NCBI GenBank assembly: GCA_028692955.1
Contig: JAQUWH010000004.1
Coordinates: 14,407-78,406 of the forward strand
Reading direction: 5' to 3'
DNA: 64,000 nucleotides
DNA from: Clostridia bacterium
Lineage (GTDB): Bacteria; Bacillota; Clostridia; TANB77; CAG-465
Each line of letters starts with the position of its first letter. Within the stretch, counting starts at the first letter, position 1. Below the pieces are notes generated by a model, which was not told the DNA's origin, did not search any database, and saw only the letters and a program-made list of their open reading frames with translations. Both the position numbers and the translations under genes were made by a program. Positions 1-64,000 of the stretch are shown here, in pieces.

Positions 1-11
1 AATGTGGATGG

Positions 12-3000
12 GTGAGAGATATGAGTTTTGTACATTTGCATATGCATACGGAGTACAGTTTGTTAGATGGGGCTATACGAATCGATGAATTAGTGAAAAA
101 AATAAAAAATTCAGGGATGAATGCTGTTGCTATCACTGATCATGGTAACATGTTCGGTGCAATTGAGATGTACAAAGCATGCAAAGCAGAAGGAATTAAG
201 CCTATTATTGGTTGTGAAGTATATGTAGCACCGCGTAGTAGACTAGAAAAACAGGGAAAAATTGATACAGAGCCAAATCATCTTATTTTACTTTCTATGA
301 ATGAAACCGGATACAAAAATTTAGTAAAATTGGTATCAAGTGGCTATACCGAAGGCTTTTATTACAAACCACGTATTGATATGGAATTATTAAGTAAGCA
401 TCAAGATGGCCTTATTTGCTTGTCTGCTTGCCTTGCTGGTAAAGTAGCAAGACAAATTGTCAATGGCAATATAGAGGGTGCAAGAGAAACAATTCAAGAA
501 TTTATCGATATCTTTGGAAAAGATCGATACTTTCTAGAAATACAAGATAATAAATTAAGAGAACAAATACTGGTAAATCAAAATTTAGTACAACTGTCAA
601 AAGAATTTGGGGTAGAGTTAGTTGCTACAAATGACTGTCATTATTTAAATGAAGAAGATTATGCCTCTCATGAAGTGTTACTTTGTATTCAAACAAGAAA
701 AACAATGGAAGATGAAGATAGAATGAGTTTTAAAACAAATGAATTCTACGTAAAGACAGAAGAAGAAATGAGACAAGCGTTTAGCTATGTACCACAAGCA
801 GTTGAAAATACACAAAAAATTGCAGATAGATGTAACGTCGAATTTGAATTTGGTCATACGGTACTTCCTGAATTTAAGATTGAAGAAAATATATCACACT
901 TGGAGTATTTTAAGAAAAAATGCTATGCTGGTATAGCTAAAAGATATGATGTGAACAATCCAGAAAAAATGGAAAAAGTAAAACAAAGATTAGCCTATGA
1001 GATAGGTGTCATTGATAAAATGGGATTTACGGATTATTTCTTGATTGTGGCTGACTTTATCCATTATGCAAAGAGTAATGGTATTGCAGTAGGTCCTGGA
1101 CGTGGTAGTGGTGCAGGTTCTATTGCTGCGTATTTAATGGAAATAACAGATATTGACCCATTAAAATTCAATTTAATATTTGAACGTTTTTTAAATCCTG
1201 AAAGAGTTAGTATGCCAGACTTTGACATTGATTTTTGTTATGAAAGAAGACAAGAAGTGATTGACTATGTGGGAAGAAGATATGGAAAAGACCATGTGGC
1301 ACAAATCATTACTTTCGGCACAATGGCAGCACGTGCTGTTATACGTGATGTTGCAAGAGCAATGGGATTTCCTTATCAAAAAGCAGACATGGTAGCAAAG
1401 CTAATTCCAAGAGATTTAAAAATGACGATTAATAAAGCACTGAAAATAGAACATGAACTAAAGACTCTGTATGAATCGGATGAACAAATAAAAGAAATGA
1501 TTGATATTGCTAAAAAATTAGAAGGTCTTGCAAGGCATGCCTCAACTCATGCTGCTGGTGTTGTTATTACGAAAGAACCAGTAGTAAACTATGTTCCGTT
1601 ATATGAAAGTGATGAATTAATATCAACAGAATATACGATGACAACATTAGAGGAACTAGGATTGCTAAAAATGGACTTTCTAGGCTTGCGTACTCTTACG
1701 GTTATCTCTGATACTGAAAAGTTGATTAAAAAAATACATAATATGGATGTATCTTATGGAAATTATGATGATAAAGCCACATATAAAATGTTGACTGAGG
1801 GAAGAACTACTGGCGTATTCCAAATGGAGAGTCCTGGTTTTAGACAAGTCATGATGAAAATGAAGCCAGATAAACTAGAGGACATCATCGTTATGATATC
1901 GCTGTATAGACCTGGGCCAATGGATCAGATACCAAGATATATTGCTAATAAAAATGACCCAGAAAATGTAGTCTATACACATGAGGCATTAAAACCAATA
2001 TTAGGGGTTACGAATGGTTGTATGGTATACCAAGAACAAGTCATGCAAATATTTAGAGATTTGGCTGATTATAGCTTGGGAAGAGCTGATTTGGTTCGAC
2101 GTGCAATGAGTAAGAAAAAATTAGATGTGATGAAAGAAGAAAGAGCTATCTTTGTTAAGGGCACAGCTAAACATGGCATAGATGAGAAAAGCGCTCATGT
2201 TATTTTCGATGAGATGGAAGAATTTGCAAAGTATGCCTTCAATAAATCTCATGCAGCTGCATATGCGGTAGTGGCCTACAAAACAGCGTATTTAAAAGAA
2301 CACTATAAAGCAGAATTTATGGCTGCAACGATGAATAGTTTTATTGGGAATCTAAACAAGATACCAGAATATATTGAAGAATGTAAAAATATGGGAATAG
2401 AGGTTCTAAAACCAGATATTAATGAAAGTTATCTTAAATTTTCAGTGGTAAATGGTAAAATAAGATTTGCCTTAAGTTCCGTAAAAAACGCAGGTGACAA
2501 TGCCATTTGCGAAATTATCTCTTCTAGAAAGAAAGAAGGTAAATTCACTAGTTTTATAGAATTTTGTGAAAGAGTGGCAGGAGATGCCATTAATAAAAAG
2601 TGTGTGGAGAGTTTAATCAAAGCAGGCTGTTTTGATGAATTGGAACCTACTCTTACAAGGTTTGATTTACTTGATTCTTTTGAGAGTATATTAGATAATA
2701 TTAATCAAACAAGAAAAACAAATTATGCTAATCAAATGAACATGTTTGACATGGGAAATATACCCAAAGAGGCACAATCGATTGTAATCCAAAAAAGTAG
2801 TCAAAAGCCTAGTAAAAATGAATTACTTGAAATGGAAAAGGAAATGCTTGGACTATATGTAACAGGGCATCCATTAGATGATTATATGGAAGTAATCAAA
2901 AAACAAGCGACTATTAGTACCAAAGAGTTACAAAATGAGGAATCATCCGATGAAGAAGAACAAAGTGAAGAAAAAACTAACACAATAGACTATGATGGAA

Positions 3001-3482
3001 AAGTCGTAACAATATGTGGCATTCTTTCTCATCGAAAAACACTGATTACAAAATCTGGTAATCAAATGATGTTTGCTGAACTAGAGGACTTATATGGTAG
3101 TTTAGAATTAGTCATATTTGCAGGTGTTTTACAAAATCATGCCACTTTACTACAAGAAGGAAATATTTTGAAAATCACTGGTAAAGTAAGTTACAAAGAA
3201 AATGAAAAAACAAAGATACTAGTTTCAAGAGTTGAATTACTAGAAAAGAATAAAAAAATATATATTAGAATACCAAAAGATAAGCTAGAATTGGAAGGAG
3301 CAGTTATGACTTATATGAAAAATATGGATGAACAGTGTAAAGGGAATATTCCGGTTTATATTTTTTATGACGGCACAAGTAAAGTTAAGTTATTAAATAA
3401 AGAATTGTGGTTAAACAGTAATGAGACTACTATTGGTAATTTAGAAACATCTTTTGGTAAAGAAAATGTTAAGATAAAATAA
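12..3482 (+). CDS. dnaE: DNA polymerase III alpha subunit (DnaE-type)
   Basis: 1156-aa ORF. N-terminal PHP domain (HLHMHTEYSLLDGA), polymerase core motifs (GPGRGSGAGS, PDFDIDF) and a C-terminal OB-like region. Start is GTG at 12 or ATG at 21. Confidence 0.95.
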   Translation: MRDMSFVHLHMHTEYSLLDGAIRIDELVKKIKNSGMNAVAITDHGNMFGAIEMYKACKAEGIKPIIGCEVYVAPRSRLEKQGKIDTEPNHLILLSMNETGYKNLVKLVSSGYTEGFYYKPRIDMELLSKHQDGLICLSACLAGKVARQIVNGNIEGARETIQEFIDIFGKDRYFLEIQDNKLREQILVNQNLVQLSKEFGVELVATNDCHYLNEEDYASHEVLLCIQTRKTMEDEDRMSFKTNEFYVKTEEEMRQAFSYVPQAVENTQKIADRCNVEFEFGHTVLPEFKIEENISHLEYFKKKCYAGIAKRYDVNNPEKMEKVKQRLAYEIGVIDKMGFTDYFLIVADFIHYAKSNGIAVGPGRGSGAGSIAAYLMEITDIDPLKFNLIFERFLNPERVSMPDFDIDFCYERRQEVIDYVGRRYGKDHVAQIITFGTMAARAVIRDVARAMGFPYQKADMVAKLIPRDLKMTINKALKIEHELKTLYESDEQIKEMIDIAKKLEGLARHASTHAAGVVITKEPVVNYVPLYESDELISTEYTMTTLEELGLLKMDFLGLRTLTVISDTEKLIKKIHNMDVSYGNYDDKATYKMLTEGRTTGVFQMESPGFRQVMMKMKPDKLEDIIVMISLYRPGPMDQIPRYIANKNDPENVVYTHEALKPILGVTNGCMVYQEQVMQIFRDLADYSLGRADLVRRAMSKKKLDVMKEERAIFVKGTAKHGIDEKSAHVIFDEMEEFAKYAFNKSHAAAYAVVAYKTAYLKEHYKAEFMAATMNSFIGNLNKIPEYIEECKNMGIEVLKPDINESYLKFSVVNGKIRFALSSVKNAGDNAICEIISSRKKEGKFTSFIEFCERVAGDAINKKCVESLIKAGCFDELEPTLTRFDLLDSFESILDNINQTRKTNYANQMNMFDMGNIPKEAQSIVIQKSSQKPSKNELLEMEKEMLGLYVTGHPLDDYMEVIKKQATISTKELQNEESSDEEEQSEEKTNTIDYDGKVVTICGILSHRKTLITKSGNQMMFAELEDLYGSLELVIFAGVLQNHATLLQEGNILKITGKVSYKENEKTKILVSRVELLEKNKKIYIRIPKDKLELEGAVMTYMKNMDEQCKGNIPVYIFYDGTSKVKLLNKELWLNSNETTIGNLETSFGKENVKIK

Positions 3483-3781
3483 AAAAATAGGTAAAAAATA
3501 AAAAGAAATAAAGAACTGTATTACAAATTTCTGTTCTGGCTGATTGTCTTGAAAGTGGACAAATAAATGTAAGGAGTACATTTTGTTACACTTGAAACAC
3601 TATAAAAAGAAGGAGTAGTTCATTAGACAATCTATTAAAGAGTAAATTTAGACTTAAACTTAAAAAGGTACTTTTAGATGCTCGAAAATAATTCATACTG
3701 AGGAAATCTTTTAGTTGTAATGAAGGTAAATATCATATAAAATCATTTAAATTAAAGAATTAAGTAATTTTTTCTATCTTG

Positions 3782-3809
3782 TTGAAAAAAGTCGAAAATG
3801 TGGTATAAT
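3782..3809 (+). promoter_or_regulatory. sigma-A-type promoter for the deacetylase gene
   Basis: TTGAAA (3782-3787), 16-nt spacer, TGgTATAAT extended -10 (3801-3809), about 30 nt upstream of the ATG at 3838. Confidence 0.5.
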
Positions 3810-3837
3810 AAGATTATATAAATAAAAGAGGTATGAA

Positions 3838-5100
3838 ATGGAAAAGTTAGTAGGATTTGCACCAATAATCATCAGTATCATCACTTCTCTTATTATCTGT
3901 TTAGTAATAAGAAAAAATAAAAAGCTATTGCTTACATTTTCTATATTGCTATTGATAATAAATGTTGTTTTGGGATGTTATACATTGAAAACACCTAATT
4001 TTGTTTTACTTGGTGATGAGAAAATTGAAATAAATGTGAAAAGTAATTTTAGTGATCCTGGTGTAGAGGCTAGTATACACAATAAAGACTTAAAGGAAAA
4101 AGTAACAACGGATGGACAAGTTGATGTAAACAAAGTAGGGGAATATACAATTACTTACAATCTAAAGTATCTAATCAGTGATGAGACCTTATCTAGAACA
4201 GTAGAAGTAAAAGATAAAGAGACACCAGTATTAACGCTAAAAGGCGATTCTGAGTTTACATTGTATTCAGGGGCAACATACAATGAACCAGGATGTACAG
4301 CAATGGATAATTACGATGGGGATATTTCTGCAGGTATCGAAACAAAAAAAGAAGAGATCAGTGATAAAAAATATAAAATTATCTATACAGTGAAGGATTC
4401 ATCTGGTAATGAAGCAAAGATCGAAAGAATAGTTACAATAGTTGATCCACCAAAACCATCTTCTTCCAAAAATGGTGTTATTTATTTAACATTTGATGAT
4501 GGGCCAAGTGCCAATATTACACCTCATATATTAGATATCTTAAAAAAACAGAATGTAAAAGCGACTTTCTTTATTATAAATTATAGTGATGCCAATGAAT
4601 ATCTAGTAAAAAGGATTGTAAATGAAGGGCATACAATAGCAATACATGGTTATTCACACGATTATAGATCTATCTATTCGTCTGAACAAGCATATATGAA
4701 TAATCTTAACAAATTACAAGAAAAAATAAAAAACTCTACTGGGGTGAAAACAACAGTAACGCGTTTCCCAGGTGGAAGTTCCAATACAACTAGTAAGTTT
4801 AATCCAGGTATTATGACGAGGCTGACAAAGCTTGTCATCGCTAATGGATATCAATACTATGATTGGAATATTGAATGCGGAGATGCAGCAGGTGCTAAAA
4901 CAAAAGAACAAGTATATAACAATGTGGTTAAATATTTGAGTAAGAAAAAGTCAAATCTTGTATTAATGCATGACTTTTCTGGAAATAACAAAACGTTAAA
5001 TGCCTTAAATGATATTATTAATTATGGCAAAAATAATGGCTATACCTTTGATAGAATTAATGAAGATACGCCAGCTATACATCATGGCGTCAATAATTAA
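3838..5100 (+). CDS. membrane-anchored polysaccharide/peptidoglycan deacetylase (NodB homology domain) with Ig-like repeats
   Basis: N-terminal TM helix, two Ig-like (DUF5011-type) segments, and C-terminal NodB motifs YLTFDDGPS, HGYSHD and LMHD. Confidence 0.85.
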   Translation: MEKLVGFAPIIISIITSLIICLVIRKNKKLLLTFSILLLIINVVLGCYTLKTPNFVLLGDEKIEINVKSNFSDPGVEASIHNKDLKEKVTTDGQVDVNKVGEYTITYNLKYLISDETLSRTVEVKDKETPVLTLKGDSEFTLYSGATYNEPGCTAMDNYDGDISAGIETKKEEISDKKYKIIYTVKDSSGNEAKIERIVTIVDPPKPSSSKNGVIYLTFDDGPSANITPHILDILKKQNVKATFFIINYSDANEYLVKRIVNEGHTIAIHGYSHDYRSIYSSEQAYMNNLNKLQEKIKNSTGVKTTVTRFPGGSSNTTSKFNPGIMTRLTKLVIANGYQYYDWNIECGDAAGAKTKEQVYNNVVKYLSKKKSNLVLMHDFSGNNKTLNALNDIINYGKNNGYTFDRINEDTPAIHHGVNN

Positions 5101-5115
5101 ACTTGTGTATATACT

Positions 5116-5146
5116 AAAAGCTCAAAAGTTAAACTTTTGAGCTTTT
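5116..5146. terminator. bidirectional rho-independent terminator between convergent genes
   Basis: Perfect 14-bp stem AAAAGCTCAAAAGT/ACTTTTGAGCTTTT with a 3-nt loop. A-tract and T-tract flanks serve both strands. Confidence 0.8.
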
Positions 5147-5184
5147 AAATTGGTGATAATCTAGGTATTTATATTTTGTTCTTG

Positions 5185-6288
5185 CTATACATTAAATCTA
5201 AATAAAATAACGTCACCATCAACTACTACGTATTCTTTTCCCTCTAGCCTTACAAGACCTTTTTCTTTAGCAGCTACCGTAGAACCATATTTTACTAAAT
5301 CATCATATGAAATGACTTCTGCTTTAATAAATCCTCTTTCAAAATCGCTATGGATTTTACCAGCAGCTTGAGGAGCCTTTGTTCCTTTTTTGATTGTCCA
5401 AGCTCTTACTTCTTGTTTTCCGGCAGTTAAGTATGAGATGAGTCCAAGTAAAGAATAACTTGCTTTAATCAATTGATCTAAACCAGATTCATTGATACCA
5501 AAATCTTGCATCATCATTGCCTTATCATCATCCTCTAGTTCACTTAAGTCTTCCTCTAATTTAGCACATAAGGTAACTACTTCGGCACCTTCTTTTTTTG
5601 CATATTCTCTTACAATCGCAACATTTTTGTCAGTATCCATAGTAGGTATTTGATCTTCCGATACGTTTGCAACATAAATAATAGGTTTAATAGTAAGTAA
5701 AAAGACATCTTTTAGTAATTCTTTTTCTTCTTCTTGAAATATAAAAGTTCTAGCAGGGTTAGAAGCTTCAAGGTGTACTTTTAATCTATTTAGTACCTCT
5801 AAAGTTGATTTTCCTACTTTATCTCCAGATTTTGAAAGCTTTTCAAATCTAACAATTGCTTTATCAACTGCCTCTATATCTGAAAGAATCAGTTCTAAAG
5901 ATATGGTTTCGATATCCTCTATAGGGTCTATTTTACCAGATACATGGATTATTTTCTCATCATCAAAACATCTTACAATATGAGCTATTGCATCAGTCTC
6001 ACGAATATGTGATAGGAATTTATTACCTAATCCTTCTCCTTTTGAGGCACCTTTGACAAGTCCAGCAATGTCGACAAATTCAATGGTAGCATACGTTGAT
6101 TTGTCTGTATCATATAATTTTGACAAAACATCAATACGCTGATCGGGAACATTAACAATCCCTATATTTGGTTCTATGGTACAAAATGGGTAATTGGCAC
6201 TTTCAGCTCCTGCTTTTGTAATAGCGTTAAAAAGAGTAGATTTGCCTACATTTGGTAAGCCAACAATTCCTATTTTCAAATTAAACAT
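5185..6288 (-). CDS. ychF: redox-regulated ribosome-binding ATPase YchF
   Basis: 367 aa. P-loop [16 protein letters not shown] and a TGS-like C-terminus, with full-length resemblance to YchF/OLA1. Confidence 0.95.
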
Positions 6289-6383
6289 CTCCTTTAAAAA
6301 TTCACTTAATATTATATCAAAGAAATGTGATAAGTCAAGGAATAGGTAAGTAACATATTTATTTTTTATTCATAAGATACAGT

Positions 6384-6878
6384 GTGATGAGTATGAAGAG
6401 AAGAATCAGTTATATTAGTAAGAGTGAAATGACAAGAAAAGGTGAAGAAATTGTTAGCCATGATTTTATTATTTTGCATGAAATAGGAAATGAATATAGT
6501 ACATTAGCTATCTGTAAGAAAGAGATAGAAAAATTAAGTGAGCAAGATAATATTTATTATTCTTTACATTATATCATTGATAAATATGGAAATATTTTAC
6601 AGTGTATTCCTGAAAATGAAATTTCACTTAGTTGTCGAGACATTGCTATTAATTATCATGCTATTAGTATTGGATGTATTCCTTGTGATGAGAAAGGTAG
6701 CTTTAGCAAGGCAGAAATAACCTCTTTACAGGCTTTGCTTTGTGATTTGAGTAATCAATACAATATCAGACAAGAAAACCTATTAAGACATTATGATGTG
6801 GTAGGAAAGAGATGCCCACATTATTATGTGGAACATCCTTTAAAATTTTGGGAAATAAAAAAAATGATGAAAAATTGA
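6384..6878 (+). CDS. N-acetylmuramoyl-L-alanine amidase (Amidase_2/PGRP-type), no signal peptide
   Basis: ILHEIG...HYIIDKYG...AISIG...RHYDVVGKRCP matches the zinc-ligand pattern of T7-lysozyme-like amidases. Confidence 0.75.
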   Translation: MMSMKRRISYISKSEMTRKGEEIVSHDFIILHEIGNEYSTLAICKKEIEKLSEQDNIYYSLHYIIDKYGNILQCIPENEISLSCRDIAINYHAISIGCIPCDEKGSFSKAEITSLQALLCDLSNQYNIRQENLLRHYDVVGKRCPHYYVEHPLKFWEIKKMMKN

Positions 6879-6955
6879 CATAACATAAACGTTGTAGTAT
6901 AATAAAGAAAAAAGAAGAAGTCCATATAATAATTTAGAGAGGAGAACACATACAT

Positions 6956-7321
6956 ATGTCCAATTTTAAACAATCTGATTATGAAGAACTTCGGTTAGAT
7001 TTAAATATTCAATTTTTTTCCTTGCATCCTTTAGGAGAAATAGCAAGTATCAAAGACTTTATAACAGAAGACTATGATATAATATTGAATATGAAAAGAG
7101 AAAAGCCTTTGTATGGCTTTTTTAAGGAAAATAAGAAGAAGGTGTGCATTATTTTGGAGGATGTTTTATTCTTTGATAATGTAAACGAGATAATTCAATA
7201 TATAGAAATAGTTGTATTTGATACGATAAATATTAATGTGCCCGAAGAATTTTATGCTTGCTATGTGCCTGCATATCGAAAATTATCTTTTAAAAAAGAA
7301 AAAGAACCCAGTAGCAATTAA
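6956..7321 (+). CDS. hypothetical protein
   Basis: 121-aa ORF preceded by the SD GAGAGGAG. No recognisable motifs. Confidence 0.5.
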   Translation: MSNFKQSDYEELRLDLNIQFFSLHPLGEIASIKDFITEDYDIILNMKREKPLYGFFKENKKKVCIILEDVLFFDNVNEIIQYIEIVVFDTININVPEEFYACYVPAYRKLSFKKEKEPSSN

Positions 7322-7346
7322 TTTGTTACTGGGTTTATATTTGTTC

Positions 7347-8747
7347 TTATAACATATCACTTAAATGCGTGATGTCTCCGGCACCGATCGTTAGTATGAT
7401 ATCGTCTTCTTGTATAATATCTTTTAAATAAGCGACGATTTTATCAAACGTAGCAATATAATGTGCGTCTACTTTATTTTTTTGAATTAAATCAACAAGA
7501 TCTTTTGAAGAAACAACACCTTCGTCGATTTCTCTTGCTGCATAGATATCTGATATAATAACGATGTCTGCATCATTAAACGAAGTAGCAAAGTCATATA
7601 ACAATTCTTTTGTTCTTGTATAAGTGTGTGGTTGGAATACAGCTATAATTCTATTGTGTTCTTTTTGTTTTGCTGCGGCAAGTGTTGCCTTTATCTCTGT
7701 TGGATGATGTGCATAATCGTCATATACTAATATATTTTTGCCAATATTTTTTTTGTATTCAAATCTTCTTTTAGCACCACAAAATTCATTTAAACTCTGT
7801 TCCATGCTTTCAAAAGAAATACCATGGGCAAGAGAAGTAGTAATAGCAGCTAATGCATCATAAACATTATGGATACCAGGAACTGTTAAATAGAATTCAT
7901 GAGAAGTATCTTCATATACTAGTTCAAATGAGTAAAAACCTTTTACATTACAAAATACATTTTTAGCATAAACAGTTGCTTCAGGTTCACTTAGTGAGAA
8001 GGTATATATTTTAACATTTCTTTTTTCTAACTCTTGTCTTACTTCATTTAATATTTCCATACAGTTTAAATCATCATAATTAATAATTAAAATACCATCT
8101 TTTGGTAGCATTAAAATAAATTTTTTAAAAGAGGCTTTGATTTCCTCAATACCAGAAAAATAATCTAAATGATCTTCGTCAATGTTTAGTACAGTTGCCG
8201 TTTGATGTGGAAAATTTAAGAAACTATCAACATATTCACAAGATTCTAAAATATAATATTCGGATTCTCCAATTCTATAGTTTAAATCGTTTAATTTTTT
8301 AAATTTGGAACCAACTTGAATGTTAGGATCTAAACCTGCATCTATAAAGATAGAGGCAACCATTGAGGTAGTAGTTGTTTTTCCATGAGTACCGCAAATA
8401 CAAATAGGGGTATCATAACATTGTAATAACAGCCCTAAAAACTTTGCTCTTTCATAAGTTGGAATTCCTAATGTTTTTGCTCTAACAAATTCAGGATCAT
8501 GTTGATTAATAGCTGATGTATATACGACAATATCAGCATCTTTTACAAGTTCTGCATTAGAGCCAATATAGACAGGTATGTTATTTTCTTCTAAAATTTG
8601 GATCATATCACCTTCTGTTTTATCAGATCCGGTTACGACATATCCATATTTTTTTAACGCTAACGCGATGGCACTCATACTAATTCCACCGATACCAATC
8701 ATATGTATTTTATTCATATCCTTTAAACTTGTAAAAGTTTTTTGCAT
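7347..8747 (-). CDS. murC: UDP-N-acetylmuramate--L-alanine ligase
   Basis: Mur ligase motifs IHMIGIGGISMS and GTHGKTTTTSM. I chose the ATG at 8747 because it follows the SD AAGGAAG. The longer ORF start at 8783 runs through a TATAAT box. Confidence 0.93.
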   Translation of the reverse strand: MQKTFTSLKDMNKIHMIGIGGISMSAIALALKKYGYVVTGSDKTEGDMIQILEENNIPVYIGSNAELVKDADIVVYTSAINQHDPEFVRAKTLGIPTYERAKFLGLLLQCYDTPICICGTHGKTTTTSMVASIFIDAGLDPNIQVGSKFKKLNDLNYRIGESEYYILESCEYVDSFLNFPHQTATVLNIDEDHLDYFSGIEEIKASFKKFILMLPKDGILIINYDDLNCMEILNEVRQELEKRNVKIYTFSLSEPEATVYAKNVFCNVKGFYSFELVYEDTSHEFYLTVPGIHNVYDALAAITTSLAHGISFESMEQSLNEFCGAKRRFEYKKNIGKNILVYDDYAHHPTEIKATLAAAKQKEHNRIIAVFQPHTYTRTKELLYDFATSFNDADIVIISDIYAAREIDEGVVSSKDLVDLIQKNKVDAHYIATFDKIVAYLKDIIQEDDIILTIGAGDITHLSDML

Positions 8748-8904
8748 TAAAAACACTTCCTTTTTATCTTCACTATTATACAAAAAAATATGAAAATAGT
8801 CAAATATTCTTACTAAATTTGTCTAATTGTGTCTAACGAATGGCTATTTATTGAATATATATGTACAATACTATATAATACGACTAAATAAGGGGGATGA
8901 GTAC

Positions 8905-10071
8905 ATGATTTTAGATAAAATTGTTGTAATTTCTTTGTCACTACTATTAATTACTTTATTAACAATACGATATATCAAAAGATATGCACCAGAAAATATT
9001 GTCATAGTGCCTATTATGACGTTACTGTTAAGTATATATATACCATTTGCAATATATAACGTTACTATACCGCTTTATTTACAAATTGTCATATTAACTT
9101 TCGGTGTGATAGTGCCTTCATTTTGCGTTACTCTACAATATAATAATATTATCCTATCAAGAAAAATATTATATTATTCTATGAAATATAACTATAGAAT
9201 AGGAGAATATCAAAAAACAATTGATATAATTACAAAATTAGTTTCTCTGGAAGGTAGAAGAGCAGAGTATCTATATATGCTTGGCCAATGCTATAAAAGT
9301 ATAGGAGATTTTATCAATTCAAGAGATTCCTTTGCGCTTGCTGTTGAATTTGATAATAAAGATTATAAATCATATTATGAACTTGGACGAGCTTTAGATG
9401 AGACAAATAAAAAAGACAGTGCTATTATTATGTTTAATAATGCCTTAAGATTAAAAGCGGATTTTTATGAAGCACAAGAGGCTTTGGGGATATGTCTAAC
9501 TAGTAGAGGTGATTTTGAAGGTGCTGTTAAAGTGTACAGAAAAGCTTTAAGATATCACCCTGATTCGTATGAATTGTATTATAATATTGCCATGATTGAA
9601 AGTGAACTTGGTAATTATGAAGAAGCAATTCTTGCTTTTGAAGAAGCTGGAAAACTAAAAAATGACCTTTATACCGCTTTTTATAGTTTAGGTAAACTAT
9701 ATATATCAGAGGGAAGATATGAGGAGGCAATTGAGGCGTTAAAGAAAATATTAAATTCTACTACCTATGGGCCAAAAGGTTATTATACTTTAGCAATTAT
9801 TTATGCTAAGCAAGGTGAATATGAGATAGCAATGTCTACATTAGAATATGCAATGGAATTAGATAGCAAGTATATTTCAAAAGCAGATGAGGAATATACT
9901 TTCAATCCATTTAGAGAAGATATTGAAAAATACAAAAAATCAAAAGAAAAAGCAAAAATAAAAGAGTTTCAAAAGAATGACTTTATGGAACAGAGTTTTA
10001 AGATATTTAAATTAAAAGAAAAAGGTGCTGAAGAAGAGGAAGAAATAGAAGAAATGCAGCATCATGCTTAA
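8905..10071 (+). CDS. membrane-anchored tetratricopeptide (TPR) repeat protein
   Basis: N-terminal TM helices, then multiple 34-aa TPR-like units (A..Y..LG......A...F..A) and an acidic tail. The ATG at 8905 follows the SD AAGGGGGA. Confidence 0.8.
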   Translation: MILDKIVVISLSLLLITLLTIRYIKRYAPENIVIVPIMTLLLSIYIPFAIYNVTIPLYLQIVILTFGVIVPSFCVTLQYNNIILSRKILYYSMKYNYRIGEYQKTIDIITKLVSLEGRRAEYLYMLGQCYKSIGDFINSRDSFALAVEFDNKDYKSYYELGRALDETNKKDSAIIMFNNALRLKADFYEAQEALGICLTSRGDFEGAVKVYRKALRYHPDSYELYYNIAMIESELGNYEEAILAFEEAGKLKNDLYTAFYSLGKLYISEGRYEEAIEALKKILNSTTYGPKGYYTLAIIYAKQGEYEIAMSTLEYAMELDSKYISKADEEYTFNPFREDIEKYKKSKEKAKIKEFQKNDFMEQSFKIFKLKEKGAEEEEEIEEMQHHA

Positions 10072-10149
10072 GTAAAAGGAGAGAAAATTCTCTTCTTTTG
10101 TATTGACATTGAACTGCTAATATGATATAAATTAAGAGTAACCAAACAA

Positions 10150-10232
10150 GTCGGTGTGGCGGAACTGGCAGACGCACAGGTCTCAAACACCTGCGGGAAA
10201 CCGTGTGGGTTCGATTCCCACCATCGACACCA
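10150..10232 (+). tRNA. tRNA-Leu (anticodon CAA), type II with long variable arm, CCA encoded
   Basis: Hand-folded. Acceptor GTCGGTG/CATCGAC, anticodon loop CTCAAAC, variable arm, T-arm GTGGG-TTCGATT-CCCAC, then ACCA. Confidence 0.9.
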
Positions 10233-10268
10233 TAAGATAAAACCTCCGCATCAAAGCGGTGTTAGATA

Positions 10269-10297
10269 AGGTCAACTGAAATAAGTTGGTCTTTTTT
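10269..10297 (+). terminator. rho-independent terminator after tRNA-Leu
   Basis: 9-bp stem AGGTCAACT/AGTTGGTCT (two G:U pairs), loop GAAATA, T6 tract. Confidence 0.6.
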
Positions 10298-10618
10298 GGT
10301 CGAAATTTTAGACAAAACTAGTAAAATAAGGATTAATATGATGAAGGAAATATCTGCTGAAACATTAAATTTTGTATGTCTTTGAGAAGATGTACAAATA
10401 TCTAAGCATTATATTGTTTATGGATTTCTAAATAGCAACGAAAAATGTAAATTAGGTAATATGACTAAAGAAGAATGTAAGAAATTATTTAAAGATAATG
10501 AAGGATTGTTAGAAATATAAAATATATTGTTTGTCACGTTTTGCGTTTTAAAAAGTAAAACTTGTATAAAATTAATTTATTTACGTTTTTATTTTATTCT
10601 AAAAAATGAAATATATAC

Positions 10619-10640
10619 AAAAAAGCTCCCTTTTGGGAGT
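10619..10640 (-). terminator. rho-independent terminator after minus-strand tRNA-Gly
   Basis: CTCCC-TTTT-GGGAG hairpin followed on the minus strand by a T6 run. Confidence 0.6.
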
Positions 10641-10650
10641 ACATATTCAT

Positions 10651-10724
<74 letters not shown>

Positions 10725-10923
10725 ATAATTATATTATATCATAGCTATATCTACTTTACAACTTTTCATCATAATACTTTATTAAAAATATAGTAATAAA
10801 ATTATATCATGCATTATATATTTTACTATAGTAACTCAGGAGTAAATGATAATTTATAAAAAATAATCAAAATATATTGACAAATAATGAAAATAATAAT
10901 ATAATAGATATATAATTTAATTT

Positions 10924-10997
<74 letters not shown>

Positions 10998-11006
10998 ATT
11001 GAAAAC

Positions 11007-11045
11007 AACTTACGAACCAATATAGGCTCGTAAGTTTTTATTTTA
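11007..11045 (+). terminator. rho-independent terminator after plus-strand tRNA-Gly
   Basis: Stem AACTTACGA/TCGTAAGTT, extendable with one mismatch, followed by TTTTTATTTT. Confidence 0.65.
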
Positions 11046-11422
11046 TATAAAACTTGAATGTTCTCTTTCTAGGAAGGAGGACATTTTGGTATGCTCGTGA
11101 ATCACAAATTGCTTTAGAATATACTGAATTGAGAATTTTCGAAAAAGTTATTAAAAAAGAAATTATATCTGCTAAAAACAGTATAGATAAAGAAAACGAT
11201 TGACTTATTGATCTCAACAAGCCAATCAAAAGAGGTAAAGGTAAATAAGAAAATAGTTGCAATTGTGCAAACATATTTTGTAATTCAAACTAGAAAACAA
11301 GAAATCATCTACCTTAGAGTGTTTTCAACATTCTAGCAAAATATTCATTAGCGGATTGTTTTCAGCGTTTTAATCATATGCTAGATTATAATAATATGAT
11401 GTTATACTTCATCAATCACTTT

Positions 11423-11911
11423 TTAATCATCTTTTTCTTCATCGTCTAACTTTTTTTCAATTTCTTGTTGCTTTTTATAATTAAAAGCGGCAAACAGTAG
11501 TAAAACTATAAAGGTAAGAAGCGTTGCACTGATAAAAGTAATTAATAATGTAGTAGCAAACAATCCTAAATTGTCTACATAGTGTTCGGCATATCTAACA
11601 TAATTTGAAATACCATTCATAATAGTTACTAAAGCACCAGCAATAATACTATATACTATTGTTGTTTTCATTGTCTTTTTGCCTTCACCAAAAAGGTTAA
11701 TTCCAAGCATTAGGTTACGGATTAAAATGTAGATAGATACCACAAGGAAACAGATAAATTCAGCTACATATTGTTTGAAGCTTGCATTAAATACATAACG
11801 TTGGACGAGCATTGATACAATCAGTGTCACCATTAAAAGTATGCATGCCTCGCCCAATATTTTTTGCTTTTGTATTAAAATTCTTTCATCTTCTTGAATT
11901 TCTTTTTTCAT
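11423..11911 (-). CDS. multi-pass membrane protein co-transcribed with XRE regulator
   Basis: About four predicted TM helices and an acidic tail. The ATG at 11911 lies 6 nt after the XRE stop and follows the SD GGGGGTG. Confidence 0.7.
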   Translation of the reverse strand: MKKEIQEDERILIQKQKILGEACILLMVTLIVSMLVQRYVFNASFKQYVAEFICFLVVSIYILIRNLMLGINLFGEGKKTMKTTIVYSIIAGALVTIMNGISNYVRYAEHYVDNLGLFATTLLITFISATLLTFIVLLLFAAFNYKKQQEIEKKLDDEEKDD

Positions 11912-11916
11912 TCTTT

Positions 11917-12108
11917 TCACCCCCAAAATAAATCATTTAAAGTTTTATTCAGTGCTTTGCAGATGGCAATACAAAGATTAAGAGTAGGATTATAGTTACC
12001 TGATTCAATCATACCAATGGTTTGACGCGTAACTCCTACTATGTTTGCCAAATCTTCTTGTTTCATATCTAGTTCTAATCTTGCAATTTTCATTGGTTTA
12101 TTTTTCAT
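11917..12108 (-). CDS. XRE-family helix-turn-helix transcriptional regulator (short, Cro/C1-like)
   Basis: The HTH motif is QEDLANIVGVTRQTIGMIESG. The ATG at 12108 is preceded by the SD GAGGTG. The ATG at 12093 is an alternative start. Confidence 0.85.
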   Translation of the reverse strand: MKNKPMKIARLELDMKQEDLANIVGVTRQTIGMIESGNYNPTLNLCIAICKALNKTLNDLFWG

Positions 12109-12511
12109 TATGCACCTCACTTTATAAAACAATTATACAATATATATTACTTAATGTCAAATATATATTGCTTTTTTACTTAAAAAATATAAAAATCACC
12201 AAATATAGATTAAGAGTAGTTATTTTTATACTATGACATATGTACTAATAAGTGTTGAAATATACCAGTAATTAGTAATACGTATTAGAGTAAGGAGAAA
12301 ACGTGTAGATTATTTAACTAAAATATTAAAAGGAGTATTAAAAGGTTATATACGTGAAATCATCAATAGGAAAGAAAATGAAGTTCTGTCAGTGGTAATG
12401 ATGGATATTTTTTTGCTTTTTAAATAATTTTATGAAACAATACATTTTTCGTTATCTTTTTTTTCTGATATATGTTATATTATATGTAAAATAAAAAAGT
12501 AAGGTACAGTT

Positions 12512-13195
12512 ATGGAAATTTTAAAAGTAGAAAATTTAGTAAAAACTTATGGAAAAGGGGAAAACAAAGTAGATGCTGTTAATAATATCTCTTTTAGTAT
12601 TCAAAAAGGAGAATTTGTTGCCATAGTAGGAGCTAGTGGTAGTGGTAAATCTACATTATTACATTTATTAGGTGGAGTAGATCGACCTACTTTAGGAAAG
12701 GTAATTATTGATGGCAAAGATATTTATTCTTTAAGTGATGATGATTTAGCCATTTTTAGAAGAAGGAAAATCGGACTTATTTATCAGTTTTATAATTTAA
12801 TACCAATATTAAATGTAAAAGAGAATATTACACTTCCTTGTGATCTAGATGGGAAAGAAACAAATAAAGAAAGATTAATGGAACTTATTAGAACATTAGG
12901 ATTAGAAAAAAGAATTAACCATTTGCCAAATCAATTATCAGGTGGACAACAGCAACGTGTATCAATAGGGAGAGCTATGATTAATAATCCAGCTTTAATG
13001 CTTGCAGATGAACCAACAGGAAATTTGGATTCGAAAGCAGGTGAAGAAATCCTCTCTCTTTTGAAATTATCCAATAAGAAGTTTGAACAGACAGTCATCA
13101 TTATCACTCATGATTTAGATATCGCAAAAGAAGCGGATAGAGTTATTACGATTGAAGATGGAAAGATAGTAAAGGATGAGAAAAACGAAAAATAA
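12512..13195 (+). CDS. ABC transporter ATP-binding protein (MacB/LolD-like)
   Basis: Walker A GASGSGKST, signature LSGGQQQR, Walker B LMLADEPTGNLD. Confidence 0.93.
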   Translation: MEILKVENLVKTYGKGENKVDAVNNISFSIQKGEFVAIVGASGSGKSTLLHLLGGVDRPTLGKVIIDGKDIYSLSDDDLAIFRRRKIGLIYQFYNLIPILNVKENITLPCDLDGKETNKERLMELIRTLGLEKRINHLPNQLSGGQQQRVSIGRAMINNPALMLADEPTGNLDSKAGEEILSLLKLSNKKFEQTVIIITHDLDIAKEADRVITIEDGKIVKDEKNEK

Positions 13196-13210
13196 AAGAG
13201 GGTTGGGAAA

Positions 13211-15751
13211 ATGAATATATTAAGAAAGTTTACGATTCAAAATTTAAAGTTGAATAAAAAAAGAACCATAGTAACAATCATTGGAATTATGCTATCAACT
13301 GCTTTAATTTGTGCCGTAGCAGGAATGGTATCTAGTACGCAAGAAACCTTAATAGAAACAATGAAAACTAGTAAGGGGGATTATCATGCAACTTTTAAGC
13401 AGGTACCTAAAAGTGAGTTGCAATCAATAGAAGAAAATAAAAAGATAGCATCCTATTTTTTAACTAGAACACTAGGCTATGCAAAAGCAACAGAGAGCAA
13501 AAATGAAAGCAAGCCGTATTACTATGTAATGGAATATGATAAAATGGCTTTACAAAAAAGTGCATTCACAATAATAGAAGGAAGAATGCCAGAAAATAGC
13601 AATGAAATAGTAATATCAAAACATATTATTGATAATGCAAAAATAGATTTAAAAATTGGAGATTCCATTACCTTAGATATTGGAACGAGACAATTAACAG
13701 ATGGAACCGCTTTAGAGCAATCTAATTCTTATTTAGAAGAGAAGAACAAAGAAGGAATGGAAGAAGAAATTGTTAATGCCAAATCGAAAATCTATCAAAT
13801 AGTTGGTATTATAGAAAGACCAAGCTATTTATTAGAAGGCTTTTCAGCACCTGGTTATACTATGATTTCTTATCTAGAAAATACAGAAAATATAGCAGAG
13901 GCCAATATTTCTATTACTTATGAAAATCCAAAAGATTTCGATGAAGAGACAGCTCAAATTTTAAAAACAATTAAAAATAATACAGGCATTGAAATAGAAA
14001 AAACAGTCAACTCTGACTTATTAAGATTTCAAGGTGCACTTGGAGAAGCTACCCTAAAAGTACTATATGGCATTGCTACTGTTGTTATTTTAATTATTGT
14101 TGTTAGTAGTGTCTTTGTTATTAGAAACAGTTTTAGTATATCCGTATCAGAAAAAACAAAGCAATATGGAATGCTTACTTCTATTGGCGCAACCAAAAAA
14201 CAAATATCTAAAACTGTATTATTAGAAGGATTATTTATAGGGCTAATTGCCATTCCACTTGGCATTATACTTGGTATTGTTGCTATCAATATATTGATTA
14301 TCATTGTAAATTACTTATTAGGAGATATGTTAAATGGAACCAGCTTTATTTATAGTGTTCCTATTTTACCAATTGTACTTTCTGCAATTATATCTTCTAT
14401 CACCATATATCTGTCTTGTATGATACCAGCAAAAAGAGCTGCTAAGATATCACCAATCGAGGCAATACGTGGTAACAGCGATATTAAAATAAAAGCAAAG
14501 AAATTAAAAACGACTAAATTAACCAAAAAATTATTTGGTATAGGTGGTGTGATTGCTAGTAAAAACTTAAAGAGAAATAAGAAAAAATATAGGACAACAG
14601 TTATATCATTAGTTGTTAGTATTTCTATCTTTATTTCACTTTCATCTTTCTTAGAATATGGAAAAAAGATGACAGGAATGTATTATATGGATATGGATTA
14701 TAATGTAACGGTATCTAGTGGAACAAAAGAACTTTATCAAGAGATTATGAAATTAGATAATATTAAACAATCTTCCTATTCTTATATTACCTCTGCTATA
14801 TTAGATGTTGAGAAATATGGTACGGAATATGGTAAAAAGCTAAATGCTACTTATGGAGATGAGGACCGACCATCAGAAGGCTCTATTTCTGTGATAGCAC
14901 TAAATAATGAATATTTTGATTCCTTTGCAAAAGAGTTAGGCATCAATGAAAAAGACTTAAAAAACGTTGTTATTTTAGAAGATGATCTAATGCGTTCTTT
15001 TGAGGATGGTAGTAGAAAAGTAGAGAATTTCTATCATCTAAATACGGGGGATACCTTTACTTTAAAAATAAAAGGTACAGAAAGAGAAGTAAAAATAACA
15101 AAAAAATCAGACATTAGACCAATGGGTTATGAACAAAGTTATGCAGATGGAGGATGGCTATTTGTATCAGAGGATTTCTTACAAGAACAAGAAAAAAACT
15201 ATGTTTCTAGTTTAAATATTGAGGCCTCTGATGCAACAAAGTTGGAAAATAAACTAACAGAACTAAAATCTCAAAATGAAAGTTATGCAAATATTAATGT
15301 GACTAATTATGAAGCTTATCTAAAACAAGAGCAAAGATTAATTTTATTAATATCTATTTTCTTATATGGTTTTATAGCAGTAATCACATTAATAGGTGTT
15401 ACTAACATCTTTAATACCATTACCACAAATATGATATTAAGAAGCAAAGAATTTGCCAACTTAAAATCAGTAGGAATGACAAGCAAAGAATTTAATAAAA
15501 TGATTCGATTAGAAAGTATTTTATATGGTTTAAAATCACTATTAATTGGTATACCAATCGGGTTATTTGGGTCATATGCTATTTACTATTCATTTGCCAA
15601 TGCTATTGATTTTGGATTTATATTCCCTTGGCAATCAATTTTAATATCAATTATATTTGTATTTGTAATTGTAGGCTTAACGATGAGATATTCCTTAAAT
15701 AAAATTAATAAACAAAATATTATAGATACGATTAGACAAGATAATATATAA
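13211..15751 (+). CDS. ABC transporter permease with two FtsX-type domains and large extracytoplasmic loops
   Basis: 846 aa. It has an N-terminal TM, a large loop and a four-helix FtsX block. A second loop and FtsX block follow. It lies adjacent to the ATPase gene. Confidence 0.9.
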   Translation: MNILRKFTIQNLKLNKKRTIVTIIGIMLSTALICAVAGMVSSTQETLIETMKTSKGDYHATFKQVPKSELQSIEENKKIASYFLTRTLGYAKATESKNESKPYYYVMEYDKMALQKSAFTIIEGRMPENSNEIVISKHIIDNAKIDLKIGDSITLDIGTRQLTDGTALEQSNSYLEEKNKEGMEEEIVNAKSKIYQIVGIIERPSYLLEGFSAPGYTMISYLENTENIAEANISITYENPKDFDEETAQILKTIKNNTGIEIEKTVNSDLLRFQGALGEATLKVLYGIATVVILIIVVSSVFVIRNSFSISVSEKTKQYGMLTSIGATKKQISKTVLLEGLFIGLIAIPLGIILGIVAINILIIIVNYLLGDMLNGTSFIYSVPILPIVLSAIISSITIYLSCMIPAKRAAKISPIEAIRGNSDIKIKAKKLKTTKLTKKLFGIGGVIASKNLKRNKKKYRTTVISLVVSISIFISLSSFLEYGKKMTGMYYMDMDYNVTVSSGTKELYQEIMKLDNIKQSSYSYITSAILDVEKYGTEYGKKLNATYGDEDRPSEGSISVIALNNEYFDSFAKELGINEKDLKNVVILEDDLMRSFEDGSRKVENFYHLNTGDTFTLKIKGTEREVKITKKSDIRPMGYEQSYADGGWLFVSEDFLQEQEKNYVSSLNIEASDATKLENKLTELKSQNESYANINVTNYEAYLKQEQRLILLISIFLYGFIAVITLIGVTNIFNTITTNMILRSKEFANLKSVGMTSKEFNKMIRLESILYGLKSLLIGIPIGLFGSYAIYYSFANAIDFGFIFPWQSILISIIFVFVIVGLTMRYSLNKINKQNIIDTIRQDNI

Positions 15752-15827
15752 TCAAAAGAAATAACATAACACAGGATTTCTATAGAATCACTGTTATGTT
15801 TGATTATAAAAGGTAAATCAGTATGTT

Positions 15828-15860
15828 AACAACCAACTTTTTAGTTGGTTGTTATTTTTT
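15828..15860 (+). terminator. rho-independent terminator after ABC operon
   Basis: Perfect 11-bp stem AACAACCAACT/AGTTGGTTGTT, loop TTTT, then ATTTTTT. Confidence 0.8.
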
Positions 15861-15923
15861 CTTTATAAGTAGTATGGCTTGAGTTTTGTCAAAAAATGTT
15901 GTAAAATATACTTGGTGATAAAA

Positions 15924-16475
15924 ATGAAGAAAGAACAAGTGGAAAAAGATATAGAGAAAATAGAGGAAGAAATAACAGTTAAAAGAAAACAAGCAAAAAA
16001 GACAATGAAAAAAACAGTAGATGAATACAAGAAATTTGCTCTAAAAGGAAATATGATTGACTTAGCAATTGGTGTTGTGATTGGTGGTGCGTTTACGACT
16101 ATTATCAATGCCATCGTCAATACAGTGATCACTCCATTAATTAGCTTGTTAACAAATAAGGTGGATTTATCTACTTTGTTTATCTCGCTTACTGGTGGAA
16201 AATTTGATACGTTAGCTCAAGCTAAAGAGGCAGGAGCAGTCACAATGAACTATGGTTTATTATTAAATGCATTTCTAAACTTCTTTATCGTTTCTGTGGT
16301 GCTATTTATTGTGGTGAAATATATTGATAAAATAAAGAAGAAAGCAACAAAACAAGCAGAAGTAGTCATTAAAGACACAACAAAAGAATGTCCGTATTGT
16401 TTAAGTAAAGTACCAGTTAATGCTATAAAATGTGCATATTGTACGAGTGATTTGGTAGAAAAGGTGGAAGTATAA
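15924..16475 (+). CDS. mscL: large-conductance mechanosensitive channel MscL with charged N-terminal extension and C-terminal zinc-ribbon
   Basis: The MscL core is EYKKFALKGNMIDLAIGVVIGGAFTTII. The C-terminus carries CPYC...CAYC. The start is uncertain: ATG at 15924 with a weak SD, or ATG at 16005 giving a canonical MKKTVDEYKKFALKG N-terminus. Confidence 0.85.
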   Translation: MKKEQVEKDIEKIEEEITVKRKQAKKTMKKTVDEYKKFALKGNMIDLAIGVVIGGAFTTIINAIVNTVITPLISLLTNKVDLSTLFISLTGGKFDTLAQAKEAGAVTMNYGLLLNAFLNFFIVSVVLFIVVKYIDKIKKKATKQAEVVIKDTTKECPYCLSKVPVNAIKCAYCTSDLVEKVEV

Positions 16476-16476
16476 G

Positions 16477-17346
16477 TTGAATAATATTAATATTTTGGTA
16501 GATTGTTTTAATCTAAAATATACATTAGAATGTGGTCAATGTTTCAGGTGGGAAGCAGTAGAAAACAAACCTAATACCTATATTGGTGTGATACATGATA
16601 GAGTTTTAAAAATAACACAAGAAGGTAATTTGTTATCTGTTAGTAGTAATAAAGAAGAAGATTTAGAAGAAATAGTAAAAGAATATTTTGATTTAAATAA
16701 AGATTATAGCAAAATTGAAAAGAAGATAGCAACTTTTGACAAAAAAATAGCTACTGCTGTCAAAAACACCAGCGGTATTAGACATTTAAGACAAGACTTT
16801 TTTGAAACATTACTCTCTTTTATTATTTCAGCAAATAATAATATTCCAAGAATCACAAAATCCATTCAAACGATTTCAAATCGATATGGTACAAAGGTAA
16901 TGTTTGAGGGCAAGGAGTATTCCTTATTCCCAACAAAAGAACAATTAAAGAATGTGACAGTAGACGAGTATAGAGAATGCGGTGTAGGATTTAGGGACCG
17001 TTACTTAAAAGATACGGTAGAAGATCTGCTAAACAATAAAATAGATGTGAGTAACGTGGATAAGTTAAGTACAGAAGAATTAAGAAAAAAACTATTGACA
17101 TTAAAGGGAGTAGGACCAAAGGTAGCAGATTGTATTATGCTATTTTCTTGCAATAAAGATGAGGTGTTTCCTATCGATGTGTGGGTAGAAAGAGTCATGT
17201 CAATTTTGTATTTTAAAGAATACAAAGGGAAGATGACAAAAAAAGATATCATGGAATATGCCACTAAAAAGTTTGGAAAATATGCAGGTATCGTACAACA
17301 ACATTTATTTTATAATATTCGTGAAGGAAAAATAAATTTAGGTTAG
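16477..17346 (+). CDS. ogg: 8-oxoguanine DNA glycosylase (OGG1-type, HhH-GPD)
   Basis: OGG_N motif CGQCFRW, ISANNNIPRIT (compare hOGG1 SSNNNIARIT), HhH LKGVGPKVADCI, catalytic-Asp region FPIDVWV. TTG start. Confidence 0.85.
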   Translation: MNNINILVDCFNLKYTLECGQCFRWEAVENKPNTYIGVIHDRVLKITQEGNLLSVSSNKEEDLEEIVKEYFDLNKDYSKIEKKIATFDKKIATAVKNTSGIRHLRQDFFETLLSFIISANNNIPRITKSIQTISNRYGTKVMFEGKEYSLFPTKEQLKNVTVDEYRECGVGFRDRYLKDTVEDLLNNKIDVSNVDKLSTEELRKKLLTLKGVGPKVADCIMLFSCNKDEVFPIDVWVERVMSILYFKEYKGKMTKKDIMEYATKKFGKYAGIVQQHLFYNIREGKINLG

Positions 17347-17401
17347 CTAATAGTTGCAAAAAAAATGCTAATACTATATAATGTAATCGGAGGTTTATTT
17401 T

Positions 17402-17905
17402 ATGGAAAATAAAGAAATAAATAATACACAAAAAAATACAGGAGTAAATACAATCATTATTATATTATTAATAATTGTTGTTTTAGTAGGAGCATATTTC
17501 ATCTTTTTTAGAAATAGTGCTAATGTCAAATTGGATTTAAACGCTATTTCAAATTCAATTACTACCACTGGTAAATTTGATGAAATGGCTATGATGGACA
17601 TTACAAAAGATGTTGCTACATCAATTTACAACATACCAGAATCTGACATTGAAGAGATTTATGGTAAGATGCCTATGATGAATGTGCAAGCAAGTACATA
17701 CCTTATGATAAAAGCAGTAGATGGTAAAGCAGGAGAGGTAAAACAAAAATTAGAAGAATATGGAAATAAGTATCAAGAACAATGGGAAACCTATCTGCCA
17801 GCACAACTTGAGTTGGTAAAGAATAGAATCATTGTACAAAAAGGTAATTATGTTTATATGATAATTGCTGAAAATGCAACAGAGTTAGAAAAATTGATAA
17901 AATAG
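17402..17905 (+). CDS. membrane-anchored DUF4358-like protein
   Basis: Single N-terminal TM helix plus a ~120-aa domain. The call rests mainly on its position upstream of the MBOAT/DHHW genes, which recalls the common clostridial gene trio. Confidence 0.6.
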   Translation: MENKEINNTQKNTGVNTIIIILLIIVVLVGAYFIFFRNSANVKLDLNAISNSITTTGKFDEMAMMDITKDVATSIYNIPESDIEEIYGKMPMMNVQASTYLMIKAVDGKAGEVKQKLEEYGNKYQEQWETYLPAQLELVKNRIIVQKGNYVYMIIAENATELEKLIK

Positions 17906-17913
17906 TTTTTTAC

Positions 17914-17951
17914 GCTCTCATCGATTAAATTTTGGTGAGAGCATTTTTTTT
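17914..17951 (+). terminator. intra-cluster terminator/attenuator hairpin
   Basis: Stem GCTCTCA/TGAGAGC followed by T8. It lies between the DUF4358-like gene and the MBOAT SD GAGGTG. Confidence 0.6.
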
Positions 17952-17961
17952 GAGGTGCAGT

Positions 17962-19368
17962 ATGGTTTTTAGTAGCGTAGTATTTTTATATATTTTTCTT
18001 CCTATTATGCTTTTTGTCTATTTTATAGTACCAAAGAAATTTAAAAATGCTGTTATGATTATAGCAAGCTTAATTTTCTTTGCCTGGGGCGAGATACGTT
18101 ATATTATTATCATGTTAATACTGGCTGTGATGGACTATTTTTGTGGACAGAAGATTAATCAATATTTTGATAATAAGAAGAAAAAAAGAATATTTTTATG
18201 GATTGATATTGGTGTAAATTTGCTCATATTATTCTTCTTTAAATATTCAGATTTTATCATATCCAATATTAATTTAGTAACAGGTTTTGATATACCGTTA
18301 CTAAACATTCCACTTCCTATAGGTGTATCGTTTAATACATTCCAGTCTTTATCGTATATTATCGATGTATATCGTGGAACAGTAAAGTGTGAAAAGAGTT
18401 TTTATAACTATTTAACCTATACTACTCTATTTCCACAAATCATTGCAGGACCAATCGTTAGATATGAGACTGTGGATGAAGAGTTAGTTGATAAAAAAAT
18501 TAGTATGCAAAATTTTACCAAGGGAATGAAACGTTTTATACTAGGACTTGGTAAGAAAGTACTAATAGCAAATAACGTAGGAAAACTCTGGGCGATTATT
18601 GAAAGTGGAGAATACATCACTTTATCGCCAAGTCTTGCTTGGATAGGATTAATTGCTTTTGGTTTGCAAATCTATTTTGATTTTAGTGGATACTCGGATA
18701 TGGCAATTGGTCTTGCTAATATATTTGGTATGAATTTTAATGAAAACTTCAATTATCCCTATATATCAAAAAGCATCACGGAATTTTGGCGTAGATGGCA
18801 TATGACACTTAGTAGTTGGTTTAAAGATTATATCTATATACCACTAGGCGGAAATAGAAAAGGACTTGCCATACAGATTCGAAATATACTGGTTGTTTGG
18901 TTCTTAACAGGAGCCTGGCATGGAGCTTCATGGAATTTTATGCTATGGGGGCTATATTTTGGTATCATCTTGATACTAGAAAAGTTATTCTTACTAAAAT
19001 TGCTAGAAAAATTACCACGAATTATAAGGCACATATATTCCATATTCTTAATATTAATCAGCTGGCTAATCTTTGCCTTTGAGGATTTAGGGAAAATAGG
19101 AGAATATTTTAAAGCACTATTTAACTTTAATTTTTCTGTTAGTTATAACACAGAAGGAATTTATTATCTAAAGAACTTTGCCTTGATTATCATCATTGGT
19201 ATAATATTATCTACACCACTGATAACAAAGCTATTAAGAAAAATGGAAAGCAAGAGTAAAGTAATCCCTAGTGTTATTACAACATGCTTATATATCGCTA
19301 TCTTCCTATGTTCCACTGCTTATTTAGTAAGTGATTCGTTTAACCCATTTTTGTACTTTAGATTTTAG
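17962..19368 (+). CDS. MBOAT-family O-acyltransferase (AlgI/DltB/PatA-like)
   Basis: Multi-pass membrane protein with MBOAT motifs (FWRRWHMTLSSWFKDYIYIPLGGNR, TGAWHG). The ATG at 17962 follows the SD GAGGTG. Confidence 0.9.
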   Translation: MVFSSVVFLYIFLPIMLFVYFIVPKKFKNAVMIIASLIFFAWGEIRYIIIMLILAVMDYFCGQKINQYFDNKKKKRIFLWIDIGVNLLILFFFKYSDFIISNINLVTGFDIPLLNIPLPIGVSFNTFQSLSYIIDVYRGTVKCEKSFYNYLTYTTLFPQIIAGPIVRYETVDEELVDKKISMQNFTKGMKRFILGLGKKVLIANNVGKLWAIIESGEYITLSPSLAWIGLIAFGLQIYFDFSGYSDMAIGLANIFGMNFNENFNYPYISKSITEFWRRWHMTLSSWFKDYIYIPLGGNRKGLAIQIRNILVVWFLTGAWHGASWNFMLWGLYFGIILILEKLFLLKLLEKLPRIIRHIYSIFLILISWLIFAFEDLGKIGEYFKALFNFNFSVSYNTEGIYYLKNFALIIIIGIILSTPLITKLLRKMESKSKVIPSVITTCLYIAIFLCSTAYLVSDSFNPFLYFRF

Positions 19369-19382
19369 AAAGGAGCAATAAA

Positions 19383-20513
19383 ATGAGTAGTAAATTAAAT
19401 AATAGAATATTTTTCTTTAGTTTTATGCTAATTTGGCTTGTGTTTATTATTTTAAATTTTGTTGTTCCTAATATCTCTTTCTCAGAACAAGAAAATAGGG
19501 CACTGGCAACAGTACCAGATTTCACATTTCAAAAGTTAGTAGATGGCGTCTATGTCAGTCAAATGGATGATTACATTAACGACCACTTTGTATTCAGAAA
19601 TAACTGGATTAAAGCAAAATCTACTTTTGAAAGAGCACTCGGAAAAGATGAAAATAACAATGTGTATATTGGAAAAGATGGCTATCTATTCGAAAAAAAG
19701 TTACTTTCAAAAGAAGATTATAAAAATATAGATAAGGCAGTAGCAAGTATCAACAGTTTAAAACAGAAAATAAACACAAAAACATATTTTATGCTACTTC
19801 CTAATGCGATGAATCTATATAGCGATAAACTACCAGATTATGCTACAACGTATGACCAAAATGAAGTAATGGATTATGTGTATAACCTATTAAATAAAGA
19901 CATTACAAAAATTGATACTAGAACAGTGCTAAACAAAAATAAAGAAGAATATCTATACTTTAAAACAGACCATCATATGACAAGTCTTGGAGCATTACTT
20001 TCCTACAATGAATTTAGAGAAAAAACACTAGCAAAAAAATTAAATGAAATGGACTATGTCAAAATAAGGGTAGCAAGAGATTTTTTAGGAACGCTTGATT
20101 CCAAAGCACAAATACAAAACCAAGAAGAAGATAAGATTGATGTATACTTTAATGAGTCAAATATTAATATTGAATCTGTTTATTATGATGGTAAACTTTC
20201 TAATACGTTATTCAATGAAGATTACTTAACTAAAAAAGATAAGTATTCCTATTTCCTAAACGCTAATAATGCAGAAGTTATCATTAATACGAAAAACAAG
20301 AATGGTAAAAAACTACTAGTAATCAAAGATTCCTATGCTCATATCATGTCACCATTTATGTGTGCAGATTACGAACAAATTGTATTACTAGATCCAAGAT
20401 ATTACAAAGCATCTATCTCAAACTATATCAACAAAAACAATTTTTCAGAGGTGCTATTTATCTATAACGTGGCTAATATCTTAAGTGACATTAGTATTAG
20501 AGGAATTACATAG
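19383..20513 (+). CDS. DHHW-family protein (AlgJ/AlgX/PatB-like extracytoplasmic partner of MBOAT)
   Basis: N-terminal TM anchor and the FKTDHHMTSLGA motif (DHHW-type). Located immediately downstream of the MBOAT gene. Confidence 0.75.
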   Translation: MSSKLNNRIFFFSFMLIWLVFIILNFVVPNISFSEQENRALATVPDFTFQKLVDGVYVSQMDDYINDHFVFRNNWIKAKSTFERALGKDENNNVYIGKDGYLFEKKLLSKEDYKNIDKAVASINSLKQKINTKTYFMLLPNAMNLYSDKLPDYATTYDQNEVMDYVYNLLNKDITKIDTRTVLNKNKEEYLYFKTDHHMTSLGALLSYNEFREKTLAKKLNEMDYVKIRVARDFLGTLDSKAQIQNQEEDKIDVYFNESNINIESVYYDGKLSNTLFNEDYLTKKDKYSYFLNANNAEVIINTKNKNGKKLLVIKDSYAHIMSPFMCADYEQIVLLDPRYYKASISNYINKNNFSEVLFIYNVANILSDISIRGIT

Positions 20514-20552
20514 AGATAAAAAAAGAATAATATAAATAAGATAATATACAAT

Positions 20553-20595
20553 TAACACATTAAAATATTAGTTGACTAGTATTTTAATGTGTTTT
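20553..20595 (+). terminator. rho-independent terminator after DHHW gene
   Basis: 14-bp stem AACACATTAAAATA/TATTTTAATGTGTT followed by a T-run. Confidence 0.75.
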
Positions 20596-20824
20596 TACAT
20601 GCAAATTGACTCATAAAACTATTGTATAATATACAAAAAATATGTGCAAACTATCTATAAATAAGGAGATGAAACAAAAATAAAAAGACAATGTTGAAAA
20701 ATGTCATAAATCGCTTGTAAAAAGATATGGTATACGATAAAATATATAGTATATGTTATATATTTATCAAAAGTAAAAGTAAACAAATAGCAAGAAACAG
20801 TAAGTAAATAGGAGGTTTGAACAA

Positions 20825-22210
20825 ATGAAAACAAACAAGAAAGGTATATCACTGATTACGCTCGTTATAACAATTATAGTTGTAATAATATTAGCTGCAG
20901 CAGTGATATTAACACTAAACAATAATAATCCAATAGAAAATGCTAAAGAGGCAACGTTTAAACAAGATGTATCAACCGTACAAGATGATTTAAATATGTA
21001 TGTATCAAATAAGTATGCAAAAACAAACGGAAACTTTGATTTAACAGCGCTTAACTTAAGTGATACAACAAATCCAAAGATAACAGATGAATTAACATCA
21101 GTATCAAATAGTAAATTGAATGGAAAAGTAGAAGTACAAAATGGTAAACTAGTATATACAGGAACAGATGAGACAGAGAAAAAATGGTTTGGAGAAATCA
21201 TTCAAGGTGGAACAACAGGTGGTGGGAACACACCAAGTATGCCTGAGACTACAACTCCACCAACAACTGCAGTAACAGAAAACACAAAATACACTGATGC
21301 AAGTGGTAAAACAGCGGTAATACCAAAAGGATTTAAAGTATCAAGTATAGAAACAGAACAAAGTATAGATGGTGGACTTGTAGTAATTGCGCCGGATGAT
21401 GTTGGAAGTGAGTTTGTATGGGTACCAGTATCAAATGTAGATGATATGATAGAAGTATCAGATACAACAAATCCAACAGATGCAAAAGGTAAGTTATATA
21501 ACTGGTCAAAGGGAACAACTTATGTAGAAGGAACTCTAAATACGGATACAAATTTAAGGGAACCGGATTACTTAGATAACAATGCTTATGATAATAATGC
21601 AACTTATCTAAAACAAATCAATGACATATTAGCAACAAACCTAACCAATGGAGAGGAATTAAAAGCCTTAATGCAAGAAGACTTAAATAACATCTATTCT
21701 AGTGTAAGAGATAACCATGGCTTTTATATAGGAAGATATGAAACAGGGAATTTAAAAGAAACTAAGGTAGTATCAAAAAAAGATAATACTGATATATCAA
21801 ATCAAACATGGTATACAATGTATGCAAAACAGAAGAAGTATGCAAGTGATATATCAAGTGATAGTGTAGAATCAAATATGATATTTGGCTGTCAGTGGGA
21901 TGCAACAATGAGGTTTTTTGCCAATGATTATGTAGTAAATGCAGAGACATATAACGGAGGAAAATCTGCTTATTTTGGAGGTTCAGTAGAAAAAGCAACA
22001 GGAAGTGTAGAACCAGTTAAAAACATCTATGATATGTCAGGAAATGTAGGAGCTTGGACAGCTGAGGCGAACAGCTCCAGTAGCCGTAGCTTTCGTGGAG
22101 GCTATTACTTTTATAGTGCTAGCCCCCGTTATGCGGCTTACCGTGTCAGTACCAATCCGAACGGTTCTACCAGTTTCTATGGCTCTCGTCTTGCGCTTTA
22201 TATAAAGTAG
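20825..22210 (+). CDS. pilin-like N-terminus fused to FGE-sulfatase/C-type-lectin-fold domain (family member 1)
   Basis: The SD is AGGAGG. The N-terminus is MKTNKKGISLITLVITIIVVIILAAAVILTL, followed by a T/P/G-rich linker. FGE-type motifs are SEFVWVPV, GFYIGRYE, GCQWDATMRF, NIYDMSGNVGAWT, RGGYY and GSRLALYIK. Confidence 0.75.
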   Translation: MKTNKKGISLITLVITIIVVIILAAAVILTLNNNNPIENAKEATFKQDVSTVQDDLNMYVSNKYAKTNGNFDLTALNLSDTTNPKITDELTSVSNSKLNGKVEVQNGKLVYTGTDETEKKWFGEIIQGGTTGGGNTPSMPETTTPPTTAVTENTKYTDASGKTAVIPKGFKVSSIETEQSIDGGLVVIAPDDVGSEFVWVPVSNVDDMIEVSDTTNPTDAKGKLYNWSKGTTYVEGTLNTDTNLREPDYLDNNAYDNNATYLKQINDILATNLTNGEELKALMQEDLNNIYSSVRDNHGFYIGRYETGNLKETKVVSKKDNTDISNQTWYTMYAKQKKYASDISSDSVESNMIFGCQWDATMRFFANDYVVNAETYNGGKSAYFGGSVEKATGSVEPVKNIYDMSGNVGAWTAEANSSSSRSFRGGYYFYSASPRYAAYRVSTNPNGSTSFYGSRLALYIK

Positions 22211-22439
22211 CACTGTCCACTGTTTGCTAAATTATAATTTAGTTGAACAGCCATGGAGACTGTATAGGAATGCATGATGATAAACTATTGATAATAGAAA
22301 GATAACTGTGTAAATGCAAAATGAATTGAACTGCACAGTTATTTTGCCGTATAAGTAGTGTTGTGTGTGTATTTTTGTAATATTTTTTTAACAAAATAGA
22401 AAAAGAAAACATAAAAGTGTAAAAATGCCATGAAATTGC

Positions 22440-22468
22440 TTGACTTTTAATTCTCCTTATGGTAAAAT
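22440..22468 (+). promoter_or_regulatory. sigma-A-type promoter for rpmG-secE-nusG
   Basis: TTGACT (22440-22445), 17-nt spacer, TGgTAAAAT (22460-22468). Confidence 0.55.
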
Positions 22469-22511
22469 TAACTAGCATACATGATTGAACTTAAGTGGAG
22501 GTGTATTGTAA

Positions 22512-22661
22512 ATGAGAGAAAATATAACATTAGCTTGTACTGATTGTAAACAAAGAAATTACGAGACAAGTAAAAATAAAAGGAATAATCCTGATAGAAT
22601 AGAAGTTGAAAAATTCTGCAAATTTTGTGGAAAACATACAACACACAAAGAAACAAAATAG
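22512..22661 (+). CDS. rpmG: 50S ribosomal protein L33
   Basis: Not in the ORF track (49 aa). Sequence [58 protein letters not shown], conserved position before secE. Confidence 0.9.
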
Positions 22662-22678
22662 TTAGGAGTTGACTTGTT

Positions 22679-22876
22679 ATGGTAAAGGGTTTTATTAAGG
22701 GTGTAAAAGCTGAACTTAAAAAAGTAGTATGGCCTACTAAAAAGCAACTGATTAATAATACAGTTTTAGTTGTAGCTCTTGTATTGGCATTTTCAGTGAT
22801 TGTACTAGGTGCTGATATGATATTAGAATTCTGTGATGAAAAATTATGGAATGTTATTAGAAATGCAATTGGCTAA
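22679..22876 (+). CDS. secE: preprotein translocase subunit SecE
   Basis: 65 aa, single TM, motif ELKKVVWPTKKQL. Synteny rpmG-secE-nusG. Confidence 0.9.
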   Translation: MVKGFIKGVKAELKKVVWPTKKQLINNTVLVVALVLAFSVIVLGADMILEFCDEKLWNVIRNAIG

Positions 22877-22910
22877 AACTATGATGTTTAATGTGAGGAG
22901 TTGATGAATA

Positions 22911-23465
22911 GTGGCAAACGAGAATGTTTCCGAAGAAAATGAAGAAAATATTGAAGATTTATCACATTGGTATGTAGTTTATACTTATTCTGGTTATGAG
23001 AATAAAGTAAAAGCAACTTTAGAAAAAATAGTAGAAAACAGAGGAATACAAGATAAAATTCAAGAAATTATTATTCCTATGGAAGAAGAAATTGAGATTA
23101 AAGATGGGAAACAAAAGACATCCATCAAAAAAGTATTTCCAGGTTATGTACTAGTAAAAATGATAATGAACGATGAAACATGGTATGTTGTAAAAAATAT
23201 AAAAGGTGTATTTAATTTTGTTGGAATTGGTGATAAACCAATGCCACTTACTGAAAAGGAAATGCAAAGTCTAGGAATAGACAGTTTGGTAAATGTTGAC
23301 TTTGAAGTGGGAGACAGTGTTAGAATTACAACAGAACCTTTTTACAACTATCCAGCGATTATTGAAGAAATATTTAAAGATAAAAAAAGGGTTAAAGTGA
23401 AAGTTTCAATGTTTGGTAGAGAAACAACTGTTGATCTTGAATTTAACCAAATACAAAAAATTTAG
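22911..23465 (+). CDS. nusG: transcription termination/antitermination factor NusG
   Basis: NGN domain HWYVVYTYSGYENKV and a KOW motif near the C-terminus. GTG start after the SD GAGGAG. Confidence 0.95.
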   Translation: MANENVSEENEENIEDLSHWYVVYTYSGYENKVKATLEKIVENRGIQDKIQEIIIPMEEEIEIKDGKQKTSIKKVFPGYVLVKMIMNDETWYVVKNIKGVFNFVGIGDKPMPLTEKEMQSLGIDSLVNVDFEVGDSVRITTEPFYNYPAIIEEIFKDKKRVKVKVSMFGRETTVDLEFNQIQKI

Positions 23466-23525
23466 TATGCAATATATTCATATATTTAGATAAGTGATAA
23501 TCCTATATTCAAGGGGGTGAAAAAG

Positions 23526-23954
23526 ATGGCTGAAAAGAAAATAACTCATGTTGTTAAATTACAAATTCAAGCTGGTAAAGCTAATCCAGCACCACCAGTA
23601 GGACCTGCTTTAGGACCAACTGGTATCAATATAATGCAATTTTGTAAAGATTTTAACGAAAAAACAGCAAAGGATGCAGGTATGGTATTCCCAGTGATTT
23701 TAACAGTTTATGCTGATAAAACATTTGAATTCATATTAAAAACTCCACCAGCTGCCGTTTTATTAAAACAAGCAGCTAAGATAGAGAAAGCATCAGGCAA
23801 ACCACATAAAGAAAAAGTGGGAAATGTAACAACTGCTCAAGTAGAAGAAATTGCAAAAATGAAAATGAAAGATCTAAACGCATCATCTTTAGAATCTGCA
23901 GTATCTGTTATCAAAGGTACAGCAAGATCAATGGGGATCACCGTTATAGATTAA
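23526..23954 (+). CDS. rplK: 50S ribosomal protein L11
   Basis: [20 protein letters not shown] motif. The ATG at 23526 follows the SD AAGGGGG. Confidence 0.95.
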
Positions 23955-24007
23955 TTGTGGGAGAATATTACAGATATTCGTTATGACCAAAAGGAGGGAA
24001 ATAGAAA

Positions 24008-24688
24008 ATGAGCAAAAGAATGAATGAAGCTGCTAAATTAGTAGAGCCAGGAAAACTTTATGATGCAAAAGAAGCAATTGAAATTGCACTTAAAATGCCT
24101 AAAGCTAAATTTGATGAAACTTTAGAAATGCATATTAAATTAGGTGTTGATTCAAAGCAAGCTGATCAACAAGTTAGAGGCGTTATGGTATTACCTAACG
24201 GAACTGGTAAATCTAAAAAAGTGTTAGTTCTAGCTAAAGGGGATAAAGCAACTCAAGCAAAAGAAGCAGGAGCTGATTTTGTTGGAGATGACGATATGAT
24301 CGAAAAAATCCAAAAAGAAAATTGGTTTGAGTATGATGTTATCGTTGCTACACCTGATATGATGGCATCACTTGGAAAAGTTGCAAGAATTTTAGGACCA
24401 AAAGGCCTTATGCCAAATCCTAAATCTGGAACAGTAACTGTTGATGTAACAAAAGCAGTAAGCGAAATCAAAGCTGGTAAGATTGAATATAGATTAGATA
24501 AAACTAATATAATTCACTGCCCAATTGGTAAAGTATCTTTCGGATACGATAAACTAAAAGAAAACTTTGATGCATTACTTGAAACAGTTATTAAAGTGAA
24601 ACCAGCTGCAGCTAAAGGAACATATTTAAAATCTATTGCTATATCAACAACAATGGGTGCTGGTATAAAAATAAACCCTAGACAGTAG
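24008..24688 (+). CDS. rplA: 50S ribosomal protein L1
   Basis: 226 aa with full-length L1 resemblance ([37 protein letters not shown]). Confidence 0.95.
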
Positions 24689-24806
24689 GTGGAGTAATCC
24701 ATAATTCCTACCGAGGTTAAAATATTGAACGGAATGTAATTCTTGTTTGACATTTACCTTGGTAGTGTCTGGCAAGAATTTTATAGTTTAAGGGGGTGTA
24801 CTAAAA
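24689..24806 (+). promoter_or_regulatory. candidate ribosomal protein L10 leader (autoregulatory 5' UTR of rplJL)
   Basis: The 118-nt rplA-rplJ spacer has complementary segments CTACCGAGGT/ACCTTGGTAG and AATTCTTG/CAAGAATT. Its position matches the Firmicutes L10 leader. No covariance model was run. Confidence 0.45.
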
Positions 24807-25307
24807 GTGCCAAGTAAAAAAATATTAGAAGAAAAACAAAACAAAGTCCAAGAATTAGCTGAAAAATTTAAAAAAGCTAAAATGATCATACTAACTGAAT
24901 ATAGAGGAATTAGTGTTGAGGATGATACAAAATTACGTTCAACTATTAGAACAAATGGAGACGAATATGGCGTATACAAGAATTCAGTAATTACTCACGC
25001 AGCAAAAGAAGCTGGAATCGAAGGGTTAGAAAACCTTGAAGGACCAACAGCTGTCGTAGTTGGCTATGAAGATTATGTAGCACCTGCAAAAGCAATCAAT
25101 GATTATGCAAAAGCAAATGATTTTTATACAATAAAATCTGGTGTTATGGATGGAAAAATGGTAAGTGCTTCTGAAGTAAAGAAACTTGCAAATCTACCAT
25201 CAAAAGAAACATTATATGCAATGCTTGCATCTGCATTACTTGGAAATATACGTAATTTTGCAGTTGTTATTGATCAAGTTAGACAAAAACAAGAAGAAAA
25301 TGCGTAA
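24807..25307 (+). CDS. rplJ: 50S ribosomal protein L10
   Basis: 166 aa. GTG start after the SD AAGGGGG. L10 resemblance and synteny. Confidence 0.95.
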   Translation: MPSKKILEEKQNKVQELAEKFKKAKMIILTEYRGISVEDDTKLRSTIRTNGDEYGVYKNSVITHAAKEAGIEGLENLEGPTAVVVGYEDYVAPAKAINDYAKANDFYTIKSGVMDGKMVSASEVKKLANLPSKETLYAMLASALLGNIRNFAVVIDQVRQKQEENA

Positions 25308-25354
25308 ATAATTAAAAGCTAAAAATTTTTTATGATTTTAAGGAGGAAAATAAA

Positions 25355-25726
25355 ATGGAAAAAATCGAAAAAATAGTTGAAGAAGTTGAAAAGTTATCTG
25401 TAATCGAACTTGCTGATTTAGTAAAAGCAATCGAAGAAAAATTTGGAGTAAGTGCTGCTGCTGCGGTTGTAGCTGCTGGACCAGTTGCTGGTGGAGCTGC
25501 TGCAGAAGAAGAACAAACTGAATTTACAGTAGTATTAAAAGAAGCTGGAGCTACTAAAATAGCTGTTATAAAAGCAGTTAGAGAAGCTACAGGATTAGGA
25601 TTAAAAGAAGCTAAAGATTTAGTTGATGCTGCACCTGGAACAGTAAAAGAAAATATGCCTAAAGAAGATGCAGACAAACTAGTAGAAGCTTTAAAAGCTG
25701 CTGGAGCAACTGTAGAACTTAAATAA
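25355..25726 (+). CDS. rplL: 50S ribosomal protein L7/L12
   Basis: Ala-rich hinge and C-terminal domain [12 protein letters not shown]...KEDA..L...L...GA.VELK. Confidence 0.95.
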
Positions 25727-25741
25727 TAATATGTAATATAA

Positions 25742-25772
25742 AATGGAATGGTTATGCTGTTCCATTTTTTTT
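25742..25772 (+). terminator. rho-independent terminator after rplL
   Basis: Stem AATGGAA/TTCCATT followed by a T-run of 8 or more. Confidence 0.75.
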
Positions 25773-25844
25773 ATAGAAAAAATGCAGGTATTATGTATAA
25801 CATCTTTAAAAACAAAATGATTTATGGTATAATAAATAATGTAT

Positions 25845-26200
25845 GGGGGTGTAAGGTTTCGACAGATATCCAGAAATACAAATAGCGAGTAGTGGATTCT
25901 CGTTGGCCACTATAAAAACGAGAACTAAATTTTAAACGCAGATAGAAATGAATTTGCATTAGCTGCCTAGTTGGTAGCTTGTCTTACTATTTTTTGCTAG
26001 AGGGGATAGAAAGGCATCGATTTATCTAGCTAACGAATCTAACTGATCGTTTTAAGGTTAGTGGGTATTTTAAAACGATAGGATAACATATTTTTGTAAA
26101 TGTTTCAGTGTTATTCTATTAAAGCAAACATTTACTGCACTCGGAGAATTTTGTATGAAAGGATTTTTGGACACGAGTTCAATTCTCGTCACCTCCACCA
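25845..26200 (+). ncRNA. ssrA: tmRNA (SsrA)
   Basis: The 5' end is GGGGGTGTAAGGTTTCGAC. The 3' end is GGACACGAGTTCAATTCTCGTCACCTCCACCA, with a tRNA-Ala-like acceptor (G3:U pair) and T-arm. The tag frame GCA GAT AGA AAT GAA TTT GCA TTA GCT GCC TAG (25938-25970) encodes ADRNEFALAA. An extended -10 TGgTATAAT lies at 25825-25833. Confidence 0.9.
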
Positions 26201-26404
26201 TAATAAATAAGTAGTGTTCATAGTAGTAAGAAGCAATGGTTATGATAGATGAAATTTAAAAAACGTCATGAATGTGTTAAAAAATAAATCAAATATAAGA
26301 GATGAGAAAAAAATTGGAAACAGTAGAGGCTGACTTTTCTGTTATATAGAATTTTAGAATTAGAAAATTTGAATTGTAAAGAAACAATAAGTAAAGATGT
26401 ATCT

Positions 26405-26597
26405 ATGATGAATATGAATGAACTAATTGAATATATTACTAATCTTATAAGCGATATATGGAAAGTACATCCTTTCAGAAAATGAAAATACGAGAACTAT
26501 AATATTATTTATATACAAATATCTACAAAATAATAGCAATAAAATTAATAAAGAATATTTAAAGAATGTAATAAAGGATTCCTTATTTAATCTTTAG
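26405..26597 (+). pseudogene. possible degenerate, frameshifted Fic/DOC-domain remnant
   Basis: MMNMNELIEYITNLISDIWKVHPFRK stops at a TGA (26483). The +1 frame continues ENENTRTIILFIYKYLQNN.... This resembles the HPFx(D/E)GNGR core plus the following helix, but the GNGR residues are degenerate. Confidence 0.35.
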
Positions 26598-26675
26598 GAA
26601 GAAGTATATTGAATTGAGTAAATTATAAGTTTTGCTTATATGTTGCAATATCAAAATATAAAGTGGGGTAATGTT

Positions 26676-27566
26676 ATGAAAAAGAGAAGTATAATTATTG
26701 TTGTATTTGCTATCCTTATCGTTTTAATGTCACTGCTATTTTTGTATATTACAGCTAATAATAAAACAACATATACATTAAATATTCCTGTGATAAGTGA
26801 CACGTCCAATGTGATTATATCATCAGATAATAGAAAAGTTGAATTTAATAAACAAGTAGATATCAAAGAAATCATAAATGTGCTTGCTTCTCATAATAGG
26901 ACGACAAAAATAGAAAGTATTCAGGATTTTCCTATCAATGCTACTAAAGTGATTACCATAACTATTTCTCATAAAGTAGGTGGAAAATCTACATTATATG
27001 TGTATGAAAAAAATAGTAAATTTTATATTGAGCAACCATATAATGGTATCTATGAACTATCAGCAGACGAGTATAACTTTGTTAATAATGTATTAAACGG
27101 AAGCAATGTAGGGTTAGATTTTTATTATAATGATGAGCTTTCAAAAGGATATTTTGATATCAAAGAAATAAGGTCAGATTATTCCATTGAAGATGCTATC
27201 AAAGATAACTGCTTTGTTGTAAACCATGCTAAAGTATATAATGAAAATTTATATGAAGAGTTTATGAATAAGTATAAAAGTAAGCAATCTGCATTTTTAA
27301 GGCTGGTTCAACCAACCGTTGAAGGTGATTTAATTATTTATGATATTAAATATCATGCTGATATACAAAAAGTAATTATTGTTATTGATAATACTCGTGA
27401 TAAGTTTACGACATCTACAGATAGAATCATCTCTTTACAAGAATACGATGAAATAGGAACATATAAATACAAAGATAATGAATATTTAATTGTGTATAAT
27501 GGTGAAGTAAATGATACTAATTTCGAATCAGGTAACAATGTATTCGTATTAACAGTAGTGAATTAA
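26676..27566 (+). CDS. membrane-anchored hypothetical protein
   Basis: MKKRSIIIVVFAILIVLMSLLFLYI signal-anchor and two extracytoplasmic halves. No confident family assignment. Confidence 0.7.
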   Translation: MKKRSIIIVVFAILIVLMSLLFLYITANNKTTYTLNIPVISDTSNVIISSDNRKVEFNKQVDIKEIINVLASHNRTTKIESIQDFPINATKVITITISHKVGGKSTLYVYEKNSKFYIEQPYNGIYELSADEYNFVNNVLNGSNVGLDFYYNDELSKGYFDIKEIRSDYSIEDAIKDNCFVVNHAKVYNENLYEEFMNKYKSKQSAFLRLVQPTVEGDLIIYDIKYHADIQKVIIVIDNTRDKFTTSTDRIISLQEYDEIGTYKYKDNEYLIVYNGEVNDTNFESGNNVFVLTVVN

Positions 27567-27586
27567 TTCATATTAGGAGGGGAAAA

Positions 27587-28969
27587 GTGGCAGCAACAAA
27601 TACAGTATTTTTTTGTAAAGAATGTGGTTATGAATCAGCAAAATGGCTAGGTAAATGTCCTGGATGTAATAACTGGAATAGTTTTGTTGAAGAAAAAGTA
27701 CAAAAAAAGTTAGGTGTTAAATCTGCAAAAGGATTTTCTACTACATTTGATAATAAATCAGAAGTGAAAAAATTAAATGATATTACTGTTGGTAAAACGG
27801 TAAGAATTCACACAGGTTATGAAGAATTAGATAGAGTGTTTGGATCTGGTATTGTCGAAGGTTCTCTTACGTTAATTGGTGGAGAGCCAGGTATTGGTAA
27901 ATCAACTTTGATTATGCAAGTATGTGGTAATCTTTCTAAAACTGGTAAAGTGCTGTATGTATCTGGTGAAGAGTCAGAAGTACAAGTAAAGATCCGTGCG
28001 GATCGATTAAAAATTACTTCTAATGATATTTATTTCTTAAGTGAAACGAATATATCTGAAATAGAGAATAAAATTCAAACAGTAGAACCAAAATTTTGTA
28101 TCATTGATTCTATACAAACAATGTATGATGAAGATATATCTTCTGTGCCAGGAAGTATATCGCAAGTAAAAGAGGTAACGGCAAGGCTTATGTATCTTGC
28201 TAAAAGACAAGGCTTAACCGTTATTGTGATAGGGCATGTTACAAAAGATGGTGTAATAGCAGGACCAAGAATACTTGAACATATGGTAGATGTTGTTTTG
28301 TATATAGAGGGGGAGAGATTCTTTTCTCATAGAATTATTAGAGGCGTGAAAAATAGATTTGGCTCAACCAATGAAATTGGAATTTTTGATATGGAAGATG
28401 TCGGTATGGTAGAAGTATCGAATATGTCAGAGGTATTTTTAAGCGATACAAATGCTAACTTACCGGGAACTTCTATTGTTGCAACATTAGAAGGTACTTC
28501 TACAATATTACTGGAAGTGCAAGCTTTAACGGCACATTCGTACTATAACATGCCAAGACGTGTATCAAATGGTGTTGATTTTAATAGAGTTAATATGATA
28601 CTAGCTGTATTGGAGAAGAAATGTAACATTAATTTAGGAGAAAAAGACATTTATGTTAATGTTATTGGCGGAATTAAAATTGATGAACCAGCGGCAGATT
28701 TGGCCATTGCGATGGCCATTATATCAAGTTATAAAAATATGACAAACGACCCTAAAACAGTGTTTATTGGTGAAGTAGGACTAACTGGTGAGATAAGAAG
28801 TGTTACTAACTTTGAAAAGAGAGTAAGAGAAATATCAAAACTTGGTTACAGTAAAATAATTGGAAATAGAAGGCAAGTAGAAATGTTGAAGAAAGATGTA
28901 GCTGATTTAAGAGTAGAATTAATAGGAATTAATACTATCGATCAAGCAATTTCATATACATTAAAGTAA
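27587..28969 (+). CDS. radA: DNA repair protein RadA (Sms)
   Basis: N-terminal zinc finger CKECGYESAKWLGKCPGC, Walker A GGEPGIGKST, KNRFG motif, Lon-like C-terminal domain. GTG start after the SD GGAGGGG. Confidence 0.95.
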   Translation: MAATNTVFFCKECGYESAKWLGKCPGCNNWNSFVEEKVQKKLGVKSAKGFSTTFDNKSEVKKLNDITVGKTVRIHTGYEELDRVFGSGIVEGSLTLIGGEPGIGKSTLIMQVCGNLSKTGKVLYVSGEESEVQVKIRADRLKITSNDIYFLSETNISEIENKIQTVEPKFCIIDSIQTMYDEDISSVPGSISQVKEVTARLMYLAKRQGLTVIVIGHVTKDGVIAGPRILEHMVDVVLYIEGERFFSHRIIRGVKNRFGSTNEIGIFDMEDVGMVEVSNMSEVFLSDTNANLPGTSIVATLEGTSTILLEVQALTAHSYYNMPRRVSNGVDFNRVNMILAVLEKKCNINLGEKDIYVNVIGGIKIDEPAADLAIAMAIISSYKNMTNDPKTVFIGEVGLTGEIRSVTNFEKRVREISKLGYSKIIGNRRQVEMLKKDVADLRVELIGINTIDQAISYTLK

Positions 28970-28984
28970 AGGATGGTGTAAAAT

Positions 28985-30058
28985 ATGGAGCAAGAACAAA
29001 TATTAGAATTGCTAAAACTAGTGGCCCCTGGTACAGTATTAAGAGAGGGACTAGACAATATATTAAGAGCAAAGACTGGTGCTTTAATTGTCGTATCTGG
29101 TGAAAAAGAGGTAATGAATATAGCAGATGGGGGATTTAAACTTGATTTAGATTTTACACCAGCAAGTATTTATGAATTATCTAAAATGGATGGTGCAATT
29201 GTGGTAAGCAAAGATATCAAGAAAGTCTTGATGGCAAATGTACAACTTGTACCAGATCATAGCATTAAAACGATAGAAACCGGAACAAGACATAGAACAG
29301 CAGAACGTGTGGCAAAACAGACAAACGAATTAGTTATTTGTATCTCACAAAGAAGAGGAATTATTACTATCTTTAAAGGTGATTTTAGATATGTATTAAA
29401 TGACATTTCTATGGTGGTAACAAGAGCAAATCAAACACTGGTAGCACTTGAAAAGTACAAAGCAGTATTTGATCATATGTTAAGCATCTTAAGTGAACAT
29501 GAATTTGATGATATCGTTTCGCTTGAAACGGTAACAAATTGTATCTATCGTAGTGAAAGCATCATGAGAATGGAACCAGAAGTAAAACGTAGTATTGTGG
29601 AACTTGGTAGTGAAGGTAGACTAATTAATATGCAACTTGAAGAAATTATGGCAAATGTAGAATCTGAAGAAAAGAAAATTATACAAGATTATATGATTAT
29701 CAAAAAAAGAAGTAATAAAAATGAGGAAACCATATTAAGTGAAATTAGAAAACTAGACAAAAAAAATTTACTGATTTCTGAAAAAATAATTCGTTTACTT
29801 GGTTATGAAATTACACCAAATATTTTAGATTATAACGTATCACCAAAAGGATATAGAATCCTTAGCAAAGTACCTAAAATGCCTGCGTATGTTATTGAAA
29901 AAACAATTGAAGAATTTACATCATTACAAGGAATATGCGCTGCTACAATTGAAGAACTTGATGAGGTAGAAGGTATCGGTGAAATAAGAGCACGAATTCT
30001 AAATCAATCTTTGCGTAGGTTACAAGAGCAGTATTTACTAAAAGGTTATACGATATAG
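28985..30058 (+). CDS. disA: DNA integrity scanning protein DisA (diadenylate cyclase)
   Basis: DAC domain motifs GALIVV, DGAIVV and GTRHRTAERV. C-terminal HhH (EVEGIGEIRA). Synteny with radA. Confidence 0.95.
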   Translation: MEQEQILELLKLVAPGTVLREGLDNILRAKTGALIVVSGEKEVMNIADGGFKLDLDFTPASIYELSKMDGAIVVSKDIKKVLMANVQLVPDHSIKTIETGTRHRTAERVAKQTNELVICISQRRGIITIFKGDFRYVLNDISMVVTRANQTLVALEKYKAVFDHMLSILSEHEFDDIVSLETVTNCIYRSESIMRMEPEVKRSIVELGSEGRLINMQLEEIMANVESEEKKIIQDYMIIKKRSNKNEETILSEIRKLDKKNLLISEKIIRLLGYEITPNILDYNVSPKGYRILSKVPKMPAYVIEKTIEEFTSLQGICAATIEELDEVEGIGEIRARILNQSLRRLQEQYLLKGYTI

Positions 30059-30208
30059 AGTGTGGAATAATTTGTTTTATATTATGTAAACACTACAACT
30101 GATATAATTTAGCAATAACCGAGGAATATTCCAAAATCACTTTACTTTTTGCTTAAAGTGTGATATAATATAATTGTGTTAGATTAGATGTCGCAAGGGG
30201 GTATGACC

Positions 30209-30766
30209 ATGTTTAATATAGGTGATAAAGTAGTATATCCAATGCACGGAGCAGGTACTATAGAATCAATCGAAGAAAGAGAAATGTTGGGAAACTCAGA
30301 GGATTATTATATTATAAAAATGCCGACAGGTGGTATGAAACTTATGGTTCCAACTAGTAAAGTTTCAAACATTGGTATTAGAGAGGTATCTGAAAAGTCT
30401 GAAGCGGACAAAGTTTTTGGTGTCCTTGAAAAACCAAAGAGTCCGTATGTGCATGATGCTAATTGGAGTAAAAGATATAATATGAATGTCGACAAAATCA
30501 AATCCGGAGACATATTGGAAGTGGCTGAAGTAGTAAGAGAATTATCTCATAGACATATGGAAAGAGGACTTTCTATTGGTGAGAAGAAAATGCTTGCTAC
30601 TGCTAAAAATATTTTAATTAGCGAAATGGTTTTATCAGAAGAAGTAAATGAAGAAGCTTTAGATTTAAAAATAGAAGCTGCTATTAAAGAATCTTATGAT
30701 GCTTCTGTTGTTTCAGATACCAATAGCAATGATGAAATGGTTATAACAAAGATAAATTTAAATTAG
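30209..30766 (+). CDS. carD: CarD/CdnL-family RNA polymerase-binding transcription regulator
   Basis: MFNIGDKVVYPMHGAGTIESIEE N-terminal Tudor-like motif. Alternative starts at 30188 and 30203. Confidence 0.85.
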   Translation: MFNIGDKVVYPMHGAGTIESIEEREMLGNSEDYYIIKMPTGGMKLMVPTSKVSNIGIREVSEKSEADKVFGVLEKPKSPYVHDANWSKRYNMNVDKIKSGDILEVAEVVRELSHRHMERGLSIGEKKMLATAKNILISEMVLSEEVNEEALDLKIEAAIKESYDASVVSDTNSNDEMVITKINLN

Positions 30767-30881
30767 TAATAGAATTAAAAGAATGGATTTCGGTTCATTC
30801 TTTTTGCTTTCTTTTCTATTGATTTTTAAGTTTCTTTGTTATATAATCAAGACAAAATGATAGAATGTTAATGAGGTAACT

Positions 30882-32426
30882 ATGAAAAAATATAGCGTAA
30901 ATCAATATATAGAACTGTTAAACAAAAATAATTTATTAATAACTACGATTCATTGTAATCATATATTAAATGAAAAAATAGAACATGTATCATATAATTC
31001 AAAGGATATTCTTCCTCGTACTTTGTTTATCTGCAAAGGTGCTAACTTTAAAGAGGAATATTTGCAAAGTGCTATTAAAAATGGGGCAATGGTATATGTT
31101 TCAGAAGTGGAGTACTCTGTAAATATTCCGTGTATTTTAGTCAGCGATATTAAAATATCACTCTCTGTAATTGCTGCCTATTATTTTAATTATCCTGCTG
31201 ACAAGTTAAATGTCATCGGTGTTACAGGAACAAAAGGTAAATCAACTACTTCGTATTTTATTAAGTATATTTTAGATGAATACAAAAAATCAACTGGGTT
31301 AAAAGATACTGGAATTATCTCCTCTATTGATACTTATGATGGTAAAGATACGGTTAAGTCATTACTGACCACTCCAGAGTCCTATGATTTGCAAGAACTT
31401 TTTTATCGTTCCTTACAAAATGGAGTGGAAAATGTTGTGATGGAAGTATCCTCTCAAGCTTTAAAGTATGGTAGAGTACATGATGTTGAGTTTGATATAA
31501 GTGTTTTCTTAAATATATCAGAAGATCATATTGGCCCTATAGAGCATCCTAATTTTGAGGATTACTTTGATTCAAAATTGAAGATATTTGCTAAATCTAA
31601 AATTGCTTGTATTAATTTAGATTCTGATGATAGTGATGTCATCTATCATAGAGCCAAACATGATGCAAATCAGATCGTTACTTTCTCTACAAAGAATAGT
31701 AAAGCGGATGTTTATGGGTATCACATTCGTAAAGAGGGACTAAAAACATTCTTTTGTGTAAAAACAAAAAGTTTTGAAAAAGAAATGGTGTTATCGATAC
31801 CAGGATTATTTAATGTAGAAAATGCACTAGCTGCGATTGCTGTTGCTGATTACATGAAGATACCAGAAAAGTATATTTATTTAGGACTTAGTATTGCAAA
31901 ATCAGAGGGGAGAATGGAAATTTATCATAGTAATGATGAAAAGATTGTTTCTATTGTGGACTATGCTCATAATAAAGTGTCATTTGAGAAAATATTTGAT
32001 ACAACTAAAAGAGAATACCCAGATAGAAAAATCATTGCTATTTTTGGTTGCCCAGGAAATAAAGCGGAAATTAGGAGAAAAGATTTAGGTGAAGAGGCAG
32101 GGAAGAGTGCCAACAAAATTTATTTAACGGAAGATGATCCAGCTTATGAATCGGTAGAACAGATATCAAATGAAGTGATACAATACTTAAAAAAATATAA
32201 CGATAATTATACTGTAATTGAAGATAGAAGTGCGGCGATTAAAGAGGCAGTAAAGTTTGTTGCTGATAGTAAGGAGAAGTATATCATTTTAATTCTTGGA
32301 AAAGGAAATGAACGAACACAAAAAGTAGCAGGGGGACTAGTGCCATATAAATCAGATATGGTGAATATACTAGAATCTATTCATGATTATGAGAATAGTC
32401 ATACTATATCTAATAGTAATCATTAA
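30882..32426 (+). CDS. murE: UDP-N-acetylmuramoyl-L-alanyl-D-glutamate ligase MurE; DNPR motif replaced by DDPA (Lys-type signature)
   Basis: Mur ligase P-loop GVTGTKGKSTT and overall MurE architecture. The motif LTEDDPA at 32127-32144 fits D(D/N)P(N/A). Confidence 0.9.
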   Translation: MKKYSVNQYIELLNKNNLLITTIHCNHILNEKIEHVSYNSKDILPRTLFICKGANFKEEYLQSAIKNGAMVYVSEVEYSVNIPCILVSDIKISLSVIAAYYFNYPADKLNVIGVTGTKGKSTTSYFIKYILDEYKKSTGLKDTGIISSIDTYDGKDTVKSLLTTPESYDLQELFYRSLQNGVENVVMEVSSQALKYGRVHDVEFDISVFLNISEDHIGPIEHPNFEDYFDSKLKIFAKSKIACINLDSDDSDVIYHRAKHDANQIVTFSTKNSKADVYGYHIRKEGLKTFFCVKTKSFEKEMVLSIPGLFNVENALAAIAVADYMKIPEKYIYLGLSIAKSEGRMEIYHSNDEKIVSIVDYAHNKVSFEKIFDTTKREYPDRKIIAIFGCPGNKAEIRRKDLGEEAGKSANKIYLTEDDPAYESVEQISNEVIQYLKKYNDNYTVIEDRSAAIKEAVKFVADSKEKYIILILGKGNERTQKVAGGLVPYKSDMVNILESIHDYENSHTISNSNH

Positions 32427-32541
32427 TAGAAAGTGAAATGATAGAGCCAACATTATCATTTAATAATATTAAATTAGCAAATAACGAATTTATATCTTTG
32501 GTAGAATTAGATATTGATATGTTAGTATTGTAAAATAAAAA

Positions 32542-32580
32542 ATGAAAAGTATGAATTATTTCTCATACTTTTCATTTTTA
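32542..32580. terminator. bidirectional terminator between murE and Lon-like gene
   Basis: Perfect 13-bp stem ATGAAAAGTATGA/TCATACTTTTCAT with A-rich and T-rich flanks. Confidence 0.8.
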
Positions 32581-32588
32581 TATACTAT

Positions 32589-35006
32589 CTAGGCGTTATA
32601 TTTTTTGCTTTTTACTGCATAATCCTTTAATTTTTCTGAAACAAGATAGTTGATGCTATCTGTTTCATACTTACCGATATCATTAAGTTTACCTGCAGGT
32701 ATTCCTGTTAAAATTTCAATTCCCTCATCAATTGTTGAAATAGGGTATATATGGAAGTTTCCTTCTTTTACTGCTTGGATTACCTCATCATTTAAGGTTA
32801 AATTTTTTACATTTTGAAATGGAATTAAAACCCCATTTTCTTTATTTAATCCTCTATTTTTACATACTCTAAAATATCCTTCAATCTTATCTGTCACACC
32901 ACCAATTGGTTGTATTTCACCCTTTTGATTAACAGAGCCTGTCACAGCAAGTGATTGGTTAATCGGAACTCCAGCAAGTGAAGATAATATTGCATATAGT
33001 TCTGTAGAAGAAGCACTATCACCATCAACGCCGTTGTATAATTGTTCAAAACAAATACTTGCAGTAAGGGATAATGGCACTTCTTGTGCATATTTTTCTC
33101 CAATATAGGCAGATAAGATATACACACCTTTTGAATGTGATGTACCACTTAAAGCAATTTCTCTTTCAATATTGACAACACCGCTTTTTCCAATGAATGT
33201 ATTAGCTGTTATTCTAACTGGTTGACCAAAAGAATAATCACCTGTTATAGCAATGGTAAGACCGTTAATTTGTCCAACTTTGGCACCGTCTGTTGAAATA
33301 ATAATATCGCCTTGAGAAATCATTTCATTTAAAGTATCATGGTATTTTGAAAATCTATATTTTTTTATATCTAATGCTTTGTTAATCTCATTTTCAGTAA
33401 TGTTTTTTTTCTTTGTATTTTTAGCAATGAGATTAGACTCTATACATAGATCTGCGATATCTTGCTTAATAGCAGTAAGTCTATTTTTATTACCAGCACA
33501 TTTTGAACTATATTCAATAATTGCTTTAATAGCACTAGCATCAAAAGGTAGTAAATCATTTTGTTTTACTAAAAAAGCAATATACCCTGCTAGTTTTAAG
33601 CTATTTTCTTTATTACGAACATAATAATCATCAAAATCAGCCTTTACTTTAAATAATTTTTTAAAATCTACATCCATTTGGCATAATTGTTGGTAATGCA
33701 TTTCAGAACCAATTAAGATAACTTGCATATTAATTGGAATTGCCTCAGGCTTTAGAGAAACAACTGTAATTGGTTGTGCTATATCTCTAGAACTATCAAT
33801 GGATAGCTCTTGATTGCGGATTACTCTTTTAAACGCTTCCCAAGTAGGCATACTACTTAATAGATCTCTAATATTAATGATAAGGTAACCACCATTTGCT
33901 TTATGAACAAGACCAGGCTTTAACATCATATAATTTGTTTTAACACCTGTTGGGTTTGTTTCAAACTCAAGCTTACCAAATAAATCAAAATAATTTGGAT
34001 TTTTGCAAAGAATAACAGGAGCATGCATCAATCTATCATTATCAATGATAAGGTTAACCCTATAATTTTCCCATGGTTTATTTAATTGCTTTTGTTGCAT
34101 CATCATAGGCATCATCATAGAAGGAGTAGGCTTTTTAGGAGCTCTTTGACTGTCTTCATATGCCTTAAATGCACCTATATTATTGATAACATCACTTTGA
34201 ATAGAATACAAAAAGTTTTGTATTTTTAAATTATTTTTGTATTTTATTTTTAAATCACTCATACATTGTGTTACGGCAAATGTTGTTAGGTTAGATTGCC
34301 ATTCTTCAATGACTTGTTCTGCTTTTTTATCTAAAGCATCTAGTTGTTTTAAGACTTCAAAAGTTTGTTCTTGAATCTTTGGACTTTTTTCTTGAAAATA
34401 TTTTTTTGTCTTTTCATCTAATATGGCAAAATCTTTTTCACTTAATACAATACCATTGTGTACAGGGGAAAAATAGATCCCATCCTCTGTATTTCTCACC
34501 TTGAAGCCTTGTTCATAAGTAGATTTGTCAAACTCTTTCATAATATCTTCTTTTGCTCTGTCGTATCTATCCTGAATCGTTTTCTTTTCTTTTTCATACA
34601 TATCGCCAGATAAATCTTTTGCAAGTCTTTCTAGTAATTTTTTAATAAAACGATTCATATCTTGTTTAAATTCAGAACCCATACCAGGCTTTAAACTAAT
34701 AGCAATCGGTTCATTTGGATTGTCAAAGTTATAGATATAACAAAAATCGTTTGGTACACTTTCTTTTTGGCTAAGTTGGTTCACAACAGATAGAGCATAA
34801 GCAGTTTTACCAATTCCAATGCTACCAGCAACGTATAAATTAAAACCTTTTTGAGGTATTTGCATAGCAGATTTGATGGCGTCTAATGCTCTTTGTTGCC
34901 CTATAATTCCATTAAAGGGTTCAATATCATTGGTTGTTTCAAACGATAACTTTTCCTCTTTGAAACTATTTTTTAAGTCAGTGTACTTTAACTCCTTCAT
35001 TTTCAT
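32589..35006 (-). CDS. Lon-related ATP-dependent protease (COG1067/LonB-like, 805 aa)
   Basis: Walker A GSIGIGKT. The C-terminal S16 domain has DGDSASSTELYAILSSL (catalytic Ser) and VNQKGEIQPIGGV (Lys). Confidence 0.85.
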   Translation of the reverse strand: MKMKELKYTDLKNSFKEEKLSFETTNDIEPFNGIIGQQRALDAIKSAMQIPQKGFNLYVAGSIGIGKTAYALSVVNQLSQKESVPNDFCYIYNFDNPNEPIAISLKPGMGSEFKQDMNRFIKKLLERLAKDLSGDMYEKEKKTIQDRYDRAKEDIMKEFDKSTYEQGFKVRNTEDGIYFSPVHNGIVLSEKDFAILDEKTKKYFQEKSPKIQEQTFEVLKQLDALDKKAEQVIEEWQSNLTTFAVTQCMSDLKIKYKNNLKIQNFLYSIQSDVINNIGAFKAYEDSQRAPKKPTPSMMMPMMMQQKQLNKPWENYRVNLIIDNDRLMHAPVILCKNPNYFDLFGKLEFETNPTGVKTNYMMLKPGLVHKANGGYLIINIRDLLSSMPTWEAFKRVIRNQELSIDSSRDIAQPITVVSLKPEAIPINMQVILIGSEMHYQQLCQMDVDFKKLFKVKADFDDYYVRNKENSLKLAGYIAFLVKQNDLLPFDASAIKAIIEYSSKCAGNKNRLTAIKQDIADLCIESNLIAKNTKKKNITENEINKALDIKKYRFSKYHDTLNEMISQGDIIISTDGAKVGQINGLTIAITGDYSFGQPVRITANTFIGKSGVVNIEREIALSGTSHSKGVYILSAYIGEKYAQEVPLSLTASICFEQLYNGVDGDSASSTELYAILSSLAGVPINQSLAVTGSVNQKGEIQPIGGVTDKIEGYFRVCKNRGLNKENGVLIPFQNVKNLTLNDEVIQAVKEGNFHIYPISTIDEGIEILTGIPAGKLNDIGKYETDSINYLVSEKLKDYAVKSKKYNA

Positions 35007-35250
35007 ATTTTTCCTCCATCATCTTTTGTATAACTATATTGTATTATATAATGAAAAAATATTCAACAAAAACAAGGAAAAAAATAAATTTCTAAAGAAT
35101 AAATAAATACAGTTAATTAAAATAAAGTTGGATCTTAAAATAATTCATTTTAACACAAGAACAAAACAAGTCACTTTTTGTCATTGTCGACAAAAAATGA
35201 CAAATATCGCTTTGATATATTTGTATAATGGAGAAAGGAGGGATATATAT

Positions 35251-35691
35251 ATGAAAAAGAAAATAATATATGCAGTGTTCATTATATTAGGATTAATTAT
35301 TATTTGTGGGGTTATCTATACATGTAATCCTAACATGTTTAATTCGGATTTAAAAATTACAAAGATTACTAAGATGGATTATTCAATTACTCACGTTACA
35401 GCGACAAGAAAGCAAGGAGTATTGCCTGAGGAAGCAAAGTCGGAATATTATTTTATTGCAAATAACAAGGGGATTATTATAGATGTTATCGTAAAGGAAT
35501 ATTATACCGAGGATAGCAAGTTAAATCAAGCATATAATAAAATAAAAGAGTTGGTAGGATCTATTAGAGATAATCCAAGAATCAGAGATGGATGTATTGT
35601 ATATAATCTATACATGTATAATAATAAACATGTTGATGAAATAAATACTTTCTTTAATTCAGCTGAAAATCCTGTTATAGAGAAAATTTAA
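35251..35691 (+). CDS. small signal-anchored hypothetical protein (paralog A)
   Basis: MKKKIIYAVFIILGLIIICGVIYTCNPNMF.... The ATG at 35251 follows the SD AGGAGGG. It is a paralog of the next gene. Confidence 0.7.
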   Translation: MKKKIIYAVFIILGLIIICGVIYTCNPNMFNSDLKITKITKMDYSITHVTATRKQGVLPEEAKSEYYFIANNKGIIIDVIVKEYYTEDSKLNQAYNKIKELVGSIRDNPRIRDGCIVYNLYMYNNKHVDEINTFFNSAENPVIEKI

Positions 35692-35779
35692 TTTAGTAAA
35701 TTTTTAATATAAAAATTTTTTATTGTTGGCAAGTATTTCTTTGAAATATTTGTATAATAGTGTAAGGAGGGGGATATAT

Positions 35780-36220
35780 ATGAAAAAGAAAATAATATAT
35801 ACAGTATTCATTATATTAGGATTAGTTATTATTTGTGGAATTATCTATACATGTAATCCTAATATGTTCAACTCGGATTTAAAGATTACAAAGATTACTA
35901 AAATGGATTATTCAATTACTCATGTTACAACAATGCGTAAAGGCATAGTTGGAGATGAGAAAAGAAAAAAGGAGTATTACTTTATTGCAAATAACAAAAG
36001 AATAATTGTTGATGTAGTTGTAAGAGAATATTACGACGATGCAAACGAACTAAATGAAGCTTACAGTGAAATGAAAAAGTTTACAGGAGGATTTCAGGAT
36101 AACCCAAGAATAGGGGATGGATGTATTGTATATAATCTATACATGTATAATAACAAACATATTGACGAATTGAATAATTTCTTTGGTCCAGCTGAAAATG
36201 CTATAATCGAAAAAATTTAA
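35780..36220 (+). CDS. small signal-anchored hypothetical protein (paralog B)
   Basis: MKKKIIYTVFIILGLVIICGIIYTCNPNMF.... The ATG at 35780 follows the SD AGGAGGGGG. Confidence 0.7.
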   Translation: MKKKIIYTVFIILGLVIICGIIYTCNPNMFNSDLKITKITKMDYSITHVTTMRKGIVGDEKRKKEYYFIANNKRIIVDVVVREYYDDANELNEAYSEMKKFTGGFQDNPRIGDGCIVYNLYMYNNKHIDELNNFFGPAENAIIEKI

Positions 36221-36245
36221 TTTGTAGTACTAGAAATTCCATTTC

Positions 36246-36283
36246 AAAAGTGCACCTAAGTTTTAAAATTTAGGTGCACTTTT
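36246..36283. terminator. bidirectional terminator between convergent small genes
   Basis: Perfect 14-bp stem AAAAGTGCACCTAA/TTAGGTGCACTTTT. Confidence 0.8.
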
Positions 36284-36338
36284 ATGTATAATAGTATGGA
36301 TTTAGTTTAAGTTTTCTTAGCAGTTAAATACTAGTTGT

Positions 36339-36758
36339 TTACGCATACCAATCGTGTAAGGTACACTTCACAGTAGCAGAACTGCCGTTGTACACTGTGA
36401 ATGTAATTGTATATGTTCCAGCCTTTGCATCAGAAAAGTTTAAATCTTTAGTAGAATTAGGATTTAAAGTAATAAATCCTGCACCACCAGATACTGTGAT
36501 TAATCTCCCATCCGGCCCCCACATTTGCACTATAACTTGCTCATTGCTACCTGAGACTTCAAATGTGGCATGGGCCCACCAACTATTGCTGGGTGAATAG
36601 ATGTAGAAAGTTTCATTGGAACCTGTTGCTTGCCCACTTCCACTTACAGCCCGGGATTCCACTTGAGGGACTTCTTTTGCCATGACAGATGTGCCAAGAC
36701 AAAAGCATACTCCTATAACTAATAGGATTGACAACGATTTTTTTAGAAAGTTGTTCAT
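36339..36758 (-). CDS. small secreted protein (signal peptide + beta-rich domain), unknown function
   Basis: MNNFLKKSLSILLVIGVCFCLGTSVMA signal peptide. The ATG at 36758 follows the SD GGAGGA. The gene is visibly more GC-rich than its surroundings. Confidence 0.7.
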   Translation of the reverse strand: MNNFLKKSLSILLVIGVCFCLGTSVMAKEVPQVESRAVSGSGQATGSNETFYIYSPSNSWWAHATFEVSGSNEQVIVQMWGPDGRLITVSGGAGFITLNPNSTKDLNFSDAKAGTYTITFTVYNGSSATVKCTLHDWYA

Positions 36759-36953
36759 AAACTTATCCTCCAATTGTTTGATAAAATCCATACTATTAAT
36801 ACCAGTATAAAATGAAATTAAAATATTAAATACATTCTATGCTTTATATGACATAAAATCAAATAAATAGACAAATTAAGGCATGTATCGACAAAATAAG
36901 ACTAATATATGTTTTTAATAAATATAGGTAACAAAAAACTCCCCATTGGGAAG

Positions 36954-37415
36954 TTAAATCTCTTTTACATAAATACAAGCATCTTCGTTGTTATCTTTGT
37001 AATAATTTTTTCTTGTATGTATCATGTTAAAATTACACTTTTCATATAGTTTTTTTGCTGATTCATTCGATTTCCTTACTTCTAGAAATATTTTCTTGAC
37101 TTCGTGAATTTTTGCAAAATCAAATATATTACTTAAAAGTAGAGTTGCAATTCCGTTGCTTTCATAGTTTTTTTCAGTAACTACGGAAATAATATCCATG
37201 GTATCTACTACATAATGAGCTGCAATATAGCCGATTATTTCATTATGATAACAGGCACAAAGATACAAACTTGTATTTTGATTTAATGTTAAATCATCTA
37301 GAATATCCTTTTTCTTTAAAATAACAATATTTTGTGATTTTTCTATCTCAATTAATGCGTGAATATCATCTTGTGTTATCTCTCGAATTTGGATCTCATC
37401 TTTATTTATTCCCAT
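36954..37415 (-). CDS. rimI: GNAT acetyltransferase, ribosomal-protein-alanine N-acetyltransferase RimI-like
   Basis: GNAT motif (YESNGIATLLL). It overlaps the tsaB stop by 14 nt. Conserved tsaE-tsaB-rimI synteny. Confidence 0.8.
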   Translation of the reverse strand: MGINKDEIQIREITQDDIHALIEIEKSQNIVILKKKDILDDLTLNQNTSLYLCACYHNEIIGYIAAHYVVDTMDIISVVTEKNYESNGIATLLLSNIFDFAKIHEVKKIFLEVRKSNESAKKLYEKCNFNMIHTRKNYYKDNNEDACIYVKEI

Positions 37416-38109
37416 TCTTCATCCTTTCAGCTTGTGTTGGTCTAGCATAAATAGCATCTAGTGTATAAGTATCGAATAGATAACTGTCAGTGTTAGTTAT
37501 ATCAAAGTAAGCATGAATTAAATCGGTTGTGCTAGGGTATAAGTTATATAACTTAGGTGAGTCATTTGTTAATTTATCGTTAAATTTATCAATACAATCA
37601 CCAGCAAATATAATAGAAGTGGTAAGTGAAGTAATAGACTTTATCGCTACATCAATTTCATCATTTGCAATAGGTATTACGGTTTCTATTTTTATTTTTT
37701 CATCTTTATCTAAAGTTAACTTATAGACGGCATAATAGACTCTGTCATTTCTTGCATCAATGATAGAGGCAATAGTAACTTCTTTTGCACCATATAGTTT
37801 AAAAGCCTTGTATGCGATTAATTTTGTAGATTCAATAGAAAATGTTTTATTGTTATCTATCATAGAAAAAGCTTTAATAGTTGCAAGCCCAATTCTAATA
37901 CCTGTAAAAGAACCAGGGCCATTGATACAAGCATATAACTTGATATCCTTTAACGTTAAATTTGCTTCTTTTAAAGTTTCATCAATGAGTGGCAATAATT
38001 TTTCGGAATGAGTTACTTCATTTGCTTTTGATTTTTCTATGATATTATTATCATTTAAGACAGCAACACTTGCAAGTCTTGTTGTAGTATCAATTGCTAA
38101 TATATTCAT
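37402..38109 (-). CDS. tsaB: tRNA threonylcarbamoyladenosine (t6A) biosynthesis protein TsaB
   Basis: MNILAIDTTT...GPGSFTGIRIG motifs and synteny. Confidence 0.9.
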   Translation of the reverse strand: MNILAIDTTTRLASVAVLNDNNIIEKSKANEVTHSEKLLPLIDETLKEANLTLKDIKLYACINGPGSFTGIRIGLATIKAFSMIDNNKTFSIESTKLIAYKAFKLYGAKEVTIASIIDARNDRVYYAVYKLTLDKDEKIKIETVIPIANDEIDVAIKSITSLTTSIIFAGDCIDKFNDKLTNDSPKLYNLYPSTTDLIHAYFDITNTDSYLFDTYTLDAIYARPTQAERMKNGNK

Positions 38110-38112
38110 GTG

Positions 38113-38562
38113 TTAATTCCTCCTAATATGAAAATAACGAATATCGCTATTTTTCTCGTCTTTTGTAATATCTATGGTAATCGTTCTTTTCGGTAGAATA
38201 TCTTGTATAATATCAGCCCATTCTATGATACAAATGCCATCTTCAAAGTAATGGTCTCCAATGCTATCTAAAAAATCAGTAGAATCTTCAATTCTATAAA
38301 CATCAAAATGGTATATTTTTTCTAAATTTTGCAAAGTATATTCATTTACTATGGTAAAGGTTGGGCTACAGATTTGACTTTCGATTCCAAAATACTGAGC
38401 AATGCCTGAAACAAAAACAGTTTTACCAGCACCAAGTTCACCGTTTAATGCAATAATATCACCTTTTTTTAATTCTTTAGCAAAAGTCTTTGCTAGTAGA
38501 AGAGTGTCATCTATACCCTTTGCTATATAACGATGATTTATCTTTATTTCTGTATGTTCCAT
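38113..38562 (-). CDS. tsaE: t6A biosynthesis ATPase TsaE (YjeE)
   Basis: GELGAGKTVFVSG P-loop and SPTFT motif. The ATG at 38562 gives a typical ~149-aa protein. The maximal ORF extends to a TTG at 38655, and neither start has a clear SD. Confidence 0.8.
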   Translation of the reverse strand: MEHTEIKINHRYIAKGIDDTLLLAKTFAKELKKGDIIALNGELGAGKTVFVSGIAQYFGIESQICSPTFTIVNEYTLQNLEKIYHFDVYRIEDSTDFLDSIGDHYFEDGICIIEWADIIQDILPKRTITIDITKDEKNSDIRYFHIRRN

Positions 38563-38710
38563 TATTTTTTTTATTTCGTTTTCTAAATTATTGTTGGTTA
38601 AATTTTCCACAGTATCACCAATACTTATTATATCAAAAAAAGTAGTAAATAGCAATATATAGTTATTACCTAGAAAAATCTAAAATATGCCACAAATTAT
38701 TTTTTAAGTC

Positions 38711-38739
38711 TTGATATATATTTTCTTTCGATATATAAT
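38711..38739 (+). promoter_or_regulatory. sigma-A-type promoter for first gene of pilin-like cluster
   Basis: TTGATA (38711-38716), 17-nt spacer, TATAAT (38734-38739). Confidence 0.5.
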
Positions 38740-38805
38740 ATTATTGTTCAAATGAGTGAAAATAATGAAATATAAAATATAAATATAAAATATGAGGTGC
38801 AATAT

Positions 38806-41616
38806 ATGGATAATAGAAGAGGTATATCTCTTATCATGTTAATCGTTACAATCGTACTAGCTTTGATATTAATCATGTCAACTGCTGCTGTTGTTGGTAA
38901 CGCTATTAATAATTCTAGAATTACTACTTTTGCAAGTGATGTTCTTGAAGTAGAGGATGCTGTTAAAAGCTACTATACGCAACATGATGAAATGCCAATT
39001 CTTGGTGAAGATAAGGTTTATTCACAAAAAGAAATAGGAGAACTTGTTCAAAAGGGAAAACAATTAGTTTTATTTGAGGAGGAACTAGATTTAAATGGAG
39101 ATTTTAACGTAAATGGGGAACTTGGAGCTTTTTATATTGTAGATTTGGGAAAAATTGGAATTGAGCAAACATCAAGAGGATTAAAAAAGGATAATAGCGA
39201 TGTGTATGCGGTGTCATATCCCTCTTTTCATGTATATTATTTGAAAGGACTTAATACGAGAAAAACATCCTATTTTTCCATGACATCTAGATTATCTAGT
39301 TTGATAAAGACATTTAATAGAAAAACTACCGCTTTGAGTACACAAGTGACAACACAAATGGTGGAAGGAATTACTGTAAAAAAGATAAATAAAAAATGGA
39401 CAAATGTGCTTGGTGTTACGGTTGAAACTTATATTTCTGATACAAGTGAGTCTTTATATTTAAAAGTGCAAAATGGGGCTGAAGTGCTTATTCCAACAAA
39501 AACTGGTCAAAATGTATTACGATTAGATAGTCTTACAAAAGCATTAGCAGCAGATGGTACAAATTATACTTTAAACACAGATTTAAGTAAATATAACGCG
39601 GCACAACAAAAAGATAAATACATGGAAATTATTAAAAAGAAAAGTGGAAATATTGTTGGTAGAGTAAGAACAAATCTACAAGAATATGAAACAGAGATTC
39701 CTACTTTAAAAGGAGAAATTACACTTTATCCATCAGAAGAATATAACTTAGCTACTTTTTATATCGGTGACAATATTAGTGGCACAAAGGAAGTAAGATA
39801 TGAGTATTTAACAAAATTTAATTCTCAAACCTATCCAGAACCATACTATGCAGGAATAACTACCTATGAACCTTCGTATATCAAGGCAAGAGGGAAAAAG
39901 GCAACAGTGTCAGAAGATGGGTATGTGGAAATAAAAATACCAAAGGAAATAGAAGGAATTGAAGTAAGAGCTTTTGACAATGCGGGAAATGTTAGTAATA
40001 AAATAACGATTAGCAATAAACGTGATATCTATATTGGTATAAATGCCAAATATCTTACTAAAATAAAGAGTGTATTTGACATTGTATTTAATAGTAATTC
40101 TAAAATTACAAGTGCAAAGGTATCCATTAGTAACAATGCTTCTAATTTTACAGATCCCATTATACTTACAGTACCAACTCCTACATCAGGAATCGCTAAA
40201 GTAGAAGATATAAAGTTTAATAGTTTGATTAATTATACTGACACTATCTACGTAAAAATTTCTGCTATCAATGCAAATGGTACTACAGAAACCAGAATCC
40301 AAAAATTCACCTTAAATAATGTACAAACTGATTTGGTTACTCCTGGTATACTAGTAACAAAAAATACCTACTATTTGATGGATGGAAAATTAGCTATGAT
40401 TCCAAAAGGATTTGCTGTATCTACTAAAATAAATGAGCAAAGTATTGATAATGGACTTGTTATCTTAGATGAAATTGGTAATGAGTTTGTATGGGTACCA
40501 GTGGATAATATCGCTGATTTTGAAAGAGTAGATTGGCCAGTACAATTACGTACTGTTGCAGAAACGCCAGAAGATGAGGCAACAACAGAATATATGGCGA
40601 TGAAAGAAAGTGTCAGTTTATATAAAGGCTATTATATAGCAAGATATGAAGCAGGGATACCAAGTACCACATCTTCGACAACGATTAATCATAACACTAA
40701 AGTAGACGGAAGTATCAAACCAGTATCAAAAAAAGGAGCAGGCGTTTGGAACTTTATATCTTGGGGAACATCAGCTAACACAGTGAGTCCTGGAAATGGA
40801 GCAGTAACAGTAGCAAGAGCAATGTATCCAAATGATAGTAGAAATCAAACAGGAGTTATATCAACATTATGCTATGATGTACAATGGGATATGGCATTAA
40901 GGCTTATCGAGAAAAAGGACCCAATATATCCGGGAGATAGCACAGGAAAAGGAAATTATACAGGAAAAATTTCTACTACAGGCGATAAATCGGAATATCA
41001 AAGAAATAACATATATGATATGGCAGGGAATATGTTTGAATATACAATGGCATCTTACAATTCTAATACAAAAGTTGTACGTGGTGGTAGTTATATTTGG
41101 GTAGATAGTAAAGTTCCGGCAGGTTATCGTGATGGGCGCTCATACGCAGACATCTATGAAAGTTTAGGCTTTCGTGTAGCATTATATATTAAACCTGATA
41201 TGAGTGATGCAGTAAATGTTGATCCAATTTATAAAACATCAAATGCAATGGACATACTTTGTAAGCTTAGTACTCGAAATTTCTATAAATATAACGATGA
41301 GGAGGCGTATGTAGCAATCGTATACTTTACTTCTGCAACTTCAGAGAGTGATTATATGGCACCTTTGTTAGTTGGTCCAACATCATCCTCTGTTGTGTAT
41401 TGTACAGACCATGATATGCAACCACTTTCAGCAACGGGTAGTTTTACATATAACGGTAAAACATATTACTATTCTAGTACTGGTCAATGGATGTCAACAA
41501 CAGTTTATACAACCAATCGAGTTCTTTTAAATACTGCATCCACAAGATATATTAATTCAATTTCTGGCATGGAAGATGCTGCGAGAGACTTATTAAAGAA
41601 ATGTCTTAATTATTAA
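38806..41616 (+). CDS. modular pilin-like surface protein: pilin-like N-terminus + head, Ig-like modules, one FGE/CLec-fold module, unassigned C-terminal module (family member 2)
   Basis: The SD GAGGTG is followed by MDNRRGISLIMLIVTIVLALILI. There is an Ig-like region containing VRYEY. FGE motifs are NEFVWVPV, GYYIARYE, CYDVQWD, NIYDMAGNMFEYT, RGGSY and GFRVALYIK. The C-terminal module contains YCTDHDMQPL. Confidence 0.75.
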   Translation: MDNRRGISLIMLIVTIVLALILIMSTAAVVGNAINNSRITTFASDVLEVEDAVKSYYTQHDEMPILGEDKVYSQKEIGELVQKGKQLVLFEEELDLNGDFNVNGELGAFYIVDLGKIGIEQTSRGLKKDNSDVYAVSYPSFHVYYLKGLNTRKTSYFSMTSRLSSLIKTFNRKTTALSTQVTTQMVEGITVKKINKKWTNVLGVTVETYISDTSESLYLKVQNGAEVLIPTKTGQNVLRLDSLTKALAADGTNYTLNTDLSKYNAAQQKDKYMEIIKKKSGNIVGRVRTNLQEYETEIPTLKGEITLYPSEEYNLATFYIGDNISGTKEVRYEYLTKFNSQTYPEPYYAGITTYEPSYIKARGKKATVSEDGYVEIKIPKEIEGIEVRAFDNAGNVSNKITISNKRDIYIGINAKYLTKIKSVFDIVFNSNSKITSAKVSISNNASNFTDPIILTVPTPTSGIAKVEDIKFNSLINYTDTIYVKISAINANGTTETRIQKFTLNNVQTDLVTPGILVTKNTYYLMDGKLAMIPKGFAVSTKINEQSIDNGLVILDEIGNEFVWVPVDNIADFERVDWPVQLRTVAETPEDEATTEYMAMKESVSLYKGYYIARYEAGIPSTTSSTTINHNTKVDGSIKPVSKKGAGVWNFISWGTSANTVSPGNGAVTVARAMYPNDSRNQTGVISTLCYDVQWDMALRLIEKKDPIYPGDSTGKGNYTGKISTTGDKSEYQRNNIYDMAGNMFEYTMASYNSNTKVVRGGSYIWVDSKVPAGYRDGRSYADIYESLGFRVALYIKPDMSDAVNVDPIYKTSNAMDILCKLSTRNFYKYNDEEAYVAIVYFTSATSESDYMAPLLVGPTSSSVVYCTDHDMQPLSATGSFTYNGKTYYYSSTGQWMSTTVYTTNRVLLNTASTRYINSISGMEDAARDLLKKCLNY

Positions 41617-41629
41617 AAATATTGAGTGA

Positions 41630-41664
41630 AGTGATTAAATTAGAATATAATTTAGTCACTTTTT
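41630..41664 (+). terminator. rho-independent terminator between cluster genes 1 and 2
   Basis: 12-bp stem AGTGATTAAATT/AATTTAGTCACT (one G:U pair), loop AGAATAT, T4. Confidence 0.7.
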
Positions 41665-41770
41665 CTTAATATTTGAATTGCTAGTATTAAATTAGCAAAA
41701 AGACTTGAAAAAAAAGTAAAAACCGTATAAAATTAAGATGTGATATAATTGTTACAAAAAGAGGGATAAT

Positions 41771-44700
41771 ATGAGATTAAAAAAAGGTATAACATTAATT
41801 GTTTTGATACTTACTATCATTTTAGCATTGATTTTGGTTACAGCAACGACACTTGCTATAGGAAATTCAGTTGAAAATGCAAGACTTGCTGCTTTTGCCA
41901 ATGACTTAAAGGAAGTAAAAGACGCTGTAAAAGTATATTATATGGAAAATGACTTTTTCCCTACAGATGCTGATAATATGGAAGCTTTATCACAGAAAGA
42001 GATTTTTACATTAATAAAAAATAAAGTAATATTTAAACAAGACTTATCAGTTAACAATGATTATAATGAAAATGATGATTTAGGAGCCTTTTATAAAATA
42101 GATTTAAAAGTATTGGGAATAGAACAAACAATAAGAGGGATAAAGGAAAATGGACAAGAAGACGACATCTATGTTGTTTCTTACCCATCTATGCAAATAT
42201 ATTATATTGCTGGGGTAAAAGCCAAAAGTAATACTTACTATTCATTAAGCACAAGATTAACAGATGTCGTGAAAGTAGTCAACGCTCCTACAGAGTATCC
42301 AGATAATGACATACAAAGTGCTTATGGTATGACAGTAAAAAAGTTAAAAAAAGTGTGGACTAACACTTTAAATATCAGCATTGAGGCACAAATGGCAGCT
42401 ACAGAAGGACTTTATTTAAAGGTGCAAGGAGGAACAGAAAAAAAGATAACAACTACTGTGGGACAAAATATTTTTAAACTAGATAGTTTTGATAAAATAT
42501 ATTCACAAAATACGAATACAATTCTAAACACCAATATACCAGCAACTGATATTAATAATTTCAATAATAGCATACAGGATAATAAATATATAGAAATTAT
42601 AAAAAAAGATGAAGAAAAAGCAAGTGTTGTTGGAACAATAAAAGTTAGTCTTTCCAATTACGAAACCAATATCCCTGTCAAGGCTTCTGATTCAATATTG
42701 ACACCGGGAGAGGAATATAATACTGTTACTTTCAAAGCTTTTGATGCAACAAGTGGAGTAAGGGAAGTAAGATATGAATATTTAAAAAAATTTGATGAAA
42801 GATCAACTTTACCTTCATCATATTATGATGGAGTAACAGAGTATGACCCATCATATATCAAAGCAAGAGGTAAGAAAGCAGAAATTGGTGAAGATGGTAC
42901 TGTAAAAATTGACATTCCAAAAGAAATTGAAGGAATCGAAATACGTATTTTTGATAGAGCTGGAAATGTTAGTGATAAAATACTACAAAGCAATAAAAGA
43001 AATATATGGGTAGGAATTGAGAGAGTTATCTTCTCTGCGGATATGGCTAGATTTTTATTTACCTTTAATAGTAAAACAAATATTACAGAAGCAAGTGCTC
43101 AAATTAGTGGCGACGGGAAAACATATTCTAAATCAACGCTATTATCCGTGCCCAATGTATCAAATAATATTGCTAGTATAGAAGCAACTTTTACGGATAT
43201 TAACATACAAGATACAATATATGTAAAAGTATCTGCTAAAAATGCAAGTGGCGATACTGAGACAAGAGTGAAAAAGTTTAATGTTACGGGAGAAGCTGTA
43301 AAGGATAATATTGGAAAGTTAATGAGTTATAGCCAAACAATAGACGGTAGAGCAGCAGGTACCTATCAAAATCCAATCATACCAGCAGGTTTTGCAGCTG
43401 TTAATACAGTTGATTCAAAATGGGATGCAAAAACGGGACCTGAATATAACAATGGTCTTGTGATTGAAGATGCCATTGGTAATCAATTTGTATGGGTACC
43501 TGTACCAAATATAGCTAATTTTAAAAGAATGGATTGGGCTAAACAAAATTATACAGTTGCGCAAACTCCAGAAGATGAAACAACAGCTGAATATATTGCA
43601 ATGAAACAAAGTGTTACTGAAAACAAAGGATTTTATATAGCACGTTATGAAGCGGGTATACCAGGTACAACATCATCTGTAACTACCAATCATAATACAC
43701 CAACAGATGGAAGTATTAAACCAGTATCAAAACAAGGAGTAGGAGTATGGAATTTTATTACTTGGGGAGTGATTAATAATACGGTAAATCCGGGAAATGG
43801 TGCTGTGACGTTGGCTAGGTCTATGTATCCTAGTAATGCTGAGAATCATTCAGGTGTTATATCTACTTTATGTTACGATGTGCAATGGGATGCTACGTTA
43901 AAATTTATGCAGGGTAAAGATTCGGAATATATCACAAATAGTACTGGAAAGGGAAACTATAAACCAAACCCTATGGCCGTTACAGGTAGTAAAGAAGAAT
44001 ATAAAGTATGTAATATATCAGATATGAGTGGAAACTTTTGGGAATGGACTATGGCTTCATATGGTAGTACTGATAGGGTATTACGTGGTGGAGACTTTAC
44101 CTGGTTTCCTACTGACCGACCGGTATCTTATCGTGGTTCGCTTGACTTTAGTGGTACGGGAGGACAATACTACACAATGCGTCCAACATTATATATCAAA
44201 GGAACTGGTGAAGGTACTAAAAATCCAAGTGATTTAATTGGATTAAATCAAGCAGAAAAAAGTAGAAAACCATATATTCCGACTCAATTTGAATGGGTAT
44301 CTGGAACTACAGTAGATACTGGGTATGTGATTAGAGGCAGTGATGGAAGTGAGTTTGTATGGGTACCAGTAGATGGCACTAAAATAAAATATGAGAAATG
44401 GTGTACAACAGGATTATCTTATACAGTTGTTACCAATGTGCCAGATAAAGATTATCCTACTGGGATTACCTCCGCTAATGAAAAGGTAATTGTAGATAAG
44501 GCTGGTGGGTTCTATGTGGGAAGATATGAGGCTGGCGTACCAGAAGGTCAGACTAAAATAGATGGAGCATCTGCTGCAACATCAAATGTATATGGAAAAC
44601 CAGTAAGTAAAAAAGGCGCAATATCTTGGACTAACATAGATTATATACGTGCCAATGGTAATGCCATTAGCTACATCAGTAATACAGAAGTAACAAGTGG

Positions 44701-45085
44701 TTTGGTAACTGGAACATCATGGGATACTGTAATGAAATGGATAGACAGTAGTGGTAAAAATGTTATGACAAACAGTGCATCATGGGGAAATTATTATAAT
44801 AGTACATTTATATATACAAATAGTGTGGGATTAAATGTTACTAAACCAATTAATAGCGCTGCAAAAATTCCTACTGGAAGCACTGAATATACTATTTCGA
44901 ATAATATATATGATATAGCAGGTAACGTAAATGAATGGAGTCTAGAAAAAAATAATACTAACTATATTATTCGTTCTGGGTATTATGGAGACATGACACC
45001 AGCTGCTAATCGTGCGGCATATATTATTAATACTCTAACTAATGAAAATTTGGGATTTAGATTAATGCTTTATGTAAAAATATAG
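41771..45085 (+). CDS. modular pilin-like surface protein with two tandem FGE/CLec-fold modules (family member 3)
   Basis: The N-terminus is MRLKKGITLIVLILTIILALILV, and the head and Ig modules are alignable with member 2. FGE module 1 has NQFVWVPV, GFYIARYE, CYDVQWD, NISDMSGNFWEWT and RGGDF. FGE module 2 has SEFVWVPV, GFYVGRYE, SWDTVMKW, NIYDIAGNVNEWS and GFRLMLYVK. Confidence 0.75.
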   Translation: MRLKKGITLIVLILTIILALILVTATTLAIGNSVENARLAAFANDLKEVKDAVKVYYMENDFFPTDADNMEALSQKEIFTLIKNKVIFKQDLSVNNDYNENDDLGAFYKIDLKVLGIEQTIRGIKENGQEDDIYVVSYPSMQIYYIAGVKAKSNTYYSLSTRLTDVVKVVNAPTEYPDNDIQSAYGMTVKKLKKVWTNTLNISIEAQMAATEGLYLKVQGGTEKKITTTVGQNIFKLDSFDKIYSQNTNTILNTNIPATDINNFNNSIQDNKYIEIIKKDEEKASVVGTIKVSLSNYETNIPVKASDSILTPGEEYNTVTFKAFDATSGVREVRYEYLKKFDERSTLPSSYYDGVTEYDPSYIKARGKKAEIGEDGTVKIDIPKEIEGIEIRIFDRAGNVSDKILQSNKRNIWVGIERVIFSADMARFLFTFNSKTNITEASAQISGDGKTYSKSTLLSVPNVSNNIASIEATFTDINIQDTIYVKVSAKNASGDTETRVKKFNVTGEAVKDNIGKLMSYSQTIDGRAAGTYQNPIIPAGFAAVNTVDSKWDAKTGPEYNNGLVIEDAIGNQFVWVPVPNIANFKRMDWAKQNYTVAQTPEDETTAEYIAMKQSVTENKGFYIARYEAGIPGTTSSVTTNHNTPTDGSIKPVSKQGVGVWNFITWGVINNTVNPGNGAVTLARSMYPSNAENHSGVISTLCYDVQWDATLKFMQGKDSEYITNSTGKGNYKPNPMAVTGSKEEYKVCNISDMSGNFWEWTMASYGSTDRVLRGGDFTWFPTDRPVSYRGSLDFSGTGGQYYTMRPTLYIKGTGEGTKNPSDLIGLNQAEKSRKPYIPTQFEWVSGTTVDTGYVIRGSDGSEFVWVPVDGTKIKYEKWCTTGLSYTVVTNVPDKDYPTGITSANEKVIVDKAGGFYVGRYEAGVPEGQTKIDGASAATSNVYGKPVSKKGAISWTNIDYIRANGNAISYISNTEVTSGLVTGTSWDTVMKWIDSSGKNVMTNSASWGNYYNSTFIYTNSVGLNVTKPINSAAKIPTGSTEYTISNNIYDIAGNVNEWSLEKNNTNYIIRSGYYGDMTPAANRAAYIINTLTNENLGFRLMLYVKI

Positions 45086-45110
45086 TTAAGAATAATTAAG
45101 AGGTAAAAAT

Positions 45111-46676
45111 ATGAAAAAAAAGAATGGTATTTCACTGATTTATTTGGTGTTACTCATTGTTGTTACATTAATTATAGTAGGTACAGTTATTGTGAATATG
45201 GATGTCCCGTCAGAAAGTACAAAGCTTAGTACTTTTACGAATAATGTAACACAAATACAAGAGGCAGTGAGAGCTAGTTACATGTTAGATGGAACAATAC
45301 CACAAAAAGATGGCACTTTGCCATTAACAAAAGATGAAGTGATTGCAAGGGTATATGGAGATAATAGAGAGGCCTTTAGAACAGAGTTGATACTAAATAA
45401 TGAAAATCCATATGTGAAGTTTTTGGAACTTGATCTTGGTAAATTGGGCATAAAAAAAGAAAGATATGGCTTTGGTGAAAAAGGGGCCGATGATATCTAC
45501 GTTGTAACAACAGATACTTTAAGAGTATATTATCTTTATGGTACAGATTACAAGGGAGAAAGGTATTTTTCTCTTAATAGCAAAATAGCAAGTATTTTGG
45601 ATATATCATATAGTGAAGAAGATAGTTCTGAAACTACTTCAACTATGTACAGTGGTATCTTTATTACGAAGAACAATGCACTAGCTACGAATGATATGGG
45701 AATTCATATTACTGCTAATATGAGTACAGGTGAAACGTTAAAAATAGGTTTTCAAGGTGCCACAGAAAGAATCATTACTACCAATGCTGAAAAAAATGTT
45801 TTTTCATTTGGAAATCTAGCTGAATTAAATAATCTTAATATTCTAAATTCAAAATTTAGTGCTACCGATATCAACACATTTAATAGTTTATCGGGAAGTA
45901 ATAAAAAAATACAGATAACAAAATATAGAGGTACAGACATTGTTGCCAAACATGTGATTGATTTATCTAACTACGATGGTGTGACTCCTAGTATATCAGA
46001 TGTTACTTTTACTCAGTATACAGGGATGAAGATGCTTCAAGGAACAGCTAGTGATGCTGACAGTGGCATAGAGCAGGTAAGATATGAATATATTAATAAA
46101 CTTGATAAAAAGACACCATATTATGATGGCGTAATCAATATTGATGATGTGTATATGAAAAATAAAGCAAAAAGTAGTGAAATTACTGCTGATAATAAAT
46201 TTACAATTAAGGTACCAAATGATGTTGGTGAAATTATGATAGCAGTCATTGATAAAGCTGGTAATATTACAAGATATACTAGAAGTGATGATTCAATGTA
46301 TAAGATTTCAACTGCAATGGAGCAAATATGTCAAATTCACGGTAGAAATTATTATAAATACAATAATGAAGAAGCGTACGTTGGAGTGGCCTATTTTTAT
46401 TCTGATGCAAATCCTGTCATGATGGGTCCAGTACTTGTTAGTACATCAGAATCAGCTGTTACATACTGTACTGACCATGATATGCAACCACTTACGACAT
46501 TAGGAAGTTTAACATATAATGGAAAAAAATATTATTATTCCAGCAATCAACAGTGGTATCAATTTACAGATTGTACAACAGATAGAGTAATTATAAATAG
46601 CCTGGCTAATAAGTATGCAGTTAACGTTAAAGACGCAGCAATAGGATTGTTAGATAAAGTTTTCAATAAACAATAA
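45111..46676 (+). CDS. modular pilin-like surface protein: pilin-like N-terminus + head, Ig-like module, unassigned C-terminal module, no FGE module (family member 4)
   Basis: The N-terminus is MKKKNGISLIYLVLLIVVTLIIV and there is an Ig-like SGIEQVRYEY segment. The C-terminal module is homologous to that of member 2 (YCTDHDMQPL, TYNGKKYYYSS). It lies 25 nt after member 3 and so is probably co-transcribed. Confidence 0.75.
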   Translation: MKKKNGISLIYLVLLIVVTLIIVGTVIVNMDVPSESTKLSTFTNNVTQIQEAVRASYMLDGTIPQKDGTLPLTKDEVIARVYGDNREAFRTELILNNENPYVKFLELDLGKLGIKKERYGFGEKGADDIYVVTTDTLRVYYLYGTDYKGERYFSLNSKIASILDISYSEEDSSETTSTMYSGIFITKNNALATNDMGIHITANMSTGETLKIGFQGATERIITTNAEKNVFSFGNLAELNNLNILNSKFSATDINTFNSLSGSNKKIQITKYRGTDIVAKHVIDLSNYDGVTPSISDVTFTQYTGMKMLQGTASDADSGIEQVRYEYINKLDKKTPYYDGVINIDDVYMKNKAKSSEITADNKFTIKVPNDVGEIMIAVIDKAGNITRYTRSDDSMYKISTAMEQICQIHGRNYYKYNNEEAYVGVAYFYSDANPVMMGPVLVSTSESAVTYCTDHDMQPLTTLGSLTYNGKKYYYSSNQQWYQFTDCTTDRVIINSLANKYAVNVKDAAIGLLDKVFNKQ

Positions 46677-46685
46677 TACAGTAAG

Positions 46686-46732
46686 CAAAGTGTATGACCC
46701 CCTTATTTGTAGGGAATTATACACTTTGTTTT
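46686..46732 (+). terminator. rho-independent terminator after pilin-like cluster
   Basis: Outer stem CAAAGTGTAT/ATACACTTTG, an inner CCCT/AGGG pairing, then TTTTG. Confidence 0.7.
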
Positions 46733-46954
46733 GCAAATATGCAATATAAAAAAATAAGCTAGAAAAAATAGTAAATTTTAAATTGTTTATATATAAAATC
46801 CATGATATAATACTTGTGTGATACTATGAAGATATTTATTATGTAGAAAATATATTTTGGTGGAAATTTAAAAAAATAAAATTTTTATATCGTTATATGT
46901 AGTTGAAAAATGTTATTAAACAAAATTTTCAAAATTAATTATAGGAGGTGTACT

Positions 46955-49900
46955 ATGTGGACAAAAGAGCAACAAAACGCCATTGATATTCAAGATAAAA
47001 ACTTACTTGTATCCGCGTCAGCAGGTAGTGGTAAAACCGCTGTTTTAGTAGAACGTGTGATACAAAAAATAATGAAGTATCGAGTAGATATCGATAAAAT
47101 ATTAGTAGTGACTTTTACGAATGCTGCGGCCAATGAATTAAAAGAAAGATTACTGGCGGCTATTTACAAAAAAATAGAAGAAGAACCGGATAACTACTTT
47201 TTAAAAAGACAAGTTAGCTTATTGTCTAGAGCAAGCATTACAACCATAGATGCCTTTTGTATAGAGCTTGTAAGAAGTAACTTCCATGTGTTAAATATAG
47301 ATCCTAATTTTAAAATAAGTACCAATACACAGTCAGCTATTTTAAAAAATAAGGTAATGACGAAACTATTAGAAGAGGAGTATTCACATACAAAAGAAAA
47401 CGATGAAAATGCAAAATGGCTATACAAAATACTAGAAATGTTTGGCGGTAAGGATGAGAAACTAATAGAAACATTATTTAATCTCTATACCTATATCCAA
47501 AGCTTTCCTTACCCATTTGAGTATTTAAAAGAAAGTATTGAAAAGTATCATAGGGATCATACCAATTCTGTAGATTTAGCAGCTACTGACTTTGGTGATG
47601 AAATATTACTAGAAGTAAAATCTAATTTGAAAATATTAGTCAAACAAATTGAAGACATGAAAAACCTCCTTGAGCAAAAGGATGAATTTACAAAACATGT
47701 AGAGTTATTAGAAGATGATTTAAATTACGTTAATCGATGTATCTATAGTGCTCATTCATGGGATCAATTGTATGAAACATTATTTTCTCATGAGTTAGGG
47801 AGTAATATTGTATCTAGAAAAATAACGGATGTGGTATTAAAGGATAAAATAAAAGATTTTAGAAACAAGATACCGAAGAAAACAATAGAGGATAGTAAAA
47901 AGAGTATCTATGCTACTACTAAAGAAATTTTAGCAGATAACGAAAAAGCGTACGAATATGTGGAATATCTATACCATTTTTTGTATCGTTTTGATGAAGA
48001 ATATATGACAATGAAAAATGATATGGGACTATTAGAGTTTAATGATATTCATCATATTGCACTTGAATTGCTATACTATAAGAATGAGGAGGGTGTATAT
48101 AAAGAGACAGATATTGCAAGTGGACTAAAAGAGAGATTTGTTGAGGTATATACGGATGAATATCAAGATACGGATTTTGTACAAGAAAAAATATTGCAAG
48201 CGGTTGCAAGAAAATCAAATCGATTTATGGTGGGAGATATTAAGCAAAGTATTTATCGATTTAGACAAGCAAGACCAGAAATTTTTAATCATAAGTATGA
48301 GGAATATGTCTTACTAAATGAGGAAAATCTGAATGAAGTAACGGATGGGAAAATCATTCTTGCAGAAAATTTTAGAAGTAGAAGGCAGGTAATTGATAGT
48401 ATTAATTATATCTTTGAAAAAATAATGAGTAAGCGACTGGGGGAATGCAGTTATGAAGAGATAGAGACTTTAAAAAATGGGGCTACTTGGTATGAAGAAG
48501 AGGAAACCGTAGACTATGCTACTAAAATCAATATTATTGATAGTAACAAAAAGGAAAATGAAGAGTTATCGAAAGAAGATGATTCATTAAAAGAAATTTT
48601 TGAGCTTGAAAAATATGAGCAAGAGGCAATATACATTGCAAAAGAGATAATAAAACTAAAGAAAACGTTTAAGGTATTCACAAAGGATGGATTTAAAGAG
48701 ACCAGTTACAAAGATATGGTAGTACTGTTAAGGTCCATTAAAACAAAAGGTATTATTTTAGAAAGAGTATTAAAGAGTTATGGAATACCAGCATATTGTG
48801 ATAATTCTACGAATTTATTTGAAAGTGATGAAATAAAGCTTGTTCTATCATTTCTTAAAGTATTAGATAATCCGTTAAGAGATGTTGAATTAGTGAGTGT
48901 CTTATATAGTATCATTGGTAAATTTAATTTAGATGAACTGACGGATATCAAATTATATAAAGATAACAAAAACAAGGGAATGTATGAGAGTATCGTAGCT
49001 ATTTTAGAAGCGGAAGATACTGGTTTATCTGATGAAGTGATAAAAAAAATAAGAAACTTTATGGATTTACTTTGTAAGTTTAAGAAATACGCGTTACATT
49101 ATACTGTGTCAGAATTACTGATAAAAGTATATAAAGAGACAAATTTATATTATCAATTGGCACTTGAAAAGATGGCAGATGTCAAGAAAGCAAACCTCAA
49201 TGTATTAGTGGAAATTGCAAAAGAATATGAGAAGAACTTTAATCCAAGTCTGAATGCATACCTTCACTACCTTGACAATATAAAAGAGACGGGAATTGGA
49301 AATAATGAGGCAAAAATACTTGGAGAAAATGAAAATGTGGTAAGAATCATGACCATCCATAAATCAAAGGGTCTTGAATTTCCAATTGTGATCCTTTCAG
49401 ATACAACAGCACCTTATATGGAAAGAGATTTAAATACAGAGGTTATTATGCATCAAGACTTAGGAATTGGTGTTAATATTGTCAATGAAAAGTATGGTAT
49501 TACTTATCCTTCTGCTATTAAAAATGCCATTAAAAATATAGCATCAAGACAAATGAAATCAGAAGAACTTAGAATGTTATACGTTGCAATGACAAGAGCA
49601 AAAGAAAAATTGGTGATTTTTGCTTCGTTAAATGATTATGAAAAGTATAACAGCAATACATTTGTCATTGAAAAAAATGGAAAAATAGATGCTAGTATTA
49701 TTAATGGCAATAAATCATATTTTAAGAATATAAATATGGCATTATTAGATTATGATAGAGATAACAAAAAATTATTCGATATTAACGTAACAAAAGTAAA
49801 TTTAAATGATATGGTAAATGACTTTGCTAGTAAAGAGTCGGATAACGAAAAATTGGTCTTAACAGAAGAAATTGAAAAACTTAAACCTTTGATTCCAAAG

Positions 49901-50629
49901 GAGAAGGAAGAAGAAATACAAACAAAAAGAACTGAAGTGTATGATAAAGTATCCGAAAACTTAAATTACCAATATCCATATAGTGAAGATATAGATACGG
50001 CAAGTAGAGTTAGCGTTAGTGCATTAAAGCAAGAATATTTAAATTCTTTAAAACAGGAAGAAGAAAATAACGGTACTATTCCTAAAAAAATAGAATGTGT
50101 AAACGATTTTAAGTTACCTTCTCTTTTACAAGAGGATAATAGTTATACTCCTGTAAGAAAAGGGATATTAGTTCATTTTATTCTTGAAAATTTAGATGTT
50201 AAGAAGTATATGACAAAGGAATCGTTACAAGAATATATAGAATCTCTTGTTTACAAGCATGTGTTAACAAAAGAAGATAAAAAGCAAATTAATTTAGATA
50301 GTATTCTTCATTTTTTAAATTCAAAAATTGGTACTGAATTAAAAGAAGCACATACTATTTGGAAAGAGCAAGAATTTATTTTAAGAGATGCTACCTTATC
50401 CAAAAGTGTCATACAAGGCGTGATTGATTTATATTATTTAAATAAGAAGAATAACATTGTATTAGTTGATTTTAAAACCGATAGAATGACAAAAGAAAGT
50501 GACTATATTAAAAAATACAAAATTCAACTTGAAATTTATAAAGAGGCAATTGAGAAAATAACAGGATTAACAGTAGAAAAAACATATATTTATTCTTTTG
50601 AATTAAACAAAGAAATTGAAATAAAGTAG
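46955..50629 (+). CDS. addA: ATP-dependent helicase/nuclease subunit A (AddA/RexA)
   Basis: UvrD-type motifs (ASAGSGKTAVLVER, TFTNAAANELKER). The C-terminal RecB-family nuclease motifs are GVIDLYY...LVDFKTD...QLEIY. The ATG at 46955 follows the SD GGAGGTG. Confidence 0.9.
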   Translation: MWTKEQQNAIDIQDKNLLVSASAGSGKTAVLVERVIQKIMKYRVDIDKILVVTFTNAAANELKERLLAAIYKKIEEEPDNYFLKRQVSLLSRASITTIDAFCIELVRSNFHVLNIDPNFKISTNTQSAILKNKVMTKLLEEEYSHTKENDENAKWLYKILEMFGGKDEKLIETLFNLYTYIQSFPYPFEYLKESIEKYHRDHTNSVDLAATDFGDEILLEVKSNLKILVKQIEDMKNLLEQKDEFTKHVELLEDDLNYVNRCIYSAHSWDQLYETLFSHELGSNIVSRKITDVVLKDKIKDFRNKIPKKTIEDSKKSIYATTKEILADNEKAYEYVEYLYHFLYRFDEEYMTMKNDMGLLEFNDIHHIALELLYYKNEEGVYKETDIASGLKERFVEVYTDEYQDTDFVQEKILQAVARKSNRFMVGDIKQSIYRFRQARPEIFNHKYEEYVLLNEENLNEVTDGKIILAENFRSRRQVIDSINYIFEKIMSKRLGECSYEEIETLKNGATWYEEEETVDYATKINIIDSNKKENEELSKEDDSLKEIFELEKYEQEAIYIAKEIIKLKKTFKVFTKDGFKETSYKDMVVLLRSIKTKGIILERVLKSYGIPAYCDNSTNLFESDEIKLVLSFLKVLDNPLRDVELVSVLYSIIGKFNLDELTDIKLYKDNKNKGMYESIVAILEAEDTGLSDEVIKKIRNFMDLLCKFKKYALHYTVSELLIKVYKETNLYYQLALEKMADVKKANLNVLVEIAKEYEKNFNPSLNAYLHYLDNIKETGIGNNEAKILGENENVVRIMTIHKSKGLEFPIVILSDTTAPYMERDLNTEVIMHQDLGIGVNIVNEKYGITYPSAIKNAIKNIASRQMKSEELRMLYVAMTRAKEKLVIFASLNDYEKYNSNTFVIEKNGKIDASIINGNKSYFKNINMALLDYDRDNKKLFDINVTKVNLNDMVNDFASKESDNEKLVLTEEIEKLKPLIPKEKEEEIQTKRTEVYDKVSENLNYQYPYSEDIDTASRVSVSALKQEYLNSLKQEEENNGTIPKKIECVNDFKLPSLLQEDNSYTPVRKGILVHFILENLDVKKYMTKESLQEYIESLVYKHVLTKEDKKQINLDSILHFLNSKIGTELKEAHTIWKEQEFILRDATLSKSVIQGVIDLYYLNKKNNIVLVDFKTDRMTKESDYIKKYKIQLEIYKEAIEKITGLTVEKTYIYSFELNKEIEIK

Positions 50630-51487
50630 GTGAGTAGGATAGAAAAAGATTATACTAATCATGAAGTTACTCATATAAAAAAAGGTGATATTGAATATTT
50701 ACAATTTAAGAAATTAAATGAATATAGTGATAAGTTATTTCATGCCATTACACTACGACATGGTGGTGTCAGTGCAAATGAATACACTTCACTTAATTTT
50801 AGAAGTACTGGTTATGATAGCAAAGAAAATGTACTAAAAAATCTTGCTAGAATTTGTGATGCAACTGATATCAATAAAAACAAAATATACAAAGGAAAGC
50901 AGGCGCATACTTCGAATATATTACTCCTTAATAATGACAATAAAGAACCATATCAGTATGAAAATTTCTGCGAAGAGGAATATGATGGCTATGTCACTAA
51001 TATAGTGGAAATAGGAACATTAGTTACGGTTGCCGATTGTAATTGTATCATCCTATATGATCCTGTAAATAATGTGATAGCAAATATACATAGCGGTTGG
51101 AAAGGTACAATAGAAAAAATAACGATAAAAGCAATTAATCTTATGATACAACAATATCATTCTAAAGTAGAAGATTTAATATGTTGTTTTGGACCTTCTA
51201 TTAGAAAGTGTTGTTTTAGTAGTGAAGAACAAAGCTTCCAAGAAAAATTTACGACAATATGGAAAAATGAAGAAGAATATATTACTCATCAAGGAAAGCG
51301 ATTCTATATCGATTTAATCTACGTTATCACAAAAGATTTATTAAAAATAGGATTAAAAAATGAAAATATTGTTGATTCTCATATCTGTACCATGTGCCAT
51401 AGCGATGATTTCTTTTCTAACAGGGCATGTAAAAAGCAAAATTTTAAAGACTTTGGTACGCTAGCATCGATTACTATGTTAAAATAG
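50630..51487 (+). CDS. pgeF: peptidoglycan editing factor PgeF (YfiH/DUF152 family)
   Basis: TVADCNC, HSGWKGT and CTMCH motifs. GTG start directly after the addA stop. Confidence 0.85.
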   Translation: MSRIEKDYTNHEVTHIKKGDIEYLQFKKLNEYSDKLFHAITLRHGGVSANEYTSLNFRSTGYDSKENVLKNLARICDATDINKNKIYKGKQAHTSNILLLNNDNKEPYQYENFCEEEYDGYVTNIVEIGTLVTVADCNCIILYDPVNNVIANIHSGWKGTIEKITIKAINLMIQQYHSKVEDLICCFGPSIRKCCFSSEEQSFQEKFTTIWKNEEEYITHQGKRFYIDLIYVITKDLLKIGLKNENIVDSHICTMCHSDDFFSNRACKKQNFKDFGTLASITMLK

Positions 51488-51572
51488 CAAAAAAGTAATA
51501 TGTATATTTTGTGAAAAACGTTGACTATATATTTCATGTTTGATATAATAATTTTTGAATGGAGGAATTAAA

Positions 51573-52187
51573 ATGTTGAAAAAAATGAATTTACCGAATA
51601 AATTAACAATGTTAAGAATCATACTTGTACCTGTATTTATTGTATTTATGTGTTTGCCAAAAGAATGGGTATGGACAATATGGACTGCATTTGGCGTATT
51701 TGTAGTTGCAGCAATTACTGATTTCTTGGATGGCAGAATATCAAGAAAGAATAATATGGTAACAAAGTTTGGAAAAATAATGGATCCACTTGCTGACAAA
51801 ATGCTTGTTTCAGCTGGATTTATTCTATTAACTGGTGCTGGGGTAGTTCCTGCATGGATGACTGCAATCATCATTTTAAGAGATTTCTTTGTCAATGCGC
51901 TTAGAATGTTTGGATCAGATAAAGGAAAAGATGTTGCTGCTGGTCTTAGCGGAAAAATTAAAACAATCTTCCAACTAGTGGGTGTTGTACTTGGACTATT
52001 CGGTCTTGCACTTGGTACTACTAATGTATTTGGAGAATTTATCGCAAGTGCGATGTCTATGGATATTCTAACTTTAATGGTTAATGTAACAATGACCGTT
52101 TCTGTCTCTGTTGCTGTGATTGCAACGATTTGGTCAATGGTAGATTATATTATTCGTTTTAAAGATGATATCAATGTGGAAGAATAA
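51573..52187 (+). CDS. pgsA: CDP-diacylglycerol--glycerol-3-phosphate 3-phosphatidyltransferase
   Basis: CDP-alcohol phosphatidyltransferase motif DFLDGRISRKNNMVTKFGKIMDPLADK. The ATG at 51573 follows the SD GGAGGA. Confidence 0.9.
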   Translation: MLKKMNLPNKLTMLRIILVPVFIVFMCLPKEWVWTIWTAFGVFVVAAITDFLDGRISRKNNMVTKFGKIMDPLADKMLVSAGFILLTGAGVVPAWMTAIIILRDFFVNALRMFGSDKGKDVAAGLSGKIKTIFQLVGVVLGLFGLALGTTNVFGEFIASAMSMDILTLMVNVTMTVSVSVAVIATIWSMVDYIIRFKDDINVEE

Positions 52188-52351
52188 TATATTGTAAAAA
52201 ACAAAAAAGTCAAAAAAAATTTTAAAAAGCGTATATTATTTTTTAATATACACATATTATGAGTGTACATTGTTTTTCCTCTTCTAATTTTTATTATAAT
52301 TAGAAACTATATAATGGTGTACATGTAGTTTAGTTATTTATTTAACTAACG

Positions 52352-52395
52352 AAACGTGGGTTTTTTATTCTACCCACGTTTTATTTTTATTTTTA
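52352..52395 (+). terminator. strong orphan terminator hairpin 165 nt downstream of pgsA
   Basis: 10-bp stem AAACGTGGGT/ACCCACGTTT followed by TTATTTTTATTTTT. Confidence 0.65.
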
Positions 52396-52467
52396 TTTTT
52401 TGTATATCCCAAAAAAAATTGCACATAATATGTTTAGACAAATTATTTTTTGTTTAGGAGGTATTAT

Positions 52468-52674
52468 ATGAAGGCTTTGAATAGTATTATATTAGCACTT
52501 GTTATCATAGGTGCAATCAACTGGGGATGCATAGGACTATTTAAAATAGATTTAATAGGTACTTTATTTGGTGGAGCAGGCTCTGCTATAAGTAGAATAT
52601 TATTTACAATAGTCGGTATCGCCGGAATTTGGGCATTCACATTCTTTAGTAGAGTGGATAGAGTGGCTGAATAG
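52468..52674 (+). CDS. DUF378-family small membrane protein
   Basis: ALVIIGAINWGCIGLFKIDLIGTLFGG hallmark motif. The ATG at 52468 follows the SD AGGAGG. Confidence 0.8.
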   Translation: MKALNSIILALVIIGAINWGCIGLFKIDLIGTLFGGAGSAISRILFTIVGIAGIWAFTFFSRVDRVAE

Positions 52675-52680
52675 TTTTAA

Positions 52681-52707
52681 AAAGAGTTATTTTATAACTC
52701 TTTTTTT
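52681..52707 (+). terminator. rho-independent terminator
   Basis: Stem AAAGAGTTAT/ATAACTCTTT, loop TTT, T-run. Confidence 0.75.
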
Positions 52708-52786
52708 CTTGTCTCATTCAATTTGTTATCTTTTTTCCTTGTGATAAGTTATATTATAATGTATAATGTTTTAAGAAGGTGTAAAG

Positions 52787-53461
52787 ATGAAAAAAATTTT
52801 TAAATGGATTAGAAATATTATAATCCTTTTACTAATTATTGGCATTGGTATCTGTTCCTATGTTGTTTATGACGGATATCAATTATATAAAAATGCGATT
52901 ACTAATAAAAGTATAGAAGAAGCAATTAAGGAAATCGAGAATAAAAAATATTATGTGACAAAAGGGGAAATTCCAAAAGATTTTAAAGATGCACTTGTTG
53001 CAATTGAAGATAATCGTTTTTATAATCATGGTGCTATTGATTTAAGATCTATTGGAAGAGCTATTGTGACAAATATAAAAGAGATGAAATTAGTAGAGGG
53101 CGGAAGTACCATTACACAACAACTTGCTAAAAACATGTATTTTTCTTTTGAGAAAAAGTTTTCAAGAAAAGTAGCAGAAGTATTTGTTGGTATGGACTTA
53201 GAAAAGAAATACAACAAGGATGAAATCTTATCTTATTATATTAATATTATCTACTTTGGAGATGGATACTATGGATTAGGGGCAGCATCAAGAGGATATT
53301 ATGAAAAGCCAGTGGAACGACTTACTTTTGATGAATGTACTATGCTTGCTGGATTACCCAATGCACCAAGCGCTTATGCTTTATCAACAAATCCCGATTT
53401 AGCACAAGAAAGAAAAGCACTTGTCGTAGAACAGATGAAAAAATATGGCTATTTAAAATAA
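52787..53461 (+). CDS. monofunctional peptidoglycan glycosyltransferase (GT51)
   Basis: TM anchor plus GT51 motifs AIEDNRFYNHGAID and GGSTITQQLAKN. No transpeptidase domain. Confidence 0.88.
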   Translation: MKKIFKWIRNIIILLLIIGIGICSYVVYDGYQLYKNAITNKSIEEAIKEIENKKYYVTKGEIPKDFKDALVAIEDNRFYNHGAIDLRSIGRAIVTNIKEMKLVEGGSTITQQLAKNMYFSFEKKFSRKVAEVFVGMDLEKKYNKDEILSYYINIIYFGDGYYGLGAASRGYYEKPVERLTFDECTMLAGLPNAPSAYALSTNPDLAQERKALVVEQMKKYGYLK

Positions 53462-53483
53462 TCAAAAAAGTTATAAAAAAGGC

Positions 53484-53538
53484 TTGACATTTCATATTAT
53501 ATGATGTAGAATATACATGAAAGTAGTAATTGTTACTA
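53484..53538 (+). promoter_or_regulatory. promoter plus candidate PerR/Fur-type operator upstream of perR-rbr-dfx
   Basis: TTGACA (53484-53489), 17-nt spacer, TAGAAT (53507-53512). A perfect 6-3-6 dyad TAGTAAttgTTACTA lies at 53524-53538. Confidence 0.45.
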
Positions 53539-53558
53539 TTTTTAGAAGGAGATATAAT

Positions 53559-53939
53559 ATGAATTATTCTAGGCAGCGTGAACAAATACTGGAATATGTT
53601 AAATCAGTAAAAACGCATCCTACTGCAGAAACAGTCTATCAAAAGGTAAGAGAAGACAATTCAAATATTAGTTTAGGTACTGTCTATAGAAATTTAGATC
53701 GACTATCAAGAGACGGTTATTTATTAAGAATTAAAATGGCAAACGATAAAGACCGATTTGATGGAGATGTTTCGAAACATTACCATGCAGTATGTACTCA
53801 CTGTAATCAAGTATTTGACATTTTTACAAATTATTTAAAAGATACTGACGATAAAGTTAGTAAAGAATTAAATTGTAAAGTATTATCGCATGATGTAATA
53901 TTTAATATTATATGTCCAGATTGTGAAAGGGGATTTTAA
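53559..53939 (+). CDS. perR: Fur-family peroxide-responsive regulator (PerR-like)
   Basis: Winged-helix N-terminus ([10 protein letters not shown]...HPTAETVY) and two CxxC pairs (CTHC, CPDC). Its context with rbr and dfx supports the call. Confidence 0.85.
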
Positions 53940-53940
53940 G

Positions 53941-54480
53941 ATGGAATTAAAAGGATCAAAAACAGAAGCAAATTTACTTGCTGCATTTGCAGGTGAATCA
54001 CAAGCAAGAAATAAATATACGTATTATGCTTCAAAAGCAAAAAAAGAAGGTTATGAGCAAATTGCAGCTATATTTGAAGAGACAGCTGGTAACGAAAAAG
54101 AACATGCTAAATTGTGGTTTAAAGCATTACATGGTGATAATGTGCCATCTACAATTGAAAACCTAAAAGATGCTGCCTCTGGGGAAAACTATGAATGGAC
54201 AGATATGTATGCTGGTTTTGCAAAAGACGCAAAGGAAGAAGGCTTTGCACGTTTAGCTTATTTATTTGAAGCAGTTGGAAAAATTGAAAAAGAACATGAA
54301 GAAAGATATAAAAAATTACTTGCTAATATTGAAGAAGGAAAAGTATTTAGTTGTGGAGAAGTAAAAATGTGGAAATGTAGAAATTGCGGACATATTCATA
54401 TTGCTGCAAACGCACCTGAAATTTGCCCAGTATGTGCACATCCAAAGTCATATTTTGAAATAAAAGCAGAAAATTATTAA
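53941..54480 (+). CDS. rbr: rubrerythrin
   Basis: Ferritin-like diiron motifs ([26 protein letters not shown]) plus a C-terminal rubredoxin CRNCG...CPVC. Confidence 0.92.
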
Positions 54481-54531
54481 GACAATAGGCAGGTATTCAC
54501 CTGCTTATTTTATCATCAAAAAGGAGAAAAT

Positions 54532-54915
54532 ATGAAAGAATTAGAATTTTATAAATGTGAAAAATGTGGAAAACAAATATTTAATATGAATGATACTTTA
54601 CTAGATTGTTGCGATACTGATTTAGTGATGTTAGAGCCTAATACTGTAGATGCTGCAGTAGAAAAACATATGCCAGTAGCAACTTTTCAAGGAGAAGAGT
54701 TAAAAGTAAAAGTTGGAGAAGTAGCACATCCAATGACAAAAGAGCATTTGATAGATGGCATCTATATTATTACTGATAATGGTATCCTTGTTAGCAAAGT
54801 ATTAACTGAAAACGATGTGCCAGAATATACCTTTAAAATAGATGGTGCAAATAAAGTAGATGTTTATGTTTCATGTAATAAACATGGCATTTGGAAAGCT
54901 ACTTTTAATAGATAA
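54532..54915 (+). CDS. dfx: desulfoferrodoxin (class I superoxide reductase)
   Basis: The N-terminal desulforedoxin motif is CEKCG...CC. The C-terminal SOR ligands are EKHMPV, HPMTKEH and CNKHG. Confidence 0.88.
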   Translation: MKELEFYKCEKCGKQIFNMNDTLLDCCDTDLVMLEPNTVDAAVEKHMPVATFQGEELKVKVGEVAHPMTKEHLIDGIYIITDNGILVSKVLTENDVPEYTFKIDGANKVDVYVSCNKHGIWKATFNR

Positions 54916-54923
54916 AATATTAA

Positions 54924-54957
54924 AATACATTAGGATTAAACTTAATGTATTTTTTTT
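54924..54957 (+). terminator. rho-independent terminator after dfx
   Basis: Stem AATACATTA/TAATGTATT followed by T7. Confidence 0.75.
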
Positions 54958-55167
54958 GTTGTTTTTCGACAAAAACTGTCAATATGGCACGAATTTTGTC
55001 GAAAAGAGATTACATAACTTGACAAATTCCAATTAAAGTGATATAATACAATATATTCGAAACGAAGAATACAAACTGATTAGGGGGTATTAACATGTAA
55101 AAGTATAACCTTTTACGTATTTTCAAGACAATAATATATTATATTACAAAAATGGAGGAAATGAAAA

Positions 55168-55464
55168 ATGGGTTACGGAGCAAGTATAGATATTGAGAAG
55201 AAAGAAAAGTTGGTTATAGAAGCTCTCAGAAATTCGGAAAATAAGCATCTAAAGTCGCTGTGGAGTGTATTGGAAAATACACAAAATACACAAGAGACTT
55301 TTCGAAAATTCGTTCTAAACCTAAATGATTCAGCAATGAATCATGGTTTGGAATTTGAAAAACTGTTAGCGGCGGTGCTAACACAACTCAAACAAGGCTT
55401 TATCACAATTGCTGATGCTTTGTATGGAAAGATATACGTTAACGCATCAGCGATTACTTATTGA
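55168..55464 (+). CDS. hypothetical helical protein
   Basis: 98-aa ORF with the SD GGAGGAA and its own promoter (TTGACA-17-TATAAT at about 55019-55047). No recognisable motifs. Confidence 0.55.
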   Translation: MGYGASIDIEKKEKLVIEALRNSENKHLKSLWSVLENTQNTQETFRKFVLNLNDSAMNHGLEFEKLLAAVLTQLKQGFITIADALYGKIYVNASAITY

Positions 55465-55478
55465 TTGCTCTAAAAGAA

Positions 55479-55514
55479 AATAGAGGTACAATATTTTGTA
55501 CCTCTATTTTTTTT
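55479..55514 (+). terminator. rho-independent terminator
   Basis: Perfect 12-bp stem AATAGAGGTACA/TGTACCTCTATT followed by T8. Confidence 0.8.
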
Positions 55515-55591
55515 GTTTTGTATAGATATACCTTGCTAATTTATTCATTTTAATATATAATTTTAATGATATATAGATAAAAGAGGTAAAC

Positions 55592-57748
55592 ATGGAAAAT
55601 ATAGTAGAACAAATAGCATTAGAACTTGGTATTCGAGTAAGTCAAGTAAAAAATACAGTAGAATTAATTGATGGTGGAAATACCATACCTTTTATTGCTA
55701 GGTATAGGAAAGAAGTGACTGGTAATCTTGATGATGAAAAATTAAGAGACCTTGATGATAGATTAAAATATTTAAGAAATTTACAAACAAGAAAAGAAGA
55801 GATACTACGTCTAATAGAAGAACAAGGAAATTTAACAGAAGAATTAAGTGCTAGTATTAAAAATGCAAAAATATTGACAGAGTTGGAAGATATTTATAGA
55901 CCATTTAAACCTAAAAAAAGAACTAGAGCAACCATTGCAAAAGAAAAAGGATTGGAACCTTTTGCAAAAATAATCTTAAAACAGTCAAGCGAAATAGATG
56001 ATATTACTAAAATAGCAAGTGAGTATATCAGTGAAGAAAAAGGTGTTTTAACTGCTGAAGAAGCAATTGCTGGTGCATGTGATATCATAGCAGAAGATAT
56101 ATCAGATAATGCCACTTTTAGAAAAGCGATTAGAAGAATATCATATATGACTGGTAAATTATGCTCTGTTGCAATAAAGCCAGAAGAAAAATCTACCTAT
56201 GATATGTATTACAACTTTAGTGAGAACATTAACAAGATACCTTCTCATAGGGTATTAGCAATTAATAGAGGAGAAAAAGAAGAGTTTCTGAAGGTTAAAT
56301 TTGAATTAAATGAGGAAGAAATTTTTAACTATTTAGAAAAGCAAATTATAAAAAGAGAAAGTAGTGTTTCTGAACTATTAAAAGAAACAATAAAAGATGC
56401 ATATAAGAGGTTAATTGCCCCTTCTATCGAAAGGGAAATACGTTCTGATAAGTTTGATGAAGCTTCTGAACAAGCAATTAAAGTGTTTGGTGTTAACGTT
56501 AAAAATTTATTAATGGCAGCACCACTAAAAGATATGGTGGTAATGGGATTCGACCCAGCGTATAGAACGGGTTGCAAAATTGCCATTATTGATGAGACAG
56601 GAAAATTAGTAGATTATACGACAGTTTACCCGACTATGCCACAAAATGATGTAGAGGGAGCAACAAAAACATTACTATCTCTTATCACAAAACATCATGT
56701 AGATATGATTGCCATAGGAAATGGTACGGCATCACGTGAATCAGAAAAATTTGTAGCAGACTTAATCAAAAAGGCAGATAGAAAAGTATATTATACGATA
56801 GTAAGTGAGGCAGGAGCCTCTGTGTATTCCGCTTCAAAACTTGCTACAAAAGAGTATCCAGATATTAATGTTTCTATTAGAGGCGCTATTTCTATTGCAA
56901 GAAGATTACAAGACCCATTAGCAGAACTAGTAAAAATTGACCCGAAAAGTATTGGTGTTGGTCAATATCAACATGATGTCAATCAAAAAAGGCTCGATGA
57001 AAGCTTAACAGGGGTAGTAGAAGATTCCGTTAATAAAGTGGGAGTAGATGTCAATACAGCAACGCCATCTCTTCTTGCGTATATTTCTGGTGTGAATGCA
57101 ACAGTATCAGAAAATATTGTAAAATACAGAGAAGAAAATGGAAAATTTGGCTCGAGAAAAGAATTGTTGAAAGTACCAAAACTAGGTAAGACAGCTTTTG
57201 TACAATGTGCAGGATTTTTAAAAGTACCCGAATCTAACAATATTTTAGATAATACCATGGTTCATCCAGAATCCTATGCTATTACTGAAAAGTTATTAGA
57301 AAAACTAGGATTTAATGTGAAAAAATTAACTAAAAGTGATTTAGAGAAATTAAAAATAAAGCTTGAAAATAGTAATGTAGAACAATTAGCAAAGGAATTA
57401 GAAGTTGGTGTCCCAACAATTACGGATATTGTTACTGAATTAATGAAACCAGGAAGGGATCCAAGGGATGAAATGCCAAAACCTATTTTAAAGAGTGATG
57501 TGCTAAAAATAGAAGATTTATCTATTGGTATGATACTAACTGGTACTGTAAGAAATGTCATAGATTTTGGAGCATTTGTAGATATTGGAATAAAGAATGA
57601 TGGTCTAGTACATATTTCTCATTTGAGTGATAAATATGTGAGAAATCCAATGGAAGTTGTATCTGTTGGAGATATCGTAAAAGTAAAAGTAATTGGAATT
57701 GATTTAGAAAAAGGCAAAGTTAGTTTAAGTATGAAAGATATAGATTGA
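55592..57748 (+). CDS. tex: Tex-like transcription accessory protein (YqgF/HhH/S1 domains)
   Basis: 718 aa. N-terminus IPFIARYRKE, a YqgF-like core, HhH repeats and a C-terminal S1 domain (GTVRNVIDFGAFVDIG). Confidence 0.93.
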   Translation: MENIVEQIALELGIRVSQVKNTVELIDGGNTIPFIARYRKEVTGNLDDEKLRDLDDRLKYLRNLQTRKEEILRLIEEQGNLTEELSASIKNAKILTELEDIYRPFKPKKRTRATIAKEKGLEPFAKIILKQSSEIDDITKIASEYISEEKGVLTAEEAIAGACDIIAEDISDNATFRKAIRRISYMTGKLCSVAIKPEEKSTYDMYYNFSENINKIPSHRVLAINRGEKEEFLKVKFELNEEEIFNYLEKQIIKRESSVSELLKETIKDAYKRLIAPSIEREIRSDKFDEASEQAIKVFGVNVKNLLMAAPLKDMVVMGFDPAYRTGCKIAIIDETGKLVDYTTVYPTMPQNDVEGATKTLLSLITKHHVDMIAIGNGTASRESEKFVADLIKKADRKVYYTIVSEAGASVYSASKLATKEYPDINVSIRGAISIARRLQDPLAELVKIDPKSIGVGQYQHDVNQKRLDESLTGVVEDSVNKVGVDVNTATPSLLAYISGVNATVSENIVKYREENGKFGSRKELLKVPKLGKTAFVQCAGFLKVPESNNILDNTMVHPESYAITEKLLEKLGFNVKKLTKSDLEKLKIKLENSNVEQLAKELEVGVPTITDIVTELMKPGRDPRDEMPKPILKSDVLKIEDLSIGMILTGTVRNVIDFGAFVDIGIKNDGLVHISHLSDKYVRNPMEVVSVGDIVKVKVIGIDLEKGKVSLSMKDID

Positions 57749-57756
57749 GGTGTGAT

Positions 57757-58254
57757 ATGGAAGAATTATTAGCATCAGATAATGTGGTAAAAATGGGAAT
57801 ATTATTCATTGTAGCGCTTATTGCTCTGTTTTTTATATTTAAAAATATGTTTAGAAAAACACATCCTGGTTTAAAAGCTTTTTTCTTAAGTTTTGCCGTG
57901 AGTATACTCCTTGCTGGATTATTTGGGGTGATAGCCTATATGACAGAAAATCAGTATATTTTTTCCAATCAGACCAAATATTATGTGTATGGAAAAGTTC
58001 AAGAAGTAAATAAAAGTGCAAAAACAATTAGAATTTATGCAAGTAAAACATCATTGGATGACATGGATAAAGGAGTTGTTACTGCTAAATTAACTGATTT
58101 TACAGTAGTGGTCGAATTAGGGGATGGAGCAAGCGAAAGGAAAATACCATTAGATGAGATAAAAGCAAATGATGTAGTTCAGATTATGTGTAAGGAAAAC
58201 AAAAGAGAAAACAATATGGTTACAGCCATTAAGATTGTTAAAAGAAATGAATAA
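57757..58254 (+). CDS. two-TM membrane protein with C-terminal beta-rich domain (paralog A)
   Basis: The ATG at 57757 follows the SD GAGGTG and overlaps the tex stop region. Its architecture is shared with the next gene. Confidence 0.65.
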   Translation: MEELLASDNVVKMGILFIVALIALFFIFKNMFRKTHPGLKAFFLSFAVSILLAGLFGVIAYMTENQYIFSNQTKYYVYGKVQEVNKSAKTIRIYASKTSLDDMDKGVVTAKLTDFTVVVELGDGASERKIPLDEIKANDVVQIMCKENKRENNMVTAIKIVKRNE

Positions 58255-58268
58255 CAAGGAGGTATAGA

Positions 58269-58751
58269 ATGGAAATTTCAGATTATGTTAGTACAGAAAT
58301 TATACTAATGGTATCAATGATTATTGTATTATTAATATTAGTAAGACTAGTCTTTAAGTTTATCTCTATGCCAAAACTTGTAAAGGGACTGTTACTAAGT
58401 GCAACTGGTGTGGGAATATTCTTACTTGTTAATAGTTATATTGCAAAAGAAGAGCAAATGTATTTAACGGAGCCAAAAAATTATATTGTTGGCAAAATTG
58501 ACTTTGTAAGTAAAACATTAAAAAAAGCTAGTCTAGATTCGGTGAGCTATTCTGGGAAATTAATAGGAAATGTAGTAATAAAAATACCAAACAATACACA
58601 AATCTATATCGAGGAATCTGGTGTTAAGAAAAAAACTAATATTGATGCATTAAAAACAGGTTGTAAAGTGACTGTCAATGTTCAAGAGAAAGTTAACACA
58701 AAGGAAAAGGAAGATATGACGGCTGTTAAGATACTTATAAAAGTAAAATAA
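58269..58751 (+). CDS. two-TM membrane protein with C-terminal beta-rich domain (paralog B)
   Basis: The SD is AGGAGG. It shares features with paralog A (Y.VGK..., ...MTAVKI... versus ...MVTAIKI...). Confidence 0.65.
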   Translation: MEISDYVSTEIILMVSMIIVLLILVRLVFKFISMPKLVKGLLLSATGVGIFLLVNSYIAKEEQMYLTEPKNYIVGKIDFVSKTLKKASLDSVSYSGKLIGNVVIKIPNNTQIYIEESGVKKKTNIDALKTGCKVTVNVQEKVNTKEKEDMTAVKILIKVK

Positions 58752-58853
58752 ATAGTAACCATTGATGCGACTTGCATATAAAGTTGATTAATGGTAGAAT
58801 ATAATTGTATATTATGGTGGATAATATAATTATCTATCATTTAGGAGGTATAT

Positions 58854-59930
58854 ATGAAAGAAAAAATTAAAGTAGCGCAATATGGTTGTGGAAAGATGTC
58901 AGTGTATACAATGAGATATGTATATGAAAAAGGCGCAGAGATTGTAGCAGCTTTTGATATCGATGAAAGTAAATTTGGAAAAGATATTTCTACTGTAATT
59001 GGGGGAGAAGATAAAGGCGTCGTTATTACAAGTAATAAAAATGCAGAAAAAATTTTATCTGAAACAAAACCTGATATATGTATTATTACAACAATGAGTT
59101 TGTTTAGTGAAACTTATGATGCTTTTGAAGTATGTGCAAAACTTGGCATTAATGCTATTTCAACATGTGAGGAAGCATTCTTTCCAATGAATTCTAATCC
59201 AACATTAACAAAAAAATTAGATGCTATGGCAAAACAATCTGGTTGTACTTTAACTGGTGCAGGTTACCAAGATATTTATTGGGGCAATCTAATTGCAACA
59301 CTTGCTGGTTCAACACATAAAATAGCGAAAATTAAAGGTAGTTCTAGTTATAACGTGGAAGACTATGGTATTGCTCTTGCAAAAGCACATGGCTCTGGTC
59401 TTACATTAGAACAATTCGATAAAGAAGTAGCTTCTGTTGATAAGGTAACAGATGAACAAAGACAAGAGACAATTGAAAAGGGAGAGTATCTTCCATCGTA
59501 TATGTGGAATGTGAATGGCTGGCTTGCAGCAAGACTTGGCCTTACTGTAACACATCAAACACAAAAGACAGTACCACAAACTTATAAAGATGATTTATAT
59601 TCCTCTACTTTGGGAATGACAGTAAAAGCAGGAGATGCTACTGGTATGTCAGCGGTTGTAACAACAGAAACTGCTGAAGGAATTACTATTGAATCTGAAT
59701 GTATTGGGAAGGTTTATGGTCCCGACGAATTTGATAAAAATGAATGGACTATCTATGGAGAACCTGATACAACTGTTATCATTAATAGACCGTCAACCGT
59801 TGAACTTACTTGTGCAACTGTTGTTAATAGAATACCTGATGTGATAAATGCAAGACCTGGATTTGTTCCAACAGAAGAAATGCCTGTTCTTGAATATAGA
59901 ACAAAAGCATTAGAGACATATGTAAAATAA
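58854..59930 (+). CDS. NAD(P)-dependent oxidoreductase of the DapB-like amine dehydrogenase / 2,4-diaminopentanoate dehydrogenase family
   Basis: Rossmann N-terminus KVAQYGCGKMS, with size and layout typical of this family. Substrate unknown. Confidence 0.6.
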   Translation: MKEKIKVAQYGCGKMSVYTMRYVYEKGAEIVAAFDIDESKFGKDISTVIGGEDKGVVITSNKNAEKILSETKPDICIITTMSLFSETYDAFEVCAKLGINAISTCEEAFFPMNSNPTLTKKLDAMAKQSGCTLTGAGYQDIYWGNLIATLAGSTHKIAKIKGSSSYNVEDYGIALAKAHGSGLTLEQFDKEVASVDKVTDEQRQETIEKGEYLPSYMWNVNGWLAARLGLTVTHQTQKTVPQTYKDDLYSSTLGMTVKAGDATGMSAVVTTETAEGITIESECIGKVYGPDEFDKNEWTIYGEPDTTVIINRPSTVELTCATVVNRIPDVINARPGFVPTEEMPVLEYRTKALETYVK

Positions 59931-59948
59931 TAAAACAGATAAGGATGT

Positions 59949-59985
59949 AATGAGATGACTTTGAATGAAAGTTATCTCATTTTTC
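59949..59985 (+). terminator. rho-independent terminator
   Basis: Stem AATGAGAT/ATCTCATT followed by a T-run. Confidence 0.65.
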
Positions 59986-60027
59986 TATTTGAATTAATAT
60001 TTATTTATATAAAATATTATATTCCAA

Positions 60028-60056
60028 TTGACAAACATTCGTTTCTATTGTATAAT
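60028..60056 (+). promoter_or_regulatory. uvrA promoter with weak SOS-box-like dyad in the spacer
   Basis: TTGACA (60028-60033), 17-nt spacer, TATAAT (60051-60056). The dyad AAAC-ATTC-GTTT at 60033-60044 resembles the GAAC-N4-GTTC core with symmetric substitutions. Confidence 0.45.
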
Positions 60057-60084
60057 AAGTATATTCTAAAAGGGAAGTATAAAT

Positions 60085-62919
60085 ATGAATGATAAATTAG
60101 TAATAAAGGGTGCCAAAGAGCACAATTTGAAAGATATAGATATAGAAATACCAAGAGATAAACTTGTTGTATTTACAGGGCTTTCTGGCTCTGGTAAATC
60201 ATCACTTGCTTTTGATACTATCTATGCAGAAGGACAGAGGAGATATGTTGAATCATTATCTGCCTATGCAAGACAATTTTTAGGTTTGATGGAAAAACCA
60301 GATGTGGAGTCAATTGAAGGGCTTTCACCTGCTATTTCTATTGACCAAAAAACAACTTCAAAGAATCCTCGTTCAACAGTAGGAACCGTTACCGAAATAT
60401 ATGATTACTTGAGATTGTTATATGCTAGGGTTGGTATACCACATTGCCCTATTTGTGGGAAAAAGATAAAGAAACAGAGCATCGATGAGATTGTTGACCA
60501 AATCTTGTGTTATGAAGAGGGAACTAAAATTTTAGTAGTAGCTCCTGTCATACGTGGGAAAAAAGGAGAGCATGTTAAGATATTAGAGCAAGCGATTAAA
60601 GATGGTTTTGTCCGTGCCAGAATTGATGGGGAAAATGTTGATTTATCAGATGGTATTCCTGAATTAGATAAGCAAAAGAAACATAGTATTGATATTGTTG
60701 TGGATAGACTAGTGGTTACTGATGAAATAGCACAAAGACTGACTGATTCTGTTGAACTTGCTATGAAATATGCTAATAATCTAGTGGTGATTGCAAAGGT
60801 AGAAGGAGAAGAACAGTTATTTTCTCAAAATTATGCATGCCCAGATTGTGGTGTAAGTTTGGAAGAATTAACACCTAGGATGTTTTCATTTAACAGTCCA
60901 TTTGGCGCATGCCCAGATTGTACTGGTCTTGGTGAGTTACTTAGAATAGATGTTGAGAAAGTTATACCAAATAAAGAGAAAAAACTAAATGATTATGCTG
61001 CTATTCAAGGTTGGTCTGGCGCTGGAAGTATTGTTGATGGTATTAGTAGGATGTATATTGATGGATTATGCGCTTATTATGGAATTGACCCTAATACAAA
61101 ACTCAAAGATTTACCAGAGGGCTTTATGAATATATTACTGTATGGTAGTAATGGCGAGAAAATTCCTTTCAAACACAATACTAAAACGTTAACAAGAGAA
61201 TTTGAATCCGAATTTGAGGGGGTTATTAATACTTTACAAAGAAGATTTTCTGAAACAAAATCTGCTGGTATGAAAACTTATTATGAGCAGTTCATGTCAA
61301 CAAGCCATTGTGATGCTTGTGATGGCGCAAGATTAAAAAAAGAATCACTAGCAGTTACTCTTGGTGGTTTAAATATACATGAACTTTGTAATAGAAATGT
61401 AGAAGCAATTAAATCATTTATCAATCTCACTTATGAGAAAATGTCTAATAAAAATAGATTGATAGCCGAACAAATCGTAAAAGAATTAAATAGTAGATTA
61501 CAATTCTTAATTGATGTAGGTCTTAGTTATTTAACATTATCTAGGGCATCAGGTTCTTTGTCGGGCGGAGAAGCACAAAGAATAAGACTTGCTACGCAAA
61601 TTGGTTCTGGACTTACTGGAGTATTATATATTCTTGATGAGCCAAGTATTGGTTTGCACCAAAGAGATAATGAAAAATTGTTAGTATCTCTTAAAAAGAT
61701 GAGAGATTTAGGCAATACATTAATCGTAGTAGAGCATGATGAAGATACCATGAAAGAATCTGATTATATTGTAGATATTGGACCAGGTGCTGGTGTACAT
61801 GGAGGTAATGTAGTATTTAGTGGGTCTCCCGAAGATATTTTAACTTGTGAAGAATCAATCACAGGCAAATATTTGAGCGGTAAATTAAAAATTGAAGTAC
61901 CTAAAAAAAGAAGAAAATCAGAAAATGGATATATCGAAATTAAAGGTGCAAAAGAACATAATTTAAAAAATATCAATGTTAAATTTCCAGTTGGTGTGTT
62001 TAACTGTGTGACAGGTGTATCAGGAAGTGGAAAATCTACACTTGTCAATGAAATATTATATAAATCGATTACTAAAAAGATTAACCGTAGTAATGTAACA
62101 CCAGGAAAACATGATAAAATACTAGGACTTGATAAAATTGATAAGATTATCAATATAGATCAATCACCAATTGGTAGAACACCACGTTCTAATCCGGCTA
62201 CATATACAGGTATGTTTGACCCAATCAGAGATTTATTTGCAGCAACAAGTGAAGCAAAAATACGTGGCTATCAAAAAGGAAGATTTAGCTTTAATATCCC
62301 TGGTGGTAGATGCGAATCATGCTCTGGTGATGGAATTATTAAAATAGAAATGCATTTCTTACCTGATGTTTATGTGCCATGTGAAGTATGTAAAGGAAAG
62401 AGATATAGTAGAGAGACCTTAGAAGTAAAATACAAAGGGAAGAGTATCAGTGATGTACTGGATATGACAGTAGAAGAAGCTTTAGAATTCTTTAAAAATG
62501 TCACTACGATACATAACAAATTACAAACGTTAATGGACGTTGGTTTAGGTTATATCAAATTAGGACAACCATCAACGACATTATCAGGAGGAGAAGCGCA
62601 AAGAGTAAAACTTGCTACTGAACTTTCTAAACGTTCTACAGGGCAAACATTGTATATACTAGATGAACCGACAACTGGTCTTCATATGGCCGATGTTCAT
62701 AAATTAATAGGGATTTTACAACGCTTGACGGACCAAAATAATACACTAGTGGTTATTGAGCATAACTTGGATATTATAAAATCTGCTGATCATCTAATCG
62801 ATTTAGGACCAGAAGGTGGGGACGGGGGAGGAACGATTGTTGTAACGGGAACTCCAGAACAAGTTGCAAAATGTGAGGCAAGTTATACAGGAAAATTCTT
62901 AAGCAAGATGTTAGAATAA
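60085..62919 (+). CDS. uvrA: excinuclease ABC subunit A
   Basis: 944 aa. Two ABC modules ([31 protein letters not shown] twice) and zinc-finger Cys clusters. Confidence 0.96.
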
Positions 62920-62949
62920 AAAGAAAAAATTAAAATGTAATATAAATAT

Positions 62950-62985
62950 AAAAGGTATTTTAGAGGTTAGTCTAAAATACCTTTT
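62950..62985. terminator. bidirectional terminator between uvrA and minus-strand small-ORF operon
   Basis: Perfect 15-bp stem AAAAGGTATTTTAGA/TCTAAAATACCTTTT. Confidence 0.8.
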
Positions 62986-63022
62986 AACTATTATGTACTA
63001 GTTATGATATATTGTGCTATGA

Positions 63023-63172
63023 TTAGCAGCAGCAGCAAAGAACTATGATTATTAATATAATCCATATACAGCAGCAGTTTCCACCACCGAATAATCCGTT
63101 ATTACATCCACATCCGCAACCACATGTGTTTCCACATCCACATCCGCATCCGCATCCGCATCTTTCTTCCAT
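63023..63172 (-). CDS. tiny Cys/Gly-rich membrane peptide (YjcZ/tiny-TM-like architecture), 49 aa
   Basis: Not in the ORF track. The SD GAGGTG lies 7 nt before the ATG. Sequence: MEERCGCGCGCGCGNTCGCGCGCNNGLFGGGNCCCIWIILIIIVLCCCC. Confidence 0.6.
   Translation of the reverse strand: MEERCGCGCGCGCGNTCGCGCGCNNGLFGGGNCCCIWIILIIIVLCCCC
63104..63160 (-). repeat. in-frame hexanucleotide (TGYGGA, Cys-Gly) tandem repeats
   Basis: Five consecutive TG(C/T)GGA units at 63131-63160 and 3.5 more at 63104-63124 on the coding (minus) strand. Confidence 0.85.
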
Positions 63173-63203
63173 CTTGATTCACCTCTCTTTGCTCGAGTCC
63201 CGA

Positions 63204-63338
63204 TTAGGGAATTGAACTGTCTAACCTAAAGAAGGTATCGAAGTTCAGTGGTCTAGATGTTCTATCTTTTGAGAAAAGAAAGCCTACTACGACAATCAAT
63301 ATGAGAAAACAGAAGAATTGATTATCTTTGCCCAACAT
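63204..63338 (-). CDS. small single-TM peptide, 44 aa, upstream partner of the Cys-rich peptide
   Basis: Not in the ORF track. The SD AAGGAG lies 9 nt before the ATG. Sequence: MLGKDNQFFCFLILIVVVGFLFSKDRTSRPLNFDTFFRLDSSIP. It ends 31 nt before the next ORF. Confidence 0.45.
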   Translation of the reverse strand: MLGKDNQFFCFLILIVVVGFLFSKDRTSRPLNFDTFFRLDSSIP

Positions 63339-63559
63339 ATATAACACTCCTTTTGAAACCTGATTAAGAATAATTTATTTTAAATTTTTCTTAATCTAAT
63401 ATACTATATTCAAATTAATAAGTTGTTGTTACACATCTTGAAAATATTTTAATTCCTAATATATTTGCTTGATATTCTTTAGAACTATATGATATAATAA
63501 ATAAAAATAGCATTAAAAAATGCTTATGTGGGGGTTCTTATGAAGAATAGATTGTATAA

Positions 63560-64000
63560 TGTAATATTTCCTATATGGTTTTTAATTTTGTTCCCAATTG
63601 TATGGTTGATCGTTTTACCAGCTAACTTTATCATTGATACGATAGTGATTTTACTTGCTTTAAAGTTACTAAAAGTTACCAATCTGAAAGAAACATATAA
63701 AAAGACGATCATAAAGGTTTGGTTATTTGGATTTATTGCTGATTTTATAGGGGCTTTGCTTTTAATTGCCATTCAATTTATCTCTACAGGTACCTTTATG
63801 TCTGATGTGGTAGCTGCTTTAGCATATAATCCGTTTACTAATATTTATGCATTATTAATTACAATACTTGCTATTATTATATCTGCAATAGCGATATATT
63901 TGTTTAATGTGAAAATATCTTTGAAAAAAGTTGACCTTGAAGTAAAAACGAAAAAGAAAATTGCACTTGCACTTTCTATCTTTACAGCACCATACTTGTT
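63560..64000 (+). CDS. multi-pass membrane protein, 3'-truncated by window end
   Basis: The open frame runs from the ATG at 63560 (after GGGGG) to the window edge, 147 codons with no stop. The sequence MKNRLYNVIFPIWFLILFPIVWLIVLPANFIIDTIVILLALK... is hydrophobic. It is absent from the track because it has no stop. Confidence 0.7.

What the first reader, a model, noticed from the sequence alone, without database searches (positions are those of the whole stretch)
22061..22200. DGR variable-region-like compositional island at the 3' end of the solitary FGE-domain gene
Seen in the sequence: the last ~140 nt of ORF 20825-22210 switch abruptly to ~49% G+C (74 of 150 nt counted by hand over 22061-22210), against a visibly ~30% background. 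A falls to roughly 18%. Sixteen of 45 codons are NNC (AAC AGC TCC AGC AGC GGC TAC AGC CCC TAC GTC ACC AAC ACC TTC GGC) and only one codon ends in A. Every Arg is CGT and every Leu is CTT, whereas AGA and TTA are used in the rest of the gene. The island starts right after the NIYDMSGNVGAWT motif and ends at GSRLALY. Established knowledge: in DGR targets with CLec/FGE folds (for example Bordetella phage Mtd and Treponema TvpA), the variable region occupies exactly this C-terminal stretch. Variable codons derive from AAY codons of the template repeat, and scaffold codons avoid adenine. Inference: this segment may be a present or former DGR variable region served by a remote template repeat and reverse transcriptase. 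That would imply a hypervariable, pilin-like-anchored receptor-binding protein. The equivalent segments of the three cluster paralogs are only mildly GC-enriched, with fewer NNC codons.
Basis: partly seen in the sequence, partly recalled or inferred. Interest (0 to 1): 0.85.

Follow-up and report, generated by a model that had tools for sequence, protein, structure and literature searches.

The report
Orphan retroelement-written variable region
The last ~140 bases of a surface-protein gene look like they were rewritten by a diversity-generating retroelement (a known bacterial system that hypermutates binding proteins), but the retroelement is not in this 64-kb window, so whether the segment is still being diversified is unknown.

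Summary
Bases 22056-22195 are the highest-G+C 140-nt stretch of the whole window (0.53 against a mean of 0.30). Adenine falls from 43% to 18% while T does not fall. Only 1 of 46 codons ends in A, against 205 of 412 in the rest of the gene. The gene (20825-22210) encodes a pilin-like N-terminus plus a C-type-lectin/FGE-fold domain. The best structural match of that domain is TvpA, the Treponema DGR variable protein. In eight related Clostridia loci, the collinear C-terminal stretch is a proven DGR variable region. Each has a template repeat (TR) nearby whose mismatches fall almost only at adenines (for example 17 of 18), next to Msl, Avd and RT genes and an RT-14 RNA. The window segment also shares their 3' junction and the flanking CACTG(A/T)CCACTG motif. 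So it is a DGR-written variable region (about 0.9). No TR, RT, Avd or RT-14 RNA exists in the window, and the rest of this genome could not be retrieved. Relatives include both frozen relic VRs and orphan VRs rewritten from more than 10 kb away. Active versus relic therefore stays open. This is a new member of a known kind, of moderate-to-low interest.

The parts
20825..22210 (+). Target gene (461 aa; protein P0001): pilin-like N-terminus, Thr/Pro-rich linker and a C-terminal CLec/FGE-fold domain that ends in the variable region
   Evidence: ORF and translation. The homolog family has more than 3000 members, mostly in uncultured Clostridia.
20825..20968 (+). Pilin/pseudopilin-like N-terminal segment (KKG-ISLITLVITIIVVIILAAAVILTL...NAKEATFK), conserved among the paralogs of this genome
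   Evidence: Only weak, sub-threshold matches: GspG TIGR01710 at E=0.0013 (18.8 bits, cutoff 88.85); geopilin and PilE1 chains at E=0.013-0.024. A Logan contig from the same sample (L085) breaks at 20968 inside this repeated segment.
21260..22207 (+). C-type-lectin / FGE-sulfatase-fold ligand-binding domain (residues 146-461)
   Evidence: AlphaFold model with mean pLDDT 91.1 and pTM 0.92. Foldseek top hit is TvpA 2y3c (E=1.2e-5, prob 1.00), then PvdO, CarF and FGE, Mtd 1yu2 (E=3.9e-4) and TaqVP 5vf4 (E=1.9e-3). A family profile hits SUMF2 1y4j at E=2e-4 over profile positions 391-449.
22064..22200 (+). DGR-type variable region (VR). The 5' end is set by analogy with GAGGCGAA in the L014 VR. 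The 3' end is at the GCGCT-T-TA junction.
   Evidence: Composition and codon statistics. Collinear, without indels, with the verified TR/VR of L083, and 54-67% DNA identity to verified TRs/VRs of L014 and others.
22193..22210 (+). IMH-like 3' junction of the VR (GCGCTTTATATAAAGTAG), including a short palindrome CTTTATATAAAG and the stop codon
   Evidence: In verified pairs, homology ends at VR ...CT-T-TA against TR ...CT-C-TAATA. The window end GGCTCTCGTCTTGCGCTTTATATAAAGTAGCACTG is almost the same as the L014 VR end GGCTCTCGTCTCACACTTTATATAAAGTAGCACTG. The small hairpin appears in DNA folds of the window and L079.
22211..22222 (+). Family-specific VR-flanking motif CACTGTCCACTG, immediately after the stop codon
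   Evidence: Active relatives carry CACTGACCACTG (L083), CTCTGACCACTG (L079), CACTGACCACTA (L014) and CACTGAACACTG (L065). The motif is present in 10 of 27 VR-like C-termini against 2 of 28 non-VR-like ones (p=0.0095), with a 2% background; it is absent after TRs.

Best explanation
Bases 22064-22200 are a variable region written by a diversity-generating retroelement (DGR).

How it works (inferred): a DGR reverse transcriptase, helped by Avd and a MutS-like protein, copies an adenine-rich template-repeat (TR) RNA into cDNA and misincorporates at template adenines. The cDNA replaces the 3' end of the gene. Homing is guided by the CT-T-TA junction and the CACTG(A/T)CCACTG element just past the stop codon.

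This accounts for the composition. Template AAY codons become random NNY codons, and scaffold codons that avoid A (CGT, CTT, GCG, GGC) are copied unchanged. In a 30%-GC genome the result is an A-poor, GC-rich island.

The product is a cell-surface protein whose CLec-fold binding face can be re-randomised.

Shown: the composition, the fold, homology to proven VRs, and the shared cis motifs. Inferred: that retrohoming wrote this particular copy.

The cassette is not adjacent, nor anywhere within 22 kb upstream or 42 kb downstream. This copy is therefore a non-adjacent target. I lean slightly (about 50:40) to it still being addressable by a cassette elsewhere in the genome rather than being a frozen relic.
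For: Composition and codon statistics.

Fold: the best structural match is the DGR variable protein TvpA; Mtd and TaqVP also match.

Family: eight related loci (L008, L014, L033, L065, L079, L081, L083, and L011 with a truncated TR) carry the target followed by Msl, Avd (PF22296) and an RT (IGNYTSQ...YLDD), then the TR and RT-14 RNA. TR/VR mismatches at TR adenines are 21/22, 15/16, 20/21, 18/19, 16/17, 25/26 and 17/18.

In the sister lineage (54% identical), 31 protein clusters are near-identical except in this exact stretch. Column entropy there is 0.9-1.8 bits, against less than 0.3 over most of the protein.

The window VR is collinear with these VRs and shares their junction and flanking motif.

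For continued addressability: the flanking motif is intact, and only the family-typical GGA codon ends in A. In relatives L010 and L029, recent paralogs (96% identical bodies) have heavily different VRs with no cassette within 10 kb of either. Non-adjacent and remote DGR targets are documented: 45 of 372 DGRs in PMC5758913.
Against: No TR, RT, Avd, Msl or RT-14 RNA is in the window. There is no YxDD motif in any frame and no Rfam hit. tblastn and nhmmer find nothing. In the A-tolerant scan, the best non-self site has 30 incompatible positions of 129, against 1 of 126 in the positive control.

This genome's own RT and TR could not be found or retrieved.

In all eight verified cases the cassette is immediately downstream of its target; here secE and nusG follow.

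In the sister lineage the non-adjacent paralog is frozen. Its VR is identical in 14 protein clusters, and only 12 of its 27 differences from the TR lie at A.

Decayed cassettes occur in the family. No same-species sequence exists in the databases to test hypervariability; the nearest homolog is 55% identical.
Confidence: 0.9

Rival explanations
1. Frozen relic (a sub-case of DGR origin). The VR was written by a DGR in the past, but the cassette has since been lost or its TR has diverged. The segment now evolves by ordinary point mutation.
For: No cassette or remnants lie in 64 kb. The sister lineage's non-adjacent paralog (L002) keeps an NNY-rich, GC-elevated VR yet is invariant across 14 clusters, and it mismatches the TR at non-A sites and by a 3-nt indel. 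Cassettes in relatives decay: a truncated TR in L011, Msl+Avd only in L035, Msl only in L053. A paralog in the same genome (P0002, L001) has a partly decayed VR, with TGG, ATA, TTA and TCA codons and G+C of 0.44. Of 20 VR-like C-termini with at least 4 kb of downstream DNA, 15 lack a cassette.
Against: The window VR shows no drift toward the genome's A/T-ending codons. Its flanking motif matches that of active relatives better than the relics do: TACTG-CCACTG in L002 and TACTGTACACTG in L001. Orphan paralogs rewritten from more than 10 kb away exist in the family.
Confidence: 0.4
2. The segment is a recombined or horizontally acquired piece from a homolog in a higher-GC organism, unrelated to any retroelement.
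For: The compositional boundary is abrupt at about 22061 and composition returns to background after 22210.
Against: Only A is depleted; T rises from 24% to 31%, which a GC-rich import would not produce. The boundaries coincide with the TR/VR homology boundaries of verified relatives. The residues are restricted to the AAY-accessible set. The same island occurs at the same place in many low-GC relatives. No near-identical DNA was found in any collection scanned.
Confidence: 0.04
3. The codon and composition shift is a by-product of selection for a Ser/Tyr/Gly/Arg-rich binding loop or for local translational or mRNA features, with no templated mutagenesis.
For: The segment is rich in S, Y, G and R, as binding surfaces often are.
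Against: Amino-acid choice does not explain the synonymous choices: CGT 5/5 against AGA/AGG in the body, AGC and TCC against TCA, and GCG/GCT against GCA. It also does not explain the shared non-coding flanking motif. The two cluster paralogs with the same fold motif in the same window show no such bias.
Confidence: 0.03

Closest known systems
TvpA and the other targets of the Treponema denticola DGR
   Same: A bacterial, non-phage surface protein with a CLec/FGE-type fold and the VR in the C-terminal ~45 codons. It is the best structural match (2y3c, E=1.2e-5). That DGR also serves seven related targets scattered across the genome (PMC5758913).
   Different: TvpA is a lipoprotein; this protein has a pilin-like N-terminal helix. 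Sequence similarity is marginal (E=0.49). For Treponema the TR and RT are known; here they have not been found.
Mtd of Bordetella phage BPP-1 (the prototype DGR target)
   Same: CLec fold with a C-terminal VR, AAY-codon diversification, and a 3' homing junction (IMH) with a VR-specific flanking element. Structural match 1yu2 at E=3.9e-4.
   Different: Mtd is a phage tail-fibre protein with an adjacent cassette. Here the setting is a chromosomal housekeeping neighbourhood (MBOAT/DHHW upstream, secE-nusG-rplK downstream). The flanking element is a 12-nt CACTG(A/T)CCACTG motif rather than the GC-rich hairpin described for BPP-1 (the latter from my own knowledge).
Gut Bacteroides DGRs that diversify type V pilus adhesins, with Avd and Msl accessory genes (bioRxiv 10.1101/2024.11.15.621889)
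   Same: Host-associated bacterial DGRs acting on pilus-type surface proteins. The accessory set is the same (Avd plus MutS-like Msl) as in the relatives' cassettes.
   Different: A different phylum (Clostridia) and a different anchor. The anchor here is a type IV pilin/pseudopilin-like N-terminal helix, weakly supported, rather than a type V pilin.
Non-adjacent or remote DGR targets (Wu et al. 2018, PMC5758913) and VR-bearing 'G-type pilin' proteins (PMC11661182)
   Same: A target with no cassette nearby: 45 of 372 DGRs have non-adjacent targets and ten have targets more than 100 kb away. A GspG-type pilin domain holding a VR has been listed as a rare target class.
   Different: Those assignments rest on a TR match with A-to-N differences only. 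That match is missing here.

Membership tests
DGR variable region / DGR target gene | A template repeat in the same genome that matches the VR, with differences essentially only at TR adenines | tested here: inconclusive
   Absent from the 64-kb window and from L001 (same sample): blastn, A-tolerant pattern and A-tolerant scan (best non-self 30/129 incompatible against 1/126 in the control). The rest of the genome was not retrievable. Public collections gave 0 hits.
DGR variable region / DGR target gene | A DGR-type reverse transcriptase (plus Avd or another accessory gene) in the same genome | tested here: inconclusive
   None in the window or L001. The RT search returned more than 3000 family members, none attributable to this MAG.
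DGR variable region / DGR target gene | The VR lies at the C-terminal end of a CLec/FGE-type fold | tested here: met
   Model pLDDT 91; top hit TvpA, also Mtd, TaqVP and FGE. SUMF2 profile hit at E=2e-4.
DGR variable region / DGR target gene | Adenine-depleted VR made of NNY variable codons and A-free scaffold codons, with residues limited to the AAY-accessible set | tested here: met
   A is 18% against 43%; A-ending codons are 1/46 against 205/412 (p=1e-11); no K/Q/E/M/W in 43 residues (P=8e-5).
DGR variable region / DGR target gene | Homology and collinearity with VRs whose TR and RT are verified | tested here: met
   Seven TR/VR pairs in relatives have 15-25 adenine-specific mismatches each. 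The window VR aligns without indels to the L083 scaffold and shares the L014 VR end.
DGR variable region / DGR target gene | A VR-specific 3' homing junction (IMH-like) and flanking recognition element | tested here: met
   The CT-T-TA junction and CACTGTCCACTG at 22211-22222 are the same as in active relatives and absent after TRs. Their function is inferred, not tested.
DGR variable region / DGR target gene | Hypervariability of the VR among strains or reads, confined to TR-adenine positions | not testable with these tools
   No same-species sequence is available; the nearest homolog is 55% identical. Reads cannot be accessed. The feature is met in the sister lineage.
Type IV pilin / pseudopilin (class III signal peptide) | Prepilin leader ending in Gly, followed by a hydrophobic N-terminal helix with Glu at +5, and a match to pilin models above threshold | tested here: inconclusive
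   KKG-ISLITLVITIIV... has the Gly and the hydrophobic helix but no Glu at +5. GspG TIGR01710 scores 18.8 bits against a cutoff of 88.85. Pilin chains in the PDB match at E=0.01-0.02. No pilus assembly genes were found among the neighbours examined.

The most novel reading that the evidence does not exclude
An uncultured Clostridia lineage may use one chromosomal DGR to re-randomise, in trans, a whole repertoire of pilin-like-anchored CLec surface proteins scattered among housekeeping genes. Target choice would be specified by a short family-specific CACTG(A/T)CCACTG element after the stop codon, rather than by adjacency or the canonical GC-rich IMH-plus-hairpin. The window gene would be one such remote, currently active target.
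Probability: 0.3. Interest if true: 0.55.

Novelty: new member of a known kind. Interest (0 to 1): 0.35.

Why it matters
If the segment is still being rewritten, this organism can change the binding specificity of a surface protein within a population. That bears on adhesion, on phage or host recognition, and on how MAG consensus sequences should be read at this locus.

The case is also a useful annotation lesson. In low-GC genomes, a DGR variable region can be recognised from composition alone even when the cassette is far away or lost. Such orphan VRs appear to be the majority state in this protein family (15 of 20 informative loci).

It adds no new mechanism. DGRs, CLec-fold targets, Msl/Avd accessories, RT-14 RNA and non-adjacent targets are all already described.

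Tried and rejected
**Looking for a TR copy in the window**
- blastn, an A-tolerant IUPAC pattern and a custom A-tolerant scan found only the VR itself.

**Looking for an RT or cassette in the window**
- A YxDD motif scan found nothing.
- tblastn with the relatives' Msl, Avd, RT and small ORF found nothing.
- nhmmer and Rfam searches for the RT-14 RNA found nothing.

**Retrieving the rest of this genome**
- Exact-protein look-ups of P0001, P0052 and P0055 failed.
- Look-ups of the window genes at 60085-62919 and of nusG, secE and rplA also failed.
- Only three Logan contigs from the same sample were obtained (L001, L084, L085), and none carries a cassette.
- The window genome is not in genome contigs: not even the VR itself matched.

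**Scanning collections with TR-type degenerate patterns**
- Viral, genome and JGI metagenome collections gave 0 hits.

**Finding this MAG's RT by homology**
- The search returned 3282 RTs. The top 120 are all at least 69% identical to the query and none is named as PHP54.

**Searching with the VR peptide alone**
- The word index found nothing, not even P0001 itself, so this result is uninformative.

**Structure**
It was replaced by a 67-sequence model.

**A conserved DNA hairpin after the VR**
- A small palindrome occurs in the window, L014, L079 and L033 but not in L083 or L065, so it is not a family-wide feature.

**A shared TR for P0001, P0052 and P0055 (same genome)**
- I considered this from the protein sequences and rejected it. 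Their lengths differ, and the conserved Pro (CCG) of P0001 aligns with Cys in P0055. This is reasoning on the sequences, and no DNA was available for the other two.

Full report
**1. The observation**

The ORF 20825-22210 (+) encodes 461 aa. Its last ~140 nt form a sharp compositional island.
- G+C reaches 0.52 at 22050-22199, against about 0.29-0.35 in the rest of the gene.
- Bases 22056-22195 are the single highest-G+C 140-nt stretch of the 64-kb window (0.529; mean 0.303, sd 0.052). They exceed even the tRNA-Leu locus.

- 74 of 150 G+C over 22061-22210;
- A is 17.9%, against 43.0% in the rest of the gene;
- 16 NNC codons and one A-ending codon (GGA);
- Arg is CGT 5/5, against AGA/AGG in the body;
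- Leu is CTT 2/2, against mostly TTA in the body.

The shift is statistically strong. Third-position A is 1/46 against 205/412 (p = 1e-11), and third-position C is 16/46 against 29/412 (p = 7e-7).

The shift is loss of adenine, not general GC enrichment. T rises from 24% to 31%, and AT skew flips to -0.26 against a window mean of +0.10. The 43 residues from N to L contain none of K, Q, E, M or W, which make up 19.8% of the rest of the protein (P = 8e-5). These are exactly the residues that A-mutagenesis of AAY codons cannot produce (established DGR knowledge).

**2. What the protein is**

Pfam gives no significant hit for the protein itself. Other evidence places it:
- A profile of the family hits the FGE paralog SUMF2 (1y4j, E=2e-4) over profile positions 391-449.
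- The same profile weakly hits pilins at the N-terminus (E=0.013-0.024).
- NCBIfam GspG matches far below its cutoff.

A first structure model was poor. A second model, from a 67-sequence alignment of residues 146-461, is confident (pLDDT 91.1, pTM 0.92). Its best PDB match is the Treponema denticola DGR variable protein TvpA (2y3c, E=1.2e-5, prob 1.00). Next come FGE-family proteins, Mtd of phage BPP-1 (1yu2, E=3.9e-4) and the Thermus DGR protein TaqVP (5vf4). The 'FGE/CLec fold' claim is therefore confirmed. The 'pilin-like anchor' is only suggestive.

**3. Comparative evidence**

The protein has thousands of homologs, nearly all from uncultured Clostridia.

Eight related loci carry a complete DGR cassette immediately after the target homolog. 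The order is:
- a MutS_I-like (Msl) gene;
- bAvd (PF22296, E=4e-12);
- an RT of about 340 aa with IGNYTSQ...YLDD;
- the TR;
- an ~85-nt element that is Rfam RF02921 'RT-14 RNA' (87.5 bits);
- a small SSB-like ORF.

In seven of these loci, the TR matches the last ~125-143 nt of the target gene, with mismatches almost only at TR adenines: 21/22, 15/16, 20/21, 18/19, 16/17, 25/26 and 17/18. In L011, the eighth, the TR is truncated.

In the sister lineage (54% identical to the window protein), 31 protein clusters from different metagenomes are almost identical except in exactly this stretch. Column entropy there is 0.9-1.8 bits, against less than 0.3 over most of the protein.

The window segment is collinear with the sister lineage's TR/VR scaffold: R..RG, 15 residues to R, P at +5, then GSR (sequences). 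It is 54-67% identical in DNA to the TR and VR of L014.

It also shares the 3' junction. Its end, GGCTCTCGTCTTGCGCTTTATATAAAGTAGCACTG, compares with L014's GGCTCTCGTCTCACACTTTATATAAAGTAGCACTG. In verified pairs, homology ends at VR CT-T-TA against TR CT-C-TAATA.

Directly after the stop codon sits CACTGTCCACTG (22211-22222). Active relatives have CACTGACCACTG and close variants. The motif occurs in 10 of 27 VR-like C-termini against 2 of 28 non-VR-like ones, with a 2% background, and it is absent after TRs.

**4. What is missing**

The window has no part of a DGR cassette:
- no YxDD motif in any frame;
- no match to the relatives' Msl, Avd, RT or small ORF;
- no RT-14 RNA;
- no TR candidate. 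In an A-tolerant scan, the best non-self site has 30 incompatible positions of 129, while the positive control finds its TR with 1 of 126.

Downstream of the gene lie secE, nusG and the rplK-rplA-rplJ-rplL cluster. Upstream lie mscL, ogg, DUF4358, MBOAT and DHHW genes.

The genome is an NCBI MAG (locus tags PHP54_, sample SRR22315505). It has at least three further paralogs: P0002, P0052 and P0055. I could not retrieve its other contigs.
- Exact-protein look-ups mostly failed.
- The three Logan contigs obtained hold no cassette.
- The genome is not in the genome collection.
- TR-type patterns found nothing anywhere.
- An RT search returned more than 3000 relatives, none attributable to this MAG.
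- No same-species sequence exists for a strain comparison.

**5. Active or relic?**

The relatives show both outcomes.

Relic:
- The second paralog of the sister lineage lies beyond the dcw cluster that follows the cassette. It keeps an NNY-rich VR that is identical in 14 protein clusters. Its VR differs from the TR at 27 sites, only 12 of them at A, plus a 3-nt indel, and its flanking motif is damaged (TACTG-CCACTG).
- Cassettes decay in the family: L011, L035 and L053.
- P0002, in the window's own genome, has a partly decayed VR.

Addressed from a distance:
- L010 and L029, in one MAG, have bodies that are 96% identical. Their VRs differ heavily, and neither has a cassette within 10 kb.
- Several MAGs carry 2-5 targets on one scaffold.
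- The literature documents non-adjacent targets for 45 of 372 DGRs, some more than 100 kb away (PMC5758913).

The window VR shows no drift toward A/T-ending codons and has an intact flanking motif. I put DGR origin at about 0.9. Within that, about 0.5 is 'still addressable' and about 0.4 is 'frozen relic'.

**6. Rivals**

- Import from a higher-GC homolog does not explain the A-specific depletion with rising T, the AAY-restricted residue set, the coincidence with VR boundaries, or the recurrence of the island in many low-GC relatives.
- Selection on amino-acid composition does not explain the synonymous codon choices or the non-coding motif.

**7. Comparison with the known, and verdict**

This is a CLec-fold DGR target of the TvpA/Mtd kind. 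It belongs to a gut and anaerobe Clostridia family whose cassettes use the known Avd and Msl accessories (PMC5758913; bioRxiv 10.1101/2024.11.15.621889) and the known RT-14 RNA. VR-bearing GspG-type pilin proteins have been listed as a rare target class (PMC11661182).

It is a new member of a known kind. The two defining features, a TR and an RT in the same genome, remain untested. The mildly new aspects are three: the pilin-like anchor, the orphan position among housekeeping genes, and the family-specific flanking motif.

Interest is 0.35.

Noticed in passing
L083:13663-13804 (also L008, L011, L014, L033, L065, L079, L081, directly after each TR): The conserved element after the TR in relatives' cassettes is Rfam RF02921 'RT-14 RNA' (87.5 bits, E=7e-13). 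Its hairpin shows compensatory changes (8 of 19 predicted pairs). It would be a handy marker for locating the cassette in the full genome, and it is absent from the window.
   Followed up: partly
L083:13855-14103; L011:5647-5928; L014:15129-15380; L081:14155-14409; L065:7909-8307; L079:1612-1872: A small ORF (82-132 aa, N-terminus MN.(I/V)..GK(I/V)) is conserved in these DGR cassettes, usually after the TR/RT-14. It has weak SSB/OB-fold similarity (PF00436 in 5 of 8 members, best E=0.002). It may be an additional single-strand-binding accessory. I did not check whether it corresponds to a described accessory class.
   Followed up: partly
L002:11237-11366 versus the TR at L083:13539-13664: The second paralog of the sister lineage has a frozen VR. 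The VR is identical in 14 protein clusters and differs from the TR at 27 sites, only 12 at adenines, plus a 3-nt indel. It still looks VR-like in composition. This shows that the compositional signature outlives DGR activity.
   Followed up: yes
L011:5297-5432; L035:11488-12204; L053:1117-1353: These loci hold decayed cassettes next to VR-bearing targets. L011 has a TR truncated to about 35 nt, L035 keeps Msl and Avd but no RT, and L053 keeps only Msl.
   Followed up: partly
L010 and L029 (same MAG, CANRSN01); also L040/L053, L005/L007/L027 and L012/L013/L016/L028: These are multi-target genomes. Recent paralogs (L010/L029: 18 differences in 486 nt of body, 13 of them at third positions) have heavily different VRs on one scaffold, and there is no cassette within 10 kb of either. 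Overall, 15 of 20 VR-like C-termini with at least 4 kb of downstream DNA are orphans.
   Followed up: partly
window 38797-46676: This is a cluster of three large proteins (939, 1104 and 521 aa) with pilin-like N-termini. Two carry the YDxxGN CLec motif, but their VR-equivalent segments are not VR-like (G+C 0.37 and 0.28, with 13 of 46 A-ending codons) and they lack the flanking motif. The function of the cluster is unknown.
   Followed up: partly
window 20825-20968 / L085 end: The Logan contig from the same sample (L085 = window 12924-20968, 99.7% identical) ends inside the conserved pilin-like N-terminal coding segment shared by the paralogs. This is presumably a repeat-induced assembly break. 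The 19 mismatches and 4 gaps in 8 kb point to strain heterogeneity in the sample.
   Followed up: partly
window 22226-22243: A perfect AT-rich palindrome, CTAAATTATAATTTAG, lies just after the flanking motif (7-bp arms, folds as a hairpin). It could be a terminator-like or recognition structure. It is not conserved in the relatives examined.
   Followed up: no
window 25845-26200 and 24658-24793: A tmRNA gene (tag ADRNEFALAA) and an L10 leader lie downstream of the target gene. These are ordinary housekeeping features and confirm a chromosomal, non-phage context.
   Followed up: no

Follow-up and report, generated by a model that had tools for sequence, protein, structure and literature searches.

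The window, by which we mean the whole stretch of DNA that was analysed, comprises 64,000 nt (forward strand, positions 14,407 to 78,406 of contig JAQUWH010000004.1, assembly GCA_028692955.1, Clostridia bacterium). The three-gene cluster (genes A, B and C) reported in it by an earlier, sequence-only reading is confirmed as real, and a fourth gene of the same family lies upstream; the features are as follows, in window coordinates.

20825-22210, plus strand: fourth family gene, 461 aa; Glu5-less prepilin-like N-terminus, Thr/Pro linker, one FGE module
38711-38739, plus strand: promoter-like site TTGATA-17-TATAAT 5′ of gene A; 11 of 12 matches, the best in the region
38806-41616, plus strand: gene A, 936 aa; prepilin-like leader and alpha-1, pilin-like head, three beta-sandwich domains, FGE-type lectin module, C-terminal domain (CTD) (ORF, BLASTP, AF2 model)
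38806-39321, plus strand: gene A head, residues 1-172; leader MDNRRG and Glu5-less hydrophobic alpha-1N (head-only AF2 model, head profile against the PDB)
39343-40311, plus strand: gene A stalk, residues ~180-502; three Ig/FN3-like beta-sandwich domains (AF2 strands, pLDDT 80-95)
40363-41196, plus strand: gene A FGE-sulfatase-like module (putative C-type lectin fold), residues 520-797; without the catalytic Cys pair; AF2 pLDDT about 90
41221-41613, plus strand: gene A CTD, 131 aa; uncharacterised mobile module, 50% identical to the gene C CTD (residues 806-935 of A against 394-519 of C, pairwise BLASTP)
41771-45085, plus strand: gene B, 1104 aa; head and stalk as in gene A, then two FGE modules (ORF, BLASTP, tblastn)
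About 43361-44206 and 44291-45082, plus strand: gene B FGE modules (BLASTP and tblastn among window modules)
45111-46676, plus strand: gene C, 521 aa; head and shorter stalk, then CTD, without FGE module (ORF, BLASTP, tblastn)
46287-46673, plus strand: gene C CTD (BLASTP and tblastn to the gene A CTD)
46684-46732, plus strand: terminator-like hairpin then T-run 3′ of gene C, read directly from the sequence

ORF and BLASTP comparisons bore out that the three adjacent plus-strand genes have a common prepilin-like N-terminus, head and Ig-like domains, which are followed by FGE plus CTD in gene A, two FGE modules in gene B and the CTD alone in gene C. Identity by pairwise BLASTP was 48% between residues 4-796 of A and 4-810 of B, 32% between residues 1-387 of C and 1-401 of B, and 29% between residues 542-796 of A and 843-1103 of B (its second FGE module). 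The shuffling of C-terminal modules described earlier was recovered by these alignments and holds also in more than 20 related genomes. Gene A has a ribosome-binding site (GAGGTG) 6 nt 5′ of its ATG. As to a promoter and terminators of the cluster's own, the best promoter-like site stands 5′ of gene A and the hairpin with its T-run 3′ of gene C, but such sites show no excess in the region (62 versus 51 ± 7 in shuffles) and a consensus scan of the region found no plus-strand intergenic terminator, the hairpin at 46684-46732 being absent from its results because the loop is long.

Focusing on the N-termini, which read RRG/ISLIM in gene A, KKG/ITLIV in gene B and KNG/ISLIY in gene C (the slash separating positions −1 and +1), we compared 79 distinct sequences. 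Gly occupies −1 in all 79, Ile +1 in 76 and Thr +9 in 74, with T or S at +2, L at +3 and I at +4 also conserved; the leaders are basic (3-32 aa, median net charge +3) and the hydrophobic stretch runs from +1 to about +24, which is the class III signal-peptide pattern of a short basic leader ending in Gly before about 20 hydrophobic residues. Glu+5 is a hallmark of polymerising pilins; it occurs in 0 of the 79, where +5 is A, V, T, I or M, and the residues in the window proteins are M, V, Y and T. Alpha-1 is nearly identical among paralogues, in its N and C halves alike, and the invariant Gly with the I-(T/S)-L-I...T9-I10 pattern is common to families that otherwise share only the FGE module. 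Judged from these alignments, the N-terminal sequence is conserved much more specifically than a plain membrane anchor would need.

A PDB search with a profile of 27 heads gave 21 matches, 17 of them pilins or pseudopilins in register with Gly(−1) and the cleavage site, with geopilin 9egp scoring best (E 2.9e-5), S. sanguinis PilE1 8pfb next (4.1e-4), and then PilE, GspG, TcpA, PilA and the CFA/III pilin. The N-terminus of gene B matches 9egp by itself at E 0.005, and has sub-threshold similarity to TIGR01710 (GspG; E 3e-5, 24 bits against a cut-off of 89) and to T2SSG (E 0.005). By the head-profile matches, the N-terminal helix and alpha-1 of type IV pilins are homologous, with the cleavage site in register. 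For genes A, B and C there was no match to N_methyl (PF07963) or TIGR02532 at E ≤ 1; N_methyl was matched at E ≤ 0.01 by 7 of 25 relatives of the fourth gene. The head-only AF2 model of gene A (pLDDT 82, pTM 0.72) has a helix at residues 9-60, two short helices, four strands forming a predicted sheet and a C-terminal helix, a predicted layout that is pilin-like in placing a long N-terminal helix before four strands; the top five Foldseek matches were all C. difficile PilA1 chains (E 0.55-1.2, not significant). The head itself is conserved over ~170 aa, with a DxYVVSYPS motif and invariant P64, G125, D132, Y144 and Y145, and an amphipathic alpha-1C likewise follows the anchor. The pilin-like N-terminus proposed earlier thus stands in that alpha-1 is homologous and the cleavage site aligned, but the curated thresholds for N_methyl and TIGR02532 are not reached, Glu+5 is universally absent and the Foldseek matches are not significant.

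The absence of Glu5 and of any N_methyl or TIGR02532 match in the window proteins would also suit plain, uncleaved type II signal-anchored surface proteins, in which the likeness to pilins is vestigial and serves neither processing nor assembly; so would the lack of machinery nearby (below), and cellular DGR targets usually have a simple N-terminal transmembrane helix or signal peptide (PMC8144416). We consider this quite unlikely, given that a mere anchor would not be so constrained as to keep the invariant Gly and the I-(T/S)-L-I...T9-I10 pattern across families sharing only the FGE module, and that the amphipathic alpha-1C and the conserved head come after the anchor.

Behind the head, the full-length AF2 model of gene A (pLDDT 77.6) and Foldseek bore out the Ig-like stalk, which matched tandem Ig/FN3/MG-domain proteins and adhesin repeats at E about 1e-6; the whole model also matched phage tail-fibre proteins with FN3 domains. 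The motifs named by the sequence-only reading (VRYEY, YIKARGKKA and EIEGIE, and the FGE series EFVWVPV, G(F/Y)YI.RYE, CYDVQWD, NI(Y/S)DM.GN, RGG and GFR) were found in gene A and the first FGE module of gene B, but GFR is missing from the latter and the second gene B module is divergent, with SWD instead of CYDVQWD and RSG instead of RGG. PF03781 scored 15.3 bits for gene A (E 0.016) and 19.0 bits for gene B against a gathering cut-off of 23.3, and was matched at E ≤ 0.01 by 12 of 25 and 9 of 41 relatives (best 1.9e-7). In the PDB, the FGE family profile found SUMF2 1y4j (E 6.6e-5), an inactive paralogue, with PorK/GldK and TvpA ranking below. The proposed FGE-sulfatase/C-type-lectin homology accordingly holds at family level, but the window proteins taken singly fall below the PF03781 threshold; it rests on sequence profiles because the Ig/FN3 stalk swamps full-length Foldseek searches (PDB, BFVD). 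Reading the four window modules directly, and taking the catalytic cysteines of FGE to lie after RGG, we found no Cys from RGG or RSG to the module end, and the modules are predicted to be non-catalytic, with an FGE/TvpA-type C-type-lectin fold.

One could see in the weak PF03781 similarity a sign of enzymes (formylglycine-generating or related oxidases), and in the tail-fibre matches a descent from phage or plasmid receptor-binding proteins. Both appear very improbable, since the Cys pair is missing after RGG in all four modules, the best solved relative is SUMF2, the fourth gene has no tblastn match in phage or plasmid records, and about 20 genomes have the locus in synteny on the chromosome.

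The CTD has 93 relatives in a representative library (exhaustive search) and belongs to no Pfam family; a word-indexed homologue search gave no matches, and the AF2 pLDDT of the gene A CTD (<45) was too low for a fold search. Its relatives occur in large surface proteins that also have SpaA, Flg_new or MucBP domains, and by these searches it is a putative novel module. Other relatives of the window proteins carry Laminin_G_3, CBM_2, Ice_binding-like, FctA or Flg_new in place of the FGE and CTD modules, and this swapping with known carbohydrate- or adhesion-related domains argues for an adhesin role.

The fourth gene, overlooked in the sequence-only reading like the diversification mechanisms of the relatives, has more than 3273 homologues. 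Between RGG and GSR it has 31 residues without any K, E, Q, M or W, as expected of a DGR variable region, and in its orthologues the last ~50 aa are hypervariable, with an AAY-type, DGR-type tail. Short relatives consist of helix, linker and FGE module only, without a globular pilin domain. This MAG holds at least seven Glu5-less paralogues, tandem and scattered. A phage or plasmid origin was rejected for the fourth gene after tblastn found no match among 50,697 phage and 72,556 plasmid records.

As to the setting, the reported position of the cluster between the tsaE operon and addA was borne out, and about 20 genomes of uncultured gut Clostridia repeat the order lonC-rimI-tsaB-tsaE, one to three family genes, addA-yfiH. 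Having read every ORF of 100 aa or more and scanned for motifs, we likewise agree that the 64 kb contain no pilB/pilC/pilD/comG-type gene. A scan of 0.59 Mb around family members (34 sequences, namely 33 related loci and the window, from more than 20 genomes) found 59 Glu5-less N-termini and no canonical GFTLxE pilin, T2SSE Walker A motif or A24 motif. Nine Pfam-annotated loci, which amount to eight distinct contexts as L003 duplicates L002 and L004-L006 come from one place, contain no pilus machinery, and neither a prepilin peptidase nor type IV filament machinery was found in the window and 37 related loci. The GTDB order TANB77 reportedly has a conserved Tad-like pilus cluster, and pilus machinery with a major pilin may lie elsewhere in the genome.

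With such distant machinery, the proteins could be true modular minor pilins, cleaved by a prepilin peptidase and loaded by a type IV (or Com/Tad-like) apparatus as Glu5-less priming or tip subunits, their paralogues being alternative adhesive tips like the PilV variants of IncI plasmid thin pili. GspK is a Glu5-less pseudopilin and tip subunit, so the missing Glu5 would fit, as would the alpha-1 homology in cleavage-site register, the invariant Gly(−1) and conserved +1 to +4 motif, and the predicted pilin-like head; pilin genes are often far from their machinery, modular pilins including pilin-SUMF fusions are already catalogued, and the C-terminal cassette inversion of a sister species (below) parallels the PilV shufflon. 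The near-identity of alpha-1 among paralogues is expected of subunits packing in a common filament core. We regard this as a substantial possibility, against which stand the absence of machinery, peptidase or a Glu5-bearing pilin in the 0.59 Mb, the seven or more Glu5-less paralogues in one genome, an Ig stalk that is unnecessary at a filament tip, and short relatives without the globular domain. The tandem gene number also varies from one to three, which argues against a fixed tip complex.

An adhesin role draws its strongest evidence from the diversification found in relatives. In a sister species (L009/L014, L034, L035), promoterless 3′ cassettes flip between 31-nt inverted repeats, of which one lies within the expressed gene and its partner where the promoterless inverted cassette begins; there are four site copies, with perfect inverted-repeat pairs in L014, the same segments lie in opposite orientation between assemblies, and the arrangement forms two independent two-cassette switches, with no recombinase gene in the locus. 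Another relative, P0128 (L037), adjoins a genuine DGR with bAvd and RVT_1, in which 31 of 32 mismatches between TR (13432-13568) and VR (11274-11410) fall at TR adenines. Within the window we found no minus-strand module, no copy of the 31-nt site at ≤6 mismatches, and no RT among the ORFs, nor did any of the four modules yield a TR/VR pair; in genes A and B the VR-equivalent segments include K/E/Q/M/W and look static, and a remote DGR may act in trans on the window modules. Since relatives thus diversify these modules by DNA inversion and a mutagenic retroelement, and orthologues of the fourth gene have a DGR-type tail, the genes are suggested to encode variable adhesins. The usual reading of cellular DGR targets is that they are binders anchored in the membrane (PMC8144416).

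Overall, we favour, at a probability of roughly 40%, variable cell-surface adhesins on a carrier derived from type IV pilins, stalked and non-polymerised. [quoted passage not shown] Diversity of binding would come from tandem and scattered paralogues and, in relatives, also from 3′ cassette inversion and DGR hypermutation of the lectin module; the likeliest kind of ligand would be a glycan, or another cell or virus surface. Absence of polymerisation is suggested by Glu5 in 0 of 79 N-termini, no machinery in 0.59 Mb, the three-domain Ig stalk and the short relatives without a globular pilin domain. Counting against it are the near-identity of alpha-1, the Glu5-less GspK tip subunits, the modular pilins proposed for tips, the sub-threshold curated scores and the non-significant Foldseek matches. 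A bolder version, which we hold to be doubtful, is that the Glu5-less motif G-I-(T/S)-L-I-x-L-(V/I)-(I/V)-T-I marks a separate, widespread Clostridia sorting or anchoring route, in which a prepilin-type peptidase or dedicated partner processes thousands of otherwise unrelated surface proteins for display without a conventional pilus, as in the bindosome, with the tsaE-addA locus a programmable hypervariable adhesin site (module swapping, cassette inversion, DGR).

These proteins appear to form a large family of gut Clostridia surface proteins outside every curated model, with a very specific, pilin-derived N-terminus that lacks the classical polymerisation residue. If processed and displayed without a filament, they would show bacteria putting the prepilin pathway to a new use; should they cap filaments instead, they would form a large family of alternative adhesins for pilus tips. 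The tsaE-addA locus and its relatives combine three routes to tip variation: exchange of paralogues and modules, inversion at specific sites, and hypermutation by a DGR. The family may thus supply uncultured gut bacteria with key interaction molecules, which are candidates for the recognition of hosts, glycans, phages or other cells as well as possible antigens.

Compared with the modular type IV pilins (S. sanguinis PilB/PilC), the window proteins similarly join an N-terminal pilin-type module to a grafted ligand-binding module, and the Laminin_G_3/concanavalin-type module of PilC occurs also in their relatives. They differ in lacking Glu5 and the N_methyl/TIGR02532 signature, in having a three-domain Ig stalk between pilin module and effector, and in being orphans (none adjoins machinery in more than 20 genomes) with many paralogues per genome. 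With FGE, CTD or LamG added to a pilin-like module, the architecture fits the modular pilins of Raynaud et al. 2021, whose defining IPR012902 motif is unmatched by the window proteins. Modular pilins have been proposed to sit at filament tips, and an IPR012902-IPR005532 (pilin plus SUMF/FGE) architecture is listed among them with 8 proteins (Dataset S1 of PMC8179133). The "new class" of adhesins proposed earlier is therefore too strong, because catalogues already contain both pilin-FGE fusions and DGR targets of the FGE type.

Among the scaffolds known for DGR targets, FGE-type C-type-lectin domains form the largest class (PMC5758913), and the window proteins resemble such variable proteins (T. 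denticola TvpA, PDB 2y3c; category "b" of that paper) in a non-catalytic FGE-type lectin fold at the C-terminus. The likeness extends to relative P0128, a genuine target, and to the AAY-type tail of the fourth-gene orthologues, whereas the window has neither RT nor template repeat. TvpA is a lipoprotein, unlike the window proteins with their prepilin-like anchor.

The IncI plasmid shufflon acts through Rci on C-terminal segments of PilV, and Moraxella pilin gene inversion through Piv. The sister species similarly exchanges the C-terminal part of a pilin-like adhesin by inversion at short inverted repeats, but here inversion is confined to relatives, the locus has no recombinase gene, two two-cassette switches replace one multi-segment shufflon, and the carrier is Glu5-less. 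The Sulfolobus bindosome consists of archaeal class III signal-peptide proteins that act as surface binders without long filaments; we know of no counterpart here to the archaeal peptidase and Bas system. To our knowledge, GspK invariably shares its locus with the genes of its machinery. GspK and the bindosome proteins have no sequence relationship to the window proteins beyond alpha-1, and are like them in being large, with extra domains behind a prepilin-type N-terminus without Glu5.

Every open reading frame of the cluster proposed by the sequence-only reading is present on the plus strand, and a six-frame motif scan identified a further family gene which that reading had overlooked:

38806-41616, plus strand: gene A, 936 aa
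41771-45085, plus strand: gene B, 1104 aa
45111-46676, plus strand: gene C, 521 aa
20825-22210, plus strand: fourth family gene, 461 aa
41221-41613 and 46287-46673: two copies of the uncharacterised C-terminal domain (CTD), about 130 aa each

Pairwise BLASTP reproduced the proposed module map. Genes A and B share the pilin-like N-terminal head, the stalk and the first FGE-sulfatase (FGE) module (A 4-796 vs B 4-810, 48% identity), the segment A 542-796 also matches the second FGE module of B (843-1103, 29%), the CTD is common to A and C (A 806-935 vs C 394-519, 50%), and C 1-387 aligns with B 1-401 at 32%. The fourth gene, flanked by an MBOAT/DHHW pair on one side and nusG on the other, has the same N-terminus, which reads KKG/ISLIT and is prepilin-like without the Glu at position +5 (Glu5) of classical pilins, followed by a Thr/Pro linker and a single FGE module. 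For the claim that the cluster has its own promoter and terminators, we found the strongest promoter-like site at 38711-38739, a GAGGTG ribosome-binding site 6 nt upstream of the gene A ATG (38806), and a hairpin with a T-run 3′ of gene C, although promoter-like sites are no more frequent here than in shuffled sequence.

Reading all ORFs of at least 100 aa bore out the absence of pilus or competence machinery from the window. The reading gave dnaE, a polysaccharide deacetylase, ychF, murC, an ABC transporter, mscL, ogg, the MBOAT/DHHW pair, nusG-rplKAJL, tmRNA, radA, disA, carD, murE, lonC, rimI-tsaB-tsaE and the A-C cluster, and after it addA, yfiH, pgsA, perR, rubrerythrin, tex and uvrA. Several other features were noted along the way:

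10150-10997: tRNA-Leu(CAA) and two divergent tRNA-Gly(UCC) genes
25845-26200: tmRNA, tag ADRNEFALAA, downstream of rplL
35128-35691 and 35723-36220, plus strand: tandem duplicate between lonC and the rimI-tsaB-tsaE operon, its copies spaced 529 nt apart and 76-90% identical in nucleotides; the two small products, of no known function, each have a membrane helix at the N-terminus
36339-36791, minus strand: small secreted protein
46910-50629: addA, UvrD-type helicase, not preceded by addB

In curated libraries, N_methyl and TIGR02532 matched none of genes A, B and C, gene B alone scored, below threshold, with T2SSG (E 0.005) and TIGR01710 (E 3e-5), and no NCBIfam model covers the Glu5-less family. 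Among sampled relatives, N_methyl was matched by 7 of 25 for the fourth gene and T2SSG by 4 of 41. A profile built from 27 head domains and searched against PDB sequences (E <= 5) returned type IV pilins or pseudopilins in 17 of its 21 matches, led by geopilin (E 2.9e-5) and S. sanguinis PilE1 (4.1e-4), with PilE, GspG, TcpA, PilA and CFA/III pilin lower down; all of these pilin alignments were in register with the prepilin Gly. The suggested pilin-like N-terminus thus holds for the family through its head profile, but not for A, B and C through N_methyl or TIGR02532. The FGE fold fared similarly: PF03781 scored the window proteins at 15-19 bits, under the cut-off of 23.3, whereas 12 of 25 and 9 of 41 sampled relatives matched it (best E 1.9e-7), and an FGE-family profile matched SUMF2/pFGE (1y4j, E 6.6e-5) and, further down, PorK/GldK and T. 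denticola TvpA. As far as sequence comparison goes, homology of the window proteins to pilins and FGE is settled through their relatives rather than through the curated libraries.

The AlphaFold model of protein A (pLDDT 77.6) starts with a 52-residue helix, followed by an alpha/beta head, three beta-sandwich domains and a confident FGE module, with the CTD unmodelled. On its own (pLDDT 82, pTM 0.72), the head is predicted to begin with a long helix, continue through two short helices and four strands and close with a C-terminal helix. The structure search proposed earlier ranked C. difficile PilA1 first for the head, but at an E-value of 0.55 that falls short of significance; with the full protein A model, Foldseek matched tandem Ig/FN3 proteins.

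Across 79 distinct N-termini, the leader spans 3-32 residues with a median net charge of +3, Gly(-1) is invariant, Ile occupies +1 in 76, positions +2 to +4 are T/S, L and I, and Thr is found at +9 in 74. A plain membrane anchor would not need a motif this sequence-specific, which suggests that a partner recognises it, most simply a prepilin peptidase, and makes an uncleaved signal anchor unlikely. In the same 79 sequences Glu does not occur once at +5, where A, V, T, I or M stands instead, and this universal loss argues against polymerisation as body subunits.

Our genome scan, with one genome per GTDB species, yielded 25 loci from uncultured Clostridia, Clostridium sp. CAG:921, CAG:1219 and CAG:465 among them; the names Lapin, binchicken and Hadza suggest an animal and human gut origin for some of the MAGs. 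Conservation of the cluster in related genomes, put forward as a check, was found by tblastn in about 20 of the 25 loci, which share the order lonC-rimI-tsaB-tsaE, one to three head-family genes placed divergently, and addA-yfiH. Judged by this synteny, the locus between tsaE and addA is an old one, passed on vertically, with turnover of its C-terminal modules. The position upstream of addA is held by the pilin-like cluster in all of these roughly 20 genomes, and Pfam PDDEXK_1 was found in the addA orthologues of two loci (L007 and L034).

The 0.59 Mb scanned for machinery (34 sequences, namely related loci L001-L033 and the window) contains 59 Glu5-less pilin-like N-termini and no canonical GFTLxE pilin, T2SSE-type Walker A motif or A24 motif. 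Pilus machinery is likewise absent from the nine Pfam-annotated loci, which amount to eight distinct contexts (L003 repeats L002, and L004-L006 are one place). The MAG that contains the window has at least seven paralogues, four of them in the window, with P0108 on a 109,742-bp contig, equal in length to that of the window, and P0058 and P0111 on a 184,875-bp contig; P0058 is a solitary family gene amid sporulation genes. Tentatively, with a probability of roughly 40%, we favor proteins that would be processed or at least membrane-anchored, acting as non-polymerised stalked adhesins, given that no paralogue has Glu5, that linkage to machinery or canonical pilins is lacking, that the Ig stalk would suit crossing of the Gram-positive wall, and that short relatives have only the helix. 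The main rival is a serious possibility: subunits without Glu5 that would sit at the tip of a filament encoded elsewhere or prime its assembly. In its favor are the pilin homology, an alpha-1 strongly conserved over its whole length among paralogues, and parallels to GspK and PilV; the missing Glu5 and linkage weigh on the side of non-polymerised adhesins.

For protein A, 56 homologues came up (E <= 0.001), each from a metagenome or MAG of Clostridia or Bacilli; they have the head and stalk in common and end in FGE, Laminin_G_3, Ice_binding, CBM_2/CBM49, FctA or Flg_new modules. Homologues of the fourth gene number more than 3273. The CTD is a mobile domain that has no name and is covered by no Pfam family; its 93 relatives in a representative library are hosted by diverse large surface proteins of Gram-positive bacteria, in company with SpaA, Flg_new or MucBP repeats. 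That the proteins are enzymes or derive from phage is very improbable: the family was not found in phage or plasmid collections, and direct reading of the four FGE modules found no Cys after the RGG motif, where the catalytic cysteines of FGE lie, in any of them, so they are not active FGE enzymes. A large serine recombinase with a ParE/Phd toxin-antitoxin pair (L036:1679-3130), about 7 kb upstream of the short member P0130, is probably an unrelated mobile element.

In a sister species, the A and B orthologues are followed by 3′ cassettes that lack a promoter and point the opposite way, and elsewhere a family member adjoins a diversity-generating retroelement (DGR):

L009; L014:1-6600; L034:3000-8800; L035:2400-8287: invertible-cassette regions, sister species (L009 and L014 from GTDB MAG BRZ_BV bin83)
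L037:10001-13600: DGR beside P0128, with bAvd, RVT_1 and a template/variable repeat (TR/VR) pair

Each cassette holds the end of an FGE module and either a CTD or a Laminin_G_3 module. A 31-nt site, GCGCAAAAT(A/G)G(T/C)(A/G)TTAATGCGAACTTCAGTG, occurs in four copies, two in plus orientation within the FGE modules of the two expressed genes and two in minus orientation at the cassette starts, and in L014 each gene/cassette pair has a perfect inverted repeat. Assemblies differ in the orientation of one and the same segment (L034 3890-4691 and L035 3295-2495, 87.5%; L034 7767-8716 and L014 4970-4020, 95%). Protein variants such as P0002 vs P0005 and P0008 vs P0013 are identical to the FGE end and differ beyond it in having either CTD or Laminin_G_3, a CTD that is 97-100% identical occurs on both genes, and the MAG assembly breaks exactly at the 31-nt site (L009 end, L014 start). 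Metagenomes with the sister species include ERZ15235644 and ERZ24773476. The sister-species cassette locus contains no recombinase gene, and the window has neither an inverted cassette nor a copy of the site.

The DGR adjoining P0128, with bAvd and an RVT_1 reverse transcriptase (RT) downstream, is genuine: its 137-nt TR and VR differ at 32 positions, 31 of them TR adenines. Since the called P0128 ORF ends inside the VR, by a stop or a frameshift, disruption or misassembly may have affected this copy. Among 45 90%-identity clusters of fourth-gene orthologues (P0059-P0103), the N-terminus is identical and all is constant except the last ~50 residues, where K/E/Q/M/W make up 0.7% of 16 hypervariable columns vs 24.2% elsewhere. 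Such depletion is the mark that adenine mutagenesis leaves on AAY codons, and the restricted spectrum implies that a DGR is active in that species, although neither its TR nor its RT was seen. The window has no TR or RT; the VR-equivalent segments of A and B hold K/E/Q/M/W and look static, and that of the fourth gene is AAY-compatible.

It is very likely that the proteins bind ligands at the cell surface, since three independent diversification mechanisms focus on the C-terminal modules and these modules are also exchanged for carbohydrate- and adhesion-related domains; the carrier's mode of action is less certain. Modular pilins are an established concept, and the pilin plus SUMF architecture was already catalogued by Raynaud et al. 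in 8 proteins (PMC8179133), so the proposed "new class" overstates the case. Among DGR targets, FGE-type C-type-lectin domains form the largest class (PMC5758913), and cellular targets are mostly interpreted as binders anchored in the membrane (PMC8144416); a conserved Tad-like pilus cluster has been reported in the order TANB77 (PMC11680825). What is new in comparison is the consistent Glu5-less signature, the carrier of head plus Ig stalk, the conserved orphan locus between tsaE and addA, and the combination of cassette inversion and DGR in one family.
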